Below the pieces are notes generated by a model. That model worked only from the letters and a program-made list of their open reading frames with translations, had not been told where the DNA came from and made no database searches. A DNA stretch of 62,837 bases, filler included, from Rhabdomonas costata (Eukaryota): assembly GCA_019059605.1 (NCBI GenBank). It is 49 parts of 49 records of this genome, joined end to end, with 100 filler letters (N's around TTAATTAATTAA, not from the genome) between each part and the next. Parts side by side here need not be neighbours in the genome. Positions count along the whole stretch, not along the records: positions 14,135 to 15,319 come from JAHMHO010024551.1; 48 more parts are not named here. The stretch is one strand, 5' to 3'. Shown here piece after piece: positions 1-62,837 of the stretch. Position 1 is the first letter of the stretch. Every line of letters starts with the position of its first letter. A program made the position numbers and the translations under genes.

Positions 1-28
1 GGGGTTGGGTCTGCCGCGAACCGATGGG

Positions 29-55
29 TGGCTGCTGCTGCTGCTGCTGCTGCTG
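29..55. repeat. (GCT)n trinucleotide repeat
   Basis: gctgctgctgctgctgctgctgctg. Confidence 0.85.
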
Positions 56-1166
56 TGGCTCTGGTTGGCGGGGCTCACGGCGACCTGCGGGGGTTTTCCG
101 TGGGGGTGGCTGAGATGAGGTGTTGGACGACTGGGATCCGGGAGCCGGAGGCTCCTGCTCCTGCTCCTCCTCTGGGCCTGGGGAGAACCATTGCGGAGAG
201 GCTGCATAATCAGATTCCCACACAATGCAGTTGGAAACGCTGTCTGTGTGTGTGTGGGGGGGGGGTGTCAGCCCCCGAAAAGTGTCTAAGTGGAAAGACC
301 GCAAAACGGTCCACGCGAGGCCCATAAAGCAGCAACTGAAGAATTCCAGTACATTCGTTGTCAGCGGGAAGTGCTTTTGGGCCCTTCACGCCAGGGTGTC
401 AAGTAGTCCCGACGAAAAGCCTGAGCTCAGAATGCATGTCAGTAACGGTCGAGAAAAACAAGCGCCTTCAAAGGCCCTTGGAATGAGGGCATATCAAAAA
501 CCCGAGAGACCGGCAAACTTCCAGAAAACTCATGAGTTACGCCACCCCACCAAATATGAGTCACAACCGGACAATTTGTGATCATATGATATATATCATT
601 TGTCCCCTGGCCCAGCTCAAGTCCCAGAACGCGAGAAGTCACCCAGCAAATAGAATGAAGAATCGAGCTGAAGCACGGTGTATTTTCCTCTCCCCACCCC
701 CTTAAAAAATCTGCATGGTGGCCCCTGACGATTGGTGAACTTCCCGAGGCTGACAAAAGATATATAGGTGATGCTGGAGCCTCCCTCACAAAAAAGAACT
801 GAATAAGAAAAGGGAATTCATGAGCACAAATCAGACGTGTACTGTCATAACATCGGAAAAGAGCTGTGAAAAGTGAGCAGAGATGAAGAATTTTCGAACA
901 ACAGCAGCATTGACTGAGAAGGGGTGACCATATATGAAAAATGAACACACACACACACCTTCCGGGTCATTTTTTTCTCGCTTATCATCACCTTGGTGGT
1001 TGCCAAGGGACGCACGACCCTTTTCGCGCGTCATGGCGGACTCTGAAGTTTCGGAGCACGCTTCCTTTGGCTGCCGCCGAGACCTAGAAGAACCACACGA
1101 CATACCACAAGATATTTCCAAAAAAAAATACCAGTCACAGCGGCGATCCCAACCAAAACAACCCCA

Positions 1167-1179
1167 CCAAACACACCCA
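1167..1179 (-). other. Residual WGA universal adaptor (TGTGTTGGGTGTGTTTGG, GenomePlex/PicoPLEX type)
   Basis: CCAAACACACCCA at 1167-1179 and 29437-29449; TGGGTGTGTCTGG (1 mismatch) at 51390-51402. Most contigs begin with G/T-only and end with A/C-only runs, as expected for K-degenerate primers. Confidence 0.85.
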
Positions 1180-1420
1180 CCCCCCNNNNNNNNNNNNNNN
1201 NNNNNNNNNNNNNNNNNNNNNNNNNNNNNTTAATTAATTAANNNNNNNNNNNNNNNNNNNNNNNNNNNNNNNNNNNNNNNNNNNNGTGTTGGTTTGGACC
1301 TATGGTCGATGGTGATGTTTGTCGGCATAGGAGGGTCCTATTTTGGGTGTGGTGCGTTGGTGTGGTTTGTCCCTGTGCCTGCACAGGCTTGGGGAGGCGC
1401 TGTCCGCATGGCTTCCTCAG

Positions 1421-2439
1421 GCTGCCGCCATGCAGCGCTTTGCCCGGTTTGATGAGCTCTACCAGCAGCAGTTTCAGCTCCGGATGAGGCGCAAGTTGGG
1501 GCTGCTGTCGGCTGCTCCAACAGATCAGGCATACCACCGCCCTGCACCCTTGCCCCGTGCTTTCTTGGCGCATCACGTGTCAGCTGGGATCGGGTAAGAA
1601 ACACGTTTTGCACGTGAGAGAAGGGAAGAGTCAGGTGAGTGGTGTAGTGGTGAGCCTGGTAAATAGGCCCTCTCATCACATTTTTTCGTGACGGGGTTGG
1701 AGTTGCTCAATTCCCGCAGGAGCAGCGGTTGGTTCTGCAGCTCTTGCAGACACTGCAGAACACAGCCGCGGACTTCACCGCGGCCTTCCGCAGTCTGTCC
1801 GCCGTTGACCCGACCAGCGAGGCCTCTCTGAATGCCGTGGTTGAGGTGCTTGTGTTTCCTGCTGAGTTCGCATGGCAGTACGCTTCTCACACATAATACA
1901 CTGACAAGGTAGCGAAGAATGGCAGGTCTGCGGTTTTGGGGAACCCATCTCGGGTGACAGAAACCTCCGGATTTCTTTAGTAGGCGACACAATGCAGCAT
2001 CCTTTGTAAGCAGACGGAAAAAGACGCAGTGCCCAAAGATATGCGTTGGTATATTTCTGCTCATTGCTTCATGGAAAAGGTGTTCCTTCATGTCCTCGGC
2101 TGATTGGGGGAAGTCTGTGAGTTTAGGCAAATTTAGGCAAGCCCTGTCCTCCCCTGATGGTGCGGCACCCTCAGAAGGCAACTACATCTCATTGTTTATC
2201 TAATGAATTGGCGGTGGTCTGTTTCTGGTCGAGGGATCGGTTGAGGTTTCTTTCTTGGCCCGATCTCGCAGAAGCTCGTGTCGGTGTGCGCTGGCCCCGC
2301 TGAGTTTGGGAGGATCAAGCGGCCGAAGCTGTCCACGTCTCAGCTGCAGCATCTTCAGCAGGCCTCTCCAGAGGACCTTGGGGCGCAGTTTGGCGTGGAC
2401 CCGAAGTGGGTGGCGGAGCAAACCCGGCTGGAAGAAATG
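1421..2439 (+). CDS. SELENOO: Protein adenylyltransferase SelO, three internal exons
   Basis: Exons 1421-1528, 1720-1845, 2272-2439 (all phase 0) splice to ...FQLRMRRKLGLLSAAPTDQ|EQRLVLQLLQTLQNTAADFTAAFRSLS...|KLVSVCAGP..., matching the SelO MRxKLGL and ADFTxxFRxL motifs. First intron is GC-AG. Confidence 0.85.
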
Positions 2440-3015
2440 GTGCGTGGGGCGCGTACATTGCAACAACACANNNNNNNNNNNNNNNNNNNNNNNNNNNNNN
2501 NNNNNNNNNNNNNNTTAATTAATTAANNNNNNNNNNNNNNNNNNNNNNNNNNNNNNNNNNNNNNNNNNNNGGGTGGGGCATTCAAAAGGACTGAGAATGC
2601 CTCTTCCCTGGACCAGCCCTCTTGCTTCGATTCGCGTTGAGGCCGATTTCAAAGCCCTTCCGCCCATTGCGGGTGAGTCAGCAGTTGCCTTAGGACCTAG
2701 ATGCGGGATCAGGGAGAAGGGAGACAGGAGTGTGCTCCTCAAGTCCTCCGCACGGAAAATACTCTTGTGTCTTGTACGCCCGATGTGTGAGTCAGGTTGT
2801 GAACTAGTGTTTATGTGCGTGTGCCTGGCACATACCCTCATGGACCACCACCATGTGGTGTGTATGTGTTGAAGAAGGGTGATTTGGATTCATGCTATTT
2901 TGGCTGCGGACGGGCACCACTGGTGGCAGGCATCTCTTTTTCACCAGAGCCTGTTGAGTTGCTGTTAGCACTCCCATCTGCTTCTCACCGGGACTGTATG
3001 TTGGGGGCTTCGCAG

Positions 3016-3321
3016 CCTGGAGACACCCTGCACATGGCCACCGCGCGGTACCTCGCCGCCGAGAACGCCAATCAGATGGAGATCTGCTTCCCCACCTTCA
3101 AGCCCCTGGCCCACTACAAGCCCTCCTCCTCCTCCTCCGCCGGCGCCGCCTCGACTAGCTCGGAGGGGACGGTGTTCTTGCTGCGTGTGGTGTACGTTCT
3201 GGGGCGGGTGCCTATGGCGGCGAAGTTCGCGGACCATGCGTGGGTCACCCCCGCTCAGCTGCCAGAGTACGAGCCCTGGGCCTTTCCGGGGACCATGCCC
3301 CTGCTCAAAGAGATCCTGTGA
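3016..3321 (+). CDS. MRPL46: Mitochondrial ribosomal protein mL46-like (Nudix-like), last exon
   Basis: ttcgcag acceptor, then PGDTLHMATARYL...KPLAHYK...TVFLLRVVY...DHAWVTPAQLPEY...TGA, resembling the mL46 C-terminus (GETLxxTAxR, PxGHY, VFF, HxWVTxxELxxY). Confidence 0.7.
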   Translation, partial: PGDTLHMATARYLAAENANQMEICFPTFKPLAHYKPSSSSSAGAASTSSEGTVFLLRVVYVLGRVPMAAKFADHAWVTPAQLPEYEPWAFPGTMPLLKEIL

Positions 3322-5144
3322 GAGGGTGGTATACGGGAGGGCTGATGATCAACGACATCAGATCAGGGGTTGGCGTGTGTTGAGTTGCGGCGCAGTGGTG
3401 GGACCTTGTTGCACATGGTATTGAAACAGGGAGATGCGTGAACAGATGGATCCCCTTTTTCCACTGGCATGCACTGTATGTTCCGGATGCCCGGTGCTGC
3501 CATTTGCAGGGGGGCTCGTCTCTGGATGATATCGGGAAGGATCTTCCGTGGATGGCGCCAGAACTGTTTGTTTGGAGGGAATTTTCATTCATTTCCAGCC
3601 CAAGTGTTTTGGAAGGAAAATGCTTGTTTTTGGGTATGTATCGATTTTTCTGAGCTCCTTTAACTGCCCAAGTGTCGTGGCGTGATGGTCTGCTTATGTG
3701 GAACATGATATTTTCCCTCGCTGACTTTCCCAATGATTCAGAAATACAAACAACANNNNNNNNNNNNNNNNNNNNNNNNNNNNNNNNNNNNNNNNNNNNT
3801 TAATTAATTAANNNNNNNNNNNNNNNNNNNNNNNNNNNNNNNNNNNNNNNNNNNNGTTCAGTCTAGTATTCATTCTTTGATTGCTTGACGACTGTGAAGC
3901 GTTACAATGACGGCATTTTTTGTATTGGTGAGCTTTTGTGACAGGGGAAGCAAAAGAAAAGGGGCATGAAAAGTGTTCAAGTCGTCGTGAACCTTCCGCT
4001 GATGAAGACGACATTTTGAAAGAGCTCAAGGACACTGGTAAGTCCCCCACCACCAGTCACAACTTAGAGGAACATCCTTTTTAAAACCTCCATGCTTGCG
4101 CGGTTATCTTAGCAAAGAGCAAAGGAGAAAAGGCGAGTCACAAGCACGATGAAGGAGAAAATGAACATCACAAGAAAAGTGGGACTCATGGAGGTCTTCA
4201 CGGCGGATTTGAAAAAGGTGCGCAGCGCTATCGCGTTCACCCCTGTTTCTCCCATTGCTGTTCTGGGGGATCCTCACAGAGCCCACTTCAATCTCAGCCT
4301 GACGTCAGCCAGCCGTAGCTGTGAAAAGAAATGGTCTTGTTTCACGTCAAGAGCGAGTAATCACTGGCATCCAGCAAGTGCATTGAATTTAGCTGCGCGA
4401 ACAAAAATGCAGAAAACACACACAGGCACAGGAGGCACGGGGGGGGGGCGAAGATCAACGTCTTTCAAATGTCTGCCTTCATTCTTTGCAGACATCAAAG
4501 AGACTACAAACAGAGGCTCCCAGCGTGCTCTCTCCTCGTCTCCAAAAGGTATTCTGATTTCGTCTGGCTTGCGGTTTTGCGTGCACGCTGTTATGTGGTT
4601 GTCACATGCATTATTCTCAGGCCTCAAGGAAGATGGCGCGAAAGAAAAGGTGCTGGCCCTCGTGGTCGCGCTTTCTGCGTTTTGAAATGAGCCATTCATT
4701 CTTCCTCCTCTGCCATGTTCAATTTCAGGGTGGAGGTGAAGAACAACCCACGGAGCCTACCGAGGTTTGAGGACAGTATCGAACGCGGGAAAGCCTCAAC
4801 GACATTTTAACTGATGGGAAGAATTGACCTTGGCTTATCTGAGAGCTTTGAAAACCTCATACCGTTGCTAATTTACCGCGAAATTTGCCCTGAAATATTG
4901 GTATTACACATCACTCTCGCCTTTTCCGGCAGGACAAAGATGATGAGGCCCCTGCCGACCGCAAGTCCGAAAAACATTCGAAGAAGTCCGGGCACGACAG
5001 CAGGAACAGGAAAAGCACCAAGTCGCATGGCAAACAAAACNNNNNNNNNNNNNNNNNNNNNNNNNNNNNNNNNNNNNNNNNNNNTTAATTAATTAANNNN
5101 NNNNNNNNNNNNNNNNNNNNNNNNNNNNNNNNNNNNNNNNTTTG

Positions 5145-5247
5145 TTTGGTCCAAAAATCACAAAGAACACAGCAAACCGCTGTAAATTAGGGCCTTTGTC
5201 CATAATTTACAGCGGTTTGCTGTGTTCTTTGTGATTTTTGGACCAAA
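5145..5247. repeat. Terminal fold-back inverted repeat, 45-bp arms
   Basis: 5145-5189 is the reverse complement of 5203-5247 and abuts the contig start. Confidence 0.9.
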
Positions 5248-5680
5248 TTTTACTGAGTTTCACCTGCTACAACTTTTTAATTGAATGCGTCATTATTGCA
5301 ATCAATTACATTCCGTCTGCGGGCGGTTAGCACGGAGCGAAGCGACGCCGTAGGCAAATCGATGGCGCTTTTTGCTGCCGACCTATTGAGTTTTTGTTGC
5401 TCGCCATATAACAAAGCTCGATTTTAAAATGCACTATCACACAGTAAAGAATAGTCAATAATTCAAAGTGCCATTTTGAGGCCTTTTCAGGGTCAGCACC
5501 TGCGCTCACGCTTTCATACAGAGGTCCTTAGTGTGTCTAGCCTATATGAACTTCTGGATGGAGCTTAATCCAAAGCACAGGAAAACAAAGGATGCCATCT
5601 GGTCCTTGCACCACAGGCAAGTCACTTCCATTTTTGGCAGCTCATAAATATATACATGTGCACAGTACATACTTATGTCT

Positions 5681-5707
5681 ACAGTACAGTACAGTACAGT
5701 ACAGTAT
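5681..5707. repeat. (CAGTA)n pentanucleotide repeat
   Basis: acagtacagtacagtacagtacagtat. Confidence 0.85.
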
Positions 5708-8028
5708 ATACTGTAAAATCTTGTGCCGCCGTTGCCCGCTGCAGCTGGAGGGTTTGAAGGTGGCTCCCACACCTCAGTGGAAAGCAAAAACAACAAAAAA
5801 TAGGAATGAAAATAGTAAAAAAAAATAAATGGTGAGGGAGCAAGTCCAACAAAATTGGGAGGGTTATTAAATACTGTACAAAACCCACGACAGTTTGCCA
5901 GAGTACAAGTGGAGGAGCTGTGCGCCTGAAAAGCCCGTCAATGTTGTCAAAGTAAACATTGCCACAGCCGAACATGCCAAATTCAAGGGATCTTGTCTGG
6001 ACTACTCGCCACTTCGAGTATGTCCGCCCAACCTCGCAAAAAGTGGTGGAGATGTGTCAGCTCGTCTAGAACGCTGCCATTCAGGATGATGCAGACCTCA
6101 GGCAGACATGCGCCACATAGTTGCGACAACGTAAGAAGTGAGTGGAATCTGCTCTCGCAACCGCTGCTTCCCGGGTGCGTGCACAGAAAATTCTGCCACA
6201 GGCGCAGAGCCTTGCAGCAGAACGACGTCACTGAGCCATGTGGCAGTGGCAAAGCTCGGCGTTGGGAACGTGGTCCCAGAAATAAGGCTCAGTGATCGCA
6301 GTCAGATCAATTTGCCCACCACACCNNNNNNNNNNNNNNNNNNNNNNNNNNNNNNNNNNNNNNNNNNNNTTAATTAATTAANNNNNNNNNNNNNNNNNNN
6401 NNNNNNNNNNNNNNNNNNNNNNNNNGGGGGTGCGGGGACGAGTCACGCAAGCAAAAGAACACCGGCAGGAAGCAGAAGATAGGTATCACAGAGAAAACTT
6501 TGAAAGGGAAAGCACAAAATGGTGGGGAAAAGATACTAATGTGACCAAAAGTGGTTGCATAACATGGGAGGAGGCGGTCTTTCAAGCATGGGTCACCACT
6601 ACCATATGTTAATTCTCTGCGTAAATGGTCGGAAAACATAAATTTCGCAGGACGATTCTACGGAATAGGGATGATTACTCAGAAGAGCGGTGTTGAAAGG
6701 TGTGGGCATTGCGCTTGTTCCCGAGGAGAGGGTTTTGGATTCATAGGGGTTAGGGGGTGATACAGGGGAAAGGCCAGATGTGTGCGGGACCAGGGACCAG
6801 TGAGATGACCCTGCATTGGATTTTTTGTTTCATTAGATATGCTTTCTTCCCTGTTCATACTTGGAAGCAGGAAATGTATCTCTGTGACTTGGGTGGTGGT
6901 GGTGGTGGTGGGGTGCATCAGCGTTTGAAGTACCATACTACCTCCAAACTCCAAGTTCCCTTGCCCTAACGGTCGACAATCCTGTCACAAAGTGCCTGGC
7001 AATATCTACGGGCAGTTGGCACCATATTAGCAACTACCCGTACAAAAATGCACAATGGGCCATAACGGACAAAATCAGCGGAAAGGGTAGGCTATGCCCA
7101 AATCCGGACTGAAATTGACAAGCAAACCGCTATTGACTGAATCAAAACGGACAAAAGTGAACACCAGATCTTGGACTCACCTACGGCCCTGGGCAACTGA
7201 CCAACGCTAGAGGCTGCTCAGCAATGAGCTGCAGGGAAGAATGAACTGCTGACAGGTTTTGCCCTGGACGCTTGTAAAAAAGGCCCTAGCCCTAGCTGAT
7301 GAAAACATTAACCTTTCCCGTGACTCCACAACCACATTCCGCATTCCAAAATTTGCCCATCTACACCATTGAGCTGCGAGTACTGCAAACCAAATTTGCA
7401 GCAAACAGACAGTGGACTACACAGGATTGAGACGGAGAGAAATCCAAAAGCTCGCGCCGCGCTCGGGGATGGAAAAACCGCACGGGGCACAAAAGAAAGG
7501 AGGGCGAAAAACAAAACACAGCAACCGCAGCAACACGCTGGTCTCCCTCCTACTCCGAGGCACACACAGACGCAGAGGGACAGATCCCCAGAATCGGTGC
7601 CTCAACACAANNNNNNNNNNNNNNNNNNNNNNNNNNNNNNNNNNNNNNNNNNNNTTAATTAATTAANNNNNNNNNNNNNNNNNNNNNNNNNNNNNNNNNN
7701 NNNNNNNNNNCCCAGGCTGTGAATTTTAATATAATATTCCACTTCCAAGTCCAGAAGGGCCCTGTACAAGGAGTTCACGAATTCTCTTACCACTTTTGTT
7801 GATGAAGAAGAGGATCTGTTTCCAATTGAAGTTTGTCAGCCATGTAGGTGTCGTAGTAGGCACAGTCCCCAAGAATAAGCATAACCAAAACCCTCACCAG
7901 CTTGACAAAGACTTATGGCTTACAGCCGTATGGCTACAGCGATAGCGCACTTGTATGAGTGTCCGTAAGCCACAGGCCACTCAACGAGATCCTTCTTCTT
8001 CAGGTGCAATCGTTTGTGTTCTTCACAG

Positions 8029-8667
8029 GAGTCCATTGAGACGTGCCAGCAGGCCGGCATTAAGGTGATCATGGTCACCGGGGATCACCCAGGTGTGTCT
8101 CGTGTGTCTGTTGTAATCTGCCGTGCCTGGTTTGTCGGGCTTTCAGTTCAGCGCGAGACTTCTTGTTATTTCGGTGCCCCTTTCGAACAGTACGGAGTGA
8201 CCCAACAACCTTTTTCTACTAAAGGTAATATGCTTTTTTGGGGAATATTCGCCGTCTGGTTCATTCGGTCGAATACTCTTCGGCTTTTGAGGTCAAGCTC
8301 CAAATCATGCTTTCCCTCACGTCCCCTGGAAGGGAAATACTCTCCCAATGTCATGTTTGTAGATGGCACGACTGTAGTTTTATGTGTTGATGTGCTTGAT
8401 GGAAGTCGTTCACACGTCGAGCTTTCTGGCTTCACTCTTTTGCAACTGTACTTTTTCTCTCCTGCCTCCTTCCTGCGTTTCTTATTCTTGCATTTTCCTT
8501 CAACCACCTTTGTGCATTGGCCAACCCGCTACGCTTTGAGTTCCTGGTGGGTTGTCTCTATCGTAGAAACTGCACGGGCGATTGCCCGTAGCATCAGTAT
8601 CATGCCTTCTGAGACAATCAAGGAGGTCGCTGAGCGCACGGGGCAGCCCGTCACCGACATCAACAAG
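8029..8667 (+). CDS. P-type ATPase, Na+/K+ (P2C)-like alpha subunit, two exons
   Basis: Exons 8029-8092 and 8567-8667 (GT-AG intron 8093-8566) give ESIETCQQAGIKVIMVTGDHP|ETARAIARSISIMPSETIKEVAERTGQPVTDINK. TGD motif present; the following segment resembles P2C ETVEDIAARLNIPVSQVN. Confidence 0.85.
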
Positions 8668-8705
8668 GTGTGCACCCAACTGAAACCCTATTCGCACCGA
8701 GTGGC

Positions 8706-8891
8706 TGTTGTGAAAACCATCTCGAAGGGAAAGCTGTGTCTCAACTCACTGTGCCAGTGGAGAACCCTGTGACCTTCCGCAGATTCCATCAGATTGATCT
8801 GATAGAACCGAGCTTGCGGGAGTGTAAATGGGTTCTCCACTGGCACAGTGAGTTGAGACACAGCTTTCCCTTCGAGATGGTTTTCACAACA
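8706..8891. repeat. Terminal fold-back inverted repeat, 62-bp arms
   Basis: 8706-8767 is the reverse complement of 8830-8891 and ends at the contig end. Confidence 0.9.
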
Positions 8892-9012
8892 ACCCNNNNN
8901 NNNNNNNNNNNNNNNNNNNNNNNNNNNNNNNNNNNNNNNTTAATTAATTAANNNNNNNNNNNNNNNNNNNNNNNNNNNNNNNNNNNNNNNNNNNNTTGTT
9001 GTGGGTCTCCAG

Positions 9013-9200
9013 ATGCCTTCCGGCGCGCCAAGGATGCCCTGTCCGCTTTGGCCGGCTCGTACCCCTCTGAGCAGCTGAGCGAGCTGGGTTACAGTCTGTA
9101 TGAGAGGTTCCGTCCCGAGGTGGGAATGGGGAAAGTTGGGTGGGGCCAGAAAGGCGCCCTGTCCTTAGAGAAGATTGCCTCCCTTCAACGGGCCCGCTGA
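9013..9200 (+). CDS. Conserved uncharacterised protein, last exon
   Basis: ctccag acceptor; AFRRAKDALSALAGSYPSEQLSELGYSLYERFRPEVGMGKVGWGQKGALSLEKIASLQRAR*. The LYExFRP...GWGxKG motif is recalled from bacterial/fungal hypothetical proteins. Not in the ORF track. Confidence 0.6.
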
Positions 9201-9991
9201 CGCCGGGTAGATGGGTTGCGCTGAGCTCCCTGGCGCTGGAGTTAATATGTTGCTTGAGCTCGGAGTTTGTAGCTGCCGGAGTTTTGGTATGGGTGTTGGA
9301 TGGTGCAGTTCTGAGAGGAGTGCGCCGAAGGTACCCTAAGATGCCATGCCATTTTTTGTGGGGCTAATTCTTTGTGGTGGAAGATGTCCTGTACGTGAGT
9401 GAGGGATACCTTAGCGGAGGGTAATGATGTTGACATCCAATGGTTGGGGTTGGGCACACTTTTCTCGAGTTTTCTCGTGCTCACTGCATGTGAGCCTTTC
9501 TCGTTTTGGTTGATCTGCTGGGTTTCCTTTGTCGGCTGCTTTTCTCTTTAAGAGTGCAGCGCAGGATGGGCGGGTTTCTTCGTTCGCATCCCGTTTACCA
9601 TTTCCTATTTACGCGTGATTTCATCGTGTCAGTATATCACAATTTCGACACTGAGGCGATGCGTCGCCTGCTCGTGTACAAGTAAGTCGGATGGAGTGGG
9701 TGCATCGAAGGCACTTCTCGTTCTTTGGGATAGATGGTTGTTCAGAGGCTGCTTACAGTGGCTTTGCTTGCGAAGGGCGGTGGAAATAGTCACCACTCAA
9801 CCAGCTCGCTCTGATTTTATCGGAACGTTTCTGCAGACCTCGCCACCTCTACTCTCCTGCCGCATCGCTGCTGTCGGTTGATCCTGCACTTCCAGGGCGT
9901 TGTTTTGGACCTGGTTTGTTCCCATGGCTCCCTGAAGGGGTTCTTTTCTCAGCAACGTCAGCAATTCCTGGCACTGAGTGGACGCACCTCG

Positions 9992-10041
9992 GTTCCGTTT
10001 TCCTCATTTTCGATCTCCAAGAGCTTCTTTTCCGGTTTCAG
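9992..10041 (+). promoter_or_regulatory. Polypyrimidine tract + AG before the start codon (putative SL trans-splice acceptor)
   Basis: gttccgttttcctcattttcgatctccaagagcttcttttccggtttcag ends 32 nt before ATG 10074. Confidence 0.5.
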
Positions 10042-10073
10042 ATAATTAGAATCACCACCGCAAAGATACAAAG

Positions 10074-10172
10074 ATGAGCGTGAACTGGGCCGAGATTCGG
10101 GCCAAGCTGCCCACGGAGAGGACCCCCGAGGCGAAGGCCAAGCGGGCGGAACTTTTCACCCTCTTCGACCCC
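10074..10172 (+). CDS. Flagellar calcium-binding protein (calflagin/FCaBP-like EF-hand), N-terminus
   Basis: MSVNWAEIRAKLPTERTPEAKAKRAELFTLFDP resembles the trypanosome FCaBP segment WERIRxAIPRxKxAExKxRRIELFKxFD leading into EF-hand 1. Truncated by the contig end. Confidence 0.75.
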
Positions 10173-11720
10173 ACACACCCNNNNNNNNNNNNNNNNNNNN
10201 NNNNNNNNNNNNNNNNNNNNNNNNTTAATTAATTAANNNNNNNNNNNNNNNNNNNNNNNNNNNNNNNNNNNNNNNNNNNNGTGGTGGGGGGTTTTATTTC
10301 CCCCTCTCCCACAGTAAAGACCTCCCATAGTTTTCGGGCTATAACTAAGAAAAAAGTTTAGGAAGAGGGAAAGGGAGGGGCGTAAATATATCGAGTTCGA
10401 CCCCCCAGCAAAGCGAATGTCTGCCGATGGTGCAGCACATGATCCGGGAGGGTCGAAGCGGGCGACGCATGGCGCCGACAGCGGGATCCATCGGTGGCCT
10501 CCCAGGAGAGAATTCCTGACAAACCCAAAGAATTATTTTTAAGGCAGGTGACTACGAGGAGACGGATGTGTGAGTGCGGGTCGGAGGAACCGCTGGAAAA
10601 AAAACACGATCCGAAAACAGCGCTGCGAAAGAGAAGAACATGCGGAACAGGAGTAACGTCTTTGTGAGGCGATACCAAGATCAGCACAGGGAACACAAAC
10701 GACCTTCCATCCCGTTGTAAGGTTGTCGTTTGACAACCTTCACGAACCTCCTCTTTAGAGCGGGGACGAGGATTTTTGAGTTCCCGAAGTGCACTGCTCG
10801 TGTTCGTCGTCGAACGGATGTCCAAAAACCCTTCCCACAATTGACGCGTCTGAAATTAACCCTGCGCCTTTCAGACATTTTGTCGAGCCAACGCACTCGA
10901 TCAGAACGTGGCAGGGATTGAAATGTCGAGCTTAGGAAGGATGCAGGGAGTTGCCGCAGTTTTCCTTTGGAGGAGGAACGCGAATCAGAATAGGGGAGTA
11001 AGCCGTCCCACACGGGTTTCCCCATTTGAACGTTCCAGAACGCCATAGAAAGGAAAACCAGAGCACAGGAACGGCACATACATGTCACCACCACAATGAG
11101 CGCAAGCTGCATGGTTAACAAAAGAAGGTCGACCACCTGGCATACAACTCACTAAGGAGAGCACCAATGTGTGGCAAAGGACGGCGAGAAGGAATGGACT
11201 GGATTGGATTTCTCGGGGACTGTCCTGTCTCCCTTAGAGGGGTCCCATCTCACAGCAGATGACCAGCATCCGAACTACACCCCCTGCCCCCAATACCTCT
11301 CTTGTCGCTCACCTCACCTCCACGGGTTCTACAGACATGCAACAACAGCGGGCGATAGATGGAGAGAGAGTTCCCAACAAATAAAAAAACCAAGAACGAC
11401 ACAGCAAACACTGCAAGGAAAGCTAGGGTGTGCACTCACTCCCACACGGATGGAACAACCACACCNNNNNNNNNNNNNNNNNNNNNNNNNNNNNNNNNNN
11501 NNNNNNNNNTTAATTAATTAANNNNNNNNNNNNNNNNNNNNNNNNNNNNNNNNNNNNNNNNNNNNGGGTGGTGGGGGGCGGGGTGACATTCTGCGGGTCG
11601 CACCGATTCGCATTTCGAGGGGTGATGCGATTTGGGCAACTTGCCGTCAATCCTCGCGCGCCGATTCCTCAAGGAGTTGCCTTCCTTGCCTTCCATTTGT
11701 GTGATACTCCCTCTGCAAAG

Positions 11721-12213
11721 GCCCTCGGCGTACGGCAAGTGGACACCTTGGAGGCTCTGCTTCGCCAGTCGGACGTGGTCAGTGTACACTGCGACCTGAA
11801 TTCTACCACAAGGCACCTGCTCAACAAAACCACCCTGGGCCTAATGAAGAAGGTTTGGTGGAATTGTGAGTGAGGAGTACCGGAGGCCTTTCAGATGAGT
11901 TCGTGGCGCGGCATGTTTTTGACAAATGGTGACTTTCAATTGCTCGAAGATCTCTTCTGTAATGTGCAGGGCTTAAATTGGTACGATTCCCACAGCATTG
12001 GGGTTTTTTGACGAGAGTTTGGTTTAAAACCTTGCACATTTCCTGCGCTGGTTGGGTTTGTCCCCTCCCCCCCATACACATGTTTGATTCCAGGGATGGC
12101 ATGGTGGGGAATGTGCGCTCAGGGGTCATTTCTAGTGAATACCGCTCGAGGCGGGATTGTGGAGACCTCCGCCCTCCAACTTGCTCTGCAGAGTGGACAC
12201 CTCGCCGGGGCAG
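11721..12213 (+). CDS. D-isomer-specific 2-hydroxyacid dehydrogenase, two exons
   Basis: Exons 11721-11852 and 12123-12213: TLEALLRQSDVVSVHCDLNSTTRHLLNKTTLGLMKK|GSFLVNTARGGIVETSALQLALQSGHLAGA; family motifs SDxVSxH and LVNxARG. Confidence 0.92.
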
Positions 12214-13279
12214 GTAGAACTGACAGTTTGGCACACAGTGCGGAGATTCCGCGGTCCTCGATTTTCGTTTGCTTCAACACGAAATGTGGGGGTCTTCTTG
12301 TGCTTACTGTGCGCAGCGGTTGCGGGAGGTCCACATTGCTTCGCTGCTGGAGAAGTTGCCTGTTGATCAACACTCTCACCTGAGCGCGGGATTTTCGTAC
12401 GTGGAAAACGTAAAAAAAACACCTCAAATGAATACCGACCCCAGCAATGGCCCTGTTCCCCGAAGCTCGAAACCTGCTAGAGCACAGTGTGGTACTGATC
12501 TTGCGGCATGCCTTCTGGTTTCTTATATGAGCGTCGCTAATTCCTTTCGATTCGGCAGCGAAGAAACACAACGGTGAGTTTGTCTGCAGAACGAATTCCT
12601 TCATCACAATGTGTTACCTTCACTATGATTCTCTGAATGGTCGTGGTCAAAAGCGAAACGGTAATGCAGCTGGACAGGACTTTCAATGTCGCTTAACACC
12701 AATTGGTTGAGCTCGGGTCTTCCGTTCGGGGCCGGCAGCGCACTCGATCCNNNNNNNNNNNNNNNNNNNNNNNNNNNNNNNNNNNNNNNNNNNNTTAATT
12801 AATTAANNNNNNNNNNNNNNNNNNNNNNNNNNNNNNNNNNNNNNNNNNNNTTTTGTGAGGGGAACAATGAAAACGTCGTGAAAATCATGACCGTCCTTCA
12901 TCAACCACGACAGTGGCCAAATGGCGAGCACTCACAGGCGAATCCCTATGACTGTCAGGTTTGGACAACTAAAAAATCGCATTCCGATTCCACGCCAGTA
13001 CTTCCACTCTGGGGACCCATCGCGGCCGCGAACTTCCTAGTCAATTCGCCCCCCCGGGGGGGGCTTCTTGGCTTCCCATTGTCGGAAGTGCAGCTCCACG
13101 GGCCAATGGCTGAGCAGAAATTCCATCCTGGCAAAAAACGGTTCTCCTGGTGCCCATGAAGTGCAATCGTCATCCACCAACTTAACTACTTTTCGAGGTA
13201 CCTTCCACTTCCCACTGAACGAGGGTTCATCGAGCAGAGGAGCATCCATGGCGTGTCCATGGGTTAGACCGGCCCTCCG

Positions 13280-14029
13280 TCAGTAGCGGTGGAACTCCTG
13301 CCTCAGAAAGTCGGCCAGGGGGCGTGGGGTGCGGAGGTCAGGCAGGCCCAGCTCGACCGCCGGGGCGACCGCGAAGACCCCGAACCACTCCTCGTCGTGA
13401 CAGTGCCCGGGAAACCCTTCCCGCCACACTGCACGGGGGTCCGGGACTCCCCATGCCCCAACCTTTGGAAAAACCCCAGAAATAAACCACGTGGATGCGA
13501 AAAGTATGTAACTAGCAACTTGAGAGGGGGGGGGGGCAGGTTTGTAATTTTTAATGGCAGCAGTGGTGCTCTCCTTCATCTTCTCGGTTGGCGGGTTACG
13601 GTTCACTTACAGTTTCGGCTGTTGAGGTGGTTTGGTTGTGAGTGTGGTTGTCTGACCACCACTTGGTGGTTGCCAAGCCATAAGGCAGAAACGTATACTA
13701 GCGCGTTTGGTATCACTATACAATTAGTGCTAAAAATAGGATAAAGGAAATATACGATAGACATCACCCACCCCATGGAACGTCGCCACCCACCGGCCCG
13801 CTCCGGCCACAACGCGGCGTGGGCCAAAATTAATTCTGTCCGAACATCCCCAAAAATCCGCAAAACCGTTCAGCAGTGTAAAACGATAAGGGGTGCGTGC
13901 ACCCCCGCAAAAAATTCCGATCGCAGGTCCCAATTTATGAAGGATTTCTTTCTTCTGGCAAACCGGCACTCCGGGGTCGTGAGTGGCCGGGTTACCCGCC
14001 TTCCACCACTCGTCGCAGAACTCGAACAC
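13280..14029 (-). CDS. Clan GH-A glycoside hydrolase (GH2 TIM-barrel/GH158-like), last two exons
   Basis: Exons 14029-13964 and 13462-13280 (phase 0, GT-AG): VFEFCDEWWKAGNPATHDPGVP|VGAWG...HDEEWFGVFAV...RTPRP...TGA; FExxDEWWK and EEWFG motifs. Confidence 0.7.
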
Positions 14030-14339
14030 CCACCNNNNNNNNNNNNNNNNNNNNNNNNNNNNNNNNNNNNNNNNNNNNTTAATTAATTAANNNNNNNNNN
14101 NNNNNNNNNNNNNNNNNNNNNNNNNNNNNNNNNNGTGGTGGTGTAAGCCCAACCTCTGCTGCAAGGTGACACGAGTATGTTACCGATGCCTGAGGCCTGG
14201 AGATGCAAGAGGGGAGTGTGAAGGGAGAGTGGAGGGGTGTCGAATTCCCACCGCTAACCCAGCACATGAACCAACCAACATGATGCACTGAAGAAGTGGT
14301 GATGTTGGAAGCATTCTGAGACCGAAAGCGTAGGGGTAT

Positions 14340-15120
14340 GAGTTCAGCGATTCAGTCGTCCCGTTCACACTCGGCTTTCAGCCTCCTGTTCATGTTCCTC
14401 CAACCATCATGTCGTTCACATTCGCTCCACTTCGTTACCCTCATGTTCTCTCCTGTTCCTATTCGTTCTGTTGATCACGGTTCACATTCACACTCGTCGC
14501 TGCGCTCCTGTTCATGTTCTCTATGTCGTCACATTCGCTACGCTCATGTTCCTCCTATGTAAGAGAGGGAGGTCCGAACGTGAGTGACGGCCGACATGAT
14601 AGTGATGAAGGGCTACGGCTACGCCTACGCTCCTGTTAATTGGTCGCTTCGTCATTCGCTACGCTAGTTCCTCGCTCCTCCTTTCACGTCTTCAGTCGCT
14701 ACGCTCCTTCCTCCTCTATGCTTTCTGTCGATCACGTGTCGTCGTGATGCTCGGTACCTCGCATCCCTCCTCCTACCATGGTTCACTCCCCGGCATAAGC
14801 CGGTACGTTCACAGGGTCACACTCGTCACATTCACTGCCTTCATGTTCCTCCTGTTCCTTGTATACGTTCTGTTGATTATGTTGAAGGAGATCCCGAAGG
14901 ACTTCCGCAGAATCCGAACCCGAAGACCGAAAGCGAAGACAGAAAGCGAAGACAGAACCCCAACAGCCGAACTCCGAACCCCCAAAGGCCCCCACGAACG
15001 TAGTGAGTGGGGGACCTTATCATAGTACTGTGAATGCACGTAACCACCCTTACGGTGGTGGAGTGCATGAACCATCACATTTAGGGAGTATGCGAGCGCA
15101 TGCGAGTATACGACCGGCAT
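14340..15120. repeat. Array of strand-specific G.A-ladder DNA hairpins (non-coding element, copy 1)
   Basis: Minus strand 14551-14529 GA-ACAT-GA-GC-GTA-GC-GA-ATGT-GA and similar units at 14482-14519 and 14650-14710; plus strand 14989-15013 CCCCCAC-GA-AC-GTA-GT-GA-GTGGGGG and 15088-15111. Shares blocks with 25702-26464. Confidence 0.8.
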
Positions 15121-15706
15121 GCAACTCGGGGCATTCGTGGGGTATCAGACATCATGGGCCCCTCGGTCACCTCTTCATCATCTTCCACCATCATGAGAGT
15201 ACGTAGGGGTGGTCACGCAGTGGGCACCCCGGAGTAGCATCAGGACCACCCAGAGTAGAGGGCATCGCAGATAGAGGTATCCGTAGGAGGGGCATGATGT
15301 CTGATACCCCACACCCACCNNNNNNNNNNNNNNNNNNNNNNNNNNNNNNNNNNNNNNNNNNNNTTAATTAATTAANNNNNNNNNNNNNNNNNNNNNNNNN
15401 NNNNNNNNNNNNNNNNNNNGGGTTGGTTTCCTTTTCTTAGATGGCTTTCGCACCAAAAAGGTGGATAAAGAGATCACGAACCGGAAGATGATCACTCGGA
15501 AAAGGGCAGAGACCAGGAATTTTGAATCGAATTACAAGTCCGTTAAGAGTCCAAGCTCAAAAGAGCCAGTGATGCGAACAGAACAATGAGCGCACTACCA
15601 TCGTTTCCATTACCGGGATACAGGGAAATCGTTGGTGACAGGACTGTGGAAATAGTTTGGAAAGGAATGGCAGACGAGGTCTTTTTGTGTGTTCGGCCAT
15701 TGTCAG

Positions 15707-15957
15707 GCTCCGAGGAGGAGATCATGTGCTTCGCCAAGGATAACTACGCCGTGGACTTCCCGCTGATGTCCAAGGTGAACGTCAACACCCCCTCGGAGTG
15801 CCCCATGTTCACCTTTCTGAAGGGTGGGCCAGCGGGCACACCGATCCGGTGGAACTTCACGAAGTTCCTGGTTAGCCGCCAGGGCGCCGTGGCGCGGAGG
15901 TTTGAGTCCCGTACCACCCCCGAGGAGATCGCTCCGGAGGTGGAGAAGCTCCTCTAG
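15707..15957 (+). CDS. GPX: Glutathione peroxidase family, last exon
   Basis: ttgtcag acceptor; GSEEEIMCFAKDNYAVDFPLMSKVNVN...PMFTFLK...IRWNFTKFLVSRQGAVARRF...EVEKLL*; WNFxKFL signature. Confidence 0.93.
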
Positions 15958-15981
15958 GGGGGAGGGGGCGCTAAGGAGGGT

Positions 15982-16046
15982 GTTGGCTGTGAACCCACCC
16001 GAGGAATGGCGAAGTGTGGTGCGCTTGCTGTGGTGAGGCGGCCAAC
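15982..16046 (+). promoter_or_regulatory. Candidate SECIS-like stem-loop in the GPx 3' UTR
   Basis: GTTGGCT/GGCCAAC outer helix, GTGA (15989-15992), 12 nt, AA, 28 nt, GA (16035-16036). The upper helix is imperfect. Confidence 0.3.
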
Positions 16047-16474
16047 TGTACTTGTATTTTTCTTGGTCCTGGGACGAGCTCTAGTTATCTGTGTAGCCGC
16101 TCCTGTCTGCGGCTCGGGGTGAGGCACAGTTGGGCGTGGGGTCTGCCACACGGTATGTGGGGGGTGTCAGTTGCTTGAGTCCGTGAATCTTGAGGTGGGC
16201 TTGAACTAAAGAAGAGCCTTCGAAATGGGAATGGGCTCCCACGATGCTGGTTGTACTTGCACTTTGGTAGTTTGTTGGTAGTTTGTTTCTGTTTTCGGAC
16301 GGCGTGTACCTCCTGGGCCGTGTGGATTCATGCTGAGGAGGGATGTTTATCTTCCTGTTTTCCACCTGGACAGAACTTTTGTGCTCTTTTATTTGTTTCT
16401 CGCGCTGTCTTTCGGGACCCACCTTTGGTTTTTTGCCGTGCTCCCCTTTCCCGTGTTTTTTAGCGGGATATTTA

Positions 16475-16598
16475 TTTGTGGAATGGCTGCCCTTCCTGAT
16501 CCCGCGGAGCCGCCTTCCCCACCCTGGGTTCCCACTGTGGTACTCGCTTCGGTATGTTGCCGGGCGGGCGGGTTCAGGAAGGGCAGCCATTCCACAAA
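16475..16598. repeat. Terminal fold-back inverted repeat, ~31-bp arms
   Basis: tttgtggaatggctgcccttcctga(t)cccgc versus gcggg(t)tcaggaagggcagccattccacaaa at the contig end. Confidence 0.9.
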
Positions 16599-16710
16599 CA
16601 AACANNNNNNNNNNNNNNNNNNNNNNNNNNNNNNNNNNNNNNNNNNNNTTAATTAATTAANNNNNNNNNNNNNNNNNNNNNNNNNNNNNNNNNNNNNNNN
16701 NNNNGGTTTT

Positions 16711-16811
16711 GGGTAGCGAATTCACTGTGGCGCACTTCGACAGCTTCCCAAAGTAAGTCAGAGACCTCCTGAAGGAAGCTGTCGAAGTGCGCCACAGTGA
16801 ATTCGCTACCC
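16711..16811. repeat. Terminal fold-back inverted repeat, 38-bp arms
   Basis: 16711-16748 is the reverse complement of 16774-16811 at the contig start. Confidence 0.9.
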
Positions 16812-18039
16812 ACTACGCCGCGCAGCTCCCCACTCGCCGACCTCACCGGTGCCACCACAGGAAGGGCCAGCACAGCGCTGGTGGTTCCGGTACTCGCGCT
16901 CGAGGTGCCCCCCGAGCGAAGCAACGAGGCGTACACGGGGGCGAAGGTCACGGGTACGGCCGTCGTCGCCCCAGCTTGATACCACAGCTGTGACGGAATG
17001 TGAATGTGTCCCGAAACCGTTCTTTGACAGGTAATCCACTCTATGTCACTCTGTGACTGTCAGAACTGCTACACATTCTAGGGCACACATTCTAGGGCTG
17101 AGAGTCGCCTGATGTATGGGGTTGAAGCCGTACGGCGTGCGTCAGAAAACATGTCATCCCATGCCATCTTCAAAAAGACTGTCCTTCACACCTAACTACG
17201 CCTTCGCAATTTCCACCTGAAAGTGTAAAGGACCGGAGATTTAATCCAAAAAAGTATCCCCGCGCTCATTTTCAAACCGTATTTTTCCTCCCAGCCCGAA
17301 GAAGTCCATTACTTCGCTAATATCCACGTTCCTACGTGCACTACAACTCTGAGATCAGAGGCATAACAACAGGTCAAAAAGACTATCGCTCGGAATGTTA
17401 TACTATTCTCTCCAATCAAGTTAACAACTTGTTTGCAACGCAGTGCCAAGTGTTTCGGTGCAACACTTGCTATAACAAGGAGATACAGGTGGTGCAATGA
17501 CGTTATCACACCAATGTGCTCGTTATTTCTACTACGAGAAGAAAGCGAATGTGCAGTGCTGTCACGGCATCTGAGCAATGGCCTCCTGCCTGAATCACCA
17601 CTTCCATCCCCCACCTTTCCCCACTCTTCGTGTTCGTCCCAAAGCGAGGCACTGAGCAGGGGGCAGAGATACTTCCATTGCGTGGTGTGATGATCTGGCT
17701 GTTCTTGGGGAGGCAGGATCCAAAGCGACCCAAAAAACATTACCCCACGTTGTTCAAGAAACCGTTTTTGCCGTGTCCGAACAAACCCCGACCACATCTG
17801 CAGCATCAGGCCAAAGGGAGCCGCCTCTGGATCCAGAGAAGCAGCACCAGCCCAAACCTAAAAGTTGCAACCGGAGTGAACAACCCCCCNNNNNNNNNNN
17901 NNNNNNNNNNNNNNNNNNNNNNNNNNNNNNNNNTTAATTAATTAANNNNNNNNNNNNNNNNNNNNNNNNNNNNNNNNNNNNNNNNNNNNGGTGTGTGTGA
18001 GCTTATAATGGGGTTCGCGGCCCAATACCTTGTTCATCG

Positions 18040-19172
18040 TTTTGTTATTGAACGGGGCGTTCTCTACGGGCCTGGGGACTTCCTGGACTGGGTTCCTGTG
18101 CCCAACATCAACACCCTAACTCCAAAAATATCTCGCTTTCCTCCAAAAGTCTCCCCTTGGCATGGTTTTCTTTGGGCTGGTGGAGCCTATGATCACACAG
18201 ATGCACTGCTTATGCATTGGTCATTTTTGAAGCACACTTGATTTTGAAACACCATCCTGGTGGATCGTTCTTTGTCCCTTGCTTCGTTTGTGGCATTTCA
18301 TTTGCTCCGTAGCTGCCTGTCTGCCTGCCGTGTGACCCATCTTCTTCAAGCCCTTTCGTTCGACAGTGGAGCCTCTTTGGCAGACCAGGCGAGGCGGGCT
18401 ATCAAAGATGCCCTGAATGGCGTGGTCGGGGCCCCTCTGTCGGAACAGCAGTGGGCACTCGCCAGTCTTCCTACCCGCTTGGGTGGTCTGGGCGTGTTGG
18501 ACCCTTCTTCTGTGCAGCTGGCTGCGCATCTTTCCTCTTTCGTGTCGACGTCGTTGGAGGCGATCACATTCCGCCTTCCTCAGCTGGACGTCAGTCACGG
18601 TCATTAGTAGCCCTTGCACAGTTGACACCTTCGGCACGCGTGTGGACCGAAGCCCTGCGCCCATTTCTCGAAGTGGGTCTTCCGTTGAGCGCAGAAGTCG
18701 GTGCTCACCCCGAGGAGGTGCCAGCAGAAGAATTGGGCTGATGCGCAGCACAACTTCAGTGCGGACATTCTCTCCACCACCTATCCATGCGGCTCAGCCA
18801 CATACGTGAGCTATCCTCTGGGGCGCACGTAAGCTTTTAGCTCACTGCGCCGTCCCCGCTGCATCTGACCTCTCAGTGAGGCAGCTTCTATTGCGGTGGC
18901 GGCTGGGTATGCGCCTTCCTGTTCCACGGAGATGCATGGCCTGTGGGCAGTTCCAAGACTTCTATGGCGACCATGCCTTGTGTTGTAAGGCCATGGGAGT
19001 ATATGCCCACCACAACAGTCTCAGGCAGACCCTCGCTGATCTGGTCACCCGCGCGGGCTTCGCATGCCAGCTCGAAGTTGCCCTTCCAGGATCGAACCTG
19101 ATCCCGGCAGATGTCTTTGTCCCCACATTTGTCGACGGCTTCCCGGCTGCTCTCGACATCGCAGTTACCCAC
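18040..19172 (+). mobile_element. Degenerate non-LTR retrotransposon, CRE/SLACS-like clade (post-RT region + restriction-like endonuclease)
   Basis: Intron-less. FHLLRSCLSACRVTHLL...QWALASLPTRLGGLG (18260-18607), then after stops/frameshifts LRWRLG...CMACGQFQDFYGDHALCC...HHNSLRQ...QLEV...IPADVFVP...ALDIAVTH (18876-19172): CCHC knuckle and RHN/E/PAD/D RLE motifs. Confidence 0.85.
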
Positions 19173-19373
19173 NNNNNNNNNNNNNNNNNNNNNNNNNNNN
19201 NNNNNNNNNNNNNNNNTTAATTAATTAANNNNNNNNNNNNNNNNNNNNNNNNNNNNNNNNNNNNNNNNNNNNGTTGTTGTTGAACCTTCGCATGCCTTGC
19301 ACTTGAGTGGATGAAAGGTCACTTTTGTGTTGTGAATGGTAAACGGTCCCTGCTGCATCCGAAAACAGCGTAC

Positions 19374-19910
19374 CATTGCCACAGCAATTCCGCGCTGCGC
19401 CACACGATTGCCACACCCCTGTGCGGAGCAGGAGCAGCCCTGCCCACACTCCACCACAGGCAGGGCGCACGCAGAGCCACTGCCTGGAAGCACCCTCCCC
19501 TCACCGTCGTACCCGCCGGCCCCTCCTGCAAGGCCAACACAGTGGCACAGACCCATTCCACGGCAGCAGCGGGGACCCCATGGGGGGCAATCACAGCCAA
19601 ACGGCTCCGCGGCCGGCGCATCCAAAGGAAGGCTAGCGGTGTACCGAAAGGCAGGCCAGCCTGGGCCCTCGTAAAGGGAGCGCGCCACCCAGACTTTGCC
19701 TTCCAGAGGGTAAATGTCGTCTATAGAGGTGGGGCTGGGAATATTGTCCCCTTTATTGCCATCACTGTCCGTGGCAAAAAGCTCGCCATCATGCATATGG
19801 TGAAAGAAATCAGAGGATAAGGATGATAACGTTGAAACAGATTCGGTGGCTGACCACCAACCGGGTCCTGCGCCGGAGGCCGAGAACTCCCCAACTCTGG
19901 CAGTGCACAC
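19374..19910 (-). CDS. Pre-SET domain histone-lysine methyltransferase (SUV39/SETMAR-like), partial
   Basis: PAFRYT...GCDC...CC...CHC...YDGEGRV...VVECGQGCSCSAQGCGNRVAQRG, then a GTACGC donor at 19373. The 5' boundary is uncertain (possible acceptor at 19721). Confidence 0.85.
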
Positions 19911-20197
19911 ATATTTTCAATAAAACGCCACTCGCAGCAAAAGGAAACGAAACCATGGAATAAGTCATGTAAACACGGCAACTGAAGTAGCAGTTCCCCC
20001 AGACACTTCCTCAACAGAGTTCCCCCAAAAAGAATCTCACGTCAACATCGCAACTGTCCTCCCAATGTTTCATGTGCAGCAGGTTCTTTCACGCTGCGTC
20101 CCGGTTCGTGAATTCTTCAGCGAACGGGCGAAGGCAACACCAGCGGCCCGCATTCATTCAACAGTTCCTCCAACGCGGCCCTCATTCGGCCACGCCC

Positions 20198-20450
20198 TTA
20201 GCCCCGCTCCCGCCGCTGCCGCAGCACTTCCCGCACCACAGGCTCCAGGCTCTCCGCCAGCAGCTCGTACCTCATTGGGGTAAAGTGTCTCTGGTCCGAG
20301 TACAGCTCCTCTGCGGTGACCTGGCCCTCCTCCAGCCACCGCGTCACCTCGCTAGCGAAGTCAAACAGCGTGGTCTGGGAAGAGCCCAACTCCCCGCACA
20401 GCTCACGCAGGCCAGCGTTCACTGCGGCACGTAGGGGGCCACGGTGACCC
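20198..20450 (-). CDS. SGNH/GDSL-like hydrolase, C-terminus
   Basis: RAAVNAGLRELC...LFDF...ELYSDQRHFTPMRYELLAESLEPVV...TAA; block V DxxH followed by a YxxxA helix. Confidence 0.55.
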
Positions 20451-21007
20451 CACACCCNNNNNNNNNNNNNNNNNNNNNNNNNNNNNNNNNNNNNNNNNNN
20501 NTTAATTAATTAANNNNNNNNNNNNNNNNNNNNNNNNNNNNNNNNNNNNNNNNNNNNGGGTTTGGGTGGTCAAAACCTCAAAATAATGTTCTTCGAGTGC
20601 AAGCCGGAAAAGATGATTTCCCCATCTGGGTTCGGGGAACACAATAATATCGATAATGTCGATATTGGGTTTCGCTGACATAGATCTACTTTATTTTTGA
20701 GGTCCCGTTTTTCCCCGATAAACGCACTTTTAGCCGATTTGAGCAGTTTGTGGTGTTGACGTCTGTGTATATACATGCATTCGGCCTTCAGTCTCCTTGG
20801 TCCTTCCTTAGTCAGCCCCCCCCCCCCGGCTGCTCTAAAGCCCACAAAGAAAAGGGGCAAGGAAGTCAGAGCGGTGCTGAAGTCCGAAATCCGAAGTCCA
20901 AAAAGTCCTTGAAAGGTCGAAGTTTTCTGAACTGACGATGAGTATGACCCCTCAGCGCGAGCGCCACATATTTTTGTGTGGTTCGGTCGGGCCAATACCA
21001 ATCTCAG

Positions 21008-21179
21008 GTATGAGATGAGCTCCGAGACCGACACGGAGGTCGTTCCGAAGCTCTGCATGCACCTCTTCCAGGCCTGTCAGGGGCGGATCACCTTCCCACA
21101 GCTGGTGATACGGGTGGTGGCACAGCTGGAGGGGGCCTTTGGGCTGGTCTTCAAGAGCTCCAAGTACCCCAACGAGCTG
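21008..21179 (+). CDS. GFPT: Glutamine:fructose-6-phosphate amidotransferase, glutaminase-domain exon n
   Basis: ctcag acceptor; YEMSSETDTEVVPKL...VVAQLEGAFGLVFKSSKYPNEL, then GTCCGT donor; SETDTEV and LEGAF motifs. Confidence 0.92.
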
Positions 21180-21499
21180 GTCCGTGGCTGTTGAGTCATT
21201 GCTCACAGTTAAGACAAACCACAAGGGGTTTCGGACAAATTTCACGGTTATGACGGACAGAACGATAAAAAGAGAGAGAGGGAGAGAGGAAGAGGACTGC
21301 GCCTGACGCACTTCACTGTTGTGCAGGTTTGTTACGCTGACGAAGTCCCCTTTGGTCTTCTTGTCTTCGCGTGTGCGTGGAAACCCGTAAACAATCACAC
21401 AATTTTTTTGCTTCGGTCCATGTTCCCCCACGTCTTGTCCATGGCTGCGTGGCTGCGAGTCGGGCGGGAAAACAAGGAGGACGGAGGGAGACTGAAGAC

Positions 21500-21664
21500 C
21501 TCCAAGTAGACCACGTTGCTGCCGTGATCGAGCAGCGCGCAGGCGTCGGAGGAGATGAACACCTCGTGGCTCTGCAAGGTGGAGGTGCCGCCCTGGGTGG
21601 AGGCCGAGGGCACGGCCCCAGAGGGGATGGTCAGGATCATAGGACTGCCGTTGCGGCAAGCAAC
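21500..21664 (-). CDS. GFPT: GFAT exon n+1, on the opposite strand
   Basis: acaaag acceptor; VACRNGSPMIL...HEVFISSDACALLDHGSNVVYLE, then GTCTTC donor. Matches GFAT xxRxGSPL and (A/S)SD..A....vxyLED; phase 0 continuation of ...PNEL. Confidence 0.85.
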
Positions 21665-22207
21665 CTTTGTGCCGCGCAGTGGGCGGAGTTATTACTGTTA
21701 ATACATGTGGTTCGTTATGACGAACGCCGGACCCACCCCCCCNNNNNNNNNNNNNNNNNNNNNNNNNNNNNNNNNNNNNNNNNNNNTTAATTAATTAANN
21801 NNNNNNNNNNNNNNNNNNNNNNNNNNNNNNNNNNNNNNNNNNCTGCCTCGGAGTGATGCTTGGCCGACTCGAATTGGGCTGCCGCTGACACGCAGTTTGT
21901 GCACGTTGGCGAAATCCTTCGACCGAGAACCTGCCAACCGTCTGGAGAGCCTTCAAATCACCAATCCCTCCACGAGCACAACGGCAGCACTACCTTTTGT
22001 GCGGATGAATTACCTTGCCTTGTCTTGTCATGCCTGCAGGCGGGAACGTCCCTTTCCAGAGGGTAGGTTCGTTCTGAACGTCATCACGCAATCCATTGAA
22101 ACCACTCCTGTGGTCAAGTTTTTGGGCCTCCCGAAACGCTTCCTGGCTGTTCGTTGCACCCTCAGGCGGTTCTTTCCTTAAATTTTTTGTCACACTCTTT
22201 CTTTCAG

Positions 22208-22716
22208 GAGCTGCGGTCGTTGGTCAACGGGCAGCTGCAAGATGTGGAGCCGCTTAGGCTCATTGTGTTTCCTCTGTTTACGTATTTTTTGCTGAGGTGT
22301 GTGTGTGTACGCGCGCGTTTGTGGTGTGCTCGTGGACGTGGTTCTTCAGCAACGGGAAGCGCAGTTTTTTTTGGGGGTTGTTTTCCGTTCGTTTTCATCT
22401 GTTCAGTCGCGTGAGCTGGCTGCGCCTCACTCGAACCAAATATCTCCGCCGATTGCTGTTCACACTTCTGCGAAAGGTTCCCTCTGTGAGAAGAAAGATT
22501 GATGCTGAGCTGGCCCAGATGAGAGCTGATTTTGAGGTGCCTCTCACATGACGCGACATCAATTTCCCTTGCACGCCAGAAGCTGCTGCTACTCCTCGCT
22601 TTTGTGTGCAGGAGTCCCTTCGTCTTCCCGAAGGTACTTTGATTCGCTCGAAGCTTCCGGCCGAAGGAATACCTCGGGAAAAGGTTCTCGAGGAAACAGC
22701 GTCGATTTCTTCTCTG
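22208..22716 (+). CDS. SGPL1: Sphingosine-1-phosphate lyase, N-terminal three exons
   Basis: Exons 22208-22296, 22407-22536, 22612-22716 (phases consistent): LVNGQLQDVEPLRLIVFPLFTYFLL...LFTLLRKVPSVRRKIDAELAQMRADFE|ESLRLP...SKLPAEGIPREKVLE. Confidence 0.7.
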
Positions 22717-23294
22717 GTCTGATGCCACCTCCACCGCATCTCGCGACGCAATATTTCGTTCGGGCGAGTTTTTTTTAGCTCACTTTCTTTTGTCTTAATT
22801 GCCGCCTCTTTTGGGCAGTGTAAAGCCAATGCTTACGTGTTTTTGCGAATCCTTCTCTTTGGTGGTGTTGGTGTTGGTGGTGTTGGTGGTGGTTGCTACG
22901 CTGACTAGCCAGTGGTTTGGCGCGGCACGAAAGAACACATTGGTACCAGTCGAGAGTGGTGGAGCAGCGTGGTAATTCCTTTGCTTCAAGTGGGTGTTAG
23001 GGAGTCCAGTTTACCTACCCCCAACACNNNNNNNNNNNNNNNNNNNNNNNNNNNNNNNNNNNNNNNNNNNNTTAATTAATTAANNNNNNNNNNNNNNNNN
23101 NNNNNNNNNNNNNNNNNNNNNNNNNNNGTGTTGGTGTCCATGACAAAATCGGAGCCACTGCAGTGGCGTCCTCTGGTGAATCTTTCTCTTTCGACTTCTC
23201 GCCAGTGGGTCCTTTTCTTTCTTGGTGTGAGGAACGTTTTTTTGGCTCACAAACAGGAGCGAATGCCCACCTTGCGGGGGGGCAGGCGGGCTAC

Positions 23295-23454
23295 CCCTGG
23301 AAAGCGATGTCGCCGGATCCGGCCCAGCGTCCTCCTCCTCGGCCCCGCGGTGTCCCGCAAGTCCCCGAGCCCCTAACGCACGATTGGCGTGCAGCAGAAG
23401 CACAACCATCGCAAGGGCCCAGCCCCGAGCGGATGGGATCCACCCCGATGCCAT
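23295..23454 (-). CDS. First exon of a secreted/membrane protein (signal peptide)
   Basis: MASGWIPSARGWALAMVVLLLHANRALG..., GTAGCC donor; pyrimidine tract + AG at 23521-23520 upstream. Confidence 0.5.
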
Positions 23455-25034
23455 TTTTGGGAGGGTGCGCGTTTGAACGTTTGTGCAACAAAATAACAAA
23501 GCCGCCAGATGAGTGAAATCTGAGCAATGGTAAGGAGAAAACTGCATTCGGAGACACGAATGAGGCCCCGGTGGCACCTTCTTGAGCCAACAAAGCAAAG
23601 CGGACGCTCCTCCTGTACATGAGTTCCCAGCCCCACGACATAAGCACAAGCCGCTTATACTTCCCATTCCGATGTTAACTCTGTTACGGCCTATCCGGGG
23701 AGACCATCGTTATAGGGTTTGGTTTATTTGTTCTTTTGCTTTATCACGATCTTACGAAGACACGGACACTGGAATCCCAAAGGACGCCTGCGCTGCACTG
23801 GAAATCGTACAGTGCCCCCCCTCTCGTGTTGCAGTTCTCTGGAAACTGCCACTGAACGGAACGAACTGAATCGTAGGGTTACACAACACATTAACACAAC
23901 ATCGATTGCCGGGTGACAGCTTGGACATTGGCCAGAGTCAAGGGCATTGTCATGCCGATACACGGGTATTGACGGACCACAAAAAGAGAATGTGGCGCTC
24001 TCGAGGTCAGGGAAGGGGGGGGGGTGATACCTGTGCCCACTGTTACCAGTGATGTCCGTAATTGCCACTCCACCCCATTCCACCCCAACTTCCATGGGCA
24101 GGCAATTTAGGAATGAAGAAATTATAAACAGCACTCACAAAAGCTGAAACCCTCATAGACGAAATACGAGCCCGCACCGAGAGCTTACTCCCACCCCCGG
24201 CTTACATTTGGAGCGTTCTCTTTATTATAAATGGTTTATTGTCATACCGGATACGGGGTTAGTTCATCAAAATAGGATGAGCTAGCGACTTAGTTCCTGC
24301 ACCAACACACAANNNNNNNNNNNNNNNNNNNNNNNNNNNNNNNNNNNNNNNNNNNNTTAATTAATTAANNNNNNNNNNNNNNNNNNNNNNNNNNNNNNNN
24401 NNNNNNNNNNNNGGTGGTGGTTGCAATTTCGTCTCACTCCACGCGTGCGAGGCACGAAACCCGAAACATAAGGGAACGTCTTCAATGAAACAAACCAGGA
24501 CGTGGCAAATATGTGAACAAAAACGTCCCATGTGGCCGAATTACCCACCACCTTCTCTTCGTTCCCCCTTCCCCATGGTTACCTTAGATGCTCGACTACC
24601 TTTTCTCTTCCACTGAAGCTGATGAATGAGCTTGTTCCCCGCATATGGGCTGATGCGTAGTGACAACTCACCGCTCTCAGAAAGAAATTAGCATTGGAGT
24701 TGCGCGTTTTGAGAACCTACGAACTCCATTCGCTCCTGCAGGAGCACTTTGTGGTGTGTGTATGAGCCTGCAGTATGCCCTCTGTGCGGCTTGCTCGGGA
24801 TCAGCGCACTCTCTCCATTTTTGCGCGACCCCCATAAGTGTGGCGTTCCAGGTCTGTAGCGGATCTGGAACACCAACGCTGGCGTGAAATCCGAGCGTAG
24901 CCGAACGCATGCCGCACTTCTCGCGGCTTTTCACGTGCCTCGAGTTAAACGACGCACTCACACACGCATGGTTCATGACATGCATGCTCGCATCGCCTCT
25001 GTGCCTTTTTTGCCACACCCGAGACACCATTCAC

Positions 25035-25056
25035 GTGTGTGTGTGTGTGTGTGTGT
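25035..25056. repeat. (GT)n microsatellite
   Basis: gtgtgtgtgtgtgtgtgtgtgt. Confidence 0.85.
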
Positions 25057-25701
25057 GACACAGTCTCATGTGTGTGTGTGGAGGAGTGTATAATTTCCTG
25101 GTATGTGTGAGTATTACTGTATAGTTTCCGTGTATGTGAAAGCAGTGCAATGTGGTTTTCTCCGCACAGTAGTGCGTGCCTTTGTCGGTGATCTGTTTCT
25201 ATCCATCACTATCTCTGATCTCCTTTCTTTTCCTATCCTTTGCTGACTACTGTGCACAACCCCAAAAACATTGTTTCTCCAGTGCAGGTTCCTTTTTTGC
25301 AAATTGCCTGTTGAGGTGGCTGTGTGCTTTGTCTACGCAAAAAGGCAGTCTTGCTAAAGTGTTCCTTCACACTCATGTCACATGCCCAGTGCCCGTCCCG
25401 TGATATACTGAGGCAGACATACGTGGAGCGGAACAACAGCACAACATTGTATTCAGAAAACTCCATATTTCACCACTTTTGTCTTCCCCATGAAAATGGA
25501 TTGCGCCACGGCAGATTAGGCGCTCACACCTAAGAAAAAGACAAAGTAACTTGTTCGACAAGTTCAGCAAGTTCAGAACCTCCTGCTCCACAACCACNNN
25601 NNNNNNNNNNNNNNNNNNNNNNNNNNNNNNNNNNNNNNNNNTTAATTAATTAANNNNNNNNNNNNNNNNNNNNNNNNNNNNNNNNNNNNNNNNNNNNCCT
25701 T

Positions 25702-26265
25702 AGGGCCCCCACGAAACGCAGTGAGTGGGGATTGGAGGCATGAACGTAGTGAATGCCGACAGGATACAGGAACGAGGGAGCGCAGCGACCGAGTGACAAG
25801 CAACATCTTCTGTATCTGTGAGGGAGCGTAGCCGCACCGCGGTGGAGCGACCGAACCACTGCATTTAGGAGGAGATGCTGACCGTAGGGAGGCATCGACG
25901 ACATCAACATCTTTTACCCCTAGAGGCTCATCCCGTCGCTCCCCACCATTTAAGGTGGTTCGCTCCTCTCCTCTTCACTCTTCTTCTTTCTTCACTCCCA
26001 GGGCCCCCACGAAACGCAGTGAGTGGGGATTGGAGGCATGAACGTAGTGAATGCCGACAGGATACAGGAACGAGGGAGCGCAGCGACCGAGTGACAAGCA
26101 ACATCTTCTGTATCTGTGAGGGAGCGTAGCCGCACCGCGGTGGAGCGACCGAACCACTGCATTTAGGAGGAGATGCTGACCGTAGGGAGGCATCGACGAC
26201 ATCAACATCTTTTACCCCTAGAGGCTCATCCCGTCGCTCCCCACCATTAGGTGGTACGCTCCTCT
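25702..26265. repeat. Tandem direct repeat, period 298 nt, made of G.A-ladder hairpins (non-coding element, copy 2; hairpins continue to 26464)
   Basis: 25702-~25968 is nearly identical to 26000-~26265. Hairpins at 25737-25757, 25770-25796, 25874-25896, 26381-26419 and 26435-26456. Confidence 0.9.
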
Positions 26266-26987
26266 TCACAACCCCCTCAACTCATGCCTTTACTATACCT
26301 GTCTCTTCGCATCCTTACACCGTCATAAGACGCTTACAGGATGCTCCGACCGGGCGAGGCCGGAGGGAATACCATGAGAGGAGTGAACGAGTGGACCGGG
26401 TACCGGGGAACGAGTGAACCATCATTCTTAGGGAGTGAGAGACGCAAGGATCTCACGACCGGCAAGAACACAAAATACACCCTTACACCCCTAGAATACA
26501 AGAAGGCCCTCAGAATGCATTAAGGTGGAAGGAACGAAGGCATGGTGCTTGTCGACATGCCGTAGTAGAGAGTGTCTGCGAGGCGAGGATGGTTGGGAGT
26601 CGGAGGAATGCCTCAGGGTACGTGGAAGGTCTCAAGGCATCACGTCAAGGCCTCACATCACCCTCTCACCTTCAGACGTAAAACCCTCACGTGACCTCAG
26701 AAATCCAGACCCTCGAACCCCAGACCTCCACAGAAACGAAGAACCCTCTGACACCCTGAGAACACAAAGCGTAGTACAGTCATGCATCGAGCCACTCACA
26801 ACACTCACACCCTCCAACTTCTGACCCTCACACCCAAAAACGTGACCCTGACCCTCCAACTCCACACACCCCTCCTGACACCCNNNNNNNNNNNNNNNNN
26901 NNNNNNNNNNNNNNNNNNNNNNNNNNNTTAATTAATTAANNNNNNNNNNNNNNNNNNNNNNNNNNNNNNNNNNNNNNNNNNNNGTGT

Positions 26988-27073
26988 GGGGTTAGCATCC
27001 AGGTGCGCCAGAAGGTTTCGATTTCCAGTTCCACCATAAAACGAGAATGCCTGGCCACCTGGATGCTAACCCC
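26988..27073. repeat. Terminal fold-back inverted repeat, 18-bp arms
   Basis: ggggttagcatccaggtg versus cacctggatgctaacccc. Confidence 0.8.
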
Positions 27074-28379
27074 TTCGACCCTCCAACTGCCTGTAATTCG
27101 TGTGAGCAAGCTCGGCAGGCCAAGTTCGGATTGCTCAGAGCTAATCGCGGAGGAGCTGTGAACCGGAGTGGGGGGGTTGTACACAGTTATCGCCCCTCTT
27201 TATTTTCTCTCCATTGTTTGTTTCGATTCTTCACTTGCCCTCGTTTTCCCTCCTCGTTTCCCTTCCTTTTTTGTCAACAAAAGCAATGAGCTCGCGAGCC
27301 CCTCTTTCCAGCAGGGTCATGCACAATCCCTACTCGTTTGGAAGTGTGTGCCCGCATGCGCGATGTTTGAATTGTGGGCTGTATTTTGCGACAAGCCCCT
27401 CTCCATGAATTCTCATAGCTGAGTCAGTTCCACAACCCAGACAGGTCAAGCACCCTGCCCAAGGCAGAGCCTGCGGTTTTGAAAAAACGTGTATAATGAT
27501 GATTGTACCGCAGGGGGCGAGCGGATTTTCGGCCGCCGTGGTTTGCGTTCTGTAAATAAAGCACGCAACATGAAATCGCGGAAGAATATAATCAGCCTGC
27601 TGAAGCCGATCGCAAGAGGGAAATGGAAACCTGGTTCAAACGGATAACGCACGTTCGTCTGAGTTTTGTGGGTATCGATCCTAAAAAAAGCCCAAAATTG
27701 TTTCGTTCCTCGTGTGAAATGTTAGTAGTTGTTTGCATCAGGAATGGAAGTGATCCTCAACCTGTATGTTTTTTATTAGCCTTTTAATCTTAATTGGAGT
27801 GCACTAGAGCTCTTGTTTTTCCACGGCAATACCGTCGTTCATCCGCAATTGCAATTGCTAGGCGTATCCTCTCTTGTGCTTGCGCAGAGCTGATCTCCGC
27901 GGAACGACGCCCGTCCAGGCTCTCTGATCCGCATCTGTGTGTGAAAATAGCCCATGCCCGTCTTTTGCCTTTTCTTTGGAGGATAAAAAGTCCTTGGATT
28001 TTATCTTTGCTATGAAGAGATGTGCAGTTTAAGTCGGCAAGTGATCTCCTCTCAGGTGAGTTAGAAATTTCCGTGCTTGCTTGGTTTGGGCTTGAGCGCA
28101 GGCCCGCTCTGCCAATTTCGGTGAGACGCATTTGTTTTTCATGTGCGATCGGAACCTTCACAACAACANNNNNNNNNNNNNNNNNNNNNNNNNNNNNNNN
28201 NNNNNNNNNNNNTTAATTAATTAANNNNNNNNNNNNNNNNNNNNNNNNNNNNNNNNNNNNNNNNNNNNTGTTGTGTGGGATAGTATAGCCATTGTACCAT
28301 GACCAATATATATGGGACCCCCCCCCCCACGTATCATTTCCCCAGTAGCGAGAACGCGTCCGAGCTGAGCAGCACGGGC

Positions 28380-28493
28380 CTTCCAGTGCTTGTTGGACTC
28401 CTGGAACAGAGTCTTGGGCTTCTCCTTGCGGGAGGAGATCATGGTGCGCACCAGCTTCTGGAATTCATCCTCTGTGTAGCTCTGCAGGTACGC
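28380..28493 (-). CDS. Insulysin/nardilysin family (M16A) peptidase, C-terminal-domain exon
   Basis: cccacag acceptor; AYLQSYTEDEFQKLVRTMISSRKEKPKTLFQESNKHWK resembles IDE [41 protein letters not shown] donor. Confidence 0.72.
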
Positions 28494-28856
28494 CTGTGGG
28501 GTGTCCGAGGAAAAGAAGAGGGCCCTTTTTTAGGACAACCCTGTTCTGAACCGAGCCACACCACACCACTGCCCTGTCCTAAGGGGGTACCATCGTACCA
28601 TCGCGTGGGTTCAGGGGTCCACTACCGAATATAAGACGAGATGAACCAAAGCCCGATGGGTTGCAGGAGGTCATTGCTGTTGCTCTGTGCAACTGTGGTT
28701 ATTGGCTCAAGCGGTTTTCCATGTTAAACGTTCAATGCCACCCCCACCCGCCAGATTCTCCAAACAATGAGCCCCAGCTTACAAACAAACCAGCAGGCCA
28801 TCACCAAGCAAACCCCGCGGCCACCTCACTCTGACACACACACACAAACCAACGGC

Positions 28857-29128
28857 TTGGTGGGGATGGTAAATCACGTCGGCTGGGGCCTCGGGCACGG
28901 CCGCGGAGGCTGCGGAGGGTGCCGGGGTGACCCTCACAGAGTCAAACCCGGCCGAGCTGACCCGAGTGTAGTTGAGGTTACGGCAGCGCCGCTCGAAGCT
29001 CCACCGCCGGCCCACGGCCACGTCGCACACCAGCACCTCAAAGCCCCGCGTGGTGGGGTCCACGGGCACGAAGTCCGGGAAGTACAGACCGAGCCCATAG
29101 GGCCCCGGATTGGGGGGAAGCTCAAAAC
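28857..29128 (-). CDS. Exon of unknown protein
   Basis: GC3-rich open frame FELPPNPGPYGLGLYFPDFVPVDPTTRGFEVLVCDVAVGRRWSFERRC... after a cgtag acceptor; donor uncertain. Confidence 0.45.
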
Positions 29129-29620
29129 CTACGCCGAACCACAATCAGAATCAGAAAAAGAATCAATGGGTTCGGCGGTGGGCGGGTAGCGACGCCTCGT
29201 TGCCAGGTCCACAAGCAGGTCTGCAGGAATCTCAAATCCCAGCCCTTTTGGTCTTCTCGGCATTGCCCAACCCGCCCGGAATCTGCTCCAAAGGTCACCA
29301 TAGCATGCATGCAACCGAAAGTCGGAAACTGGAAACGCAACACAACCCTAAACCCCATGTTCCAGCCTTCATTGCCAAAAAAAAAATAGCCAGCAGGGAG
29401 TTGGCAGCCCCACACACATACTCTACTACTACACAACCAAACACACCCACCACNNNNNNNNNNNNNNNNNNNNNNNNNNNNNNNNNNNNNNNNNNNNTTA
29501 ATTAATTAANNNNNNNNNNNNNNNNNNNNNNNNNNNNNNNNNNNNNNNNNNNNGGTTTTTGGTGTTCCGCAAAAGCGATCGATTCCTGCCGTGGGTTTTT
29601 TGAGCTTATGTCAAATTCAG

Positions 29621-30016
29621 GTCGAGCCCGCGCAGCAATTTCGTATGGCGATTCTGCAGGCATCTATCTTCACAACTGTGATACTGTGATGCACAGTAGC
29701 ATTGGGCTGATTTCTGTTCTGCTTCCTCGCTCTTTAGTTTGGGGTGCCCACGGTTTTCAGCTCTGCTTGCTTTGCATTTTAGGATATCATTGAGAGCAAC
29801 ACGGAAGCCAACTTGGTCTTCAGCGTGTGGTTGATGGAGCAGTATGCTGGATGCTGGGTGCCCGTTTGTTATGTCTCTTGATTGCTGTCTTCTCGCTCCC
29901 TTAAGAGTATTTCCATTTATGGGACATTCGGCCCCTCCCCCTTCTGAATATTGTTCAACAGGTACATCGTGCACTGCAAGCCCGAGTTTGTGGCGGAGCT
30001 CTTCGACCTAGCAAAG
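29621..30016 (+). CDS. Three short exons of unknown protein
   Basis: 29621-29659, 29783-29829, 29962-30016 join in frame: VEPAQQFRMAILQ|DIIESNTEANLVFSVW|YIVHCKPEFVAELFDLAK. First donor is GC. Confidence 0.55.
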
Positions 30017-30528
30017 GTAGTCAATGGTTTTCGAACGATTGCGTGAAAAATGAAAGCCACGGCTCCAGGCTGCAAATTTCAGTTAAATGGGAACTTCTGT
30101 CTGCATGTTTTTGAAAGCGGACAAAATCTATCCAGCTCAACAATTCAAGAAAACTCGTGTCGAGAAACCATAGACGCCCGATTCCCTGACCAAAACAAAC
30201 GAGTCCTATCCCAGGACGAATTCCCGGGGCCGAATGCAAGACCAGCTCCTTGGTATCGCTGTATTTGCGGCGTCCCCGGTCTGATCGCAGGTGATCAGTA
30301 TTGTTGCTCTATTTCTCTGTCTTTTTGTATATCGTCCCTCCCTCCCTCGCACGCAGTCGGAGACAGACCAAAAGATACGCATCTCCTCTTCCTGTGAATC
30401 CGATCCGATCCTCACACTTGTCTCCAAAGGTGTCCGAGAAACAGGGAACGTTGGACCACTGCACCACTTCACCCCTCAAATTCGCCCCTAACGCAGTCCA
30501 TCCGACCTCTCTTTTAAATTAAAACGCG

Positions 30529-30552
30529 CTCTCTCTCTCTCTCTCTCTCTCT
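30529..30552. repeat. (CT)n microsatellite
   Basis: tctctctctctctctctctctctc. Confidence 0.85.
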
Positions 30553-30838
30553 AGAAAGGTACACCGATTTACCCCTTTTCACTTCCCCTTCAGGCCTCCT
30601 CTCTCTCTCTCGCTCGCTCGCTCGCGTAACTGGGAAGCCTGCTTTGAGGAACACTTCCGTGCCTTGTGCAAACAGTATGGTAGCGCTAAGTGCTGTGTTT
30701 GCTTATCTCATTCTCCCTCCCTCTCCTTCCACAAAACCNNNNNNNNNNNNNNNNNNNNNNNNNNNNNNNNNNNNNNNNNNNNTTAATTAATTAANNNNNN
30801 NNNNNNNNNNNNNNNNNNNNNNNNNNNNNNNNNNNNNN

Positions 30839-31237
30839 GGAAGGAGGAGCGCAGCCTCGAGGGACACACCGATTCCGTCAACGCGGTAGCCGTGACTCCG
30901 GACTGGAAGCACATTGTCAGCGGCAGTCGCGACAAGACCATCAAGGTGTGGAACCTGGATACTGGATGTGAAACGTGTTGCCAGGAGGATCTCGCCGATA
31001 TTCTGTCGGGTGCCCAGCGTTTTGCCTCGGCTGGCGTCAGCACTGGGTTCCCTTTCGTTAGTTCCCTTTTTATGAGTGTCGGGTACCATTACCACGTTAG
31101 TGATGTTCAGTATATGCTTCTTTCTGATGGTGCCGACGCCCCTCCAGTTTTTCGCAGAGCCAAATGGTCCCCCCACAGCTGCCGTCAACAGCGACGATGC
31201 TGAAGCCGATCCTGGAGACGACAAGCTCGACGACTAG
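30839..31237 (+). CDS. WD40-repeat protein, last two exons
   Basis: [38 protein letters not shown]; exons to 31009 and 31158-31237 ending in TAG. Confidence 0.88.
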
Positions 31238-31897
31238 GACTCTTCGTTTTCTGCACATCTCGCTCTGCCTGAACATACCTTTTAAATGTCGGATGGACCC
31301 ACACTCCCTTGTCCTTCAAACTCGCTCCTTTCCTCCACTCACTCTGTACATACCCACCCTCTCCTATCCCTCATGTCTGCTCTATTCCCTTCTGATTGGT
31401 TGCCCTCTCCAGAGTTTGTGCATTTCTCCCTGCGTTCTTCGCCACAGTTACCTGAACGACAGTGAGAGTAATTTTCTGTTGTATCCGTTTCCTGAAAGCC
31501 GCTAGTGTGTGTAGTATTGGACAAAAACATTCAGAAGTCAAATCTTGGTTTTTGTTTGTGTAGGTCACTGGTTTTGAAGCGTACGGGATCATGGGGACGC
31601 CCCCCTCCTATCAAGTCCATGTTGCCCCCCCCCTGTTTACCGTGCATTTTACGGACCCAATGATGCATTGAGGGTGTGTTGCGCGGGGGGGGGGCTCTGC
31701 AACCCTCCCCTCCCCCGCACTCACATGCATATAGGGTATGCGCACATCGCTCCCTAACCCCTGCGACAGCTTCTGTCATGTGATAAAATTGATCTTCGCC
31801 ATTTTAGGAGAGAAAATGGCGGAATGGGGGCTCGTTCACTCATCAGCACTTTCGAGACTCGCTGGAGCACTGTGGCTGTGGCTGTGGCTGTGGCTGT

Positions 31898-32015
31898 GTG
31901 TACTGCTTCAGACGTACCTAAATGGCTTCGGATGAACCTATATGGACCTGTAAGTCATACCCTCTGGGTCCATCTTGATTCTTGATTCCATTTAGGTACG
32001 TCTGAAGCAGCACAC
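31898..32015. repeat. Terminal fold-back inverted repeat, ~28-bp arms
   Basis: ctgcttcagacgtacctaaatgg versus ccatttaggtacgtctgaagcag at the contig end. Confidence 0.85.
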
Positions 32016-35000
32016 ACACAACNNNNNNNNNNNNNNNNNNNNNNNNNNNNNNNNNNNNNNNNNNNNTTAATTAATTAANNNNNNNNNNNNNNNNNNNNNN
32101 NNNNNNNNNNNNNNNNNNNNNNGGGGTTTGGGCTTTTGGAGGTGCGAATCTGTGATTCAACTGCATTTATTTGAACGCTCTTTGTGAAGTGTTGCGATGG
32201 GTCGTGCCTGCCCACAGTGATCGTGAAGCAGGTTCGAGTAAGTGCACAAGCCTGTCTCCGCTGTCACTGCATGCCACCTGGTGTCCAGGGATGGAATTTT
32301 GCCAGACTGTTGACTATGGGTTGTGGTTTTTCAAAGGGGGTGCCTCCTCCTTGCGAAGTGGAGGTGTGCTTCGCGCCCAGCCTCAGGCTGCAACGCGGGG
32401 TGGAGCGGGTCCGCGCCGCGGCCCTGATCTCCGCCGTTTTCGCGGAGGCCGCCGTGGAGAAGTAATCAGACTGCTGGCGATATCTATATGCGGGTCCGCT
32501 GGCGAAACGTAGGCTTTTGATGCCGACTGTTGTATTTCCTATGTGTGTATGTACATGTGCGTGCGTGCCGGTGCAGAGGAACGGCTTGCAGTTTTGCATG
32601 TTCGGTGACTCAATGTGGTGCAGATGAGGTTGGTCGCGCCAGAGGAGAGTATGGGAAGATTCTGGATCGCTTGCCGTTGTGCAGACCTCAGATCTCGATG
32701 TTGTCGTCCCAATGTGTTTTTGTGAAGACCACCTTGCGCTCTCAGAAGAGAAGGTAGCTGAAGTATTACAAAGTGGCATCACCTTTGTTTCAGAAGTGAA
32801 GAGGCATTCTGGTGAATTTCTGGTCGTCTCCCCCACCCTTTCTCGTTGCCAGAGGGCGAACTCGTCGTTTTCTTCACCAGTCTGTATTCTCAAGTTCTTG
32901 GTTTGATTTAGCTTGGGTGGTTGTCTATCTTCGGATGAAAAGCTACTCCCCTCTGAGTGGGGAGGACCCAGACGGTGGGAGTATGCCGCTGCGTCGTCAG
33001 TAGGACCCGCTCACCTCTGCACCACCCGCGCCCCAGGTAACGGTTTGCTGCCTCAACTCATTGCTTGTTTCACCACTTTATGTAATAGATTCTACTCTGG
33101 GTTCTCCGCCTCTGAGAAGCGTCTTGTTTGGTTTGGGAACGCTGGCACGCTTCTCCCGTGTGGGAAGAAGCCACTGATTGTTTGGCTTTGCTTTCTTTGG
33201 CTTTGCTTCTATTTGTTGCTGATGGGTATGCCTTTGTATCTTTGGCAGGGGATGTTGCCCCTACCTGTGCCGTCTGCCCCTGCCGAGATACAAAGGCATA
33301 CCCACNNNNNNNNNNNNNNNNNNNNNNNNNNNNNNNNNNNNNNNNNNNNTTAATTAATTAANNNNNNNNNNNNNNNNNNNNNNNNNNNNNNNNNNNNNNN
33401 NNNNNGGGGGTGTGTGTGAGAGTTTGCGAGCGTGAGAATGAAATACGCCCTGAGCTTTAGGCATCAATAAAAGAATACCCCCACCACGGGTGCAACCAAA
33501 GCCAAGCCAAAGGAAATGGGCAAACAGTCGCCTAGTGACAGAAGAAAAACAAAAAGAAGGGGAACAAGGGCGGGCCAACCTTACGCAAGGTAAGGAGGTC
33601 CGAGATAAGGTCAGTGGGCTCATCGTCAGGTTCTTTGCAACTGCGGGATTGAGGTCGACTTTTTGTGGGATGCTTCGCATTTAAATCGGAGGATGGGTCG
33701 GGTTTTGCATGTGCGAGGTAAGGGGTGAAGGGATGATAGATGCACAAGGCTGTGGTTGAGATGGGCTTATGAAAGAGAGGGTTTCCCACACAAACATCAA
33801 ACTGTCAGAACTCCGAGGAAAGTTGCACATCAAATTGAATAGTTTCCTTCAGTAGCCTTAAAGCAACCACGGTAAGCGAAAATGTGTTTTTCTGGTTCAA
33901 AAACGGCACCCAACTCACCCACTCAAATTCATCAGGAAACACTCACAGCCGCACTTTATTCAAACAATATGGGTGAAAATCGAAACTTTCCCCCCTCCAA
34001 ACCTCTGTAACCTCTGTAATGTCTTCCTTTTTAGAAACGTTTTCCACCTCTTAATTTTTTAATTTTGAGGTCAAACGGGCAGTATATGTGAAATATGTTG
34101 TTCGGTGTGTTTTTTACGGATCGAAGATGTGAAGGCTGTGAAGGTTTCGCGGTGTTTTCAAGGTCTCAGTTGAGTAATATTCAGCGGACTGCAGGATACG
34201 TGACCTTATTTTGTTTTCAGCTCCGGCTCACTCTGCGGGTGAGAGTTTGGGTGGTCCTTTCTTGCGCTCAGCATTGCGGGTTTTTTTGGTTGCTAGTAAG
34301 TTTCGTTTTTGATGTGCCCAGCTTCGCCTCGGCTTGCCGGGGCTCTCCGCTGCAAGCCCTGTAAATAGTATTTAGACTTCCCTGGCTTGTCTATAAGTCG
34401 TGAGGTTTGTTTTTAGGTGCCCTGGTTTTCTCCAAAAGGGCAGGGCCCACCGAGGCCCCCGCTCTGCCCCCCACACCCCAGTTTCCCAGTCTACCAAAAG
34501 GACATGTCGCTGCTGCCCCAAAGCCATGTCATCGACACGATCACGCGGCGGTGGAAGCTTCTGGAGCACCCGCACAAGCCACCCAAAACCNNNNNNNNNN
34601 NNNNNNNNNNNNNNNNNNNNNNNNNNNNNNNNNNTTAATTAATTAANNNNNNNNNNNNNNNNNNNNNNNNNNNNNNNNNNNNNNNNNNNNTGTTGTGGGT
34701 TCTGGGACTTCGAGGGGTGGTCTGCCGTTCATTCTTATCCATCAATGTTATTTTCAAGGTGCACTCTGTTTGTCAGGCAGTAAGTGTTCGTGGATCGGTG
34801 GATCAGTGTACCCTGCACTCACCGTGCGGGAGCGCGAAGGAGAGGGAGACTGGGGTGGAGGGGGGGGGGCGTGGTCCTCCTTCTCCTACCCCCTTCGATT
34901 CTTTTTCCCTTTTTCATTTTCTCTTTCCTTTTCTCCTTCCCCGTGGCGATGGTGCAGACCAGACTTTGCCCCGCGCCTCCCGTGCCGGATCCCCCTCCTC

Positions 35001-35554
35001 CCTCTCCGGCTTTTTCATTCCCACATGTCGCCTCCACCAGAAAAACACGTTTTCGGCGTTAGTGCCGGGACTCTTTTCTTTTCACGCTCCCCAGCGGCGC
35101 TGCCATACTTGCCCTTGCCTTTCCTTTTTCTTCCCTCGCACGCTCCAGTTTTTCTACGGTGCTGTGTTGTTGTTGTTTTCGGGGCCTTCTGGCTCATTTT
35201 GTGGCCTTCGGTGCAGCACCATTACGTCACATCCCTTTTTTCACCCTCACACCACACCTTTTTTTCCTCTGAAAACATTTCCACCCTCTGCGAACCCGAG
35301 AAGCCCCAAACCTCTCCGCTGTGTTGGCACCGCTGCAGTGGTGCGCCGCGATTCTCCCCATTCGCGAATGCGTTGAAGCGTTGTTAGAAGTTAAATCGGG
35401 TGGTGGAAAAAGGAATTTCGAATACAGATGTGCTTTGTTGGTCTTTTGTGCCCCTTGTCTGATCTCTTGCTTTTCACATGAAGCGGGCCAAGGTAACTGC
35501 AGCAGAGGTCAGATCTTTTAAGGCTATGCGCAAGAATGGTCGAAATGGTCGAAA

Positions 35555-35840
35555 GGGAGGCTGAAGGGCAGAAACCGCACCACTGTGCGGCGTTACTGCA
35601 CTAACCAGTGTTGTTCCAAAGCGATGTTTGAATACCCGAATTATTCAAGCTATCAAAAAGCTGAGGCGGAAGCTTCCTCTCCGAAGGAAGATTGGATGTG
35701 AGTTGGTCGCAGCTGAGGTTCGAATGAGCCGTCAGCATGTTTCCGCTGTGATGAAAGGGCTTGGGATGGTGGATAGGAAAGAGAAACTTTGGCTGCACCC
35801 AAAAATTTATGAATATGGGACACATGTGTACTCCCAGGCA
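35555..35840 (+). mobile_element. Possible frameshifted Tc1/mariner-like transposase DNA-binding (paired HTH) relic
   Basis: RLKGRNRTTVRRYC in one frame, then PKRCLNTRIIQAIKKLRRKLP...ELVAAEVRMSRQHVSAVMKGLGMVDRK in another; no DDE domain visible. Confidence 0.25.
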
Positions 35841-36211
35841 CGCAGTCAGTGAATGACGTTTTTGCCCCACACCCNNNNNNNNNNNNNNNNNNNNNNNNNN
35901 NNNNNNNNNNNNNNNNNNTTAATTAATTAANNNNNNNNNNNNNNNNNNNNNNNNNNNNNNNNNNNNNNNNNNNNTGTATAACTCCTGAACACAAAACAAC
36001 GCACCGAACTTAACAACACTAAACACTTAACTCTTTTCTTCGCAAAAAAAAGTGGCAAATTAATTCCTTTCTTGGACACCACACTTTGGGTCCCTCGTGG
36101 TCCCCTACATCGCTCACTCACGGGGGAACTTACAGTGGGGAAAGAAGGGGGTGGAGGGTGCTCTTTTCCCCTGCTTCTTATTTTGGGAAGTTAGCGATTG
36201 TTTGTCCATAG

Positions 36212-36846
36212 GAAGCCAACCACGCCTCTGGCACAGCGGCAGAGGCAAGCTCTGGACGAGGCCGTGCGGAGATGTGCAGTGCTGCTGTGCCCCACTGCTG
36301 AGGGTATGGTGAAGGCGCTGCAAGGCCTTGGGGTTGCCAAAGCCCCGGAACTGGTGACCAAACTGACCGAGGTACGCCTCCCGCCTTCAGCGCTCCCTCC
36401 TACGCATTGATGATAGAGCAAAGGCATGAATCGTGGAAGCAAATTGTGCGTGAGTGCTTGGGTTTATTTGGGTGGGTGAGAGATAGGTGTGTGAGTTTAT
36501 TTGGCGGATGACGATGGAAGGTGGGAGAGCGGAGCGAAGTGCACGAAGGCAGCCGAATCTGCGCGTAGCGAGGCGGCCGACAGCGTGGAGGGGAACGTGT
36601 TTTGGCCCGACACTTCCTCATTTCGTCATGTCTTTGCCTCCATTTGAAGAGCGCCCAACCCGCCCGGGAGTAGCCGCTAGACTGGGAGAGAAGGGTGACG
36701 TCTCTCTGTCGGCCCTTCTCTGCTTTGACTTGTACAGGCCCACAGCCGGCTGCACAAGGGATCCCCTGCGGAGTCGCGCGCGCGCCTGCTTCGGGCGGCA
36801 TTTGGGAAGGCTTCACAGAACGCGTCTCAGAGCGCGCCTGCCGTAG
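36212..36846 (+). CDS. Exons of unknown protein
   Basis: Exon 36212-36371 (AG...GT; KPTTPLAQRQRQALDEAVRRCAVLLCPTAEGMVKALQGLG...) and an in-phase exon from 36738 (AHSRLHKGSPAESRARLLRAAFG...); 3' end uncertain. Confidence 0.45.
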
Positions 36847-37586
36847 GAAAATACGCCACCGTATGCCCTGCACTATTGCCGTTTTCACACCGTGTATTAT
36901 TGACGCCTCTGAGAGGTGAGACGCCGACCAGCACCTGGAAACGGCGCTACCACCGGAGATTTATCGTTTGCTAGTGGTTGCACTTCTGCCGCAATCCCTA
37001 TGGTCTTTCTGACAATTCATGCATTGAACTGAGAACTGAGAACCTCGCACGAGGCACGACGCAATCCCTTTCGCTTGCTTGTCTTCCACAGATCTATCTG
37101 AACTGGAGACTGGCGATGCTGAAATTGGTCGCTACCCCGCCCCCCTTCCCAACCACCCNNNNNNNNNNNNNNNNNNNNNNNNNNNNNNNNNNNNNNNNNN
37201 NNTTAATTAATTAANNNNNNNNNNNNNNNNNNNNNNNNNNNNNNNNNNNNNNNNNNNNGTGTGGGGGGATAAACTCATTGTGATGAGCGGAGCAAATCAT
37301 AGAAGAGAGGAAGGAAAAAACCCGTCAACTTGAAATTGGCCGGCATGTCCAGGGTTGTAGAAATACCCCCGCCTGCATTTTTCCTTCCTCTCTTCTATGA
37401 TTTGCTCCGCTCATCACAATGAGTTTATCCCACTGTCTCACAACCTTTATGGTTCCCATACATATACACAAGGGGTGAGCTGGTACCTCACTTCACTGTG
37501 GGTACACTTCGGTACCTGCCCTAAGGACCCGCTGGCAGGCTGGCAGTCTATTATAGTTGCTAATAACCAGTCAGGCAACAGCCGGT

Positions 37587-37587
<1 letters not shown>

Positions 37588-37615
<28 letters not shown>
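37588..37615. repeat. (CA)n microsatellite
   Basis: acacacacacacacacacacacacacac. Confidence 0.85.
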
Positions 37616-37618
<3 letters not shown>

Positions 37619-37939
37619 GTGCACGTGGCCAGAGTGAAATTTTTGTGGTGAGGACTCGAGGTCCCCTCTGGGCTTCCACCTTTCCCATCAGCCCATCGGG
37701 CCATCGCGTCTCACACACTTACACCCTTGTCGGCCCACGGTGCCTTGTCCCTCTCTCTCGTCACGTGGGGTTGGTTAACACCATCTGACCCCTGATAATC
37801 ACTGTACGCGGGGCCTTGAGAATCCTGATTGGCACGTTTGCAGATAGACCTTTACACACATACAGACTCAACGAGTTCCACGTCAGGTAATCTGGTTGGG
37901 TGGAAACCGGACCATCGCCCCCTCTGCCCGGCAGAACAC

Positions 37940-38344
37940 CTGCCACAGCGGGGTCACTCGCTTCTTTCGCTGAACGGGCAGCCCTGACTCCCGTCCCAGG
38001 TGCAGCTGCGGGACCCCCTCCAACCCTGGCACGGGAATCGGCTGGCTGGCCGGAGGGGTGCTTCCCTCCCCATCCCCGGACCGCTTCCGCTTCCGGTACG
38101 CATGGATGGCCCGGTACAGCATCATCCCCAGCACCAGCAGCCCGGCGAAGATCACCATCCACGCTGGTGCGGTCATGAAGTACACGAACTTGTTAGTGTA
38201 CTTCGAGCCCGACGAGCCCAGGGCGCAGTCCAGGTTCGCGATCTGGGGGTCAGGCTGCGCCACAGTCTTCTGGTTGGAGATGAACGAGGACATCAGCGAG
38301 GGCATGTACTGCGAAATCTCCAGCTCGGAGAGCTTGCTGTTCAC
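37940..38344 (-). CDS. Exon of a membrane protein
   Basis: 405-nt phase-0 exon flanked by AG/GT with strong GC3; NLDCAL followed by the TM helix FVYFMTAPAWMVIFAGLLVLGMMLY and basic RKRKR. Confidence 0.7.
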
Positions 38345-39105
38345 CTAATCGCGAAAAAACAAAGGCAAGGCTGGTTGCAAGCTCCTCGAAAGCAACCAAG
38401 ATTTTGTTCTCCGCAGCCCAAGGCATCGTAAAAATAATCCGAGNNNNNNNNNNNNNNNNNNNNNNNNNNNNNNNNNNNNNNNNNNNNTTAATTAATTAAN
38501 NNNNNNNNNNNNNNNNNNNNNNNNNNNNNNNNNNNNNNNNNNNGCGGTTGCTTCTCTCTGCTGTTTCTGGGCCCTCTATTTTCCATGCTCGTAATGTGTG
38601 GACGAGAAAAGCTTTCGTAACATTCATTATCGAATGATCATCTTATTCGAAAACCCAAGGCCTATCCTCAGGTTCTGGGTCACGTTGGAAGGGGTTATGC
38701 GGCATAGTATCGTGCAACAGTTATCGCATTGGTGCACGGTATACCGTCTCTATACGGTCAAAATATCGTTATATCCCTGTGCCGCTGAACTGAAGCTGCC
38801 GTGCTCATTTGTCAAAGGCCCACCCGTTCGAAAGTTTGAGCATTGAAAAAGGTTAAGGAATTAAAATAGAGCCAGTGAGAATGTCCCACAGAAGGCTCCA
38901 AAACAAATATCACCTTTTTTGTGCAATTAAATTTTTTTTGCGGAAGTAACTCTACGATGTTGTGCCTTATAACGTTATCATACCATATAAATTTGTTGTA
39001 CCGAATCACCGCCCCCCCAGCTGCCAGTGCCCCAGACCAGTTCCCTCGCATGGCTTTTCGCCTCTCACTTTTTCTTTTGTATTTTCTTTTTTCCCATGGT
39101 TTCAG

Positions 39106-39241
39106 GAGCTGAAGGAGCTGGTGCAGCTGCACACGGACCACGGTGGGCTGCTGGTGGAGGGCGAGGGCGGGGAGGAGGGTCTCACCCATGACGAGTGCAC
39201 CATCATTCGCGGCGCCCTCGACATGAAACTCAAGACGGCCG
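39106..39241 (+). CDS. CNNM: CNNM/DUF21-CBS metal transporter exon
   Basis: ELKELVQLH...GLTHDECTIIRGALDMKLKTA matches ELKxLVxxH...LTxDExxIIxGAL; AG/GT flanks. Confidence 0.88.
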
Positions 39242-40095
39242 GTGTGTGTTTGTGTGTTTGTGTGTGCGTCTGGTGTCCAAGAGGTGCTCGAACTGCATTG
39301 CCGCTGTGGATTGCAGGTTGGCGGTTGGTGGTTGGCGGTTAGCGATTGGCAGGGCACGGCTGGCAGTTGGCAGTTGCGAGTGTCTGTGGGTACCCTGTGG
39401 GTTTTCTCATTTCGATCCATCGATCGATTGAAACCGTACCCATGCAGACGCATAGGGACCAAGTCTTTCAAGGCACATCCCCAGCATTATGGCCAAAGCT
39501 TCGCTGAAAAGTGCGTTTTAGATTCGCTTTTCAAAACGCCATCACAAGTTGTTGTGTGGCTTTCGCTCCTTCGCAGAAACTAAACTAAAAAACTACTTCA
39601 CAGAAACTAAACAGTTGTGGCAGCATCAGCCGTCCTTCACTGCGAGCTTTTGCCAACAAACGGGACCCTACGATCGGGATCGGGAGGAAAGCCGTAAGGT
39701 TCAACTACTCCCCAGTTTATACAGGCCNNNNNNNNNNNNNNNNNNNNNNNNNNNNNNNNNNNNNNNNNNNNTTAATTAATTAANNNNNNNNNNNNNNNNN
39801 NNNNNNNNNNNNNNNNNNNNNNNNNNNTGTTTGTTTGGCGCGACCATTGTGCATTACTTACCTTTTCTGTATCCAATTAAAAGTGGTATTAGTGATATTG
39901 TGACTTGTGCGCCTCGCCCTGTTTTTTCCATGGATTTCTGCCGCCGTGTCTCGAAATCGAAACTCTTCCTCCCATGACGTGGGAGATTTCAACCGCAGTG
40001 TCTTTCTCTGATTCGGAGGGTCTCCCAATTTCCGGGTGCCCAAGTTTGGCCCTGCCGCTCCCGTGAAAAAACTTTCTTCCCCGCTTGCCCAAAAG

Positions 40096-41005
40096 GTGGT
40101 GCGACTGACGGACCTCTTCCTTGCCGTTAACCGCACTCCAGAGGCGCTGGTGCTTCGGCAGCGGGACGGGCCCCCTCTGTGTGTGGTGGAAGGCGGGGGA
40201 GGCCGTGCGGTGCTCCCTAAGTGGTACCTTGCCGCGGGCGAGGGCGGCGGAGGTGGGGAGGCGGACATGCGGCGGTCGCTCCAGCTGCAGCTGCGGTGCC
40301 GCGATGGGGTGTACGGGGCGACGTGGTCCACCCCGTTTGCACTTGCTGCGGTTGGGGGAACGGATGTCTTGCTGTGGCCGGGTAGCAGCAGCAGCAGTAG
40401 CAGTAGTAGCAGCAGCAGCATGAGTAGTGTTGGTGTTGGTGGACGCCCCGCTGGGGCACTGCCCAAGGCGATTCACGTGCAGGTGAGTGGGAGAGCCTGA
40501 CAACCCAGTTTGAGTTTCGCCCTTTGATTTCGTATGCGGCACAAGGACTTTCCCCTCCTTTTCTATCTGTAAACAAGCGATCGTGACACGGTACTCGCAC
40601 CATTGACTGAACTTAGTGTCACACATTAGTTTCACACATCGTACCCTACCGACGTTTAACGCGCGTTTCTCCACATTAAAAGCTGGATCAGCCGCAAACC
40701 AGTCCTTGCTAAGACGCGGGAGCCAGGAACCCACGGGATGGACTATATTCGGGTCTTCAGGGACTTCATGAAGTTACTGTAGCGGTTGAGCCTACGTTGT
40801 CAGCTTGCCTCTGTTTGAGCATATATTGCCCTCAGGTTTCCATGGACCACAGCACCGTCCTTTTGGCCCTGGAGCCCGCGCAAAGGCCCCGGGTTCAGGT
40901 CTGCAACTGCACGCTCTGCTCCATCACGTTCCGCCAGGCCGGCACGGAGGCCTGGGTCCCCGCCCGGCCGTTCGCGGTGACCCCCTACTTCTACTCCAAC
41001 TACAC
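40096..41005 (+). CDS. VPS13: VPS13-family protein (VAB/SHR-binding region), two exons
   Basis: Exons 40096-40482 and 40836-end: FLAVNRTPEALVLRQ...WSTPFALAAVG...|...PRVQVCNCTLCSITFRQAGTE...PYFY; NxT..l..rQ and WSxPF repeat motifs. Confidence 0.65.
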
Positions 41006-41464
41006 CACACANNNNNNNNNNNNNNNNNNNNNNNNNNNNNNNNNNNNNNNNNNNNTTAATTAATTAANNNNNNNNNNNNNNNNNNNNNNNNNNNNNNNNN
41101 NNNNNNNNNNNTGTGGTTTGTGCAGTGGCCGTACCCGCAGGCAGTTGGAGCTCCCTGGTCCTCCTTGGCACCTTTGAGAAACAGTCGTGTTGCAGCCAAC
41201 AACATAAGCACAAAGTCAAAGCCACAACATAGAAAGGAGAAAGGACGAGCGAAAGGACGGGCCTCCAGAGTGCATGTCCACTCTCTTCGACGTCTCTTCT
41301 TCCCTCACTCTGCTGTAGCAATGAGATTGCGGAAAGGCGAGAGTCTTCTGAAGCACTTAGCGCCCAAAAACAGCCTAAACCACCTGCCTTCTTAGCAGTT
41401 CTCGGCAGCAGAGAAGATGAGAAGAAAGAGGCTTCACATAACTTTGATTTTCCCCTGTTTTTAG

Positions 41465-41793
41465 GACCACGTGCGTTTCCAACGCCCAGAAGGTGCAGAA
41501 GTTCGCCATCCTGCCCACGGACTTCAGCATTGCGGGCGACGAGCTGACCGGTACGTCACAGCAGAGGCCAGGGGCTCGTGCTCGGCGTTTGCGTTCCGCG
41601 TTTGTGTTCGGTGTCATGCGGCTGGAACCAGAAACTCTCGTTTAATTTTGGCCACGCTCCCTTCCGGGGGGCGTTAACTCTCTACTCCGTGACCTACTTT
41701 CTCGCAGCCACGCTGAAGCTGAAGCGCAATGTGGTGTCGGCGAAGTATTCGGACATCATCGAGGGCCTGTATGCTGGCGGCGGAGATGCCTAA
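41465..41793 (+). CDS. ACSBG: Long-chain acyl-CoA synthetase (bubblegum type), last two exons
   Basis: 41465-41550 + 41708-41793: VSNAQKVQKFAILPTDFSIAGDELT|ATLKLKRNVVSAKYSDIIEGLY...TAA. Confidence 0.92.
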
Positions 41794-44265
41794 GTGCGAA
41801 TAGAAGAAGAGAGAGCTTTCTCACCGCAACCCACACAAAAACCGGGTTGGGGAAATGGGAGAGGTCCGCTCCTTTCCGTTTTTTTTCTTCCTCTCAGTCC
41901 GTTTTCGCTCTCCGTCACCGTCACAGGCACACGGATTCCTTTCCCACTTCTCTGTGTGGCAAACTTTGTGGCACCCATGCTTGCGAGAAAGGAAAATGAC
42001 CTCAAACGACATTTATATCCTCAGTGGAAAAATCCCTAATACATGTATTAGCTAACATTTTTAGTGCATTCTACAGTTCGAATTTGCTGGTCTTCAGGTT
42101 AATGTAGACTTCAATGATGTGGCGACTCTGCAGTACAAAGCCATCTCATGATGGTCCAAAGTTTATGGTTGGGGCGGTCAAGGGATGAGCATAACCAGAA
42201 ATCGCAGCGGTGATGATATTCCCTAAAAACTAAACTGAGCATTTTGGTGCTGCACCCGAGACGCTTCAAGAAATTCTTCCTGTGCCCCAACCCCCNNNNN
42301 NNNNNNNNNNNNNNNNNNNNNNNNNNNNNNNNNNNNNNNTTAATTAATTAANNNNNNNNNNNNNNNNNNNNNNNNNNNNNNNNNNNNNNNNNNNNCCGGA
42401 ACCGCTCTCTTTAGGGAGCGACAAGGGGAGCGCGATGAGCGAAGACAGGAAAGGAACGGACACACTTCGGGTGCATCGTGGAACAAGGGGCGGACACTCG
42501 GCCCCCTTTCTACCCTAACCGCTCGCAAACGAAGCTGCGCCTGACGGTCTTGCTCCTCGTTTCTTCTATCAGGCGTGCAAGCACGTCTTCCCCTTGGTCT
42601 CAGGTACACCGAGAGACACCACTCGCCATACCAACACCAACCCGCAAAGGCGGGGTTACCGGTGCACACACGCAGATTATTCATTCGCTCGACAAGTGGG
42701 GGCAAGGGGCGGGATTTGCTGAAATGGTAAAGAGGTGTGCCACCATTAGTCTCGCGTGACTTCAGTCCTATTTTTCCATAGTTTTCTACCAATTTAGTGT
42801 GCTTCCGAGGTTTGTTGAGATGCACTCGTTCCGTCGCTGTCGTCCCGCTATGCACCGAAATAATTCTGGCAGCAGGGCACTACCGCAGAATGCCCGGATG
42901 TCTAGACGTAAAAAGTGCAGAAAGTCTCTCCCCGCCCCCCTCACGACTCACGACACCTTTTTTCCCAGTACAACGCCCACACGGTGGAGGCCTTGAGATC
43001 CTCCGTGGTGTGAAGGTTGACAAAGGACTGGATTTTGAGCTTTGCCGTGTCCCTTGAAACCCTGGTACACAAAGCGAGGCACTCAGCCATGAAAGGGACG
43101 GACATCAATCGACGAGGGGGTCCGAATCATTGGGCACGAGGACAATCAACCCCAAAGCCATTTTTCGTTGAATGCAATCAAAGCTATCACTGCTGCTTTC
43201 CCTCGTTTCCCAAACACACTTTGTGCACTTGGCGAGGGTTTTTTTCTGGGGAAGACCCGCGAACCTCTTTTCCCCACAACCTCAGGACCCATCGGGCCTT
43301 AACCACTTCTCTGTCGGCCCTGCGCCTCGCTGCACGCCAGCCCTGTCTCACGAGGATCCATGACTGTGGTTTCACAGACACACACACACACCCTACCTGA
43401 ACGTTTGAGACATAATAAACAAACACAAAAGCAGAAAAAAATGCCTCGCCACAGCGCGATCTGGTGAATAACGGCTAGCTTCCACTTGGATGGGTAACTG
43501 ACATTTTTGAAGATTCAACGTTAGACATCCTGCGAGGAAGTAAGCACGCTCCGCCTTCCTAACAGACAACCCACACAACNNNNNNNNNNNNNNNNNNNNN
43601 NNNNNNNNNNNNNNNNNNNNNNNTTAATTAATTAANNNNNNNNNNNNNNNNNNNNNNNNNNNNNNNNNNNNNNNNNNNNATATTTGTCAACAGCCGCGTC
43701 GGAACATCTGGCATCAGCATTCTCCCAGGGCGAAAGGCAACTGGCATCCGTGATAGCCCGAAAGCCAAGACGGAGCGTGGAGCAAAAATGCTGCGGATCG
43801 CTCACTCACCCCACTCCCCCACTTCGTTAATCTCGCGTCAGGAAACCCAATAATCCGTGGTACAACCTCTTGACAAGAGGCACTCTGAAAACACTCAAGA
43901 TGAGCAGAAAAAACGGAACAGAAAAAGAAAAGTGGTGGCGAGCGGAACCTCACGAGCAACGCCCTGAGGCTATCGCCCACCTCCCTTGCCTGCTTCCTTC
44001 CCAGTCTTGCTGCATCTCTCTCCATGGGCAGCAGATGCTATGCCCAACTCCTTGACAAAAAACCTTTGAACACGTATTCTCCCCAGCACTCCAGTCATCC
44101 GAACGAAAGTGTGGTGACTTTCCGGGCTTCTCGTGAAAAGGCGTAGGAAGGACACTCCCTTGACAACAGGGGACTTCGCGTCACCCCCAAATATCCCCTC
44201 GCCTAATCTCCTCGACCCCCTAAAAGCACAAGGTTAGCATTGGCAATATTACTCGGGGTTTCGTG

Positions 44266-44361
44266 TTACTTCGGATTCTGGAAGTACTGTTTCAGGACCT
44301 TGGCGTCCTTCTCAAAGAACTCCGCCACCTTCGGCAGCGCCAGCACGCGCTTGTAGAAGGC
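44266..44361 (-). CDS. Probable glutathione S-transferase, last exon
   Basis: AFYKRVLALPKVAEFFEK...TAA resembles the GST C-terminal helix; AG acceptor. Confidence 0.5.
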   Translation of the reverse strand, partial: AFYKRVLALPKVAEFFEKDAKVLKQYFQNPK

Positions 44362-45646
44362 CTTACAAAACGCATCCCCGCAAACAAACGATATTCCAAG
44401 ATGGTGCAAGTGTGGGCGGGCATGTGTACATAAATTCGGCAGGGCCCGATGCGGAGGGCGGGGCATTTTTTTAGCATCTGCCTGTTGAGTCAAAACAGGC
44501 TGGGTGTTCTTTCCCCAGCAGGGTCCTTTGGCCCGGTACACCACGTGGAACGGGGGTGCTCGTCATCGTTTACATATTCTACCCTTCCCTGGTGTTACTA
44601 AGATATGGCTCGCGCTACGTAAAAAGTGAGAGTTTCAAACCACACCTGCTAACAAAAAATAGCACAAATGCAACAAGAACACAACAAAGGGAAGCGGGAA
44701 AGCGTCCCGACGGGTATAAAACCCATATATATAAAACCCATATATAGCATAGTATAGCAAAAAAAACCTGTCGAGTCGCTGGTAATGCACGGGAAACACA
44801 CCAAGCAGCCAGGATCACCCATCTTACAGCATGCGTTTTTTTTCACTACCTGCCCACCACACANNNNNNNNNNNNNNNNNNNNNNNNNNNNNNNNNNNNN
44901 NNNNNNNTTAATTAATTAANNNNNNNNNNNNNNNNNNNNNNNNNNNNNNNNNNNNNNNNNNNNTGTTGGTGTTCACTGCTCGAACAAGAACGCGGTAAAA
45001 CCCGCAAGGTTTGCGTAGGCATGGGAAGGTACGCTTGCTCTTGGCAAGTGTCAGCGGTGTGTCACATGAGTCTTTTGTGAGAAGAAGGTCAAATCGGAAT
45101 CACTGTGGACGCAGTTTGCGGTAAACGGTTTTTTCTTTTTTTGATTGATTCAGGGGTCCAATGCATTTTTTGGAGGTGAGGTGGGGAGGTGTTAAACGGT
45201 TAACCAATGTTAACAGGGTTCAAAACTATGCTGGTAGGCTCGGCCACCAGCAAACTCGCCCCCGGGTGTGTCGCTTTTGCGGCGCATCAGTACAATAACT
45301 CATCCAGTAACGCTACCATTCCTCTGTTCCATCCCCAGCGCGTTTTGGTCCGGAGAGGCTGGAAAGCTCGTCTCTGTTTGGCTCTGTTTGAGCTTTTGTA
45401 CCAAGCCGCGGATGTTGTGAGCCGTATGTGGCAACGCCGTCAAAGCAATGGTAAAGCCGTGGTGCAGTGTCCTGACAAGAACCGAAAGTATTGCCCAGAG
45501 CTCACAAATTCTGGATCATGTTCTTTTGACAGGTGAGTGTGGGAAATGGCAAGTGCCACAGGACTCTTTTGTTTCGAGGTGGGATCGGAATACAAATAAC
45601 TTTTGAACACCATTCGTCGTATACCGGTTTGCCTTTTTCGATTCAG

Positions 45647-45957
45647 AGCTTCGAGGATTCCGCGGCGAAGCTGCAGAAGGAGCTCGATGCCAGCCAGGCG
45701 GAGCTGAAGAAGGCCTGGGCGGCGAAAGAGGCGGAGCTGACGGAGGCCCTCGTTCACCCCACTTCTCTGCTCCTCTCCTCCTCGTCTTACTTCGTGTCAA
45801 ATCTTGTCCCGTTAGCTGGACTGGAAGCTTTCCAGCCTCTGGCTGCATCTCTACGCCCAGTTGTAGCATCTGGAAGGGTGCCGTTCTATTCAAGGCCTCA
45901 GAGTTCGGAACGTCGGCTCCAGTACAGCCGCAGCAGCCTTCTGAGCCCGCTCTTTAG
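45647..45957 (+). CDS. Coiled-coil protein, last two exons
   Basis: 45647-45745 SFEDSAAKLQKELDASQAELKKAWAAKEAELTE, GC donor, then 45895-45957 ASEFGTSAPVQPQQPSEPAL*. Confidence 0.55.
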
Positions 45958-46247
45958 GAAAGCCTGCACGCCGCAGGAACCGCACCGCTCTCTCCTCAAA
46001 CTGCTTCGCGATCCGCTGCAGCGAGGGATAAGTCCGACAGTGCAGCGTGGCAGTACCAGCGACTTCTCTCCGCCGCTCGCAGCACGACAGCTATCGCCAC
46101 TTTCGGCAAATGGCATGACCTTGTGACCACCCAACCGCACACACACCNNNNNNNNNNNNNNNNNNNNNNNNNNNNNNNNNNNNNNNNNNNNTTAATTAAT
46201 TAANNNNNNNNNNNNNNNNNNNNNNNNNNNNNNNNNNNNNNNNNNNN

Positions 46248-46551
46248 TGTTGTTGGTCAGGAAAGCGGGTAGCCCACTTCCAAAGGAGGCAGTTGTGTCC
46301 ACCACCGGGGGTCCTGAGCCCTCAGGTGCGCTTTGCCCTGCTCCCCCACGGGAAGCAGAGTTCTGGCGAGGCACCCCAAAGTCCTCATCGTCCGCCCCAA
46401 AGCGAGGAGCCGCCTTCACAGACCGCCCGGAGCGGGTCACCGTGGGCGCTGCAGGAGGGGAATCCTCGAAGAGTGCTGGGTCATAGGCTTCCCACTCCTC
46501 GTCAGCGGTGGAGCTACGGGCCACCCTTCGGCTGCGGCCACTGGCGGCCAT
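46248..46551 (-). CDS. First coding exon, low-complexity N-terminus of unknown protein
   Basis: MAASGRSRRVARSSTADEEWEAYDP...VTRSGRSVKAAPRF; upstream pyrimidine tract ttttccgctcttccctttctcgtacag. Confidence 0.55.
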
Positions 46552-49500
46552 TGGTGGTCAGACTTTCGCTCGAAATAGGCCCTCGCACGGGGGCTCTACG
46601 AAGACCACAACCAAGGCATTATTCCCTCTTAGAATCAGACTGTACGAGAAAGGGAAGAGCGGAAAATCATCCTCGCGTATTTTTCAACTCTGCGGAGCAT
46701 TTGAAAATGAAGTGTTGAACCGTTACGATTGCTTCAATCTGAAAAGCATACCAGCAACAACCCCAACAGAAAAATGACACTGCGGCACGGAACAGGGTTC
46801 TTGGAGCGGCTGGGGGTGCAGCACCAAACAAATGATTTTTAAAAGAAGAACAGCGAGAAACACAGTGAAACAGGAAAGTGAAGTGAGCGTAGAGGGCAGG
46901 GAATGCGATCTTTGACACAATATGACAATGATCCAAAACCTCACTGATCAGAGATTCTCCAATAAAACACGTCCGATAGTCCGATATAACTTCTGCGCAT
47001 CACCCAAACTATCAATGCAAGCATCGTCAATTCGAGCACCGCATCTACATCACCGTGGGCAATCAGTCCTCCCTGGAAAATACCCAAAAGCAAGCCCTTG
47101 TCCCACACGAAAATGACCGAAGCCCAGCAAATCAAAAATGTACCGTCCAAAAGGAAGTCCAGAACAGAGCTCACCCCCTCCCTGCTCCCTCTCTAAACGT
47201 CACAGTGCACAACTTGAGGCCACACCGACCCAGAAAACCTAAAGAACAACAGGCCAAAGCGCACTATACACAGGACACAAAGAACAGTCACAGCCGAGGC
47301 GAACTCACCGCACCGATTGAGCAGGTCAACCACTTTGAGGAACAACGCCCTGCAGTAATAGCCTATTAAGGCCGTGAATGCATATTTAAAAAGAAAGAAT
47401 TGGCGTGGCCCACGAAGTCCACACACAACCNNNNNNNNNNNNNNNNNNNNNNNNNNNNNNNNNNNNNNNNNNNNTTAATTAATTAANNNNNNNNNNNNNN
47501 NNNNNNNNNNNNNNNNNNNNNNNNNNNNNNGTTGTGGTGGAAGAGATAACACGTCTTCTTTGATTGCAACTGCGCACTGCCAGTCTCTTTTACGTTGCGA
47601 GTGTGGCTCACCCCCACACTTCAGACGATTCCGTTCCCAGTGCGGATTACATACTTAGTCTCCCCTGCTCACAGGGCTTCTGTCGGTGGCTGCTCTCTGC
47701 CTGTTGCCGAGGAATCTGAGGTGAAGGCGCGTAGGGAAGCTTTGCGGCTGGAAAATGGAGACCCCAATGTCATTTTGGGGTCCTTTTTGGCATGGCTTGC
47801 GCAGTTTCCGGGTGATGGTCAGTTGTGGTTGGGTTGCAGCCTTTACTTTCTTCTTTGCGGCCGGCCCCGCGAAGGGTACGACTGCGCCAGAATATCACTA
47901 GCACTGGGAGGTACAAATTGCTTAGCTTCAGCTCACCTTGCAGCGGCCCGAGCATCCAAGGCGAGGATGTGGGACTGTGCAGCAATTCGACACTACCGTA
48001 TGGTCCCTTGCGGTGATCACGATCTCAAGGTCGAAGGAGAGGAGGAAGAAGCGGTGAAGAACGTTACGGAGATGTGGAAGTTTGTTGCCGAGCTCCGATG
48101 GTTGGTGCACTTTCACTTTTTTTGAGGGACAATTGCATTTAGGGGGAGACCATTAACGCGGTTAAACACTTTGAGACGTTGCTGATGGATGGGTACATAA
48201 TTGTTGGGGCGGAGGCGCAGCGCGTCACAAAAACCCTCTCACCGGCAACCCCACATTCACCCTTTCGGCATCACCTCATCCGCGCATACTCAGACGGGAA
48301 TTCAGGTCTCCCTTTTTTTCAGCTCCCTTCTTAAGAACGAACAGTCAATGCAGCCCCTCGGATGTGTAAGTGTACCTATCAGCTCATTTTCTCCGTTTTT
48401 ATACCTTTGCCCAATAATTGCTTTGTACATGGTGAGCCACCGCGAAGACCCCATGGATAACTTAATGTTTGAATGGCATACCTTCAACAGTGTACCTGTT
48501 TTAGTGGACACTTGCATCGCCTCCTAACTCCATGCGAGACGAAATATCCTGATCCAGGGGGCACGTGCATCGCTTCCTAACCCCCTGAGAGATCAATAAA
48601 AGGATACGATCAGGGCAAATGTCCATCACGAATGTGCTCCATCAACGAAAGAAAGGGGTCCTTGCCCAGCAAGTTCGCTCTCCACTGGAACTCGTTTATA
48701 TAGCCCAACACAANNNNNNNNNNNNNNNNNNNNNNNNNNNNNNNNNNNNNNNNNNNNTTAATTAATTAANNNNNNNNNNNNNNNNNNNNNNNNNNNNNNN
48801 NNNNNNNNNNNNNTGGTTTTGCCAGCGCTACTCTGGTTCCGATCCTTTTCTCGTGGTTGACGTTTGCACGTTTTCCGATGCGTACAAAGAGTGTTTCTGC
48901 GATGTGGGCACTGCGCAAGAAGGCGGGGAAGGGGAGTGTCATTCTGAGTGCTTCAGTCCACCAGCAGGCTTGTGCTGGTGTGCTTTAGGCGGTACTTCAT
49001 TGCTTCGCTGTGCATCGCTCAGGTGGCCCCCGTACCTTCATGACGCTTATTCACGAAGCACGAAGTGGGTGATGATCAGTGTGTATCGATGGGGCATTGG
49101 GACATGAAAGGGGGACCTGTGAACGAAGGAACGAAGTGAAGAAGCCGAACAGACCAACAAAGGAGCAAACAGCTGGGAATCGGCGGGGGTGGGATGGCCA
49201 AGCAGGAAGGAAGGAAGCTAAAATACCGTACTTGTTCTAGTTTTGTTCCGTCGCTGATCTTGAACAACCACAGAGCCCTGGGGGATCCCCCCCATTACCG
49301 GCTGACGGTGGCCTTCGGTCTGTGGCAAGGTCGGAGCTCCCTGAAAACCCAAAGCCTTCCCACGGGGCTGGGGCTCCCCCTGCCCCTGTGGTTCGGGAGG
49401 AAGGGGAGGTGGCCGTGCTTTTGGCCAGTGGGAAACTGTCCTTGGCGGATGCCAGCCCACCAGCTTGCGGTCATGTGGAGCACTGGAGGCGACTTCGGGT

Positions 49501-50125
49501 GAAGAAGGTGGGGCTTTTCTTTGCCGCCAGCCCTCTATGAGCCCTTTTTTACTTCAGTTGCGCACGCTTTTTGATCTCGGGCCCAGGATCTCGGGTTTGG
49601 GTCCATGTGCAGGGCGTTCTCCTTGTGAATGAGCGCACCTTGTTTTTCCTTTCAGGCCAGCAGAGGAGCCCTCTAAGACAATTGGTGGTCGGAATTGGTT
49701 CCCCTGCCAATGCAGTTTCTGTGCGGGGTACAGGGCGGGGCACGAGAGTCGAAATATATGTTTTGGCTTTTGACGACAGGTGGAAATGGGGAAAATTTGG
49801 ACGGTGAGTGCAGACGGGGGAAACCAGCTCCTGGGGGCATTCAGTGGTTAGCATTGCTTTTCTGTCATAGTTTTGCTACCCCTCCTCCGTCCCCTTAAAT
49901 AAACTAGTTTAGTGAGAGAAAAACCGAAGTGTCCAACACCATTTTGCTAACGTAAATGCATTTAGAGGTAGTGGGCAGTTTGCCTAACCCCCCAACCNNN
50001 NNNNNNNNNNNNNNNNNNNNNNNNNNNNNNNNNNNNNNNNNTTAATTAATTAANNNNNNNNNNNNNNNNNNNNNNNNNNNNNNNNNNNNNNNNNNNNGTG
50101 GGGGATGGGCCGGTGGTGGATGCCC

Positions 50126-50889
50126 GCGCAGCGCTGGCCCAGCGGGATTCCGAGGTTGCCACCCTGGAGGCCATCATCGCCGACCTGCGGGCGCAGGCAT
50201 CCACCACCGGCCCATCCCCATCTCCATTCCTATCGCCCAACTCCAGCCCTGTCTTTCGTTTTCTACTAGTGTCTCTTATTTTTTTGCCGTGGGTGGTCCT
50301 TAGCCTCAGCCTTAGCCTCAGCTTCGGCCTTTGTTGCGGGGAGGCACGCCTTATTTGAATGGCATGGTTGTGGGTTGCTCCGCTTTTTTCCTCTGCGCTG
50401 TCCTGTCCATTGCGTTCTCTCCCCTTCGCAGCTTGCTCTTCCCCTCTTTTGTGCTGTCTCTCTCTTCTCTGAATGGGTTGAATTGGGTGGTTCTGTCTGC
50501 TTCACTTTCCTCCCTCTCTCCTGCTCTCATAGGAGTGCCACCTGAGCTCTTCTGCAAAGGAGAGGGAGGGCGCCCTTGCGAAGATGCAGAAGCAGCTCCA
50601 GGACACCAGTGCGGTCTGCGTGCAATCTTAATCTGTTGTTTTGCTGAGATTTTCCTAGGACGTGTGCCCACTCTGCACAGCATAAGGAAGGAAGGTTGAC
50701 AAGCGTACTCCGCTGAAGAGTTGGTGCTTGGGTTCATAGAGTTCCAACAGCGGAGAGATCGTCTCCCGCAGAGATTGACCTCACACACTCGCATGCACCC
50801 TATTCCACCCATCGCAGGAACGTGACGAGGCGGTGTCCCGAGAGAGACAGGCCCTTCTGAGGGTGCACCAGCTCAGCGGAGACTTGGAG
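50126..50889 (+). CDS. Coiled-coil protein, three exons
   Basis: ...RAALAQRDSEVATLEAIIADLRAQ (to 50196, GC donor) | 50533-50613 | 50818-50889, all phase 0. The contig's first ~25 nt are a fold-back of 50196-50219. Confidence 0.6.
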
Positions 50890-51405
50890 GTGCTCCGGAC
50901 AGAGGTCTCTTAGGGCAAGAGGAGTGATCTTTTTCTGTGGTGGTCGCTCCTTCGTCTCACTCAAGCGTGGACGCGAGACGAGAAAAAAGAACAAAAGGGA
51001 ATGTCATCAGTAAAACAAACGTGCACATGACAGCAGTGTAACAAAGCGTGCGGCCGGTTTCTGTCCTCGGTCCACACACAAGAATTGTACAAGACACCGA
51101 GGATCGATGGATTCCCTTATGCCGCAAAGCCGACCGTGGTGTGCTTTTCGTCGTTCTTCACGCTTCCGGTTTCCTGCAGACTCACATTGCTACTTTCCGC
51201 ATCGCACCCGCGTATCTCCGCATTTGGATGCGTGCCTAAGAATAGAGAGCGGCGTGGTGCACTCAGTCACATTGTGGACGANNNNNNNNNNNNNNNNNNN
51301 NNNNNNNNNNNNNNNNNNNNNNNNNTTAATTAATTAANNNNNNNNNNNNNNNNNNNNNNNNNNNNNNNNNNNNNNNNNNNNGGGTGGGTTGGGTGTGTCT
51401 GGTGT

Positions 51406-51627
51406 GGTTGTGAACGAGTCTTACCAGATGGAACAGGTTTCAGACTCTTCTTTCTGTCTGGTGCTGTTCTATTCCTTTGGGCACGAGTCTATTGCCGCCT
51501 TGCTGCGTTGTGACATAAAGAAGCAAGAAAAGCCATGGCAATAGACTCGTGCCCAAAGGAATTGAACAGCACGAGACAGAGAGAGGAGTTTGAAACCTGT
51601 TCCATCTGGTAAGACTCGTTCACAACC
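51406..51627. repeat. Diverged inverted duplication (91-bp arms) of a glycosidase exon end + intron start
   Basis: 51406-51496 versus reverse complement of 51537-51627: 5 substitutions, all in the intronic part. Confidence 0.9.
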
Positions 51628-52460
51628 TTGACCGGAGCAAACTCGCCTTTGTCGTACTTCACTTGAATGCTGCGGAGAGAAAGGGGGGGGGGGGGGGGTG
51701 GCGGGCTACAACCCCTCCGAGCAAATAAAATATCGAGCTTGTACGAGAGAAACCTGTCGTGGCCAAACTCCGTTATCATCAGAGGCTTGAGGGGCTGGTG
51801 GGTGTACTTCGTAGCGTTCAAATAGGTGTGTGGGGTCTTGGTGAAGGAATCGTACGTTTGTAGAGACCAAAAGCTGAAATCAAAGATTTTGCGACGAAAC
51901 AATCTGTGCACGGAGACTATAAAAGACTATTTGACGGATGAAAAAGTCCACAAAAAAAGAGTTGAAGGAGCACTGAAAGGAAAAGTCAACCTCAGAAGAG
52001 ACCAATCGGCGTAGCGTTTGACAATGGTAATGAAGTTCCTTTCTGACAGCGGCAGCGTGATGGGCTGGACCTGACCCTCAGTTAGCTCTTTTGCCACTTG
52101 AACCATCAGGTTAGCAAGAGAAAACAACTCGTCAAGTTGCCCCGAAAAGGTGATATCCAGCTCGTTGCCAATCATCCAAGCCTGGGGCAAAGTGAAACAG
52201 CTCATGATCAATGGGAGAAAGCCCGAAAAGGAAGAAAGCGAGAAACCGTCTCTCGCAGGTCAGAAGCATCTTACAGCATTAACGTCACCTCCAACCAAAA
52301 GTCATGACGCTGCTCAACGCACCAGCACAGCAGGATGGTGCCAGTACTGATCGACCAAGGTAGCCCAGTCAGACAAACATGTGCGGCGGACTTCACCGTC
52401 TCCCAGATTGGAGTACACCAGTTTTCCAGAAGGATCCTGGGCACCCATCTCGAACGGAAC
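51597..52460 (-). CDS. Clan GH-A glycoside hydrolase (GH2 TIM-barrel/GH158-like), four exons
   Basis: Exons 52460-52323, 52181-51991, 51873-51754, 51669-51597: ...VDQYWHHPAVL|AWMIGNELD...|SFWSLQTY...KPLMITEFGHD|S...; GNE acid/base and ITEFG nucleophile motifs. Confidence 0.82.
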
Positions 52461-54651
52461 CTGGGAGCAATCGGGGGCTCACCACACACCGCACACAGAC
52501 CGGGCCTCGTCCTCCGACCAGAAAAAGTAATTACTAGGGCCAAAAACACAGGAAACTGCACACGTNNNNNNNNNNNNNNNNNNNNNNNNNNNNNNNNNNN
52601 NNNNNNNNNTTAATTAATTAANNNNNNNNNNNNNNNNNNNNNNNNNNNNNNNNNNNNNNNNNNNNGTGTTGTGGGGAAATGTGATGTGACGAAACTGTGC
52701 AGAAAAGGGATTCTTCACCTCCAAAACCGACACAACCAAACAAGGACATTAGTAAACTTGCACAACAGGGTGATGTTCTTGCAACTGAAGTGCTAACGCA
52801 ATTGATTATTTGGGAAATTTGTGGGACATCGGTTGAGTGGAATTAAAATATGCGCGAACATAAATAGATTAAATACACAAATAATGAAAATAATAAAAAA
52901 AGTGCGGTTTGTGCTTCCAAAATTGTAGGATATTGTAGAAAACGCCAGCGTGTGTCCAGTATGTCATCTTTTTGTTTGGCATTTTCTTGGCTTTTTAAAA
53001 TAATTGTCAAGTTCTTCAATAATTGAAATTCCTTGTGTATTTTTAATTTGAATCCCCAATAGAGATTTGCATGTCTCATCTTTGAAATGTTGCACTATTA
53101 GAAATGGACATGAACTCAAAATAGTAGCTGCGGTGCTCCCACCGTGATGAATCCGATTTTGTTCTTCTGTTGGGCACGCGTTAAACACGTGCAACGACAT
53201 CAGCACTAGTGACATGCTTTGCTCATCCCCGGAAATCCAACACAATGTTTACAGGGGCGGCTAAGTGGAAGCCCCCCCCCCAGCATCTTTCCAGGGTTAG
53301 GTATCTTAATTACAGCTCTTGGGATTTGCTCGGTGGAATCTTTCAGCCTCTTGGCTTTAAATCGTCAAGGCTAAAAGGCAGCAGAGCAGAAGAATGAGGG
53401 AGAGGAGGGTAAGGAGCTTTACTGTCCTTTGGAAGCACTAGCTGCAAACCCAGATTCAAATAGCGCGTTTCTGCTTGATAAAAGCGAATGGCCAATTTTG
53501 ACCACTTTTTCTCCTCGGAAAATTCACTCTGGGTGCTCACCAATTATAGGCAGCCGCGGGAGGCAGCAAAGCTCAAGACAACGAACAGAAATATAATCGT
53601 CGAACACTCAAGATGGACTAAGGGGCGAACTCCAACCTGGCCCTCCCCGAACCAAGGAGCAGCTTCCTCTGCGATAGGCTTATCCGAGTTTCTGAGCATG
53701 CGAAACCGCCACCCCAGGCAGTGTCCTCCATAGCCGCTCAGGGCCCGCGGACCACCGTAAAAGTGATGAATTTAAACGTTCTAGGTGTTTTGACTCCTGG
53801 AAAAGACGTTCGCCATTACCTTTTCAATTGTAATAGCGGTCACAAAACCNNNNNNNNNNNNNNNNNNNNNNNNNNNNNNNNNNNNNNNNNNNNTTAATTA
53901 ATTAANNNNNNNNNNNNNNNNNNNNNNNNNNNNNNNNNNNNNNNNNNNNGGTGGTTTGTGGAATGAGCTGCTTGCCTTCCTGCACCCCAAAGAGGTGGTG
54001 CACGTAGGAGTGCTATTGTGTGCGGGGCGGGAGTGTCCCTGCCCGTGGGTTGCGGCAATGGTCGCGGAGGAGATGCAGAGAAGGCCTCGGCCTCGGCAAT
54101 TTGATGTCATTGAATTTATCTTTGACTGCTCGATCTCCCCCATTGGTGTGGACTGCTCCTTCCTCTTTTCAGCGACGTTCCCGTTTCTCTAATTTGGATC
54201 TTCTTTCGAAAGCAGCTGTTTTTCCTCCTCTGGAACAGGCAAATACGCAAGTCACCCTACTATCCCCAAAAGAGTCAATGCCGAGATAGGCCCACACACA
54301 TTGCGCAGACTTTCAGCATCGACCTCCGAAGGGAAGAGGGGATGGAGATGCTGAATTAATTGCCGATTTCGGATTCTTTTTAGTTTGACTTGTTATTATG
54401 ATTATTTATCTTTTATGCTCGTCGATGCGGTGTTCTGCGGAATGAGTAGTACATCTTTTCACTGCTGCTGTGTTTCGACCAAAGATTCCTCTGCTTCGTT
54501 TATGTGCTCTCTTGCGTTTTTCATGTGTAAATGATGCGCGACTAATACGCCGTGGCTGCTTTACTCAGTCTTTGGTCTCGGACATACGTGTTGTTTTGTG
54601 TTGGGTAAAGCTTTGCCCGTTTTTTTTTCTTTTCGCGGCTCGCCCCCGGAG

Positions 54652-54903
54652 CCGGTGTGGGGGTCCTCAGGGGATCGCATCGCCGCTTCTCACAGAAACG
54701 GCGCCGTGCGCGTTCTCAGCCTAAGCACAGGAGAGGAGCTGCTGAGGCTCAGTCACCCCAGCCAAGACAGCGCTGACCTTTGCTGCGTGCGCTTCAGCCC
54801 GGACGGTGCGCACCTTCTCAGCTCAGGCGAAGACAATACTGCGGTCCTGAGTGACTCACTGAGTGGGGCGCCAGTGGTAGCCTACCATGGCCACGACAAC
54901 GCG
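54652..54903 (+). CDS. WD40-repeat protein exon
   Basis: LCCVRFSPDGAHLLSSGEDNTAVLSD...YHGHDNA, then GTATGA donor; 5' boundary approximate. Confidence 0.82.
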
Positions 54904-57900
54904 GTATGATGTGGATTCCATTTTATATCGGAGCATCTGCCGTGAGAGTCCTGGAAAATCGCTTTTTAGTATGTGCGATATGATGCGAGATTTCAGTTGT
55001 GTGATTTTCAGCTTACTGGGGATCCGATTACAAGCTTTTGCTCATTTCAGAATGTCGTCTGTTGTTTTGCCCCCAGGTCTATACCATGGAATTGCAGAAA
55101 TGAGCAAAAGCTTGTAATCGGATCCCCAAAAACNNNNNNNNNNNNNNNNNNNNNNNNNNNNNNNNNNNNNNNNNNNNTTAATTAATTAANNNNNNNNNNN
55201 NNNNNNNNNNNNNNNNNNNNNNNNNNNNNNNNNAAGAAGGCCGACGAGCAGCCCTCGTAGCCAGTGATTTGATAGGGCGAGGGGGGGCGTCCCCTGCGTA
55301 GTGCTGCCCCCGTTAATCCATTTTTTTACGGGGGCATCACCTTGGCCGAAAAGCATTACGAGCAGGAGCGAGGAAGGTGTGCTCCCTTTTTTTCTTGCCT
55401 TCATAAACACACTTTGCTCTTCAATTCAAACGCACATAAACACACTTTGCTCTTCAATTCCCGGTTTTTTATCACCTGTCACCATTCCCCCCGCAAAAAC
55501 GTCGGCATCGGTTGCAACCTTTAGAAGGGGCCAAACAGAATTTTGAAAATATACATTTTAAATCAGAAAAAAACGGATGCATGAAACATAAACTGCCAAA
55601 ATTTTCTTCCGGGGGAGAGAGCTCTCTTTAATGAAGCTGCCATCGAAGCGCAAGTTGATCTGTTGTATGCAAATTCGTCCTTCCTGCTTTTGGTGCTTGA
55701 CATACGCGTTGCTATATCAAACCCGAGTCTAAATTCATTCAGTCGTTTTGTGACTTCGCTCGGAACCTTCCGGAACGCCGCCAGCTGTACAGCATCGGTG
55801 TGAGGCGGAGCAGCAACATGATATTTTCGCCGCGATCTTGCTTTTTCTCCATTCAGATTCCCTTCACCTCCGTCTTCCCGTGGACTTCGTGGGCTTCTTA
55901 GTCTTCCCGGGGCGACCGCTTCTGCCTTCCCTCTTCGCCCTTTATCATTCCACCATTCGCTCTTCCGATTCGCCCCTATGCTTCACTGGCTTCACTGGGC
56001 GACCAACGGCTTGAGAGGGGAAACCTGATTCCTTTCTCTGTCTTCTCCATTCCCGACTGACTTCGCTCACTGACGTTCAATGACTTCTTCTTTTTTTTTC
56101 GTGTGCAGCAGAACTTTTGTGTATGAATGGCAAACCATTTCCTTCCTTCCAAGGCTGGAACTGCAACCCCAAGAAATACTGTCGTTGGGTTTCAGAAAAT
56201 ATTCCCTTGATATCGATGGGCTGAGTCCAGAAACTGATGGCTGGCTCGCCACTCCGAAAATGCTGCTAATAGCATCCCTCGTCACGTAGTTCTTCGCTTA
56301 ATTTCTTTTTCTGCCGATAACGGCGCCAAGAGCTGTTAACATCGCGTCTTTTCTACTCACATGTCCTGTCATGTCTCCGCTTGCCTGCACTAAAGGATTT
56401 TTCTTCACCACCACACCNNNNNNNNNNNNNNNNNNNNNNNNNNNNNNNNNNNNNNNNNNNNTTAATTAATTAANNNNNNNNNNNNNNNNNNNNNNNNNNN
56501 NNNNNNNNNNNNNNNNNGGGAAGGGGGAGAGCTTGAGGAATGAGAGAAGAGCGGCTGAGGCACAGAGGTTGGCGGGATGGTCGTTTGTTGGAGAGACGTA
56601 GGGCAGAAGCATCGATGAGTGATTGGGTGACTACAATTTCTTGTGGAATGAATAAATGCATACCTAATAGAATCCAGGGTTGTGGAAAGTGCAAGCATAG
56701 GATATATCCCACGCAAGAGCAAAATGCACACTGACGCCACTCGCCAGTCGGTCTTCACAGCGTCCTCAATCTGGATGGTCGTTTACGGTCATTTACTACT
56801 GTACCAATATAGGGGGTAATTCCTGTTCGCACAGAAAAGTGTGGATCCGAGAACTGGCCAGTGCACTGCACATAAGCAAACCGAAGGTATCCGTCTGGTT
56901 GGAGGATTCAACGTAATTGGTGAAAGGTGGAGCTTGTCGGGGGTGAAAAGGTGAACTTTTTTGTAACCATCACAAGATCCGGATGGGTCCGCCGTGAGTC
57001 CATCCGAGAAAAGCCGGTTTCGAATGTGGCTGGAAACGACATTAACAAAAAGTCCTGCAGCAATGGCAACTTTTCTTGCCTGACGAGACCACCCCGAACT
57101 GGTTCTCAGAATCAAATCATCAAATCACCGTCACATTTGCAGCTTTCCGCGAATCTTCCAGCTCACAACAATGTGAATATCGCCCAAGAAGGACTATAAG
57201 GAAACGCGCAAAGACGTGTGGACTACTCAGCCAAAGTTATAAGGAACCACTAAACCAAGGACTTGCCAAGGACACATAATGTATCAGACCCAAAAGTAAA
57301 TGAAGCGATGAAGATCACTTGTCGTCACGAACTGGGCAGCACTCCTTGGCCGTACAAGGATCTTGCTTGCAGATCACGGAGCTCCACGTCAGCGCGTGCC
57401 CGGAGCAAATGAATCCCACACACGACCGAGCTGTGAGGGTGTGTGTATGTGCGTGTGCCGAAAATCTGAGAAAGTAATTCTGGCCACTTGACCACTGGAT
57501 CCTATCCACGTCACAGGAGGATGAAGGTCGATTAACACTGTATCAACTTCCCCGCTGACGCTTGATTTTTTTTGCGGTTCCGGGAATCACGTTAATGTGT
57601 TTTTATCCGTCTTTACAGGGTAAAGCAAAAAAGCCTAGAGACTATTTTCACCCTGAAATCTCGTGAGTAGAATAAATTCCAATGCTCCTACACCCCACAC
57701 CNNNNNNNNNNNNNNNNNNNNNNNNNNNNNNNNNNNNNNNNNNNNTTAATTAATTAANNNNNNNNNNNNNNNNNNNNNNNNNNNNNNNNNNNNNNNNNNN
57801 NCGTGCCTTCGCCTTCTCCTTCTCTACCACCCTGGGCCCTGTCGAAAAGGACGTGTTGTGCCAAGAATTCTGGAATGCATTTTTTCTATTGCGGGTTGTG

Positions 57901-58221
57901 CTGGTAGATTTCTGACGAAACCCCATTGAGCTACATACCCACCGCAAATTTGAAAAGTTGCAAAGATTAAATGCTTCCGACACGTGAGCAGCAGTGCTAA
58001 CCATTCGCGAGGATGCTTAGAAATTGCCGCAGTGATAGCGCAAATCCGGGGTGTGGTGCACCACCAAGCAGAGAATCTAGACAGGGGATAGGAAGGGTAG
58101 ACATGGTTAACCCCTAACCGTGGATAGAAATGCACACATTCTTCTTTCCGGATCAGTTTCGGGAACACAAACCCCACCACTGGAGGACAGGGAGGTAGGA
58201 AGGGGGTCGGCGGGGGTGCAG

Positions 58222-58580
58222 GGCATCCAGTGTGCATCAACGCCGTGGAAGGCCGGGAGTACAAGCGCAACCAGCTGATTTTCAATCTGGTGCTTGCCGT
58301 GCGCCGCGTCGCGGAGTTCCCCTCCTCCAGGAAGCCCCAGTGCGGTGGTGGTGTCTATGCAGGGGACAGTGGCAATGGAACCCCTCCACCTGTTGTCTGC
58401 GGTGCGGCGTGTTGTGGTACAGAGCCCCACTCCCCGGGACTGGGGCCTGTACGACGGCGCCCCGCGGCTGGGGCGGGTCTTCCCCCGCTGTGCGCGTACA
58501 TTGCTTTGGCGGAGAAGCTGGCCACCCGGCTGAGACAGCTGGAGGAGGAGAGCGCGCTGGTGTGGAGGCAGTCCACACAG
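58222..58580 (+). CDS. NPRL2: GATOR1 subunit NPRL2/Npr2-like, longin-domain exon
   Basis: GHPVCINAVEGREYKRNQLIFNLVLAV...LAEKLATRLRQLEEESALV matches GxPVCI...YxRNxLxFN...KKLAxxLxxLExES, with a ~60-aa Pro/Gly insertion. Confidence 0.8.
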
Positions 58581-60426
58581 GTCTTGTACTTCGGGGAGAA
58601 GGAATAGAGTGGAAGAGCGTACCGTATTCTGCTGAGCACCACCAGTGTGCAACATTTGCAACACTCGCCACACGTCAGTGTGGTGTTTGCCTTTTTTTAT
58701 TGCGAGGTTTTGTGGTCCTGTCTCTCACTTACGAACCTGAGGCCAGCTGAGACGGGTGCGCCTGCCGTCGTCTCTGAGGCATCGATGTAACAGTTCGGAG
58801 CATCCCTTTGCATTTTTGGACAACAAATTGTAACTGTAGTGTTGCGACACCATGCCCCGCCCTTTCCTCACCGCGTGCAGTTCAATTATTTTTTCTCCTG
58901 CGCCCTCCCACCCGTCCATCACTTGTGACCGAATTGCCCAATGACCAGCGCCTTACCCCCTCGGTTGTCCTGCTGTGATGCTATGNNNNNNNNNNNNNNN
59001 NNNNNNNNNNNNNNNNNNNNNNNNNNNNNTTAATTAATTAANNNNNNNNNNNNNNNNNNNNNNNNNNNNNNNNNNNNNNNNNNNNGCACCTCCCATGACC
59101 TCCACTGTACTACAAGAAGCGAAAAATAAAACAGGGGGGTGTCTTTTTTCTGGACCCATGTTCAAAAAACCACCCTGCAAACAAAAAACACAGGGTCAAA
59201 AACTTCCACCCAAATTCCCGAAATCCTGACATTTGATACCTCCTACATACACGTACGTACTGACCTGATATCAAGACTAGAAGGGGTGCCTCATACTCGA
59301 CTCTCCTGCATCTAAAACACACAAATATGCGTAAAAACATCCATTTTGATATTCACATAAACACTTGCAAAGCCAAATGTGTGTTTTACGTTCCCAATTC
59401 GCTAATTCACCACTAAAATCGATAAAATCCATCAAAAATACCCCTATAAAATGTGAAATACCACGAATAGAAATCCATTGAAAGAAAAAGAGAACAGGAA
59501 GAAAAAAGACCAAAAATTACCACTTTTTTGACTCTCCTCCGGAATTATGGAGCCAAATGATCACCAAACCGATTTCCAAGTTTTCCGGAGGCTCTTCAAA
59601 GGAGTCGCTGCACTCGGTTATATGGAGCTCCTTTTTCATCAAACAAAGTGTCGGAGTTTCCGTTGGGTGGTTACCATCAATTCTTCAGTCGGGAATTTTG
59701 AATAATCCAAGCGGCGCCTTTGTGTATCATCTTTCCCGTCTTTGGACCTTGCGTGGCGTAAAACTGACGCCTGTTATCCCCAAAAACCTTCTTTCTTGTT
59801 TTGAATACAAAAGCAAAATTAGCACTTCGAACACCATGCAGGCTCCTAGGCCGCTGGGTGGTGGCGGGTTGTGTGCGTTAAAACCTTGTAATATCTTACT
59901 GGCAGCGCTTGTGCGTTCTGCCTTTTGGGCCGTTTTGTCACAACATTTCATCAGCCAAATAATTACCACACGGCCCCTGTATGGTCGCGATTGTTCTCTG
60001 CATAGTGTCGCAGACATCGCGGGCAATCAGGAATCAGATATGGAGGTTTTATGGACCTCCAGCGAAGGCAAGCAGCTTAAAACCACAGGTGCAGGACATC
60101 ACGCGTGCCCAAAGTCTCACCCCAACAAACCCTTACAATTGACTGGAAAGGCGCATAGTAAAACTCTTATACAGGAATGCGCTCAAGGAGCTCTCGAACA
60201 TGAACCACCCACGCAACGGCACCTACCAATCACTCGTCACTCATCACACCACTCGCGTCCACCAAAACCNNNNNNNNNNNNNNNNNNNNNNNNNNNNNNN
60301 NNNNNNNNNNNNNTTAATTAATTAANNNNNNNNNNNNNNNNNNNNNNNNNNNNNNNNNNNNNNNNNNNNGGTTTTGTGTCCGGAGAGGCCACTGACACAC
60401 GGGAACGTGGGGGATGGGTAGAACAC

Positions 60427-60874
60427 CATCGCAGCAGCGCAACGGTGGAACAAAAGAGCTCGAAGGCAGCTTCCGACTGGGGCTGGTCCAGCAGACAACA
60501 GATCTCTATCACTGTGCGCAAGCCCCGCCCCTCTTGCCAGAGATCTTCCGTCATGCATCAGGACCCGATGTAATGGTGTGAATGGAAGTAGTGCAAAATG
60601 AAAAAAAAATAGAGAGAGTTCTTTGACCGCTTGCACAACATAACATCTATAATCTGCAGAATGAACAATCAAACAGTTGGAAACGAGGAAGAGGGGCCTG
60701 GCACCTCTTCGGGCCTTCGCGACGCATTGCCGCCTTTCTGCTCATGGATGATTGGGAGGAAGACAGGGCAAGTGGGAGGGCATGCACCTTTCGAAGCCAA
60801 ATGCTTGGTGAAGGGTTCGTCGCTGCGGGCAGCCTGCCTGATAATCTCTTCCACCGAAAACTTCTGTCGCACCT
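60427..60874 (-). CDS. Three exons of unknown protein
   Basis: 60874-60788, 60737-60705, 60544-60427 join in frame across GT-AG introns (EVRQKFSVEEIIRQAARSDEPF...DLWQEGRGLRTVIEICCLL...). Confidence 0.45.
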
Positions 60875-62396
60875 CTGCCCAGCCCAGCCCCACAATGACA
60901 CACTCGTGGACTCGACACAATGACAGGTTGAATCACCATCTCCCTTATGAAGTCAGATTATCAAGGCAGCTGTCACTGCTGCAGACGGGCAATTATAGTT
61001 TTATGACGACATTCTTCCTTCAGAACACATCGGCACATAACCAAGAAGACAAGAGACCATCCAACTGAAGTTCACAATTGAACCTGAGCATAAAAATAAC
61101 AAGCTGATTGAAAATACCTTCAGGAGCAAGCATGGGGCCCAATCGAAGGACCGAAGATGGGAGGTGCAGACGAAAGCACAGACACGCTCTCCCCAAAAAG
61201 ACAGAAAGGGTCGAGGACAGAAAGGGTCGAGGACCGCGGCAGAATTAGAGAGCACGTCTGCAAAACGCAGCTGCAAAAAGAAAGAAACACACGCTCTCAC
61301 ATGCCAACCAAAAAAAAGGAAAAAGGAAAAAGCGAGTTGAAGACTTTCGTCAACGTATAGAAAAAGTAGGTGCAGCGAGACTAGCACACAAGAGAATTCC
61401 ACCCCGATTCTCTCAAATGGTTTTCCGTTTCATGCAGCCAGGAACCATTTTACCTTTTCATTTCAGCAACTCATCAAGCACACCATCTGTGTATCGCTTC
61501 CGCCCACCTAAAACAAAAGCCGCGGGCATTTCGGGGGGGGGCACCAAACAACANNNNNNNNNNNNNNNNNNNNNNNNNNNNNNNNNNNNNNNNNNNNTTA
61601 ATTAATTAANNNNNNNNNNNNNNNNNNNNNNNNNNNNNNNNNNNNNNNNNNNNTGTGTGGGTTGGTACACAGATAGCTGACAGGACCCTTCCCCGCTCTA
61701 TCCCGCTGAGCACCTCGTTTAACGACAGGGCGGAACAACTGTCGATGTTTAACAGTGGGGAAGGGTCCTGTCAGCTATCTGTGTACCAACCTGCACGATT
61801 AACCACGATTAACAGTTTCCCTGCACTCGTTCACGCATCGTTTGCATGACACATGTAGCGCTCAGTCTCGCGGTAGCTGTTTGGTACTGAGCGGATTTCC
61901 TATCAGGAGCCCAAGCTGCCTCATCCCGATGAGGACCCGTGCTGTTACTTGAGCAAGTACAAGATGACCCCCGTGGTGTGTTGGCGTATGTGTGTGGGCG
62001 GGATACCCCGCTGTACAAAAATTTTCGACTTTCCAGGTGCTCTGCTGGAGAGCAGCGATGATGCAGACCCAACGTTGAATCTGGGTTGCGATGAAGTCAA
62101 GGAGCTGGGTTGAAACGTTTTGCGTGATAGGGGGATTTCTCAACTTTTTTTATCCCTTCCCATCTTCCCTGCTCCCAACGACCAAGTTGAAGAGGAATCT
62201 TTGTATTGGATATGGCTGTCAAGTCGTCATGCGGACGTGCTTGGGGTCGTGGATGTTTAGGCCTTCCTACAGCAGGGGCTTCACCCCTCAGTCTGGTCTT
62301 CCAAAGGATGTCCCACTCCAGGGTCGAAAACACTGTTGCTGTTGCTTCAGTCTGAGAAATTCCAGTCTCGACCCCTTCGGTCCTTCCTTCCCACAG

Positions 62397-62545
62397 GTGC
62401 TGGCCGCAGAGCTTGGCCAGCTGGAGGTGCTGGAGCTTGTGCTACGGCAGCGCAGCCGCAAGCTGTACACCTACGCTGGAATGCAGGCCCAGCTGTACAG
62501 CCTGCGGGACTTAGACAACTTCCCGACCTTCTTCTACACTGGGCG
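62397..62545 (+). CDS. TRPV-like ankyrin-repeat ion channel exon
   Basis: ccacag acceptor; VLAAELGQLEVLELVLRQRSRKLYTYAGMQAQLYSLRDLD resembles TRPV last ankyrin + linker (LAAxxGKxxxFxxILQRE...WAYGPVxxxLYDLxxID). Frame absent from the ORF track. Confidence 0.62.
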
Positions 62546-62837
62546 GTACCCTGAGGCCCCCTGTGTGCTGGACGTCCTGGCGAGATACACTTGCAAATGT
62601 CATCTGGAGGAGCAGCTTCGGGTACCTCTATGGGCCCGCACCCCCTCCCTATGCACAACGTTCACACAGCCCCACATAAGGCCGGCCATGGGCGAAATGC
62701 GAACTGACAGGGAAAGAAGCATGTTGAGGCTGGGATTCTGGCGCGCAAGCAAGCAGAAGCAAACCAATGCAATGCAAAACCGAACACGAAATTTCATCCA
62801 GAAATCGGCACGGGAAGAATTGCACCCCACCCCACCC

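What the first reader, a model, noticed from the sequence alone, without database searches (positions are those of the whole stretch)
14340..15120. Non-coding contig built from strand-specific G.A-ladder DNA hairpins, with a polarity switch
Seen: unlike the exon/intron contigs, this one is filled with quasi-palindromes in which 1-4 bp Watson-Crick stems alternate with GA/GA steps and close on GNA-type loops. Examples: minus strand GA-G-GA-ACAT-GA-GC-GTA-GC-GA-ATGT-GA-C-GA (about 14554-14526) and GA-ACAT-GA-ACA..GA-GC-GCA-GC-GA..TGT-GA-ATGT-GA (14519-14482). From ~14350-14860 the GA form is on the minus strand. After a short GAAGAC(C/A)GAAAGC repeat (14920-14957) it is on the plus strand (CCCCCAC-GA-AC-GTA-GT-GA-GTGGGGG; GTATGC-GA-GC-GCAT-GC-GA-GTATAC). 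Established: tandem sheared G.A pairs and C-GNA-G triloops strongly stabilise single-stranded DNA hairpins on only one strand, since the complement gives T/C mismatches. Inference: this DNA is selected to fold when single-stranded, as an origin/priming region of an organellar minichromosome, plasmid or ssDNA-phase element. The polarity switch would fit a bidirectional origin.
Basis: partly seen in the sequence, partly recalled or inferred. Interest (0 to 1): 0.78.

Follow-up and report, generated by a model that had tools for sequence, protein, structure and literature searches.

The report
G·A-ladder hairpin repeat DNA
A gene-free stretch of DNA is built from short hairpin modules that can fold on only one strand through G·A pairs; the same design occurs in a cycad mitochondrial repeat and in many microbial repeats, but where it sits in this organism and what it does are still unknown.

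Summary
The finding lies in one contig (14135-15319) of a chain of 49 contigs of about 1.18 kb. The contig is non-coding. It holds 13 hairpins (467 of 1185 nt) in which Watson-Crick runs are interrupted by 5'-GA/5'-GA steps, often capped by C-GNA-G triloops.

- **Specificity:** the other ten mismatch dinucleotides give 0-3 steps each, and no shuffle reaches the observed count. The steps favour a Y-GA-R context.
- **Polarity:** the GA form is on the minus strand in 14316-14860 and on the plus strand on both sides of that block.
- **Second contig:** 25698-26883 uses the same grammar. The two contigs share a two-hairpin module of about 90 nt, in four distinct copies and both orientations. Its stems differ but stay complementary, while the linkers, the GA steps and a G-N-A/G-G-A internal loop are kept. 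That points to selection on a one-strand fold.
- **Energy models:** standard nearest-neighbour models do not see the fold.
- **Relatives by design:** the same 11-nt core occurs in the cycad mitochondrial Bpu element and in many prokaryote and phage hairpin repeats.

Best reading: a family of strand-specific mini-hairpin repeat modules that act in single-stranded DNA. The "bidirectional origin of an organellar minichromosome" is not supported, because polarity switches several times and the modules are repeated. Compartment, copy number and topology could not be tested.

The parts
14135..15319 (.). Contig A, the whole non-coding contig that holds the finding. GC is 53.8%.
   Evidence: No Rfam match even at E<=1, no tRNA. 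ORFs only as expected from repeats. No plasmid or phage match.
14135..14144 (+). G/T-only decamer at the contig start. The matching C/A-only run is at 15309-15319. Probably remnants of a whole-genome-amplification primer, not part of the element.
   Evidence: most of the 49 contigs start with a G/T-only run and end with a C/A-only run.
14316..14860 (-). Block in which the G·A form lies on the minus strand. The plus strand is 22-38% purine here.
14825..14849 (-). Ladder hairpin with 6 Watson-Crick pairs and 2 GA steps. It is 87% identical over 31 nt to the copy at 14526-14556.
   Evidence: (family D1).
14781..14812 (-). Class II hairpin: outer GA step, a G-N-A/G-G-A 3x3 loop, and an apical 5-bp stem with a 4-nt loop. 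It is the first half of a module copy.
14733..14780 (-). Linker plus class I hairpin, the second half of the same module copy.
   Evidence: 14 pairs, 3 GA steps, 3 irregularities. (76% identity to 25903-25866)..
14694..14708 (-). Minimal hairpin: the 11-nt core with a C-GTA-G loop flanked by GA steps.
14609..14634 (-). Hairpin with a GNA/GNA loop, overlapping a 6-nt repeat of 3.2 copies.
14525..14555 (-).
   Evidence: Homologous to 25731-25795 in contig B, with compensatory stem changes.
14482..14519 (-). The inner hairpin 14496-14508 is confirmed (3 pairs, 1 GA step, C-GCA-G loop). The outer arms need a 3-nt bulge.
   Evidence: plus reading.
14568..14601 (+). Decayed, plus-oriented copy of a class I hairpin inside the minus block.
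   Evidence: 79% identity to 25734-25766. Purine island.
14921..14957 (+). 13-nt tandem repeat, 2.8 copies, beside the polarity switch. A further copy lies at 14319-14333.
   Evidence: (family D4).
14985..15018 (+). Class I hairpin: long G+C stem, GA step, C-GTA-G loop. The same hairpin sits in different flanks at 25704-25730 and 26002-26028.
15030..15072 (+). Class II hairpin (14 pairs, 1 GA step, 1 G-N-A/G-G-A loop, no irregularity). It is the first half of a module copy.
15078..15121 (+). Conserved linker plus class I hairpin (2 GA steps), the second half of the module copy.
   Evidence: (75% over 52 nt to 26415-26464, with a different outer stem).
15200..15303 (+). Two further plus-strand ladder hairpins, 15200-15236 and 15268-15303.
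15137..15312 (.). Perfect 20-nt inverted repeat (15137-15156 / 15293-15312) that reaches almost to the contig end. It may be natural or an amplification fold-back.
   Evidence: (I1). Similar near-terminal fold-backs occur in 12 other contigs.
25698..26883 (.). Contig B, the only other contig of the 49 with the same grammar. My finder lists 11 plus-strand and 5 minus-strand ladder hairpins. A 298-nt unit is repeated 1.9 times at 25702-26265. Module copies lie at 25818-25908 (duplicated at 26116-26206) and 26384-26464. Minus-strand class II hairpins lie at 25935-25966 and 26233-26262.

Best explanation
Contig A, like contig B, is non-coding repeat DNA assembled from a family of short hairpin modules. 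The modules are written so that only the purine-rich strand folds.

Anatomy:
- Watson-Crick runs of 1-7 bp are bridged by tandem 5'-GA/5'-GA steps, expected to be sheared G·A pairs.
- Some hairpins also carry a G-N-A/G-G-A 3x3 loop.
- Many hairpins are capped by C-GNA-G DNA mini-hairpin loops.
- The recurring unit is a module of about 90 nt: a class II hairpin, a conserved single-stranded linker and a class I hairpin.

How I think it works:
- Modules have been duplicated in tandem (a 298-nt unit in B), dispersed, and placed in either orientation. That produces the mosaic of strand polarity.
- After duplication the stems changed but stayed complementary, so the fold itself is what is kept.
- I infer that the fold forms while the DNA is single-stranded. 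That could be during replication or repair, in a transposition-like intermediate, or permanently if the molecule is single-stranded.
- I infer further that it serves the persistence or copying of the element, as a site that resists nucleases and single-strand-binding protein and is recognised by a protein.

Shown: the grammar, its non-randomness, its strand restriction, the covariation and the repeat organisation. Inferred: that the acting form is DNA and not RNA, that the G·A pairs are sheared, and the element's purpose. The cell compartment is not known.
For: **Non-randomness and specificity of GA steps**
- 5 hairpins for GA against 0-1 for each other dinucleotide.
- 0 of 200 shuffles reach the observed counts.
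- in A, 9 steps for GA and 11 for TC (the GA form read from the other strand), against 0-3 for each of the ten other mismatch dinucleotides. Observed total 20, against a shuffle mean of 4.4 and maximum of 10 in 60 shuffles. In B with the duplicate removed, 21 against a mean of 2.1 and maximum of 8.
- among mismatch-blind 2x2 loops, 9 of 25 in A and 12 of 16 in B are GA/GA or TC/TC, against shuffle means of 0.59 and 0.45.

**Chemistry-like preferences**
- Y-GA-R 30, R-GA-R 16, Y-GA-Y 16 and R-GA-Y 4 among 66 half-steps.
- C-GTA-G or C-GCA-G closes 8 of 24 hairpins.

**Structure kept through sequence change**
- A 14558-14491 (minus) aligns to B 25731-25795 (76% over 71 nt), with two pairs changed on both sides.
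- A 6-bp helix in A 15030-15072 is replaced in B 25818-25856 by 2 bp + GA step + 2 bp of the same length.
- The outer stem of A 15088-15111 differs entirely from its homologue B 26435-26456, between conserved flanks.
- Four module copies align with 14 invariant columns, lying outside the variable apical stems.

**A motif private to the two contigs**
- The class II motif followed by a GA step occurs 7 times, all in A or B, and always with G-G-A on the 3' side. Of the 12 matches in the whole window, the 5 outside A and B lack the GA step.

**Repeat behaviour**
- The 298-nt unit is repeated 1.9 times at 98%.
- The same hairpin occurs in different flanks.
- Decayed copies exist (14568-14601).
- Both orientations are used.

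**DNA and not RNA**
- Mini-hairpin GCGNAGC melts at about 70-76 C as DNA. r(GCGAAAGC) melts at 39 C. The DNA form resists nucleases and binds single-strand-binding protein poorly (PMC13037366, passages).
- There is no Rfam match at E<=1.

**Precedents with the same 11-nt core**
- The Cycas mitochondrial Bpu element, about 500 copies (PMC8297867, passages).
- In prokaryote and phage loci, 92 of 439 cores are directly flanked by a complementary stem of at least 4 bp, and clean multi-step ladders occur, for example L046 7806-7950.
Against: - Standard thermodynamic models give no support. For 14340-14880 the z-scores are +1.86 (minus strand, DNA), +0.53 (plus strand, DNA), -0.01 (minus strand, RNA) and +1.44 (plus strand, RNA).
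- For 8 single hairpins the GA strand is only 0 to 1.8 kcal/mol better than its complement, because the model leaves the GA steps open. The strand asymmetry therefore rests on published chemistry and not on a computation made here.
- Only two contigs of one assembly were available. The four module copies are few and related, so covariation counts are small.
- No relative was found outside the window, so conservation across species is not shown. Scans: metagenome 0 hits, then 15 chance-like hits; viral 0 hits; translated ORF search 0 hits; no extended similarity to the 157 fetched loci.
- No enzyme that would act on such hairpins was seen. Among 121 ORFs of at least 110 aa, Pfam found only WD40, Pre-SET, 2-Hacid_dh_C and GSHPx.
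- The assembly comes from amplified DNA, so copy number and the ends of molecules cannot be read.
- An RNA-level role is not excluded. Tandem G·A pairs are also stable in RNA (my recall; I consulted no paper on this).
Confidence: 0.45

Rival explanations
1. The contig is the origin or priming region of a small organellar minichromosome, plasmid or replicon with a single-stranded phase. The hairpins are priming or initiation signals on the displaced strand, and the polarity switch marks a bidirectional origin.
For: - Mini-hairpins of this type sit at the primase sites of the single-stranded phages G4, St-1 and alpha3, and in ssiA (PMC13037366, passages).
- The contig has no genes.
- Its GC content (53.8%) is close to the 54-60% reported for gene-bearing plastid hairpin chromosomes of Boodlea. 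Those are single-stranded, mostly non-coding, and carry conserved non-coding motifs (bioRxiv 10.1101/145037, passages).
- The linkers are conserved while the stems vary, as expected for protein-recognised sites.
Against: - Polarity switches several times in A and in B.
- The module is present in at least 4 distinct copies, in both orientations and partly in tandem, which does not fit a single origin.
- The contig has no long terminal or molecule-spanning inverted repeat. The longest is 20-28 nt.
- Neither contig carries an organellar gene, tRNA or rRNA.
- 2 of 49 same-length contigs are of this kind, which suggests a large and diverse sequence class. The sample is small.
- Circularity and depth could not be tested.
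Confidence: 0.15
2. The hairpins act in RNA. The purine-rich strand is transcribed, and the stem-loops are processing, stability or protein-binding signals, as proposed for palindromic repeats in organelle transcripts, or they are parts of an unknown structured RNA.
For: - Tandem G·A pairs and G·U pairs are common in RNA (my recall).
- G·T pairs occur in several stems on the purine-rich strand.
- Stems covary between conserved linkers, as in RNA genes.
- Organelle palindromes have been linked to transcript processing (PMC4524435, passages).
Against: - No Rfam family matches, even at E<=1.
- The RNA energy model gives z-scores of -0.01 and +1.44.
- The dominant caps are GNA triloops closed by C-G. 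These are the DNA mini-hairpin, whose RNA counterpart is much less stable. GNRA or UNCG tetraloops do not dominate.
- Modules lie in both orientations within a few hundred bases.
- No transcription data could be consulted.
Confidence: 0.15
3. The two contigs are not from the eukaryote. They are intergenic hairpin-repeat arrays of a bacterium, archaeon or phage that was co-amplified with the sample.
For: - The assembly derives from amplified low-input DNA.
- The same core, and even multi-step ladders, occur in many prokaryote and phage loci.
Against: - There is no similarity beyond the short core to any of the 157 fetched loci, nor to plasmid or phage records.
- 1.18 kb without any gene, twice over, is unusual for prokaryotes.
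- The class II motif with its G-N-A/G-G-A loop was looked for only in the window, not in the loci.
- GC content is like that of the neighbouring eukaryotic contigs.
Confidence: 0.1
4. Nuclear satellite or spacer DNA, for example centromeric repeats or rDNA intergenic sub-repeats, whose purine-rich strand forms G·A fold-backs, as reported for some centromeric satellites.
For: - B holds a 298-nt unit repeated 1.9 times.
- 2 of 49 contigs belong to the class.
- G·A-paired fold-backs are known for human satellite III (PMC11014236, search listing only) and, from my recall, for the Drosophila dodeca-satellite.
Against: - A has no long tandem array, only arrays of 2-3 copies of 6-18 nt units.
- The hairpins are diverse modules, not a short monotonous unit.
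- Location cannot be tested here.
Confidence: 0.12
5. An artefact of whole-genome amplification or of assembly.
For: Primer-like contig ends, and fold-back ends in 13 of 49 contigs including A.
Against: - Template switching makes perfect Watson-Crick inverted repeats, not palindromes whose mismatches are nearly always 5'-GA/5'-GA.
- Two independent contigs share diverged homologous modules with compensatory changes.
- The same core exists in unrelated finished genomes.
Confidence: 0.03

Closest known systems
DNA mini-hairpins d(GCGNAGC), including those at priming sites of single-stranded phages (G4, St-1, alpha3), in ssiA and in phage N4 promoters
   Same: - The same cap: a C-G closing pair and a G-N-A triloop with a G·A pair.
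- It is a property of one strand only and of single-stranded DNA.
- 8 of 24 ladder hairpins here end this way.
- Source: PMC13037366, passages.
   Different: - The known cases are single sites in small replicons.
- Here the cap sits on extended ladders with up to 3 tandem GA steps and a G-N-A/G-G-A loop.
- The hairpins are repeated many times, in both orientations.
- In the passages I searched, the review has no occurrence of words starting 'transpos' or 'mitochond'.
Bpu elements of Cycas and Ginkgo mitochondrial DNA
   Same: - The identical 11-nt core (GA step, G-C stem, GTA loop, GA step), flanked by a complementary outer stem.
- A short interspersed repeat in non-coding organellar DNA, with about 500 copies in Cycas (PMC8297867, passages).
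   Different: - Bpu is a nearly invariant 36-bp unit with AAGG terminal repeats.
- The window has only one match to the central 17 nt, with 2 mismatches.
- Here the outer stems all differ, ladders have several steps, and the unit is a two-hairpin module of about 90 nt.
- The passages I read do not describe Bpu as a G·A hairpin.
Unnamed hairpin repeats of prokaryotes and phages found here (for example a Pyrinomonadaceae MAG, Victivallis vadensis, a Myxococcota MAG, haloarchaea and IMG/VR contigs)
   Same: - The design is a variable stem of 4-11 bp, a GA step, two pairs, a GNA loop, a GA step and the complementary stem.
- 92 of 439 cores have such a stem.
- Some have two GA steps and form short tandem arrays.
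- None matches an Rfam family.
   Different: - There is no sequence similarity beyond the core.
- They are mostly single hairpins dispersed among genes.
- I did not look for the class II motif or the 90-nt module in these loci.
- Their function is also unknown. My crude check found no orientation bias relative to genes (12 against 9) and few T-runs (7 of 52).
Hairpin-forming dispersed repeats of organelle genomes (Volvox and Haematococcus palindromes, the Lobosphaera LIMP, sponge RHE)
   Same: - Short palindromic repeats that bloat non-coding organellar DNA, occur in both orientations, can be GC-rich (Haematococcus about 50% GC), and sometimes show complementary stem changes.
- Sources: PMC7235400, first part of the text and passages; PMC4524435, passages; PMC5864939, whole text; PMC2670323 and PMC2800124, search listing only.
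   Different: - Those are described as Watson-Crick palindromes, and their mismatches are read as decay (PMC7235400).
- None of the texts I saw reports G·A steps or GNA caps.
- I had no sequences of these genomes to compare.
Plastid hairpin chromosomes and low-molecular-weight single-stranded DNA of Cladophorales (Boodlea)
   Same: - GC-rich (54-60%), 1-7 kb, single-stranded and mostly non-coding, with conserved non-coding motifs of 20-35 bp in a fixed orientation and many small inverted repeats (bioRxiv 10.1101/145037, passages).
- This is the one known system in which a fold limited to one strand would be in permanent use.
   Different: - Contigs A and B have no long inverted repeat and no plastid gene.
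- The motif logos are in a figure and in supplements that I could not see.
- The organism of the window is unknown.

Membership tests
DNA mini-hairpin motif (C-GNA-G triloop, GCGNAGC type) | The sequence N-C-G-N-A-G-N' with N and N' complementary | tested here: met
   11 sites in A and 12 in B, against 0-7 in each of the other 47 contigs. With flanking GA on both sides: 4 in A, 6 in B, and 1 each in 3 other contigs; 8 of 24 ladder hairpins close with C-GTA-G or C-GCA-G.
DNA mini-hairpin motif (C-GNA-G triloop, GCGNAGC type) | Exceptional thermal stability and nuclease resistance of the DNA strand | not testable with these tools
   The nearest-neighbour model leaves these loops and the GA steps unpaired. 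The review itself says conventional models do not account for the stability.
Bpu-like elements (Cycas/Ginkgo mitochondria) | The 36-bp consensus unit | tested here: not met
   the central 17 nt of the consensus has 1 match in the window, with 2 mismatches, at 14532-14548 on the minus strand. Only the 11-nt core is shared.
Bpu-like elements (Cycas/Ginkgo mitochondria) | Terminal AAGG direct repeats and a mitochondrial location | not tested
   I did not examine the flanks for AAGG. Location cannot be known without the genome.
Cladophorales plastid hairpin chromosomes | A long near-perfect inverted repeat that spans or ends the molecule | tested here: not met
   The longest inverted repeat in A is 20 nt perfect (28 nt at 93%), and B has none. 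The contigs may be fragments.
Cladophorales plastid hairpin chromosomes | GC content of 54-60% | tested here: inconclusive
   A is 53.8% and B 55.5%, but the other contigs of the window range from 44 to 59%.
Cladophorales plastid hairpin chromosomes | Plastid genes or the six conserved non-coding motifs, and a single-stranded state | not testable with these tools
   No genes are present. The motif logos are only in a figure and supplement that I did not see. Strandedness needs wet-lab work.
Single-strand initiation / priming origin | A defined site, one or few per replicon, recognised by a primase | tested here: inconclusive
   The mini-hairpins are present, but the module occurs in at least 4 distinct copies, in both orientations and partly in tandem. 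Recognition cannot be tested.
Any Rfam RNA family | A match to a covariance model | tested here: not met
   0 matches at gathering score for the whole window. 0 matches at E<=1 for A and for B.
Short-unit satellite with G·A fold-back | Long tandem arrays of a short unit | tested here: not met
   A has only arrays of 2.0-3.2 copies of 6-18 nt units. B has a 298-nt unit repeated 1.9 times.
Known plasmid or phage (contaminant) | Nucleotide similarity to a deposited record | tested here: not met
   Distant-mode blastn of A against 72,556 plasmid records and 50,697 phage records gave no match.

The most novel reading that the evidence does not exclude
The G·A ladder may be a general, so far unnamed design for cis-elements that work in single-stranded DNA. 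It would be shared by repeats in bacteria, archaea, phages and plant mitochondria. In this eukaryote sample it would be elaborated into a conserved two-hairpin module of about 90 nt with its own G-N-A/G-G-A junction. Such a module could belong to a DNA species that spends much or all of its life single-stranded, such as a hairpin-chromosome-like or plasmid-like organellar DNA outside the Cladophorales. There it would serve as the replication or recognition unit.
Probability: 0.2. Interest if true: 0.85.

Novelty: new variant of a known kind. Interest (0 to 1): 0.6.

Why it matters
Hairpin repeats in organelle and microbial genomes are usually scored as Watson-Crick palindromes, and their mismatches are read as decay. 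Here the mismatches are the design. They are tandem G·A steps and GNA caps that only one strand can form, and they are kept through compensatory change.

If these elements fold as predicted, three things follow:
- They mark DNA that is regularly single-stranded.
- They give a sequence signature for finding such DNA in any assembly.
- They link the long-known test-tube stability of mini-hairpins to a widespread natural use. The Cycas Bpu element and many prokaryote and phage repeats carry the same core.

Standard folding programs miss the structure entirely, so similar elements are probably overlooked elsewhere.

Tried and rejected

**Identity of the organism**
- A dinoflagellate spliced-leader motif gave 0 matches with up to 3 mismatches.
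- Pfam on 20 long ORFs, and then on 121 ORFs, found only nuclear-type domains.
- The protein atlas placed a Pre-SET exon as generically eukaryotic.
- A protein search with a glutathione-peroxidase exon gave best hits of 52% identity and no useful names.

**Relatives of the element**
- Metagenome pattern 1 gave 0 hits.
- Metagenome pattern 2 gave 15 hits. None is enriched in ladder hairpins, so I treat them as chance.
- The viral scan with pattern 2 gave 0 hits.
- A translated ORF from the repeat gave 0 hits.
- blastn of A and B against all 157 fetched loci gave 0 hits.
- Plasmid and phage collections gave no match.

**Energy-based tests**
- Tests of excess or unequal folding showed no signal. 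I attribute this to the model.

**Other points**
- My recollection that the Haematococcus plastome paper reports a purine skew was not borne out. The word 'skew' has 0 occurrences in PMC6205361.
- Ladder density in haloarchaeal loci first looked equal to that of A. It proved to be mostly noise from acidic coding sequence; only the last 200 nt of L046 hold clean ladders.
The Boodlea motif data and the Bpu copy table could bear on the comparison.
- The published Boodlea paper is not held, so I used the preprint.
Full report
**What the window is.** The window is not one locus. It is a chain of 49 contigs of 1183-1186 nt separated by N spacers. Most contigs begin with a G/T-only run of about ten bases and end with a C/A-only run, and some ends contain a longer C/A motif. 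I read these as leftovers of degenerate primers from whole-genome amplification; that reading is from my recall of such kits. Thirteen of the 49 contigs, contig A included, carry fold-back or near-terminal inverted repeats, which fits amplification chimeras. The other contigs look like eukaryotic nuclear DNA. Among 121 ORFs of at least 110 aa, Pfam finds WD40 (2), Pre-SET, 2-Hacid_dh_C and GSHPx (1 each) and nothing organellar, viral or transposase-like. No genome, reads or earlier notes were available, and I could not name the organism.

The finding's contig A is 14135-15319.
- A purpose-written finder allowed Watson-Crick stems, one kind of tandem XY/XY step and loops of 3-7 nt. It gave 5 hairpins with GA steps on the minus strand, 2 of them with at least 2 steps. 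Each of the other eleven mismatch dinucleotides gave 0-1.
- None of 200 dinucleotide-preserving shuffles reached the observed numbers.
- An extended finder added G·T pairs, G-N-A/G-N-A loops and single bulges. It lists 13 ladder hairpins with 22 steps, covering 467 of 1185 nt: 7 on the minus strand between 14316 and 14849, and 6 on the plus strand between 14882 and 15303.
- A finder that accepts any 2x2 mismatch found 25 such loops in A, of which 9 are GA/GA or TC/TC, against 0.59 of 27.7 in shuffles. In contig B, after removing the second copy of its 298-nt duplication, the figures are 12 of 16 against 0.45 of 19.5.
- The steps prefer a pyrimidine before the G and a purine after the A: 30 Y-GA-R against 4 R-GA-Y among 66 half-steps. 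8 of 24 hairpins close with C-GTA-G or C-GCA-G.
The second is confirmed only for its inner hairpin. The plus-strand examples and the 13-nt repeat at 14921-14957 are present.

**Polarity.** The purine map shows more than one switch. On the plus strand:
- 14175-14335 is purine-rich;
- 14335-14860 is pyrimidine-rich, with a purine island at about 14535-14615 that holds a decayed plus-oriented hairpin copy;
- 14895-15130 is purine-rich again;
- there is a dip at 15135-15175.

**A second contig and a conserved module.** Only one other contig of the 49, B (25698-26883), shows the same grammar. It carries 11 plus-strand and 5 minus-strand ladder hairpins and a 298-nt unit repeated 1.9 times at 98%.

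A and B share diverged homologous blocks:
- In the block A 14558-14491 (minus) against B 25731-25795, two stem pairs are changed on both sides.
- In the block A 15028-15125 against B 25816-25908, a 6-bp helix of A is replaced in B by two pairs, a GA step and two pairs, keeping the length.
- In the block A 15068-15119 against B 26415-26464, the flanks are conserved while the outer stem is entirely different yet still complementary.

Put together, a module of about 90 nt recurs in four distinct copies:
- A plus, 15030-15121;
- A minus, 14812-14733;
- B, 25818-25908, with its duplicate at 26116-26206;
- B, 26384-26464.

The module consists of three parts:
- a class II hairpin, made of an outer GA step, a G-N-A/G-G-A 3x3 loop and a variable apical stem-loop;
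- a conserved linker;
- a class I hairpin, made of a variable stem, a GA step and a short capped stem.

The class II motif followed by a GA step occurs 7 times in the window, all in A or B, and always with G-G-A on the 3' side. The 5 other matches in the window lack the GA step. This is the pattern expected when a fold is the thing being kept. The sample is small, though, with four related copies from one assembly.

**What the energy models say.**
- Standard nearest-neighbour folding gives no excess stability for 14340-14880 on either strand, with DNA or RNA parameters. The z-scores are +1.86, +0.53, -0.01 and +1.44.
- For eight single hairpins the purine-rich strand is only 0-1.8 kcal/mol better than its complement, because the GA steps and GNA caps are left open.
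- The claim that only one strand folds well therefore rests on published chemistry. The mini-hairpin review reports melting at about 70-76 C for GCGNAGC DNA and 39 C for an RNA counterpart. It also reports nuclease resistance and poor binding of single-strand-binding protein, and states that conventional models do not explain the stability (PMC13037366, passages).
- The stability of tandem sheared G·A pairs, and their preference for the Y-GA-R context, are my recall.

**Relatives and precedents.**
- No sequence relative of A or B was found.
- The short core is widespread.
- In those loci, 92 of 439 cores are directly flanked by complementary stems of at least 4 bp. Several genomes carry many copies with different outer stems. 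A haloarchaeal locus has clean two-step ladders in tandem.
- None of these loci matches Rfam, apart from two tRNA genes.
- A text search for the core led to the Bpu element of Cycas and Ginkgo mitochondria. It is a 36-bp interspersed repeat with about 500 copies. Its printed consensus holds the identical 11-nt core inside an 8-bp stem (PMC8297867, passages).
- The window has the core but not the Bpu unit.
- My searches and the passages read found no description of natural repeat families built on G·A ladders. That is a statement about those searches only.

**Interpretation.** The functional inference, an origin of an organellar minichromosome with a bidirectional switch, is not.
- Polarity changes several times in both contigs.
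- The module is repeated in both orientations and partly in tandem.
- There is no long inverted repeat and no organellar gene.
- Compartment, depth and topology cannot be tested here.
- Two of 49 same-length contigs belong to the class, which suggests a sizeable and diverse sequence class. The sample is small.

I commit to this reading: a family of strand-specific mini-hairpin repeat modules that fold when the DNA is single-stranded and are copied or retained because of that fold (confidence 0.45). The rivals are:
- a priming or origin element of a small replicon with a single-stranded phase, including something like the Cladophorales hairpin chromosomes (bioRxiv 10.1101/145037, passages) (0.15);
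- an RNA-level role (0.15);
- nuclear satellite or spacer DNA (0.12);
- prokaryotic contaminant DNA (0.10);
- an artefact (0.03).

The compartment question cuts across these readings.

**Limits.**
- The Boodlea motif logos, the Bpu copy table, and the Haematococcus and Stephanosphaera repeat figures were not visible.

Noticed in passing
all contigs of the window, e.g. 1-10, 1176-1185, 14135-14144, 15309-15319, 29434-29453: Most of the 49 contigs start with a G/T-only run of about 10 nt and end with a C/A-only run, and some ends contain a longer shared C/A motif. This looks like untrimmed degenerate primers from whole-genome amplification, so each contig may be one amplicon and contig ends say nothing about the ends of real molecules.
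   Followed up: partly
e.g. 5145-5247, 8703-8894, 16710-16812, 37266-37431, 51406-51627: Twelve contigs besides A have a fold-back palindrome or a near-terminal inverted repeat at one end, at 73-94% identity. These are probably amplification chimeras.
   Followed up: no
L044, L072, L074, L086, L103 (one Pyrinomonadaceae MAG); L040, L041, L113, L115 (Victivallis vadensis); L060; L119; L116; L046 7806-8000; L025: Many prokaryote and phage genomes carry dispersed or tandem hairpins of the form variable stem, GA step, two pairs, GNA loop, GA step, complementary stem. Several copies occur per genome, and none matches an Rfam family. In a crude check I saw no clear orientation bias relative to genes and few T-runs.
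   Followed up: partly
literature: PMC8297867, Bpu consensus: The 36-bp Bpu element of Cycas and Ginkgo mitochondria folds, on one strand, into the same G·A-ladder mini-hairpin: an 8-bp stem with one G·T pair, a GA step, a G-C stem and a GTA loop. The passages I read describe it only by its terminal repeats and a restriction site.
   Followed up: partly
26620-26883: The 3' part of contig B is C/A-rich with few clean hairpins and resembles strings of the primer-like C/A runs. It may be partly amplification-derived.
   Followed up: no
15081-15087 and 26428-26434 (module linkers): The conserved linker of the module contains a heptamer or hexamer like the plant-type telomere unit (TTTAGGG / TTAGGG). 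This may be coincidence.
   Followed up: no
15547-15954 (+), 19273-19916 (-), 30841-31200 (+): Neighbouring contigs carry exons of a glutathione peroxidase, a Pre-SET domain protein and a WD40 protein. The best database identity for the peroxidase exon was 52%, so the source organism seems poorly represented in the protein collection.
   Followed up: partly

Follow-up and report, generated by a model that had tools for sequence, protein, structure and literature searches.

Positions 25698 to 26883 of the window, the whole stretch of 62,837 nucleotides that was analysed, raise the question of what kind of DNA keeps ordered blocks and hairpins on two contigs while the stems of these hairpins change. 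The first-pass annotation had proposed separate small molecules, each with a constant region and unique gene-bearing flanks. This contig and one other, referred to as c21 and c12, both derive from a single family of non-coding repeats. The best explanation, to which we give about an even chance, is a nuclear satellite-like or dispersed repeat, seen on two contigs, with a purine-rich strand that would fold, either as RNA or as single-stranded DNA. Of this explanation, we infer the nuclear location, folding in vivo, the kind of nucleic acid that folds, a binding factor and the copy number.

Two related contigs in a fragmented assembly

The window consists of 49 unrelated contigs of 1183-1186 nt each with spacers of N and TTAATTAATTAA between them, that is, of a fragmented eukaryote assembly. 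Exon fragments of Pre-SET, WD40, GSHPx and 2-Hacid_dh were the sole Pfam matches among its 172 ORFs (22 + 150), and the host of c12 and c21 is an intron-bearing eukaryote. Contigs with exons include 11566-12750 and 19273-20457. On its plus strand, c21 (25698..26883, 1186 nt, GC 0.555) holds two near-identical units, a diverged third and an ACCCT-rich tail. The other contig, c12 (14135..15319, 1185 nt, GC 0.538), has minus-strand modules within 14350-14880 and plus-strand modules within 14563-14600 and 14987-15119. With 2 of 49 contigs (95% interval 0.5-14%), an abundant hairpin family is plausible.

As had been claimed, c21 is a second family member, whose ordered blocks are common to 14987-15119. 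In block 1, GGCCCCCACGAA and AGTGAGTGGGG occur exactly at 25704/26002 and at 14987/15002, and the pattern had no match in 100 shuffles. Block 2 is identical at 22 of 29 positions between 25841-25869 and 15057-15085. Block 3, TGAACCATCA-NNN-TTAGGGAG, was found at 15068 and 26415 only, and two or more matches were reached in 0 of 100 shuffles; ACGACCGGCA is likewise common to both contigs. Among 48 contigs, c12 and c21 are mutual best local-alignment partners (both orientations; scores 43 and 51, runner-up 32 and 30). Contig 7, which came second in k-mers common with c21, was rejected as a family member on the basis of scattered, non-collinear words only.

No HSP between c12 and c21 was reported by blastn (word size 7, E <= 0.01); therefore, their similarity consists of short modules and not of long alignable stretches. 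The two contigs share exact words of 10-13 nt inside gapped alignments of 36-72 columns. Beyond the modules, the alignment of the 3' half of c21 with the minus strand of c12 scored 24, which is not significant (shuffles 12.0±4.4, maximum 34).

Snap-back palindromes with near-perfect arms terminate 11 of the 49 contigs, and one end of c12 and of c13 bears spaced inverted repeats. The 20-nt perfect inverted repeat of c12 (15137-15156 / 15293-15312, span 15137..15312) adjoins the contig end and was judged to be a contig-end snap-back as in other contigs, outside the family.

Tandem units of c21

The 298-nt tandem unit described previously is real. Positions 25702-25950 and 26000-26248 are identical over 249 nt (100%) at a spacing of 298, and TRF reported a period of 298 with 1.9 copies and 98% matches as the sole long-period array among 17 rows. 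The first unit, U1 (25702..25999, plus strand, 298 nt), has the module order H1-H2-L-H3b-H4, followed by a reversed H3b-like hairpin. The second, U2 (26000..26265, plus strand), equals U1 for 249 nt up to 26248 and then continues with a 2-nt loop indel and divergence. After the first mismatch at offset 249, 25953-25969 and 26249-26265 are still 94% identical as diverged homologues, and similarity stops at about 26265. Since U1 and U2 run on into different homologous 3' parts, at least two genomic copies must exist.

The third unit, U3 (26372..26531, plus strand), is diverged and partial. It comprises a degenerate H2-like piece, H3b at 26396-26406, block 3 and H4 at 26433-26458, and it also holds GACCGGCA, CCCCTAGA and CATTAAGGTGG on the same strand. 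The C/A-rich tail of c21 (26660..26883, plus strand) contains 9 ACCCT words compared to a mean of 1.24 per contig strand in the window, and its GpC relative abundance is 0.32. A telomere-related reading was rejected, as only single TTAGGG or TTTAGGG words and no arrays occur.

Two properties of a satellite can be recognised here. Head-to-tail repetition is seen in c21 via one junction only (25996-26003), in an assembly with chimera-like contig ends. The family is also non-coding, with 0 of 50 ORFs of c12 and c21 (at least 30 aa, code 4) past the Pfam cut-off and a best E-value of 0.022. Satellites are further defined by extended arrays and a high genomic copy number, on which the count of 2 in 49 contigs is the one figure at hand.

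Hairpin modules of the family

The family is built from a 'GA-laddered' hairpin of 25-40 nt, which lies on the purine-rich strand. Its grammar is (G)-GA-stem-GA-step-loop-step'-GA-stem'-GA-(C), where the Watson-Crick stem has 4-7 bp and the inner step 1-2 bp, and where the loops are mostly C-GTA-G or C-GCA-G (also C-GCAA-G). Conservation of letters is almost limited to the loop, the GA/GA tandem mismatches and the pairs that close these mismatches. The sequence of the Watson-Crick steps is free to change, and their complementarity is kept.

The main modules of U1 and their U2 copies lie on the plus strand. H1 (25707..25730, copy 26005-26028) reads CCCCAC GA AACGCAGT GA GTGGGG (RNA z -2.04) and is followed by H2 (25735..25759, copy 26033-26057), GA GGCAT GA AC-GTA-GT GA ATGCC GA, which is doubly GA-bracketed and G-C closed (RNA z -3.32). 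The ladder L (25770..25796, copy 26068-26094), GA AC GA GG GA GC-GCA-GC GA CC GA GT GA, consists of three 2-bp steps with GA/GA between them and is the RNA minimum-energy fold, with an ensemble frequency of 0.916 and z -2.05. H3b (25832..25842, copy 26130-26140), CCGC ACC GCGG, is followed by block 2, GGTGGAGCGACCGAACCACTGCATTTAGG, and H4 (25872..25898, copy 26170-26196) reads GA GATGCT GA CC-GTA-GG GA GGCATC GA (RNA z -4.27). The H3b-like hairpin of U1 (25943..25958), CCACC TTAAAT GGTGG with GGAGCG-type flanks, lies on the minus strand; in its U2 copy (26241-26254) the stem is kept and the loop is shorter by 2 nt. H4 of U3 (26433..26458, plus strand) is GA GTGAGA GA C-GCAA-G GA TCTCAC GA, GG/CC closed (RNA z -4.05).

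In c12, family modules are carried on both strands, and the units are shortened and rearranged. On the plus strand, H1 (14989..15013) has a 7-bp stem, CCCCCAC GA ACGTAGT GA GTGGGGG (RNA z -3.63). H3b (15044..15058), CCACC CTTAC GGTGG, is followed by blocks 2 and 3 (15057-15087), and the GG/CC-closed H4 (15086..15113), GA GTATGC GA GC-GCAT-GC GA GTATAC GA, is followed by GACCGGCA up to 15119 (RNA z -2.95). With this module, the three hairpins listed in the first-pass annotation (GTATGC/GTATAC, GTGAGA/TCTCAC and GATGCT/GGCATC) and the ladder at 25770-25796 are all present as described.

The plus- and minus-oriented modules of c12 are separated by a spacer with a 13-nt tandem repeat, CGAAGACAGAAAG x2.8 (14921..14957, plus strand). 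On the minus strand, an H2-like module (14826..14848), GA ACAT GA AGGCAGT GA ATGT GA, was recovered by the covariance model described below with an E-value of 2.5e-8 as a training sequence. It is accompanied by H3b (14790..14803), CCGGC TTAT GCCGG, then GGAGTGAACCA, and by H4 (14746..14765), GATGC GA GGTACC GA GCATC, which lies outside the training set (E 0.017) and has the flanks TAGGAGGAG and CGACGACA as in U1 of c21. A second H2-like module (14529..14551, minus strand), GA ACAT GA GC-GTA-GC GA ATGT GA, is followed by the ladder core GAGCGCAGCGA at 14507-14497. A third (14563..14600, plus strand; E 8.8e-6, training sequence) has the stem GG(T)CCG/CGGCC, and its orientation is opposite to that of the surrounding minus-strand region.

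Conservation of shape

GA-bracketed hairpins are concentrated in the two contigs. Those with a single GA bracket number 7 in c21 (4 distinct, all 7 on the plus strand), 3 in c12 and 13 in the other 47 contigs, compared to 0.46 and 0.42 per contig in 100 shuffles (maximum 3 and 2). Doubly bracketed hairpins number 5 in c21 (3 distinct), 4 in c12 and 1 in the other 47 contigs; the corresponding values from 200 shuffles were 0.02 and 0.015 per contig and 0.55 over the entire set. Of the 11 occurrences of the motif GARCGNAGYGA in the window, 4 each lie in c12 and c21 and 3 in the other 47 contigs. By sequence, the nine doubly bracketed hairpins belong to the structural class 'CGAG-block / GNA-loop hairpin', with folds that are predicted. 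This class is characterised by tandem 5'-GA-3'/5'-GA-3' between two canonical pairs and by a loop that a C-G pair closes and that starts with G and stops with A.

The covariation claimed earlier, in which the architecture is kept while the stems change, was borne out by the comparison of modules. In the H1/H2 modules (n=6), 6 of 9 pairs change on both sides; here and for H4, copies and not independent events are counted, because the basis is 4-6 related copies from two contigs. Pairing was observed in 79.6% of the H1/H2 cells compared to 58.7% in shuffles, of which 0 of 500 reached the observed value, and to 22-45% in slid controls. The H4 arms pair with their own partners at 6, 6, 6 and 5 of 6 positions and in cross-combinations at 1-5, and at least two pair types are found at 5 of the 6 H4 positions. 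Two MAFFT alignments were not structure-consistent, and therefore the H4 pairing was counted by a script on chosen coordinates. Three of the five H3b stems were taken from the printed sequence context. Three G-T(U) wobble pairs occur in stems.

A covariance model built from the H1/H2 modules alone gave 10 hits at E < 0.1, all of them in c12 or c21 and two of them non-training sequences (E 0.017 and 0.041). More H4 modules followed at E 0.18-0.21; the best hit outside the two contigs had an E-value of 0.17, and at E <= 10, 19 of the 39 hits lay outside them. All 11 hits of an nhmmer profile at E <= 10 were in c12 or c21.

RNA parameters gave the proposed architecture as the minimum-energy fold, with z <= -1.8 in 8 of the 11 modules. 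DNA parameters gave z <= -1.69 in only 6 of the 11 and did not predict the ladder L, although these parameters may undervalue sheared G-A pairs. The whole 298-nt unit showed no excess stability over shuffles (z -0.89 and -0.97 for the RNA plus and minus strands, +0.06 for DNA).

Nature of the repeat family

In the proposed nuclear repeat, modules in the fixed order H1, H2, ladder, H3b and H4 make up a unit of about 300 nt, arranged head to tail in c21 as two copies and a diverged third and present in c12 in shortened, rearranged form in both orientations. The purine-rich strand would fold whenever it has no partner strand, be it in a transcript or, at the DNA level, in the course of replication or transcription. 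Selection would then keep the shape, probably via a putative structure-specific factor that reads the G-A steps. Alternatively, the fold-back itself may matter as a non-B DNA domain, an idea put forward for centromeric satellites.

The recurrent HSLRSC peptide was not accepted as a sign of coding, since codons would not be expected to form complementary stems on either side of conserved loops. No tRNA was found, pattern scans of viral contigs gave 0 matches, and four family-specific strings of 21-25 nt had no printed match in the literature, where generic 11-mers appeared only in papers that print vector sequences. A single metagenome locus matched the H1 pattern, over about 24 nt only in a contig of 72% GC, and was taken as chance. 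In prokaryote contigs (596 Gb), block 3 had 5 loci over 21-34 nt only, compared to about 17 expected by chance for 18 fixed bases, and these were not retained.

An unlikely alternative is a non-autonomous mobile element (Helitron-like/HUH-dependent, a MITE or a SINE tail). Its hairpins would be the recognition sites of a transposase, Rep or reverse transcriptase, and its tandem copies would result from read-through or tandem insertion. Single-strand-specific enzymes recognise structure-conserved, sequence-variable hairpins, which fits this reading, as does a family at two or more loci in both orientations with mosaics of shortened units. Helitrons start with 5'-TC and finish with CTRR-3', have a hairpin some 10 nt upstream of the 3' end, insert between A and T and, in autonomous copies, encode a Rep/helicase. 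The word CCCCTAG(A), which follows H4 at a distance of 24-35 nt in each of the three c21 units, loosely recalls the Helitron 3' hairpin and CTRR; however, its CTAG is followed by A and not T, and it is absent from the c12 plus-strand copy. Furthermore, no termini, target-site duplications or terminal inverted repeats are definable in the 1.2-kb contigs, and many hairpins per unit are untypical of transposon ends. Neither the 172 window ORFs nor the 50 ORFs of c12 and c21 contain a fragment of a Rep, helicase, transposase or reverse transcriptase.

Organellar or extrachromosomal non-coding DNA is a further and improbable source. The family would then be a diplonemid-like constant region, a minicircle core or a small replicon, with the hairpins as single-strand signals for replication or transcription. 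This reading gains from the dinucleotide signature, in which no other contig of the 49 deviates as much as c12 and c21: AA/TT is 0.78 and 0.88 compared to 1.26±0.10 in the other contigs, and the GC dinucleotide 0.68 and 0.65 compared to 1.00±0.12. The deviation extends to the non-module flanks, and a separate compartment would explain it equally well as the nuclear reading. The CpG observed/expected ratio, however, is 0.86 and 0.76 and thus inside the range of the other contigs (0.78±0.08). GA-bracketed GNA mini-hairpins are also stable as single-stranded DNA, as far as the excerpted source describes them (PMC10085684). The 0 of 50 code-4 ORFs past the Pfam cut-off speak against gene-bearing molecules; this would be weak counter-evidence, since a random 1.2-kb piece usually misses a cassette of about 300 bp. 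Diplonemid gene modules are, moreover, short, diverged and edited.

The small molecules proposed in the first-pass annotation gain no support from the data. There is no self-hit between the two ends of c12 or of c21, and therefore nothing points to a circle. Both contigs are arbitrary fragments of about 1185 nt like the other 47, they have only short words in common and no Pfam match, and in c12 the modules occur in both orientations. Dinoflagellate plastid minicircles carry a plastid gene or fragment and a core that is nearly identical between the circles of one species; no plastid protein family was found among the 50 ORFs of c12 and c21, and the two contigs have no long common core.

Equally improbable is an array of small structured RNA genes. 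Their product would be the unit of about 300 nt or each single module, and nothing but the shape of the RNA would be selected. The exact architecture under RNA parameters with good z-scores in 8 of 11 modules, the three G-T(U) wobbles and the strand specificity of the GA brackets are consistent with it, and a tandem arrangement is common for small-RNA genes. However, the stability of the whole unit does not exceed that of shuffles, and the units are far more divergent than the usual homogenised RNA gene arrays. Rfam gave 0 hits in the window at gathering thresholds, and no family could be assigned even at E <= 10, where one hit on c21 and five on c12 all had E >= 2.1, below the gathering thresholds. 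The only C/D-box hit among them, sR30 at 15143-15188 (E 3.2), lies outside the modules. Kink-turns are defined by a 3-nt bulge between a canonical stem and tandem G-A pairs. Such a bulge is not present in any printed module, where GA abuts the stem on both strands, and box C/D or L7Ae-binding kink-turn RNA was therefore ruled out.

An artefact, in which amplification chimeras or the assembler produced the duplicated unit, the changes of orientation or the common blocks, is very improbable: the snap-back contig ends, the start of c21 only 4 nt before the repeat unit, as if the assembly broke at the repeat, and the single junctions behind the tandem adjacency and the c12 inversion (14880-14990) would fit it, but copying would be exact, whereas the copies have diverged with compensatory stem changes, U1 and U2 have different yet homologous 3' parts, the family is found on two unrelated contigs and no artefact can yield conserved GA brackets around variable stems, so that, as far as the family itself goes, this explanation is largely refuted.

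Repeats are usually defined by sequence. In the repeat family described here, the G-A steps, closing pairs and loops are kept, and the paired steps drift and compensate. One would expect such a pattern of a functional RNA or of a signal in single-stranded DNA, and not of neutral junk. Even in a low-copy family, this would be a clean case of structure-preserving evolution in a repeat. If the family is abundant, it would provide a natural test set of many copies for sheared G-A ladders and GNA loops in vivo, which are known mainly from oligonucleotide NMR. It would also bear on the protein that reads them and on fold-back-prone DNA as a mark of a special chromosomal or extrachromosomal compartment. 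We consider it unlikely that the GA-laddered hairpins serve as single-strand signals in an abundant non-coding DNA other than ordinary chromosomal sequence, or that the units give rise to a new class of structured satellite RNA. The former could mean DNA similar to constant regions, from a highly diverged multipartite organelle genome, or another small replicon, in an uncultured protist, and the latter a dedicated protein that reads periodic tandem G-A pairs. In either case, selection in hundreds of copies would act on the shape of a nucleic acid and not on its sequence.

Comparison with known systems

Bacterial REP elements and integron attC sites are hairpin families that vary in their stems but keep their shape and a small number of unpaired or mismatched bases. 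They are prokaryotic, are read as single-stranded DNA by dedicated and known cognate enzymes and have motifs unlike those of c12 and c21; for the family described here, the scanned window ORFs contained no cognate enzyme.

The resemblance to ColE1/pBR322 noted previously holds for the 11-mer GAGCGCAGCGA and the type of mini-hairpin, but not for homology. In the vector backbone, the mini-hairpin is part of CGAGCGCAGCGAGTCAGTGAG and would be a primosome assembly site. A distant-mode blastn search of a plasmid collection (n=72,556) returned 20 records, all with E >= 1 and thus at chance level, from Clavibacter (13), Curtobacterium (2), Rathayibacter (2), Xylanimonas (1), Frigoribacterium (1) and Niallia (1), and from no enterobacterium. 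Only the 11-mer and a 5-mer are common with a printed vector primer. The excerpted vector primer (PMC6125127) contains GAGCGCAGCGA as GA GC-GCA-GC GA, then AGTGA, as at 25777-25797. The ColE1-type backbone has one such hairpin, whereas a modular family in a eukaryotic host is found here. Judged from these letters, the likeness is one of a shared mini-hairpin type and not of homology or ancestry.

Diplonemid constant regions are non-coding, G+C-rich and composed of dispersed and tandem repeats common to many molecules, and they are described as abundant in the excerpts of two papers (PMC3035467, PMC7049700). According to the same excerpts, they are defined by more than 90% identity over more than 100 bp, a value that rises to 97-98% among members of one class (PMC7049700, PMC3035467). 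Words of 10-13 nt without a blastn HSP fall short of this identity. The repeat motifs of D. papillatum are co-oriented, and constant regions are near-identical between chromosomes, as far as these excerpts go, whereas c12 and c21 have identity in short modules and mixed orientation, with neither a gene module nor a circle seen.

Parallels are also found among pericentromeric and centromeric satellites that fold back on one strand. The purine-rich strand of the Drosophila dodeca-satellite folds back with G-A pairs, as proposed for the family of c12 and c21. Human satellite III, (ATGGA)n, is likewise tandem, non-coding and strand-asymmetric, and G-A pairs stabilise the fold-back of one strand in the excerpted account (PMC11014236). 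Both are simple repeats of 5-12 nt, in contrast to the unit of about 300 nt with diverged, covarying hairpins.

For the hairpin itself, a close parallel is the CGAG block (C:G / sheared G:A / A:G / G:C), which with GNA-type loop caps forms thermally stable DNA hairpins by NMR in the excerpted text of PMC10085684. The CGAG hairpins of the AUTS2 promoter, as excerpted there, form one simple CGAG-rich tract in a human promoter (PMC10085684), whereas here variable stems of 4-7 bp are interleaved with GA in units of about 300 nt, both tandem and inverted, with predicted folds. In the parts of that source at hand, the AUTS2 hairpins have the same succession of a canonical pair, tandem sheared G:A/A:G and a canonical pair, in register and with a GNA-like cap (PMC10085684). 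The c21 ladder correspondingly has CGAG opposite CGAG, and the H4 hairpins on both strands of c12 have C-GA-G on both arms.

Structure and specificity of the repeat family

The repeat family shared by contigs 12 (14135-15319) and 21 (25698-26883) is real and specific to them. In contig 21, the 298-nt tandem unit proposed in the first-pass annotation was confirmed by a 249-nt identity between 25702-25950 and 26000-26248 at a spacing of 298 and by TRF (period 298 nt, 1.9 copies, 98 %). Past offset 249, these two units, U1 and U2, remain homologous but have diverged (94 % over 17 nt), which implies at least two genomic copies. Their first difference is a 2-nt indel in a hairpin loop, ATTTAA vs ATTA, flanked by CCACC and GGTGG. 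The three ordered blocks that had been described as common to contig 21 and part of contig 12 were all found in both. Local alignment in both orientations placed the two contigs as mutually best among the 48 others (scores of 43 and 51, runners-up 32 and 30), and they are mutual outliers in common 8-10-mers. No HSP was obtained between them with blastn at E<=0.01, and a long alignment outside the modules was not significant; the likeness is modular.

Descriptor scans of both strands gave a recurring element of the form (G)-GA-stem of 4-7 bp-GA-1-2 bp-loop-1-2 bp-GA-stem'-GA-(C), with GA dinucleotides facing each other as brackets beside the stem. It reads TG GA GGCAT GA AC GTA GT GA ATGCC GA CA in hairpin H2 of contig 21, GA GATGCT GA CC GTA GG GA GGCATC GA in H4 of U1, GG GA GTGAGA GA C GCAA G GA TCTCAC GA CC in H4 of a third unit, U3, and GG GA GTATGC GA GC GCAT GC GA GTATAC GA CC in H4 of contig 12, which also has H2-like modules on the minus strand (GA ACAT GA GC GTA GC GA ATGT GA). 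The same design, with steps of just 2 bp, underlies the three-step ladder at 25770-25796, and H1 has the inner bracket only (CCCCAC / GTGGGG in contig 21, one pair more in contig 12). H3b is a simpler hairpin 5' of GGAGYGA..GAACCA..T(T)AGG, with the stems CCGC/GCGG, CCGG/CCGG, CCACC/GGTGG (twice) and CCGGC/GCCGG. The conserved flanks of the first-pass annotation, TTAGGGAG before and GACCGGCA or GACGACA after the hairpin, consist in part of the outer GA bracket together with the pairs that close it.

The 298-nt unit is filled by the order H1-H2-ladder-H3b-H4 and ends in a pyrimidine-rich stretch with an H3b-like module on the opposite strand. U3 (~26372-26531) is a diverged copy with a degenerate H2, H3b, block 3 and H4. 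Contig 12 holds a shortened plus-strand unit at 14987-15119 (H1, an H2 remnant, H3b, H4) and inverted minus-strand modules at 14350-14880 (H2-like, ladder core, H3b, H4), within which a single module at 14563-14600 is plus-oriented. The 3' tail of contig 21 (26660-26883) carries nine ACCCT words in about 200 nt, compared to a window mean of 1.24 per contig strand. They form irregular ACCCTNN repeats; a telomere array was rejected. A G-rich stretch resembling this tail lies on the other strand at the 5' end of contig 12 (14195-14245). A 13-nt tandem repeat in contig 12 (CGAAGACAGAAAG, 14921-14957) and a 16-nt one in contig 49 (GACAGAAAGGGTCGAG, 61200-61234) have the word GACAGAAAG in common, probably by chance.

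Single-bracket hairpins number seven in contig 21 (four distinct), three in contig 12 and 13 across the remaining 47, against shuffle expectations of 0.46, 0.42 and, for the whole set, 12.3. For doubly bracketed hairpins the counts are five (three distinct), four and one elsewhere, with 0.02, 0.015 and, for the whole set, 0.55 expected. When the window was searched with an nhmmer profile built from six modules, all 11 matches at E<=10 fell in the two contigs. A covariance model trained on the same six H1/H2 modules and run with search filters off gave 39 matches at E<=10; the ten with E<0.1 all lie within contigs 12 and 21, and the non-training modules at 14740-14773 (minus strand, E 0.017) and 14686-14717 (minus strand, E 0.041) were recovered. 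H4 modules are reached next, at E 0.18-0.21, and none of the 19 matches outside the two contigs is below E 0.17.

Compensatory changes and folding

Structure-preserving stem changes, also claimed in the first-pass annotation, are real. Both sides have changed in 6 of the 9 pairs of the six H1/H2 modules, and 79.6 % of their pairing cells pair; shuffling gave 58.7 %, with the observed value reached in 0 of 500, and slid partners gave 22-45 %. The H4 arms pair with their own partners at 6, 6, 6 and 5 of 6 positions and the 5' arm with foreign arms at 1-5. At each of positions -1 to -5, between two and four kinds of pair occur. The H4 stem of U1 equals that of the contig 12 minus strand plus one inserted T-G pair adjoining GA. 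Since the copies are few and related, what these counts document is compensation among paralogues rather than independent events. In all brackets of the doubly bracketed scan the GA dinucleotides are retained, their complement TC/TC is unable to pair, and all seven single-bracket hairpins of contig 21 lie on one strand, so that the predicted structure belongs to the purine-rich strand alone. Judged from the sequences, what is conserved is a predicted hairpin shape in which tandem G-A steps recur periodically.

Under RNA parameters, single modules adopt the proposed architecture as their minimum-energy fold, with z<=-1.8 in 8 of 11 (H4 -4.27, -4.05 and -2.95; contig 12 H1 -3.63; H2 -3.32; ladder -2.05, at an ensemble frequency of 0.916). 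DNA parameters gave z<=-1.69 in 6 of 11 modules, and the ladder was not predicted. The full 298-nt unit showed no extra stability over shuffles (z -0.89 and -0.97 for RNA on the two strands, +0.06 for DNA); its minimum-energy fold retains the local hairpins.

Genomic context and possible origins

The window (49 separate contigs of 1183-1186 nt, spacers N/TTAATTAATTAA, 62,837 bases in total) yielded only exon-sized pieces of eukaryotic proteins as Pfam matches from 172 scanned ORFs. These are Pre-SET of a histone methyltransferase (19221-19916, minus), WD40 fragments of two proteins (30841-31200 and 54535-54906, plus), GSHPx of a glutathione peroxidase (15547-15954, plus) and two exon pieces of 2-Hacid_dh_C (11568-12380, profile positions 66-119 and 116-150). 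Between the latter, 11853-12122 is a putative 270-nt GT...AG phase-0 intron, and a further GT follows the second exon at ~12214. The fragments and the putative intron indicate that the window samples a eukaryote genome that is poor in genes, has introns and is badly fragmented. Contigs 20 and 40 (24413-25597 vs 50098-51281) share an 86-column stretch (74 % identity, E 2e-7), and a CA-type microsatellite is common to contigs 20, 30, 31 and 34 (25035-25060 vs 37585-37620 and 39240-39270).

The most likely reading, to which we give about an even chance, is that the family would be a nuclear repeat, satellite-like or dispersed, with a purine-rich strand that folds either as a transcript or as single-stranded DNA. 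It appears to be undescribed, as four family-specific strings were absent from the literature searched, a scope that leaves most subscription journals outside. A non-autonomous mobile element is unlikely; none of the 50 ORFs (>=30 aa, code 4) matched a protein family at cut-off. An array of small structured RNA genes is also improbable; Rfam gave no match in the whole window at gathering thresholds and, in E-value mode, one match in contig 21 and five in contig 12, all with E>=2.1, and no tRNA was found. A kink-turn was rejected because no bulge lies beside the GA pairs.

Organellar or extrachromosomal DNA is similarly doubtful, even though contigs 12 and 21 deviate more in dinucleotide signature than any of the other 47. 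Their relative abundances are 0.78 and 0.88 for AA/TT (1.26+-0.10 otherwise), 0.68 and 0.65 for GC (1.00+-0.12) and 1.25 and 1.27 for the over-represented GA/TC (1.00+-0.09). The AA/TT and GC deficits extend to the module-free flanks, so both contigs lie in compositionally distinct DNA over their whole length, which would fit a heterochromatic repeat domain or a separate replicon alike. Diplonema mitochondrial DNA is G+C-rich, mostly non-coding and repeat-bearing, according to the passages on it in PMC3035467. Against this origin, the contigs are arbitrary fragments with no sign of circles, and no gene module was seen in their 50 code-4 ORFs. Their CpG observed/expected ratios (0.86 and 0.76) are like those of other contigs (0.78+-0.08) and lean weakly towards the nucleus.

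Snap-back palindromes with near-perfect arms of ~40-90 nt and a non-palindromic centre occur at the start or end of 11 of the 49 contigs (5145-5247, 8703-8894, 16710-16812, 26988-27073, 31895-32018, 33223-33304, 37266-37431, 50101-50219, 51406-51627, 55017-55128, 61660-61791), and inverted repeats with a spacer lie at one end of each of contigs 12 and 13. These ends look like whole-genome amplification or assembler chimeras, so the 20-nt inverted repeat of contig 12 (15137-15156 / 15293-15312) is to be distrusted, as are the tandem adjacency and the contig 12 inversion, with one junction each, and any inverted junction in assembly GCA_019059605.1 calls for caution. That the family itself is an artefact is very improbable, since an artefact is unable to explain diverged copies with compensating stems.

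Comparison with known systems

The first-pass annotation had read the two contigs as diverged molecules with a constant region and unique flanks. The family stands, and the molecule and constant-region reading is unsupported, given arbitrary fragments, absent circles and gene modules, and low identity. In the relevant passages of PMC7049700 and PMC3035467, diplonemid constant regions are by definition >90 % identical over >100 bp, and 97-98 % within a class; the likeness of contigs 12 and 21 is far under this standard.

The suggested resemblance of the ladder to ColE1 holds for the same GA GC-GCA-GC GA mini-hairpin and not for homology, as a plasmid search gave 20 chance-level matches (E>=1), with no enterobacteria among the source organisms. 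A vector primer in PMC6125127 and 25777-25797 of contig 21 have GAGCGCAGCGA and a downstream AGTGA in common, which, by sequence, points to a shared structural motif. Three patterns had no match in viral contigs, and at one metagenome and five prokaryote-genome loci, likeness was confined to 21-34 seeded bases. The metagenome contig (42-64, minus strand, 72 % GC) bears the same 23-nt hairpin, CCCCAC GAACGCAGTGA GTGGGG, nested in a longer palindrome, apparently intergenic and with no further likeness to contigs 12 and 21. This likeness is probably chance, and the hairpin is another natural GA-bracketed C-GCA-G hairpin.

The module grammar, as far as sequence and predicted folds go, matches the CGAG block, which the part of PMC10085684 describing it gives as C:G, sheared G:A, A:G and G:C in tandem with GNA-like loop caps, thermally stable as DNA by NMR. 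Together with the RNA and DNA fold results, this stability suggests that the folding species may be RNA or single-stranded DNA alike.
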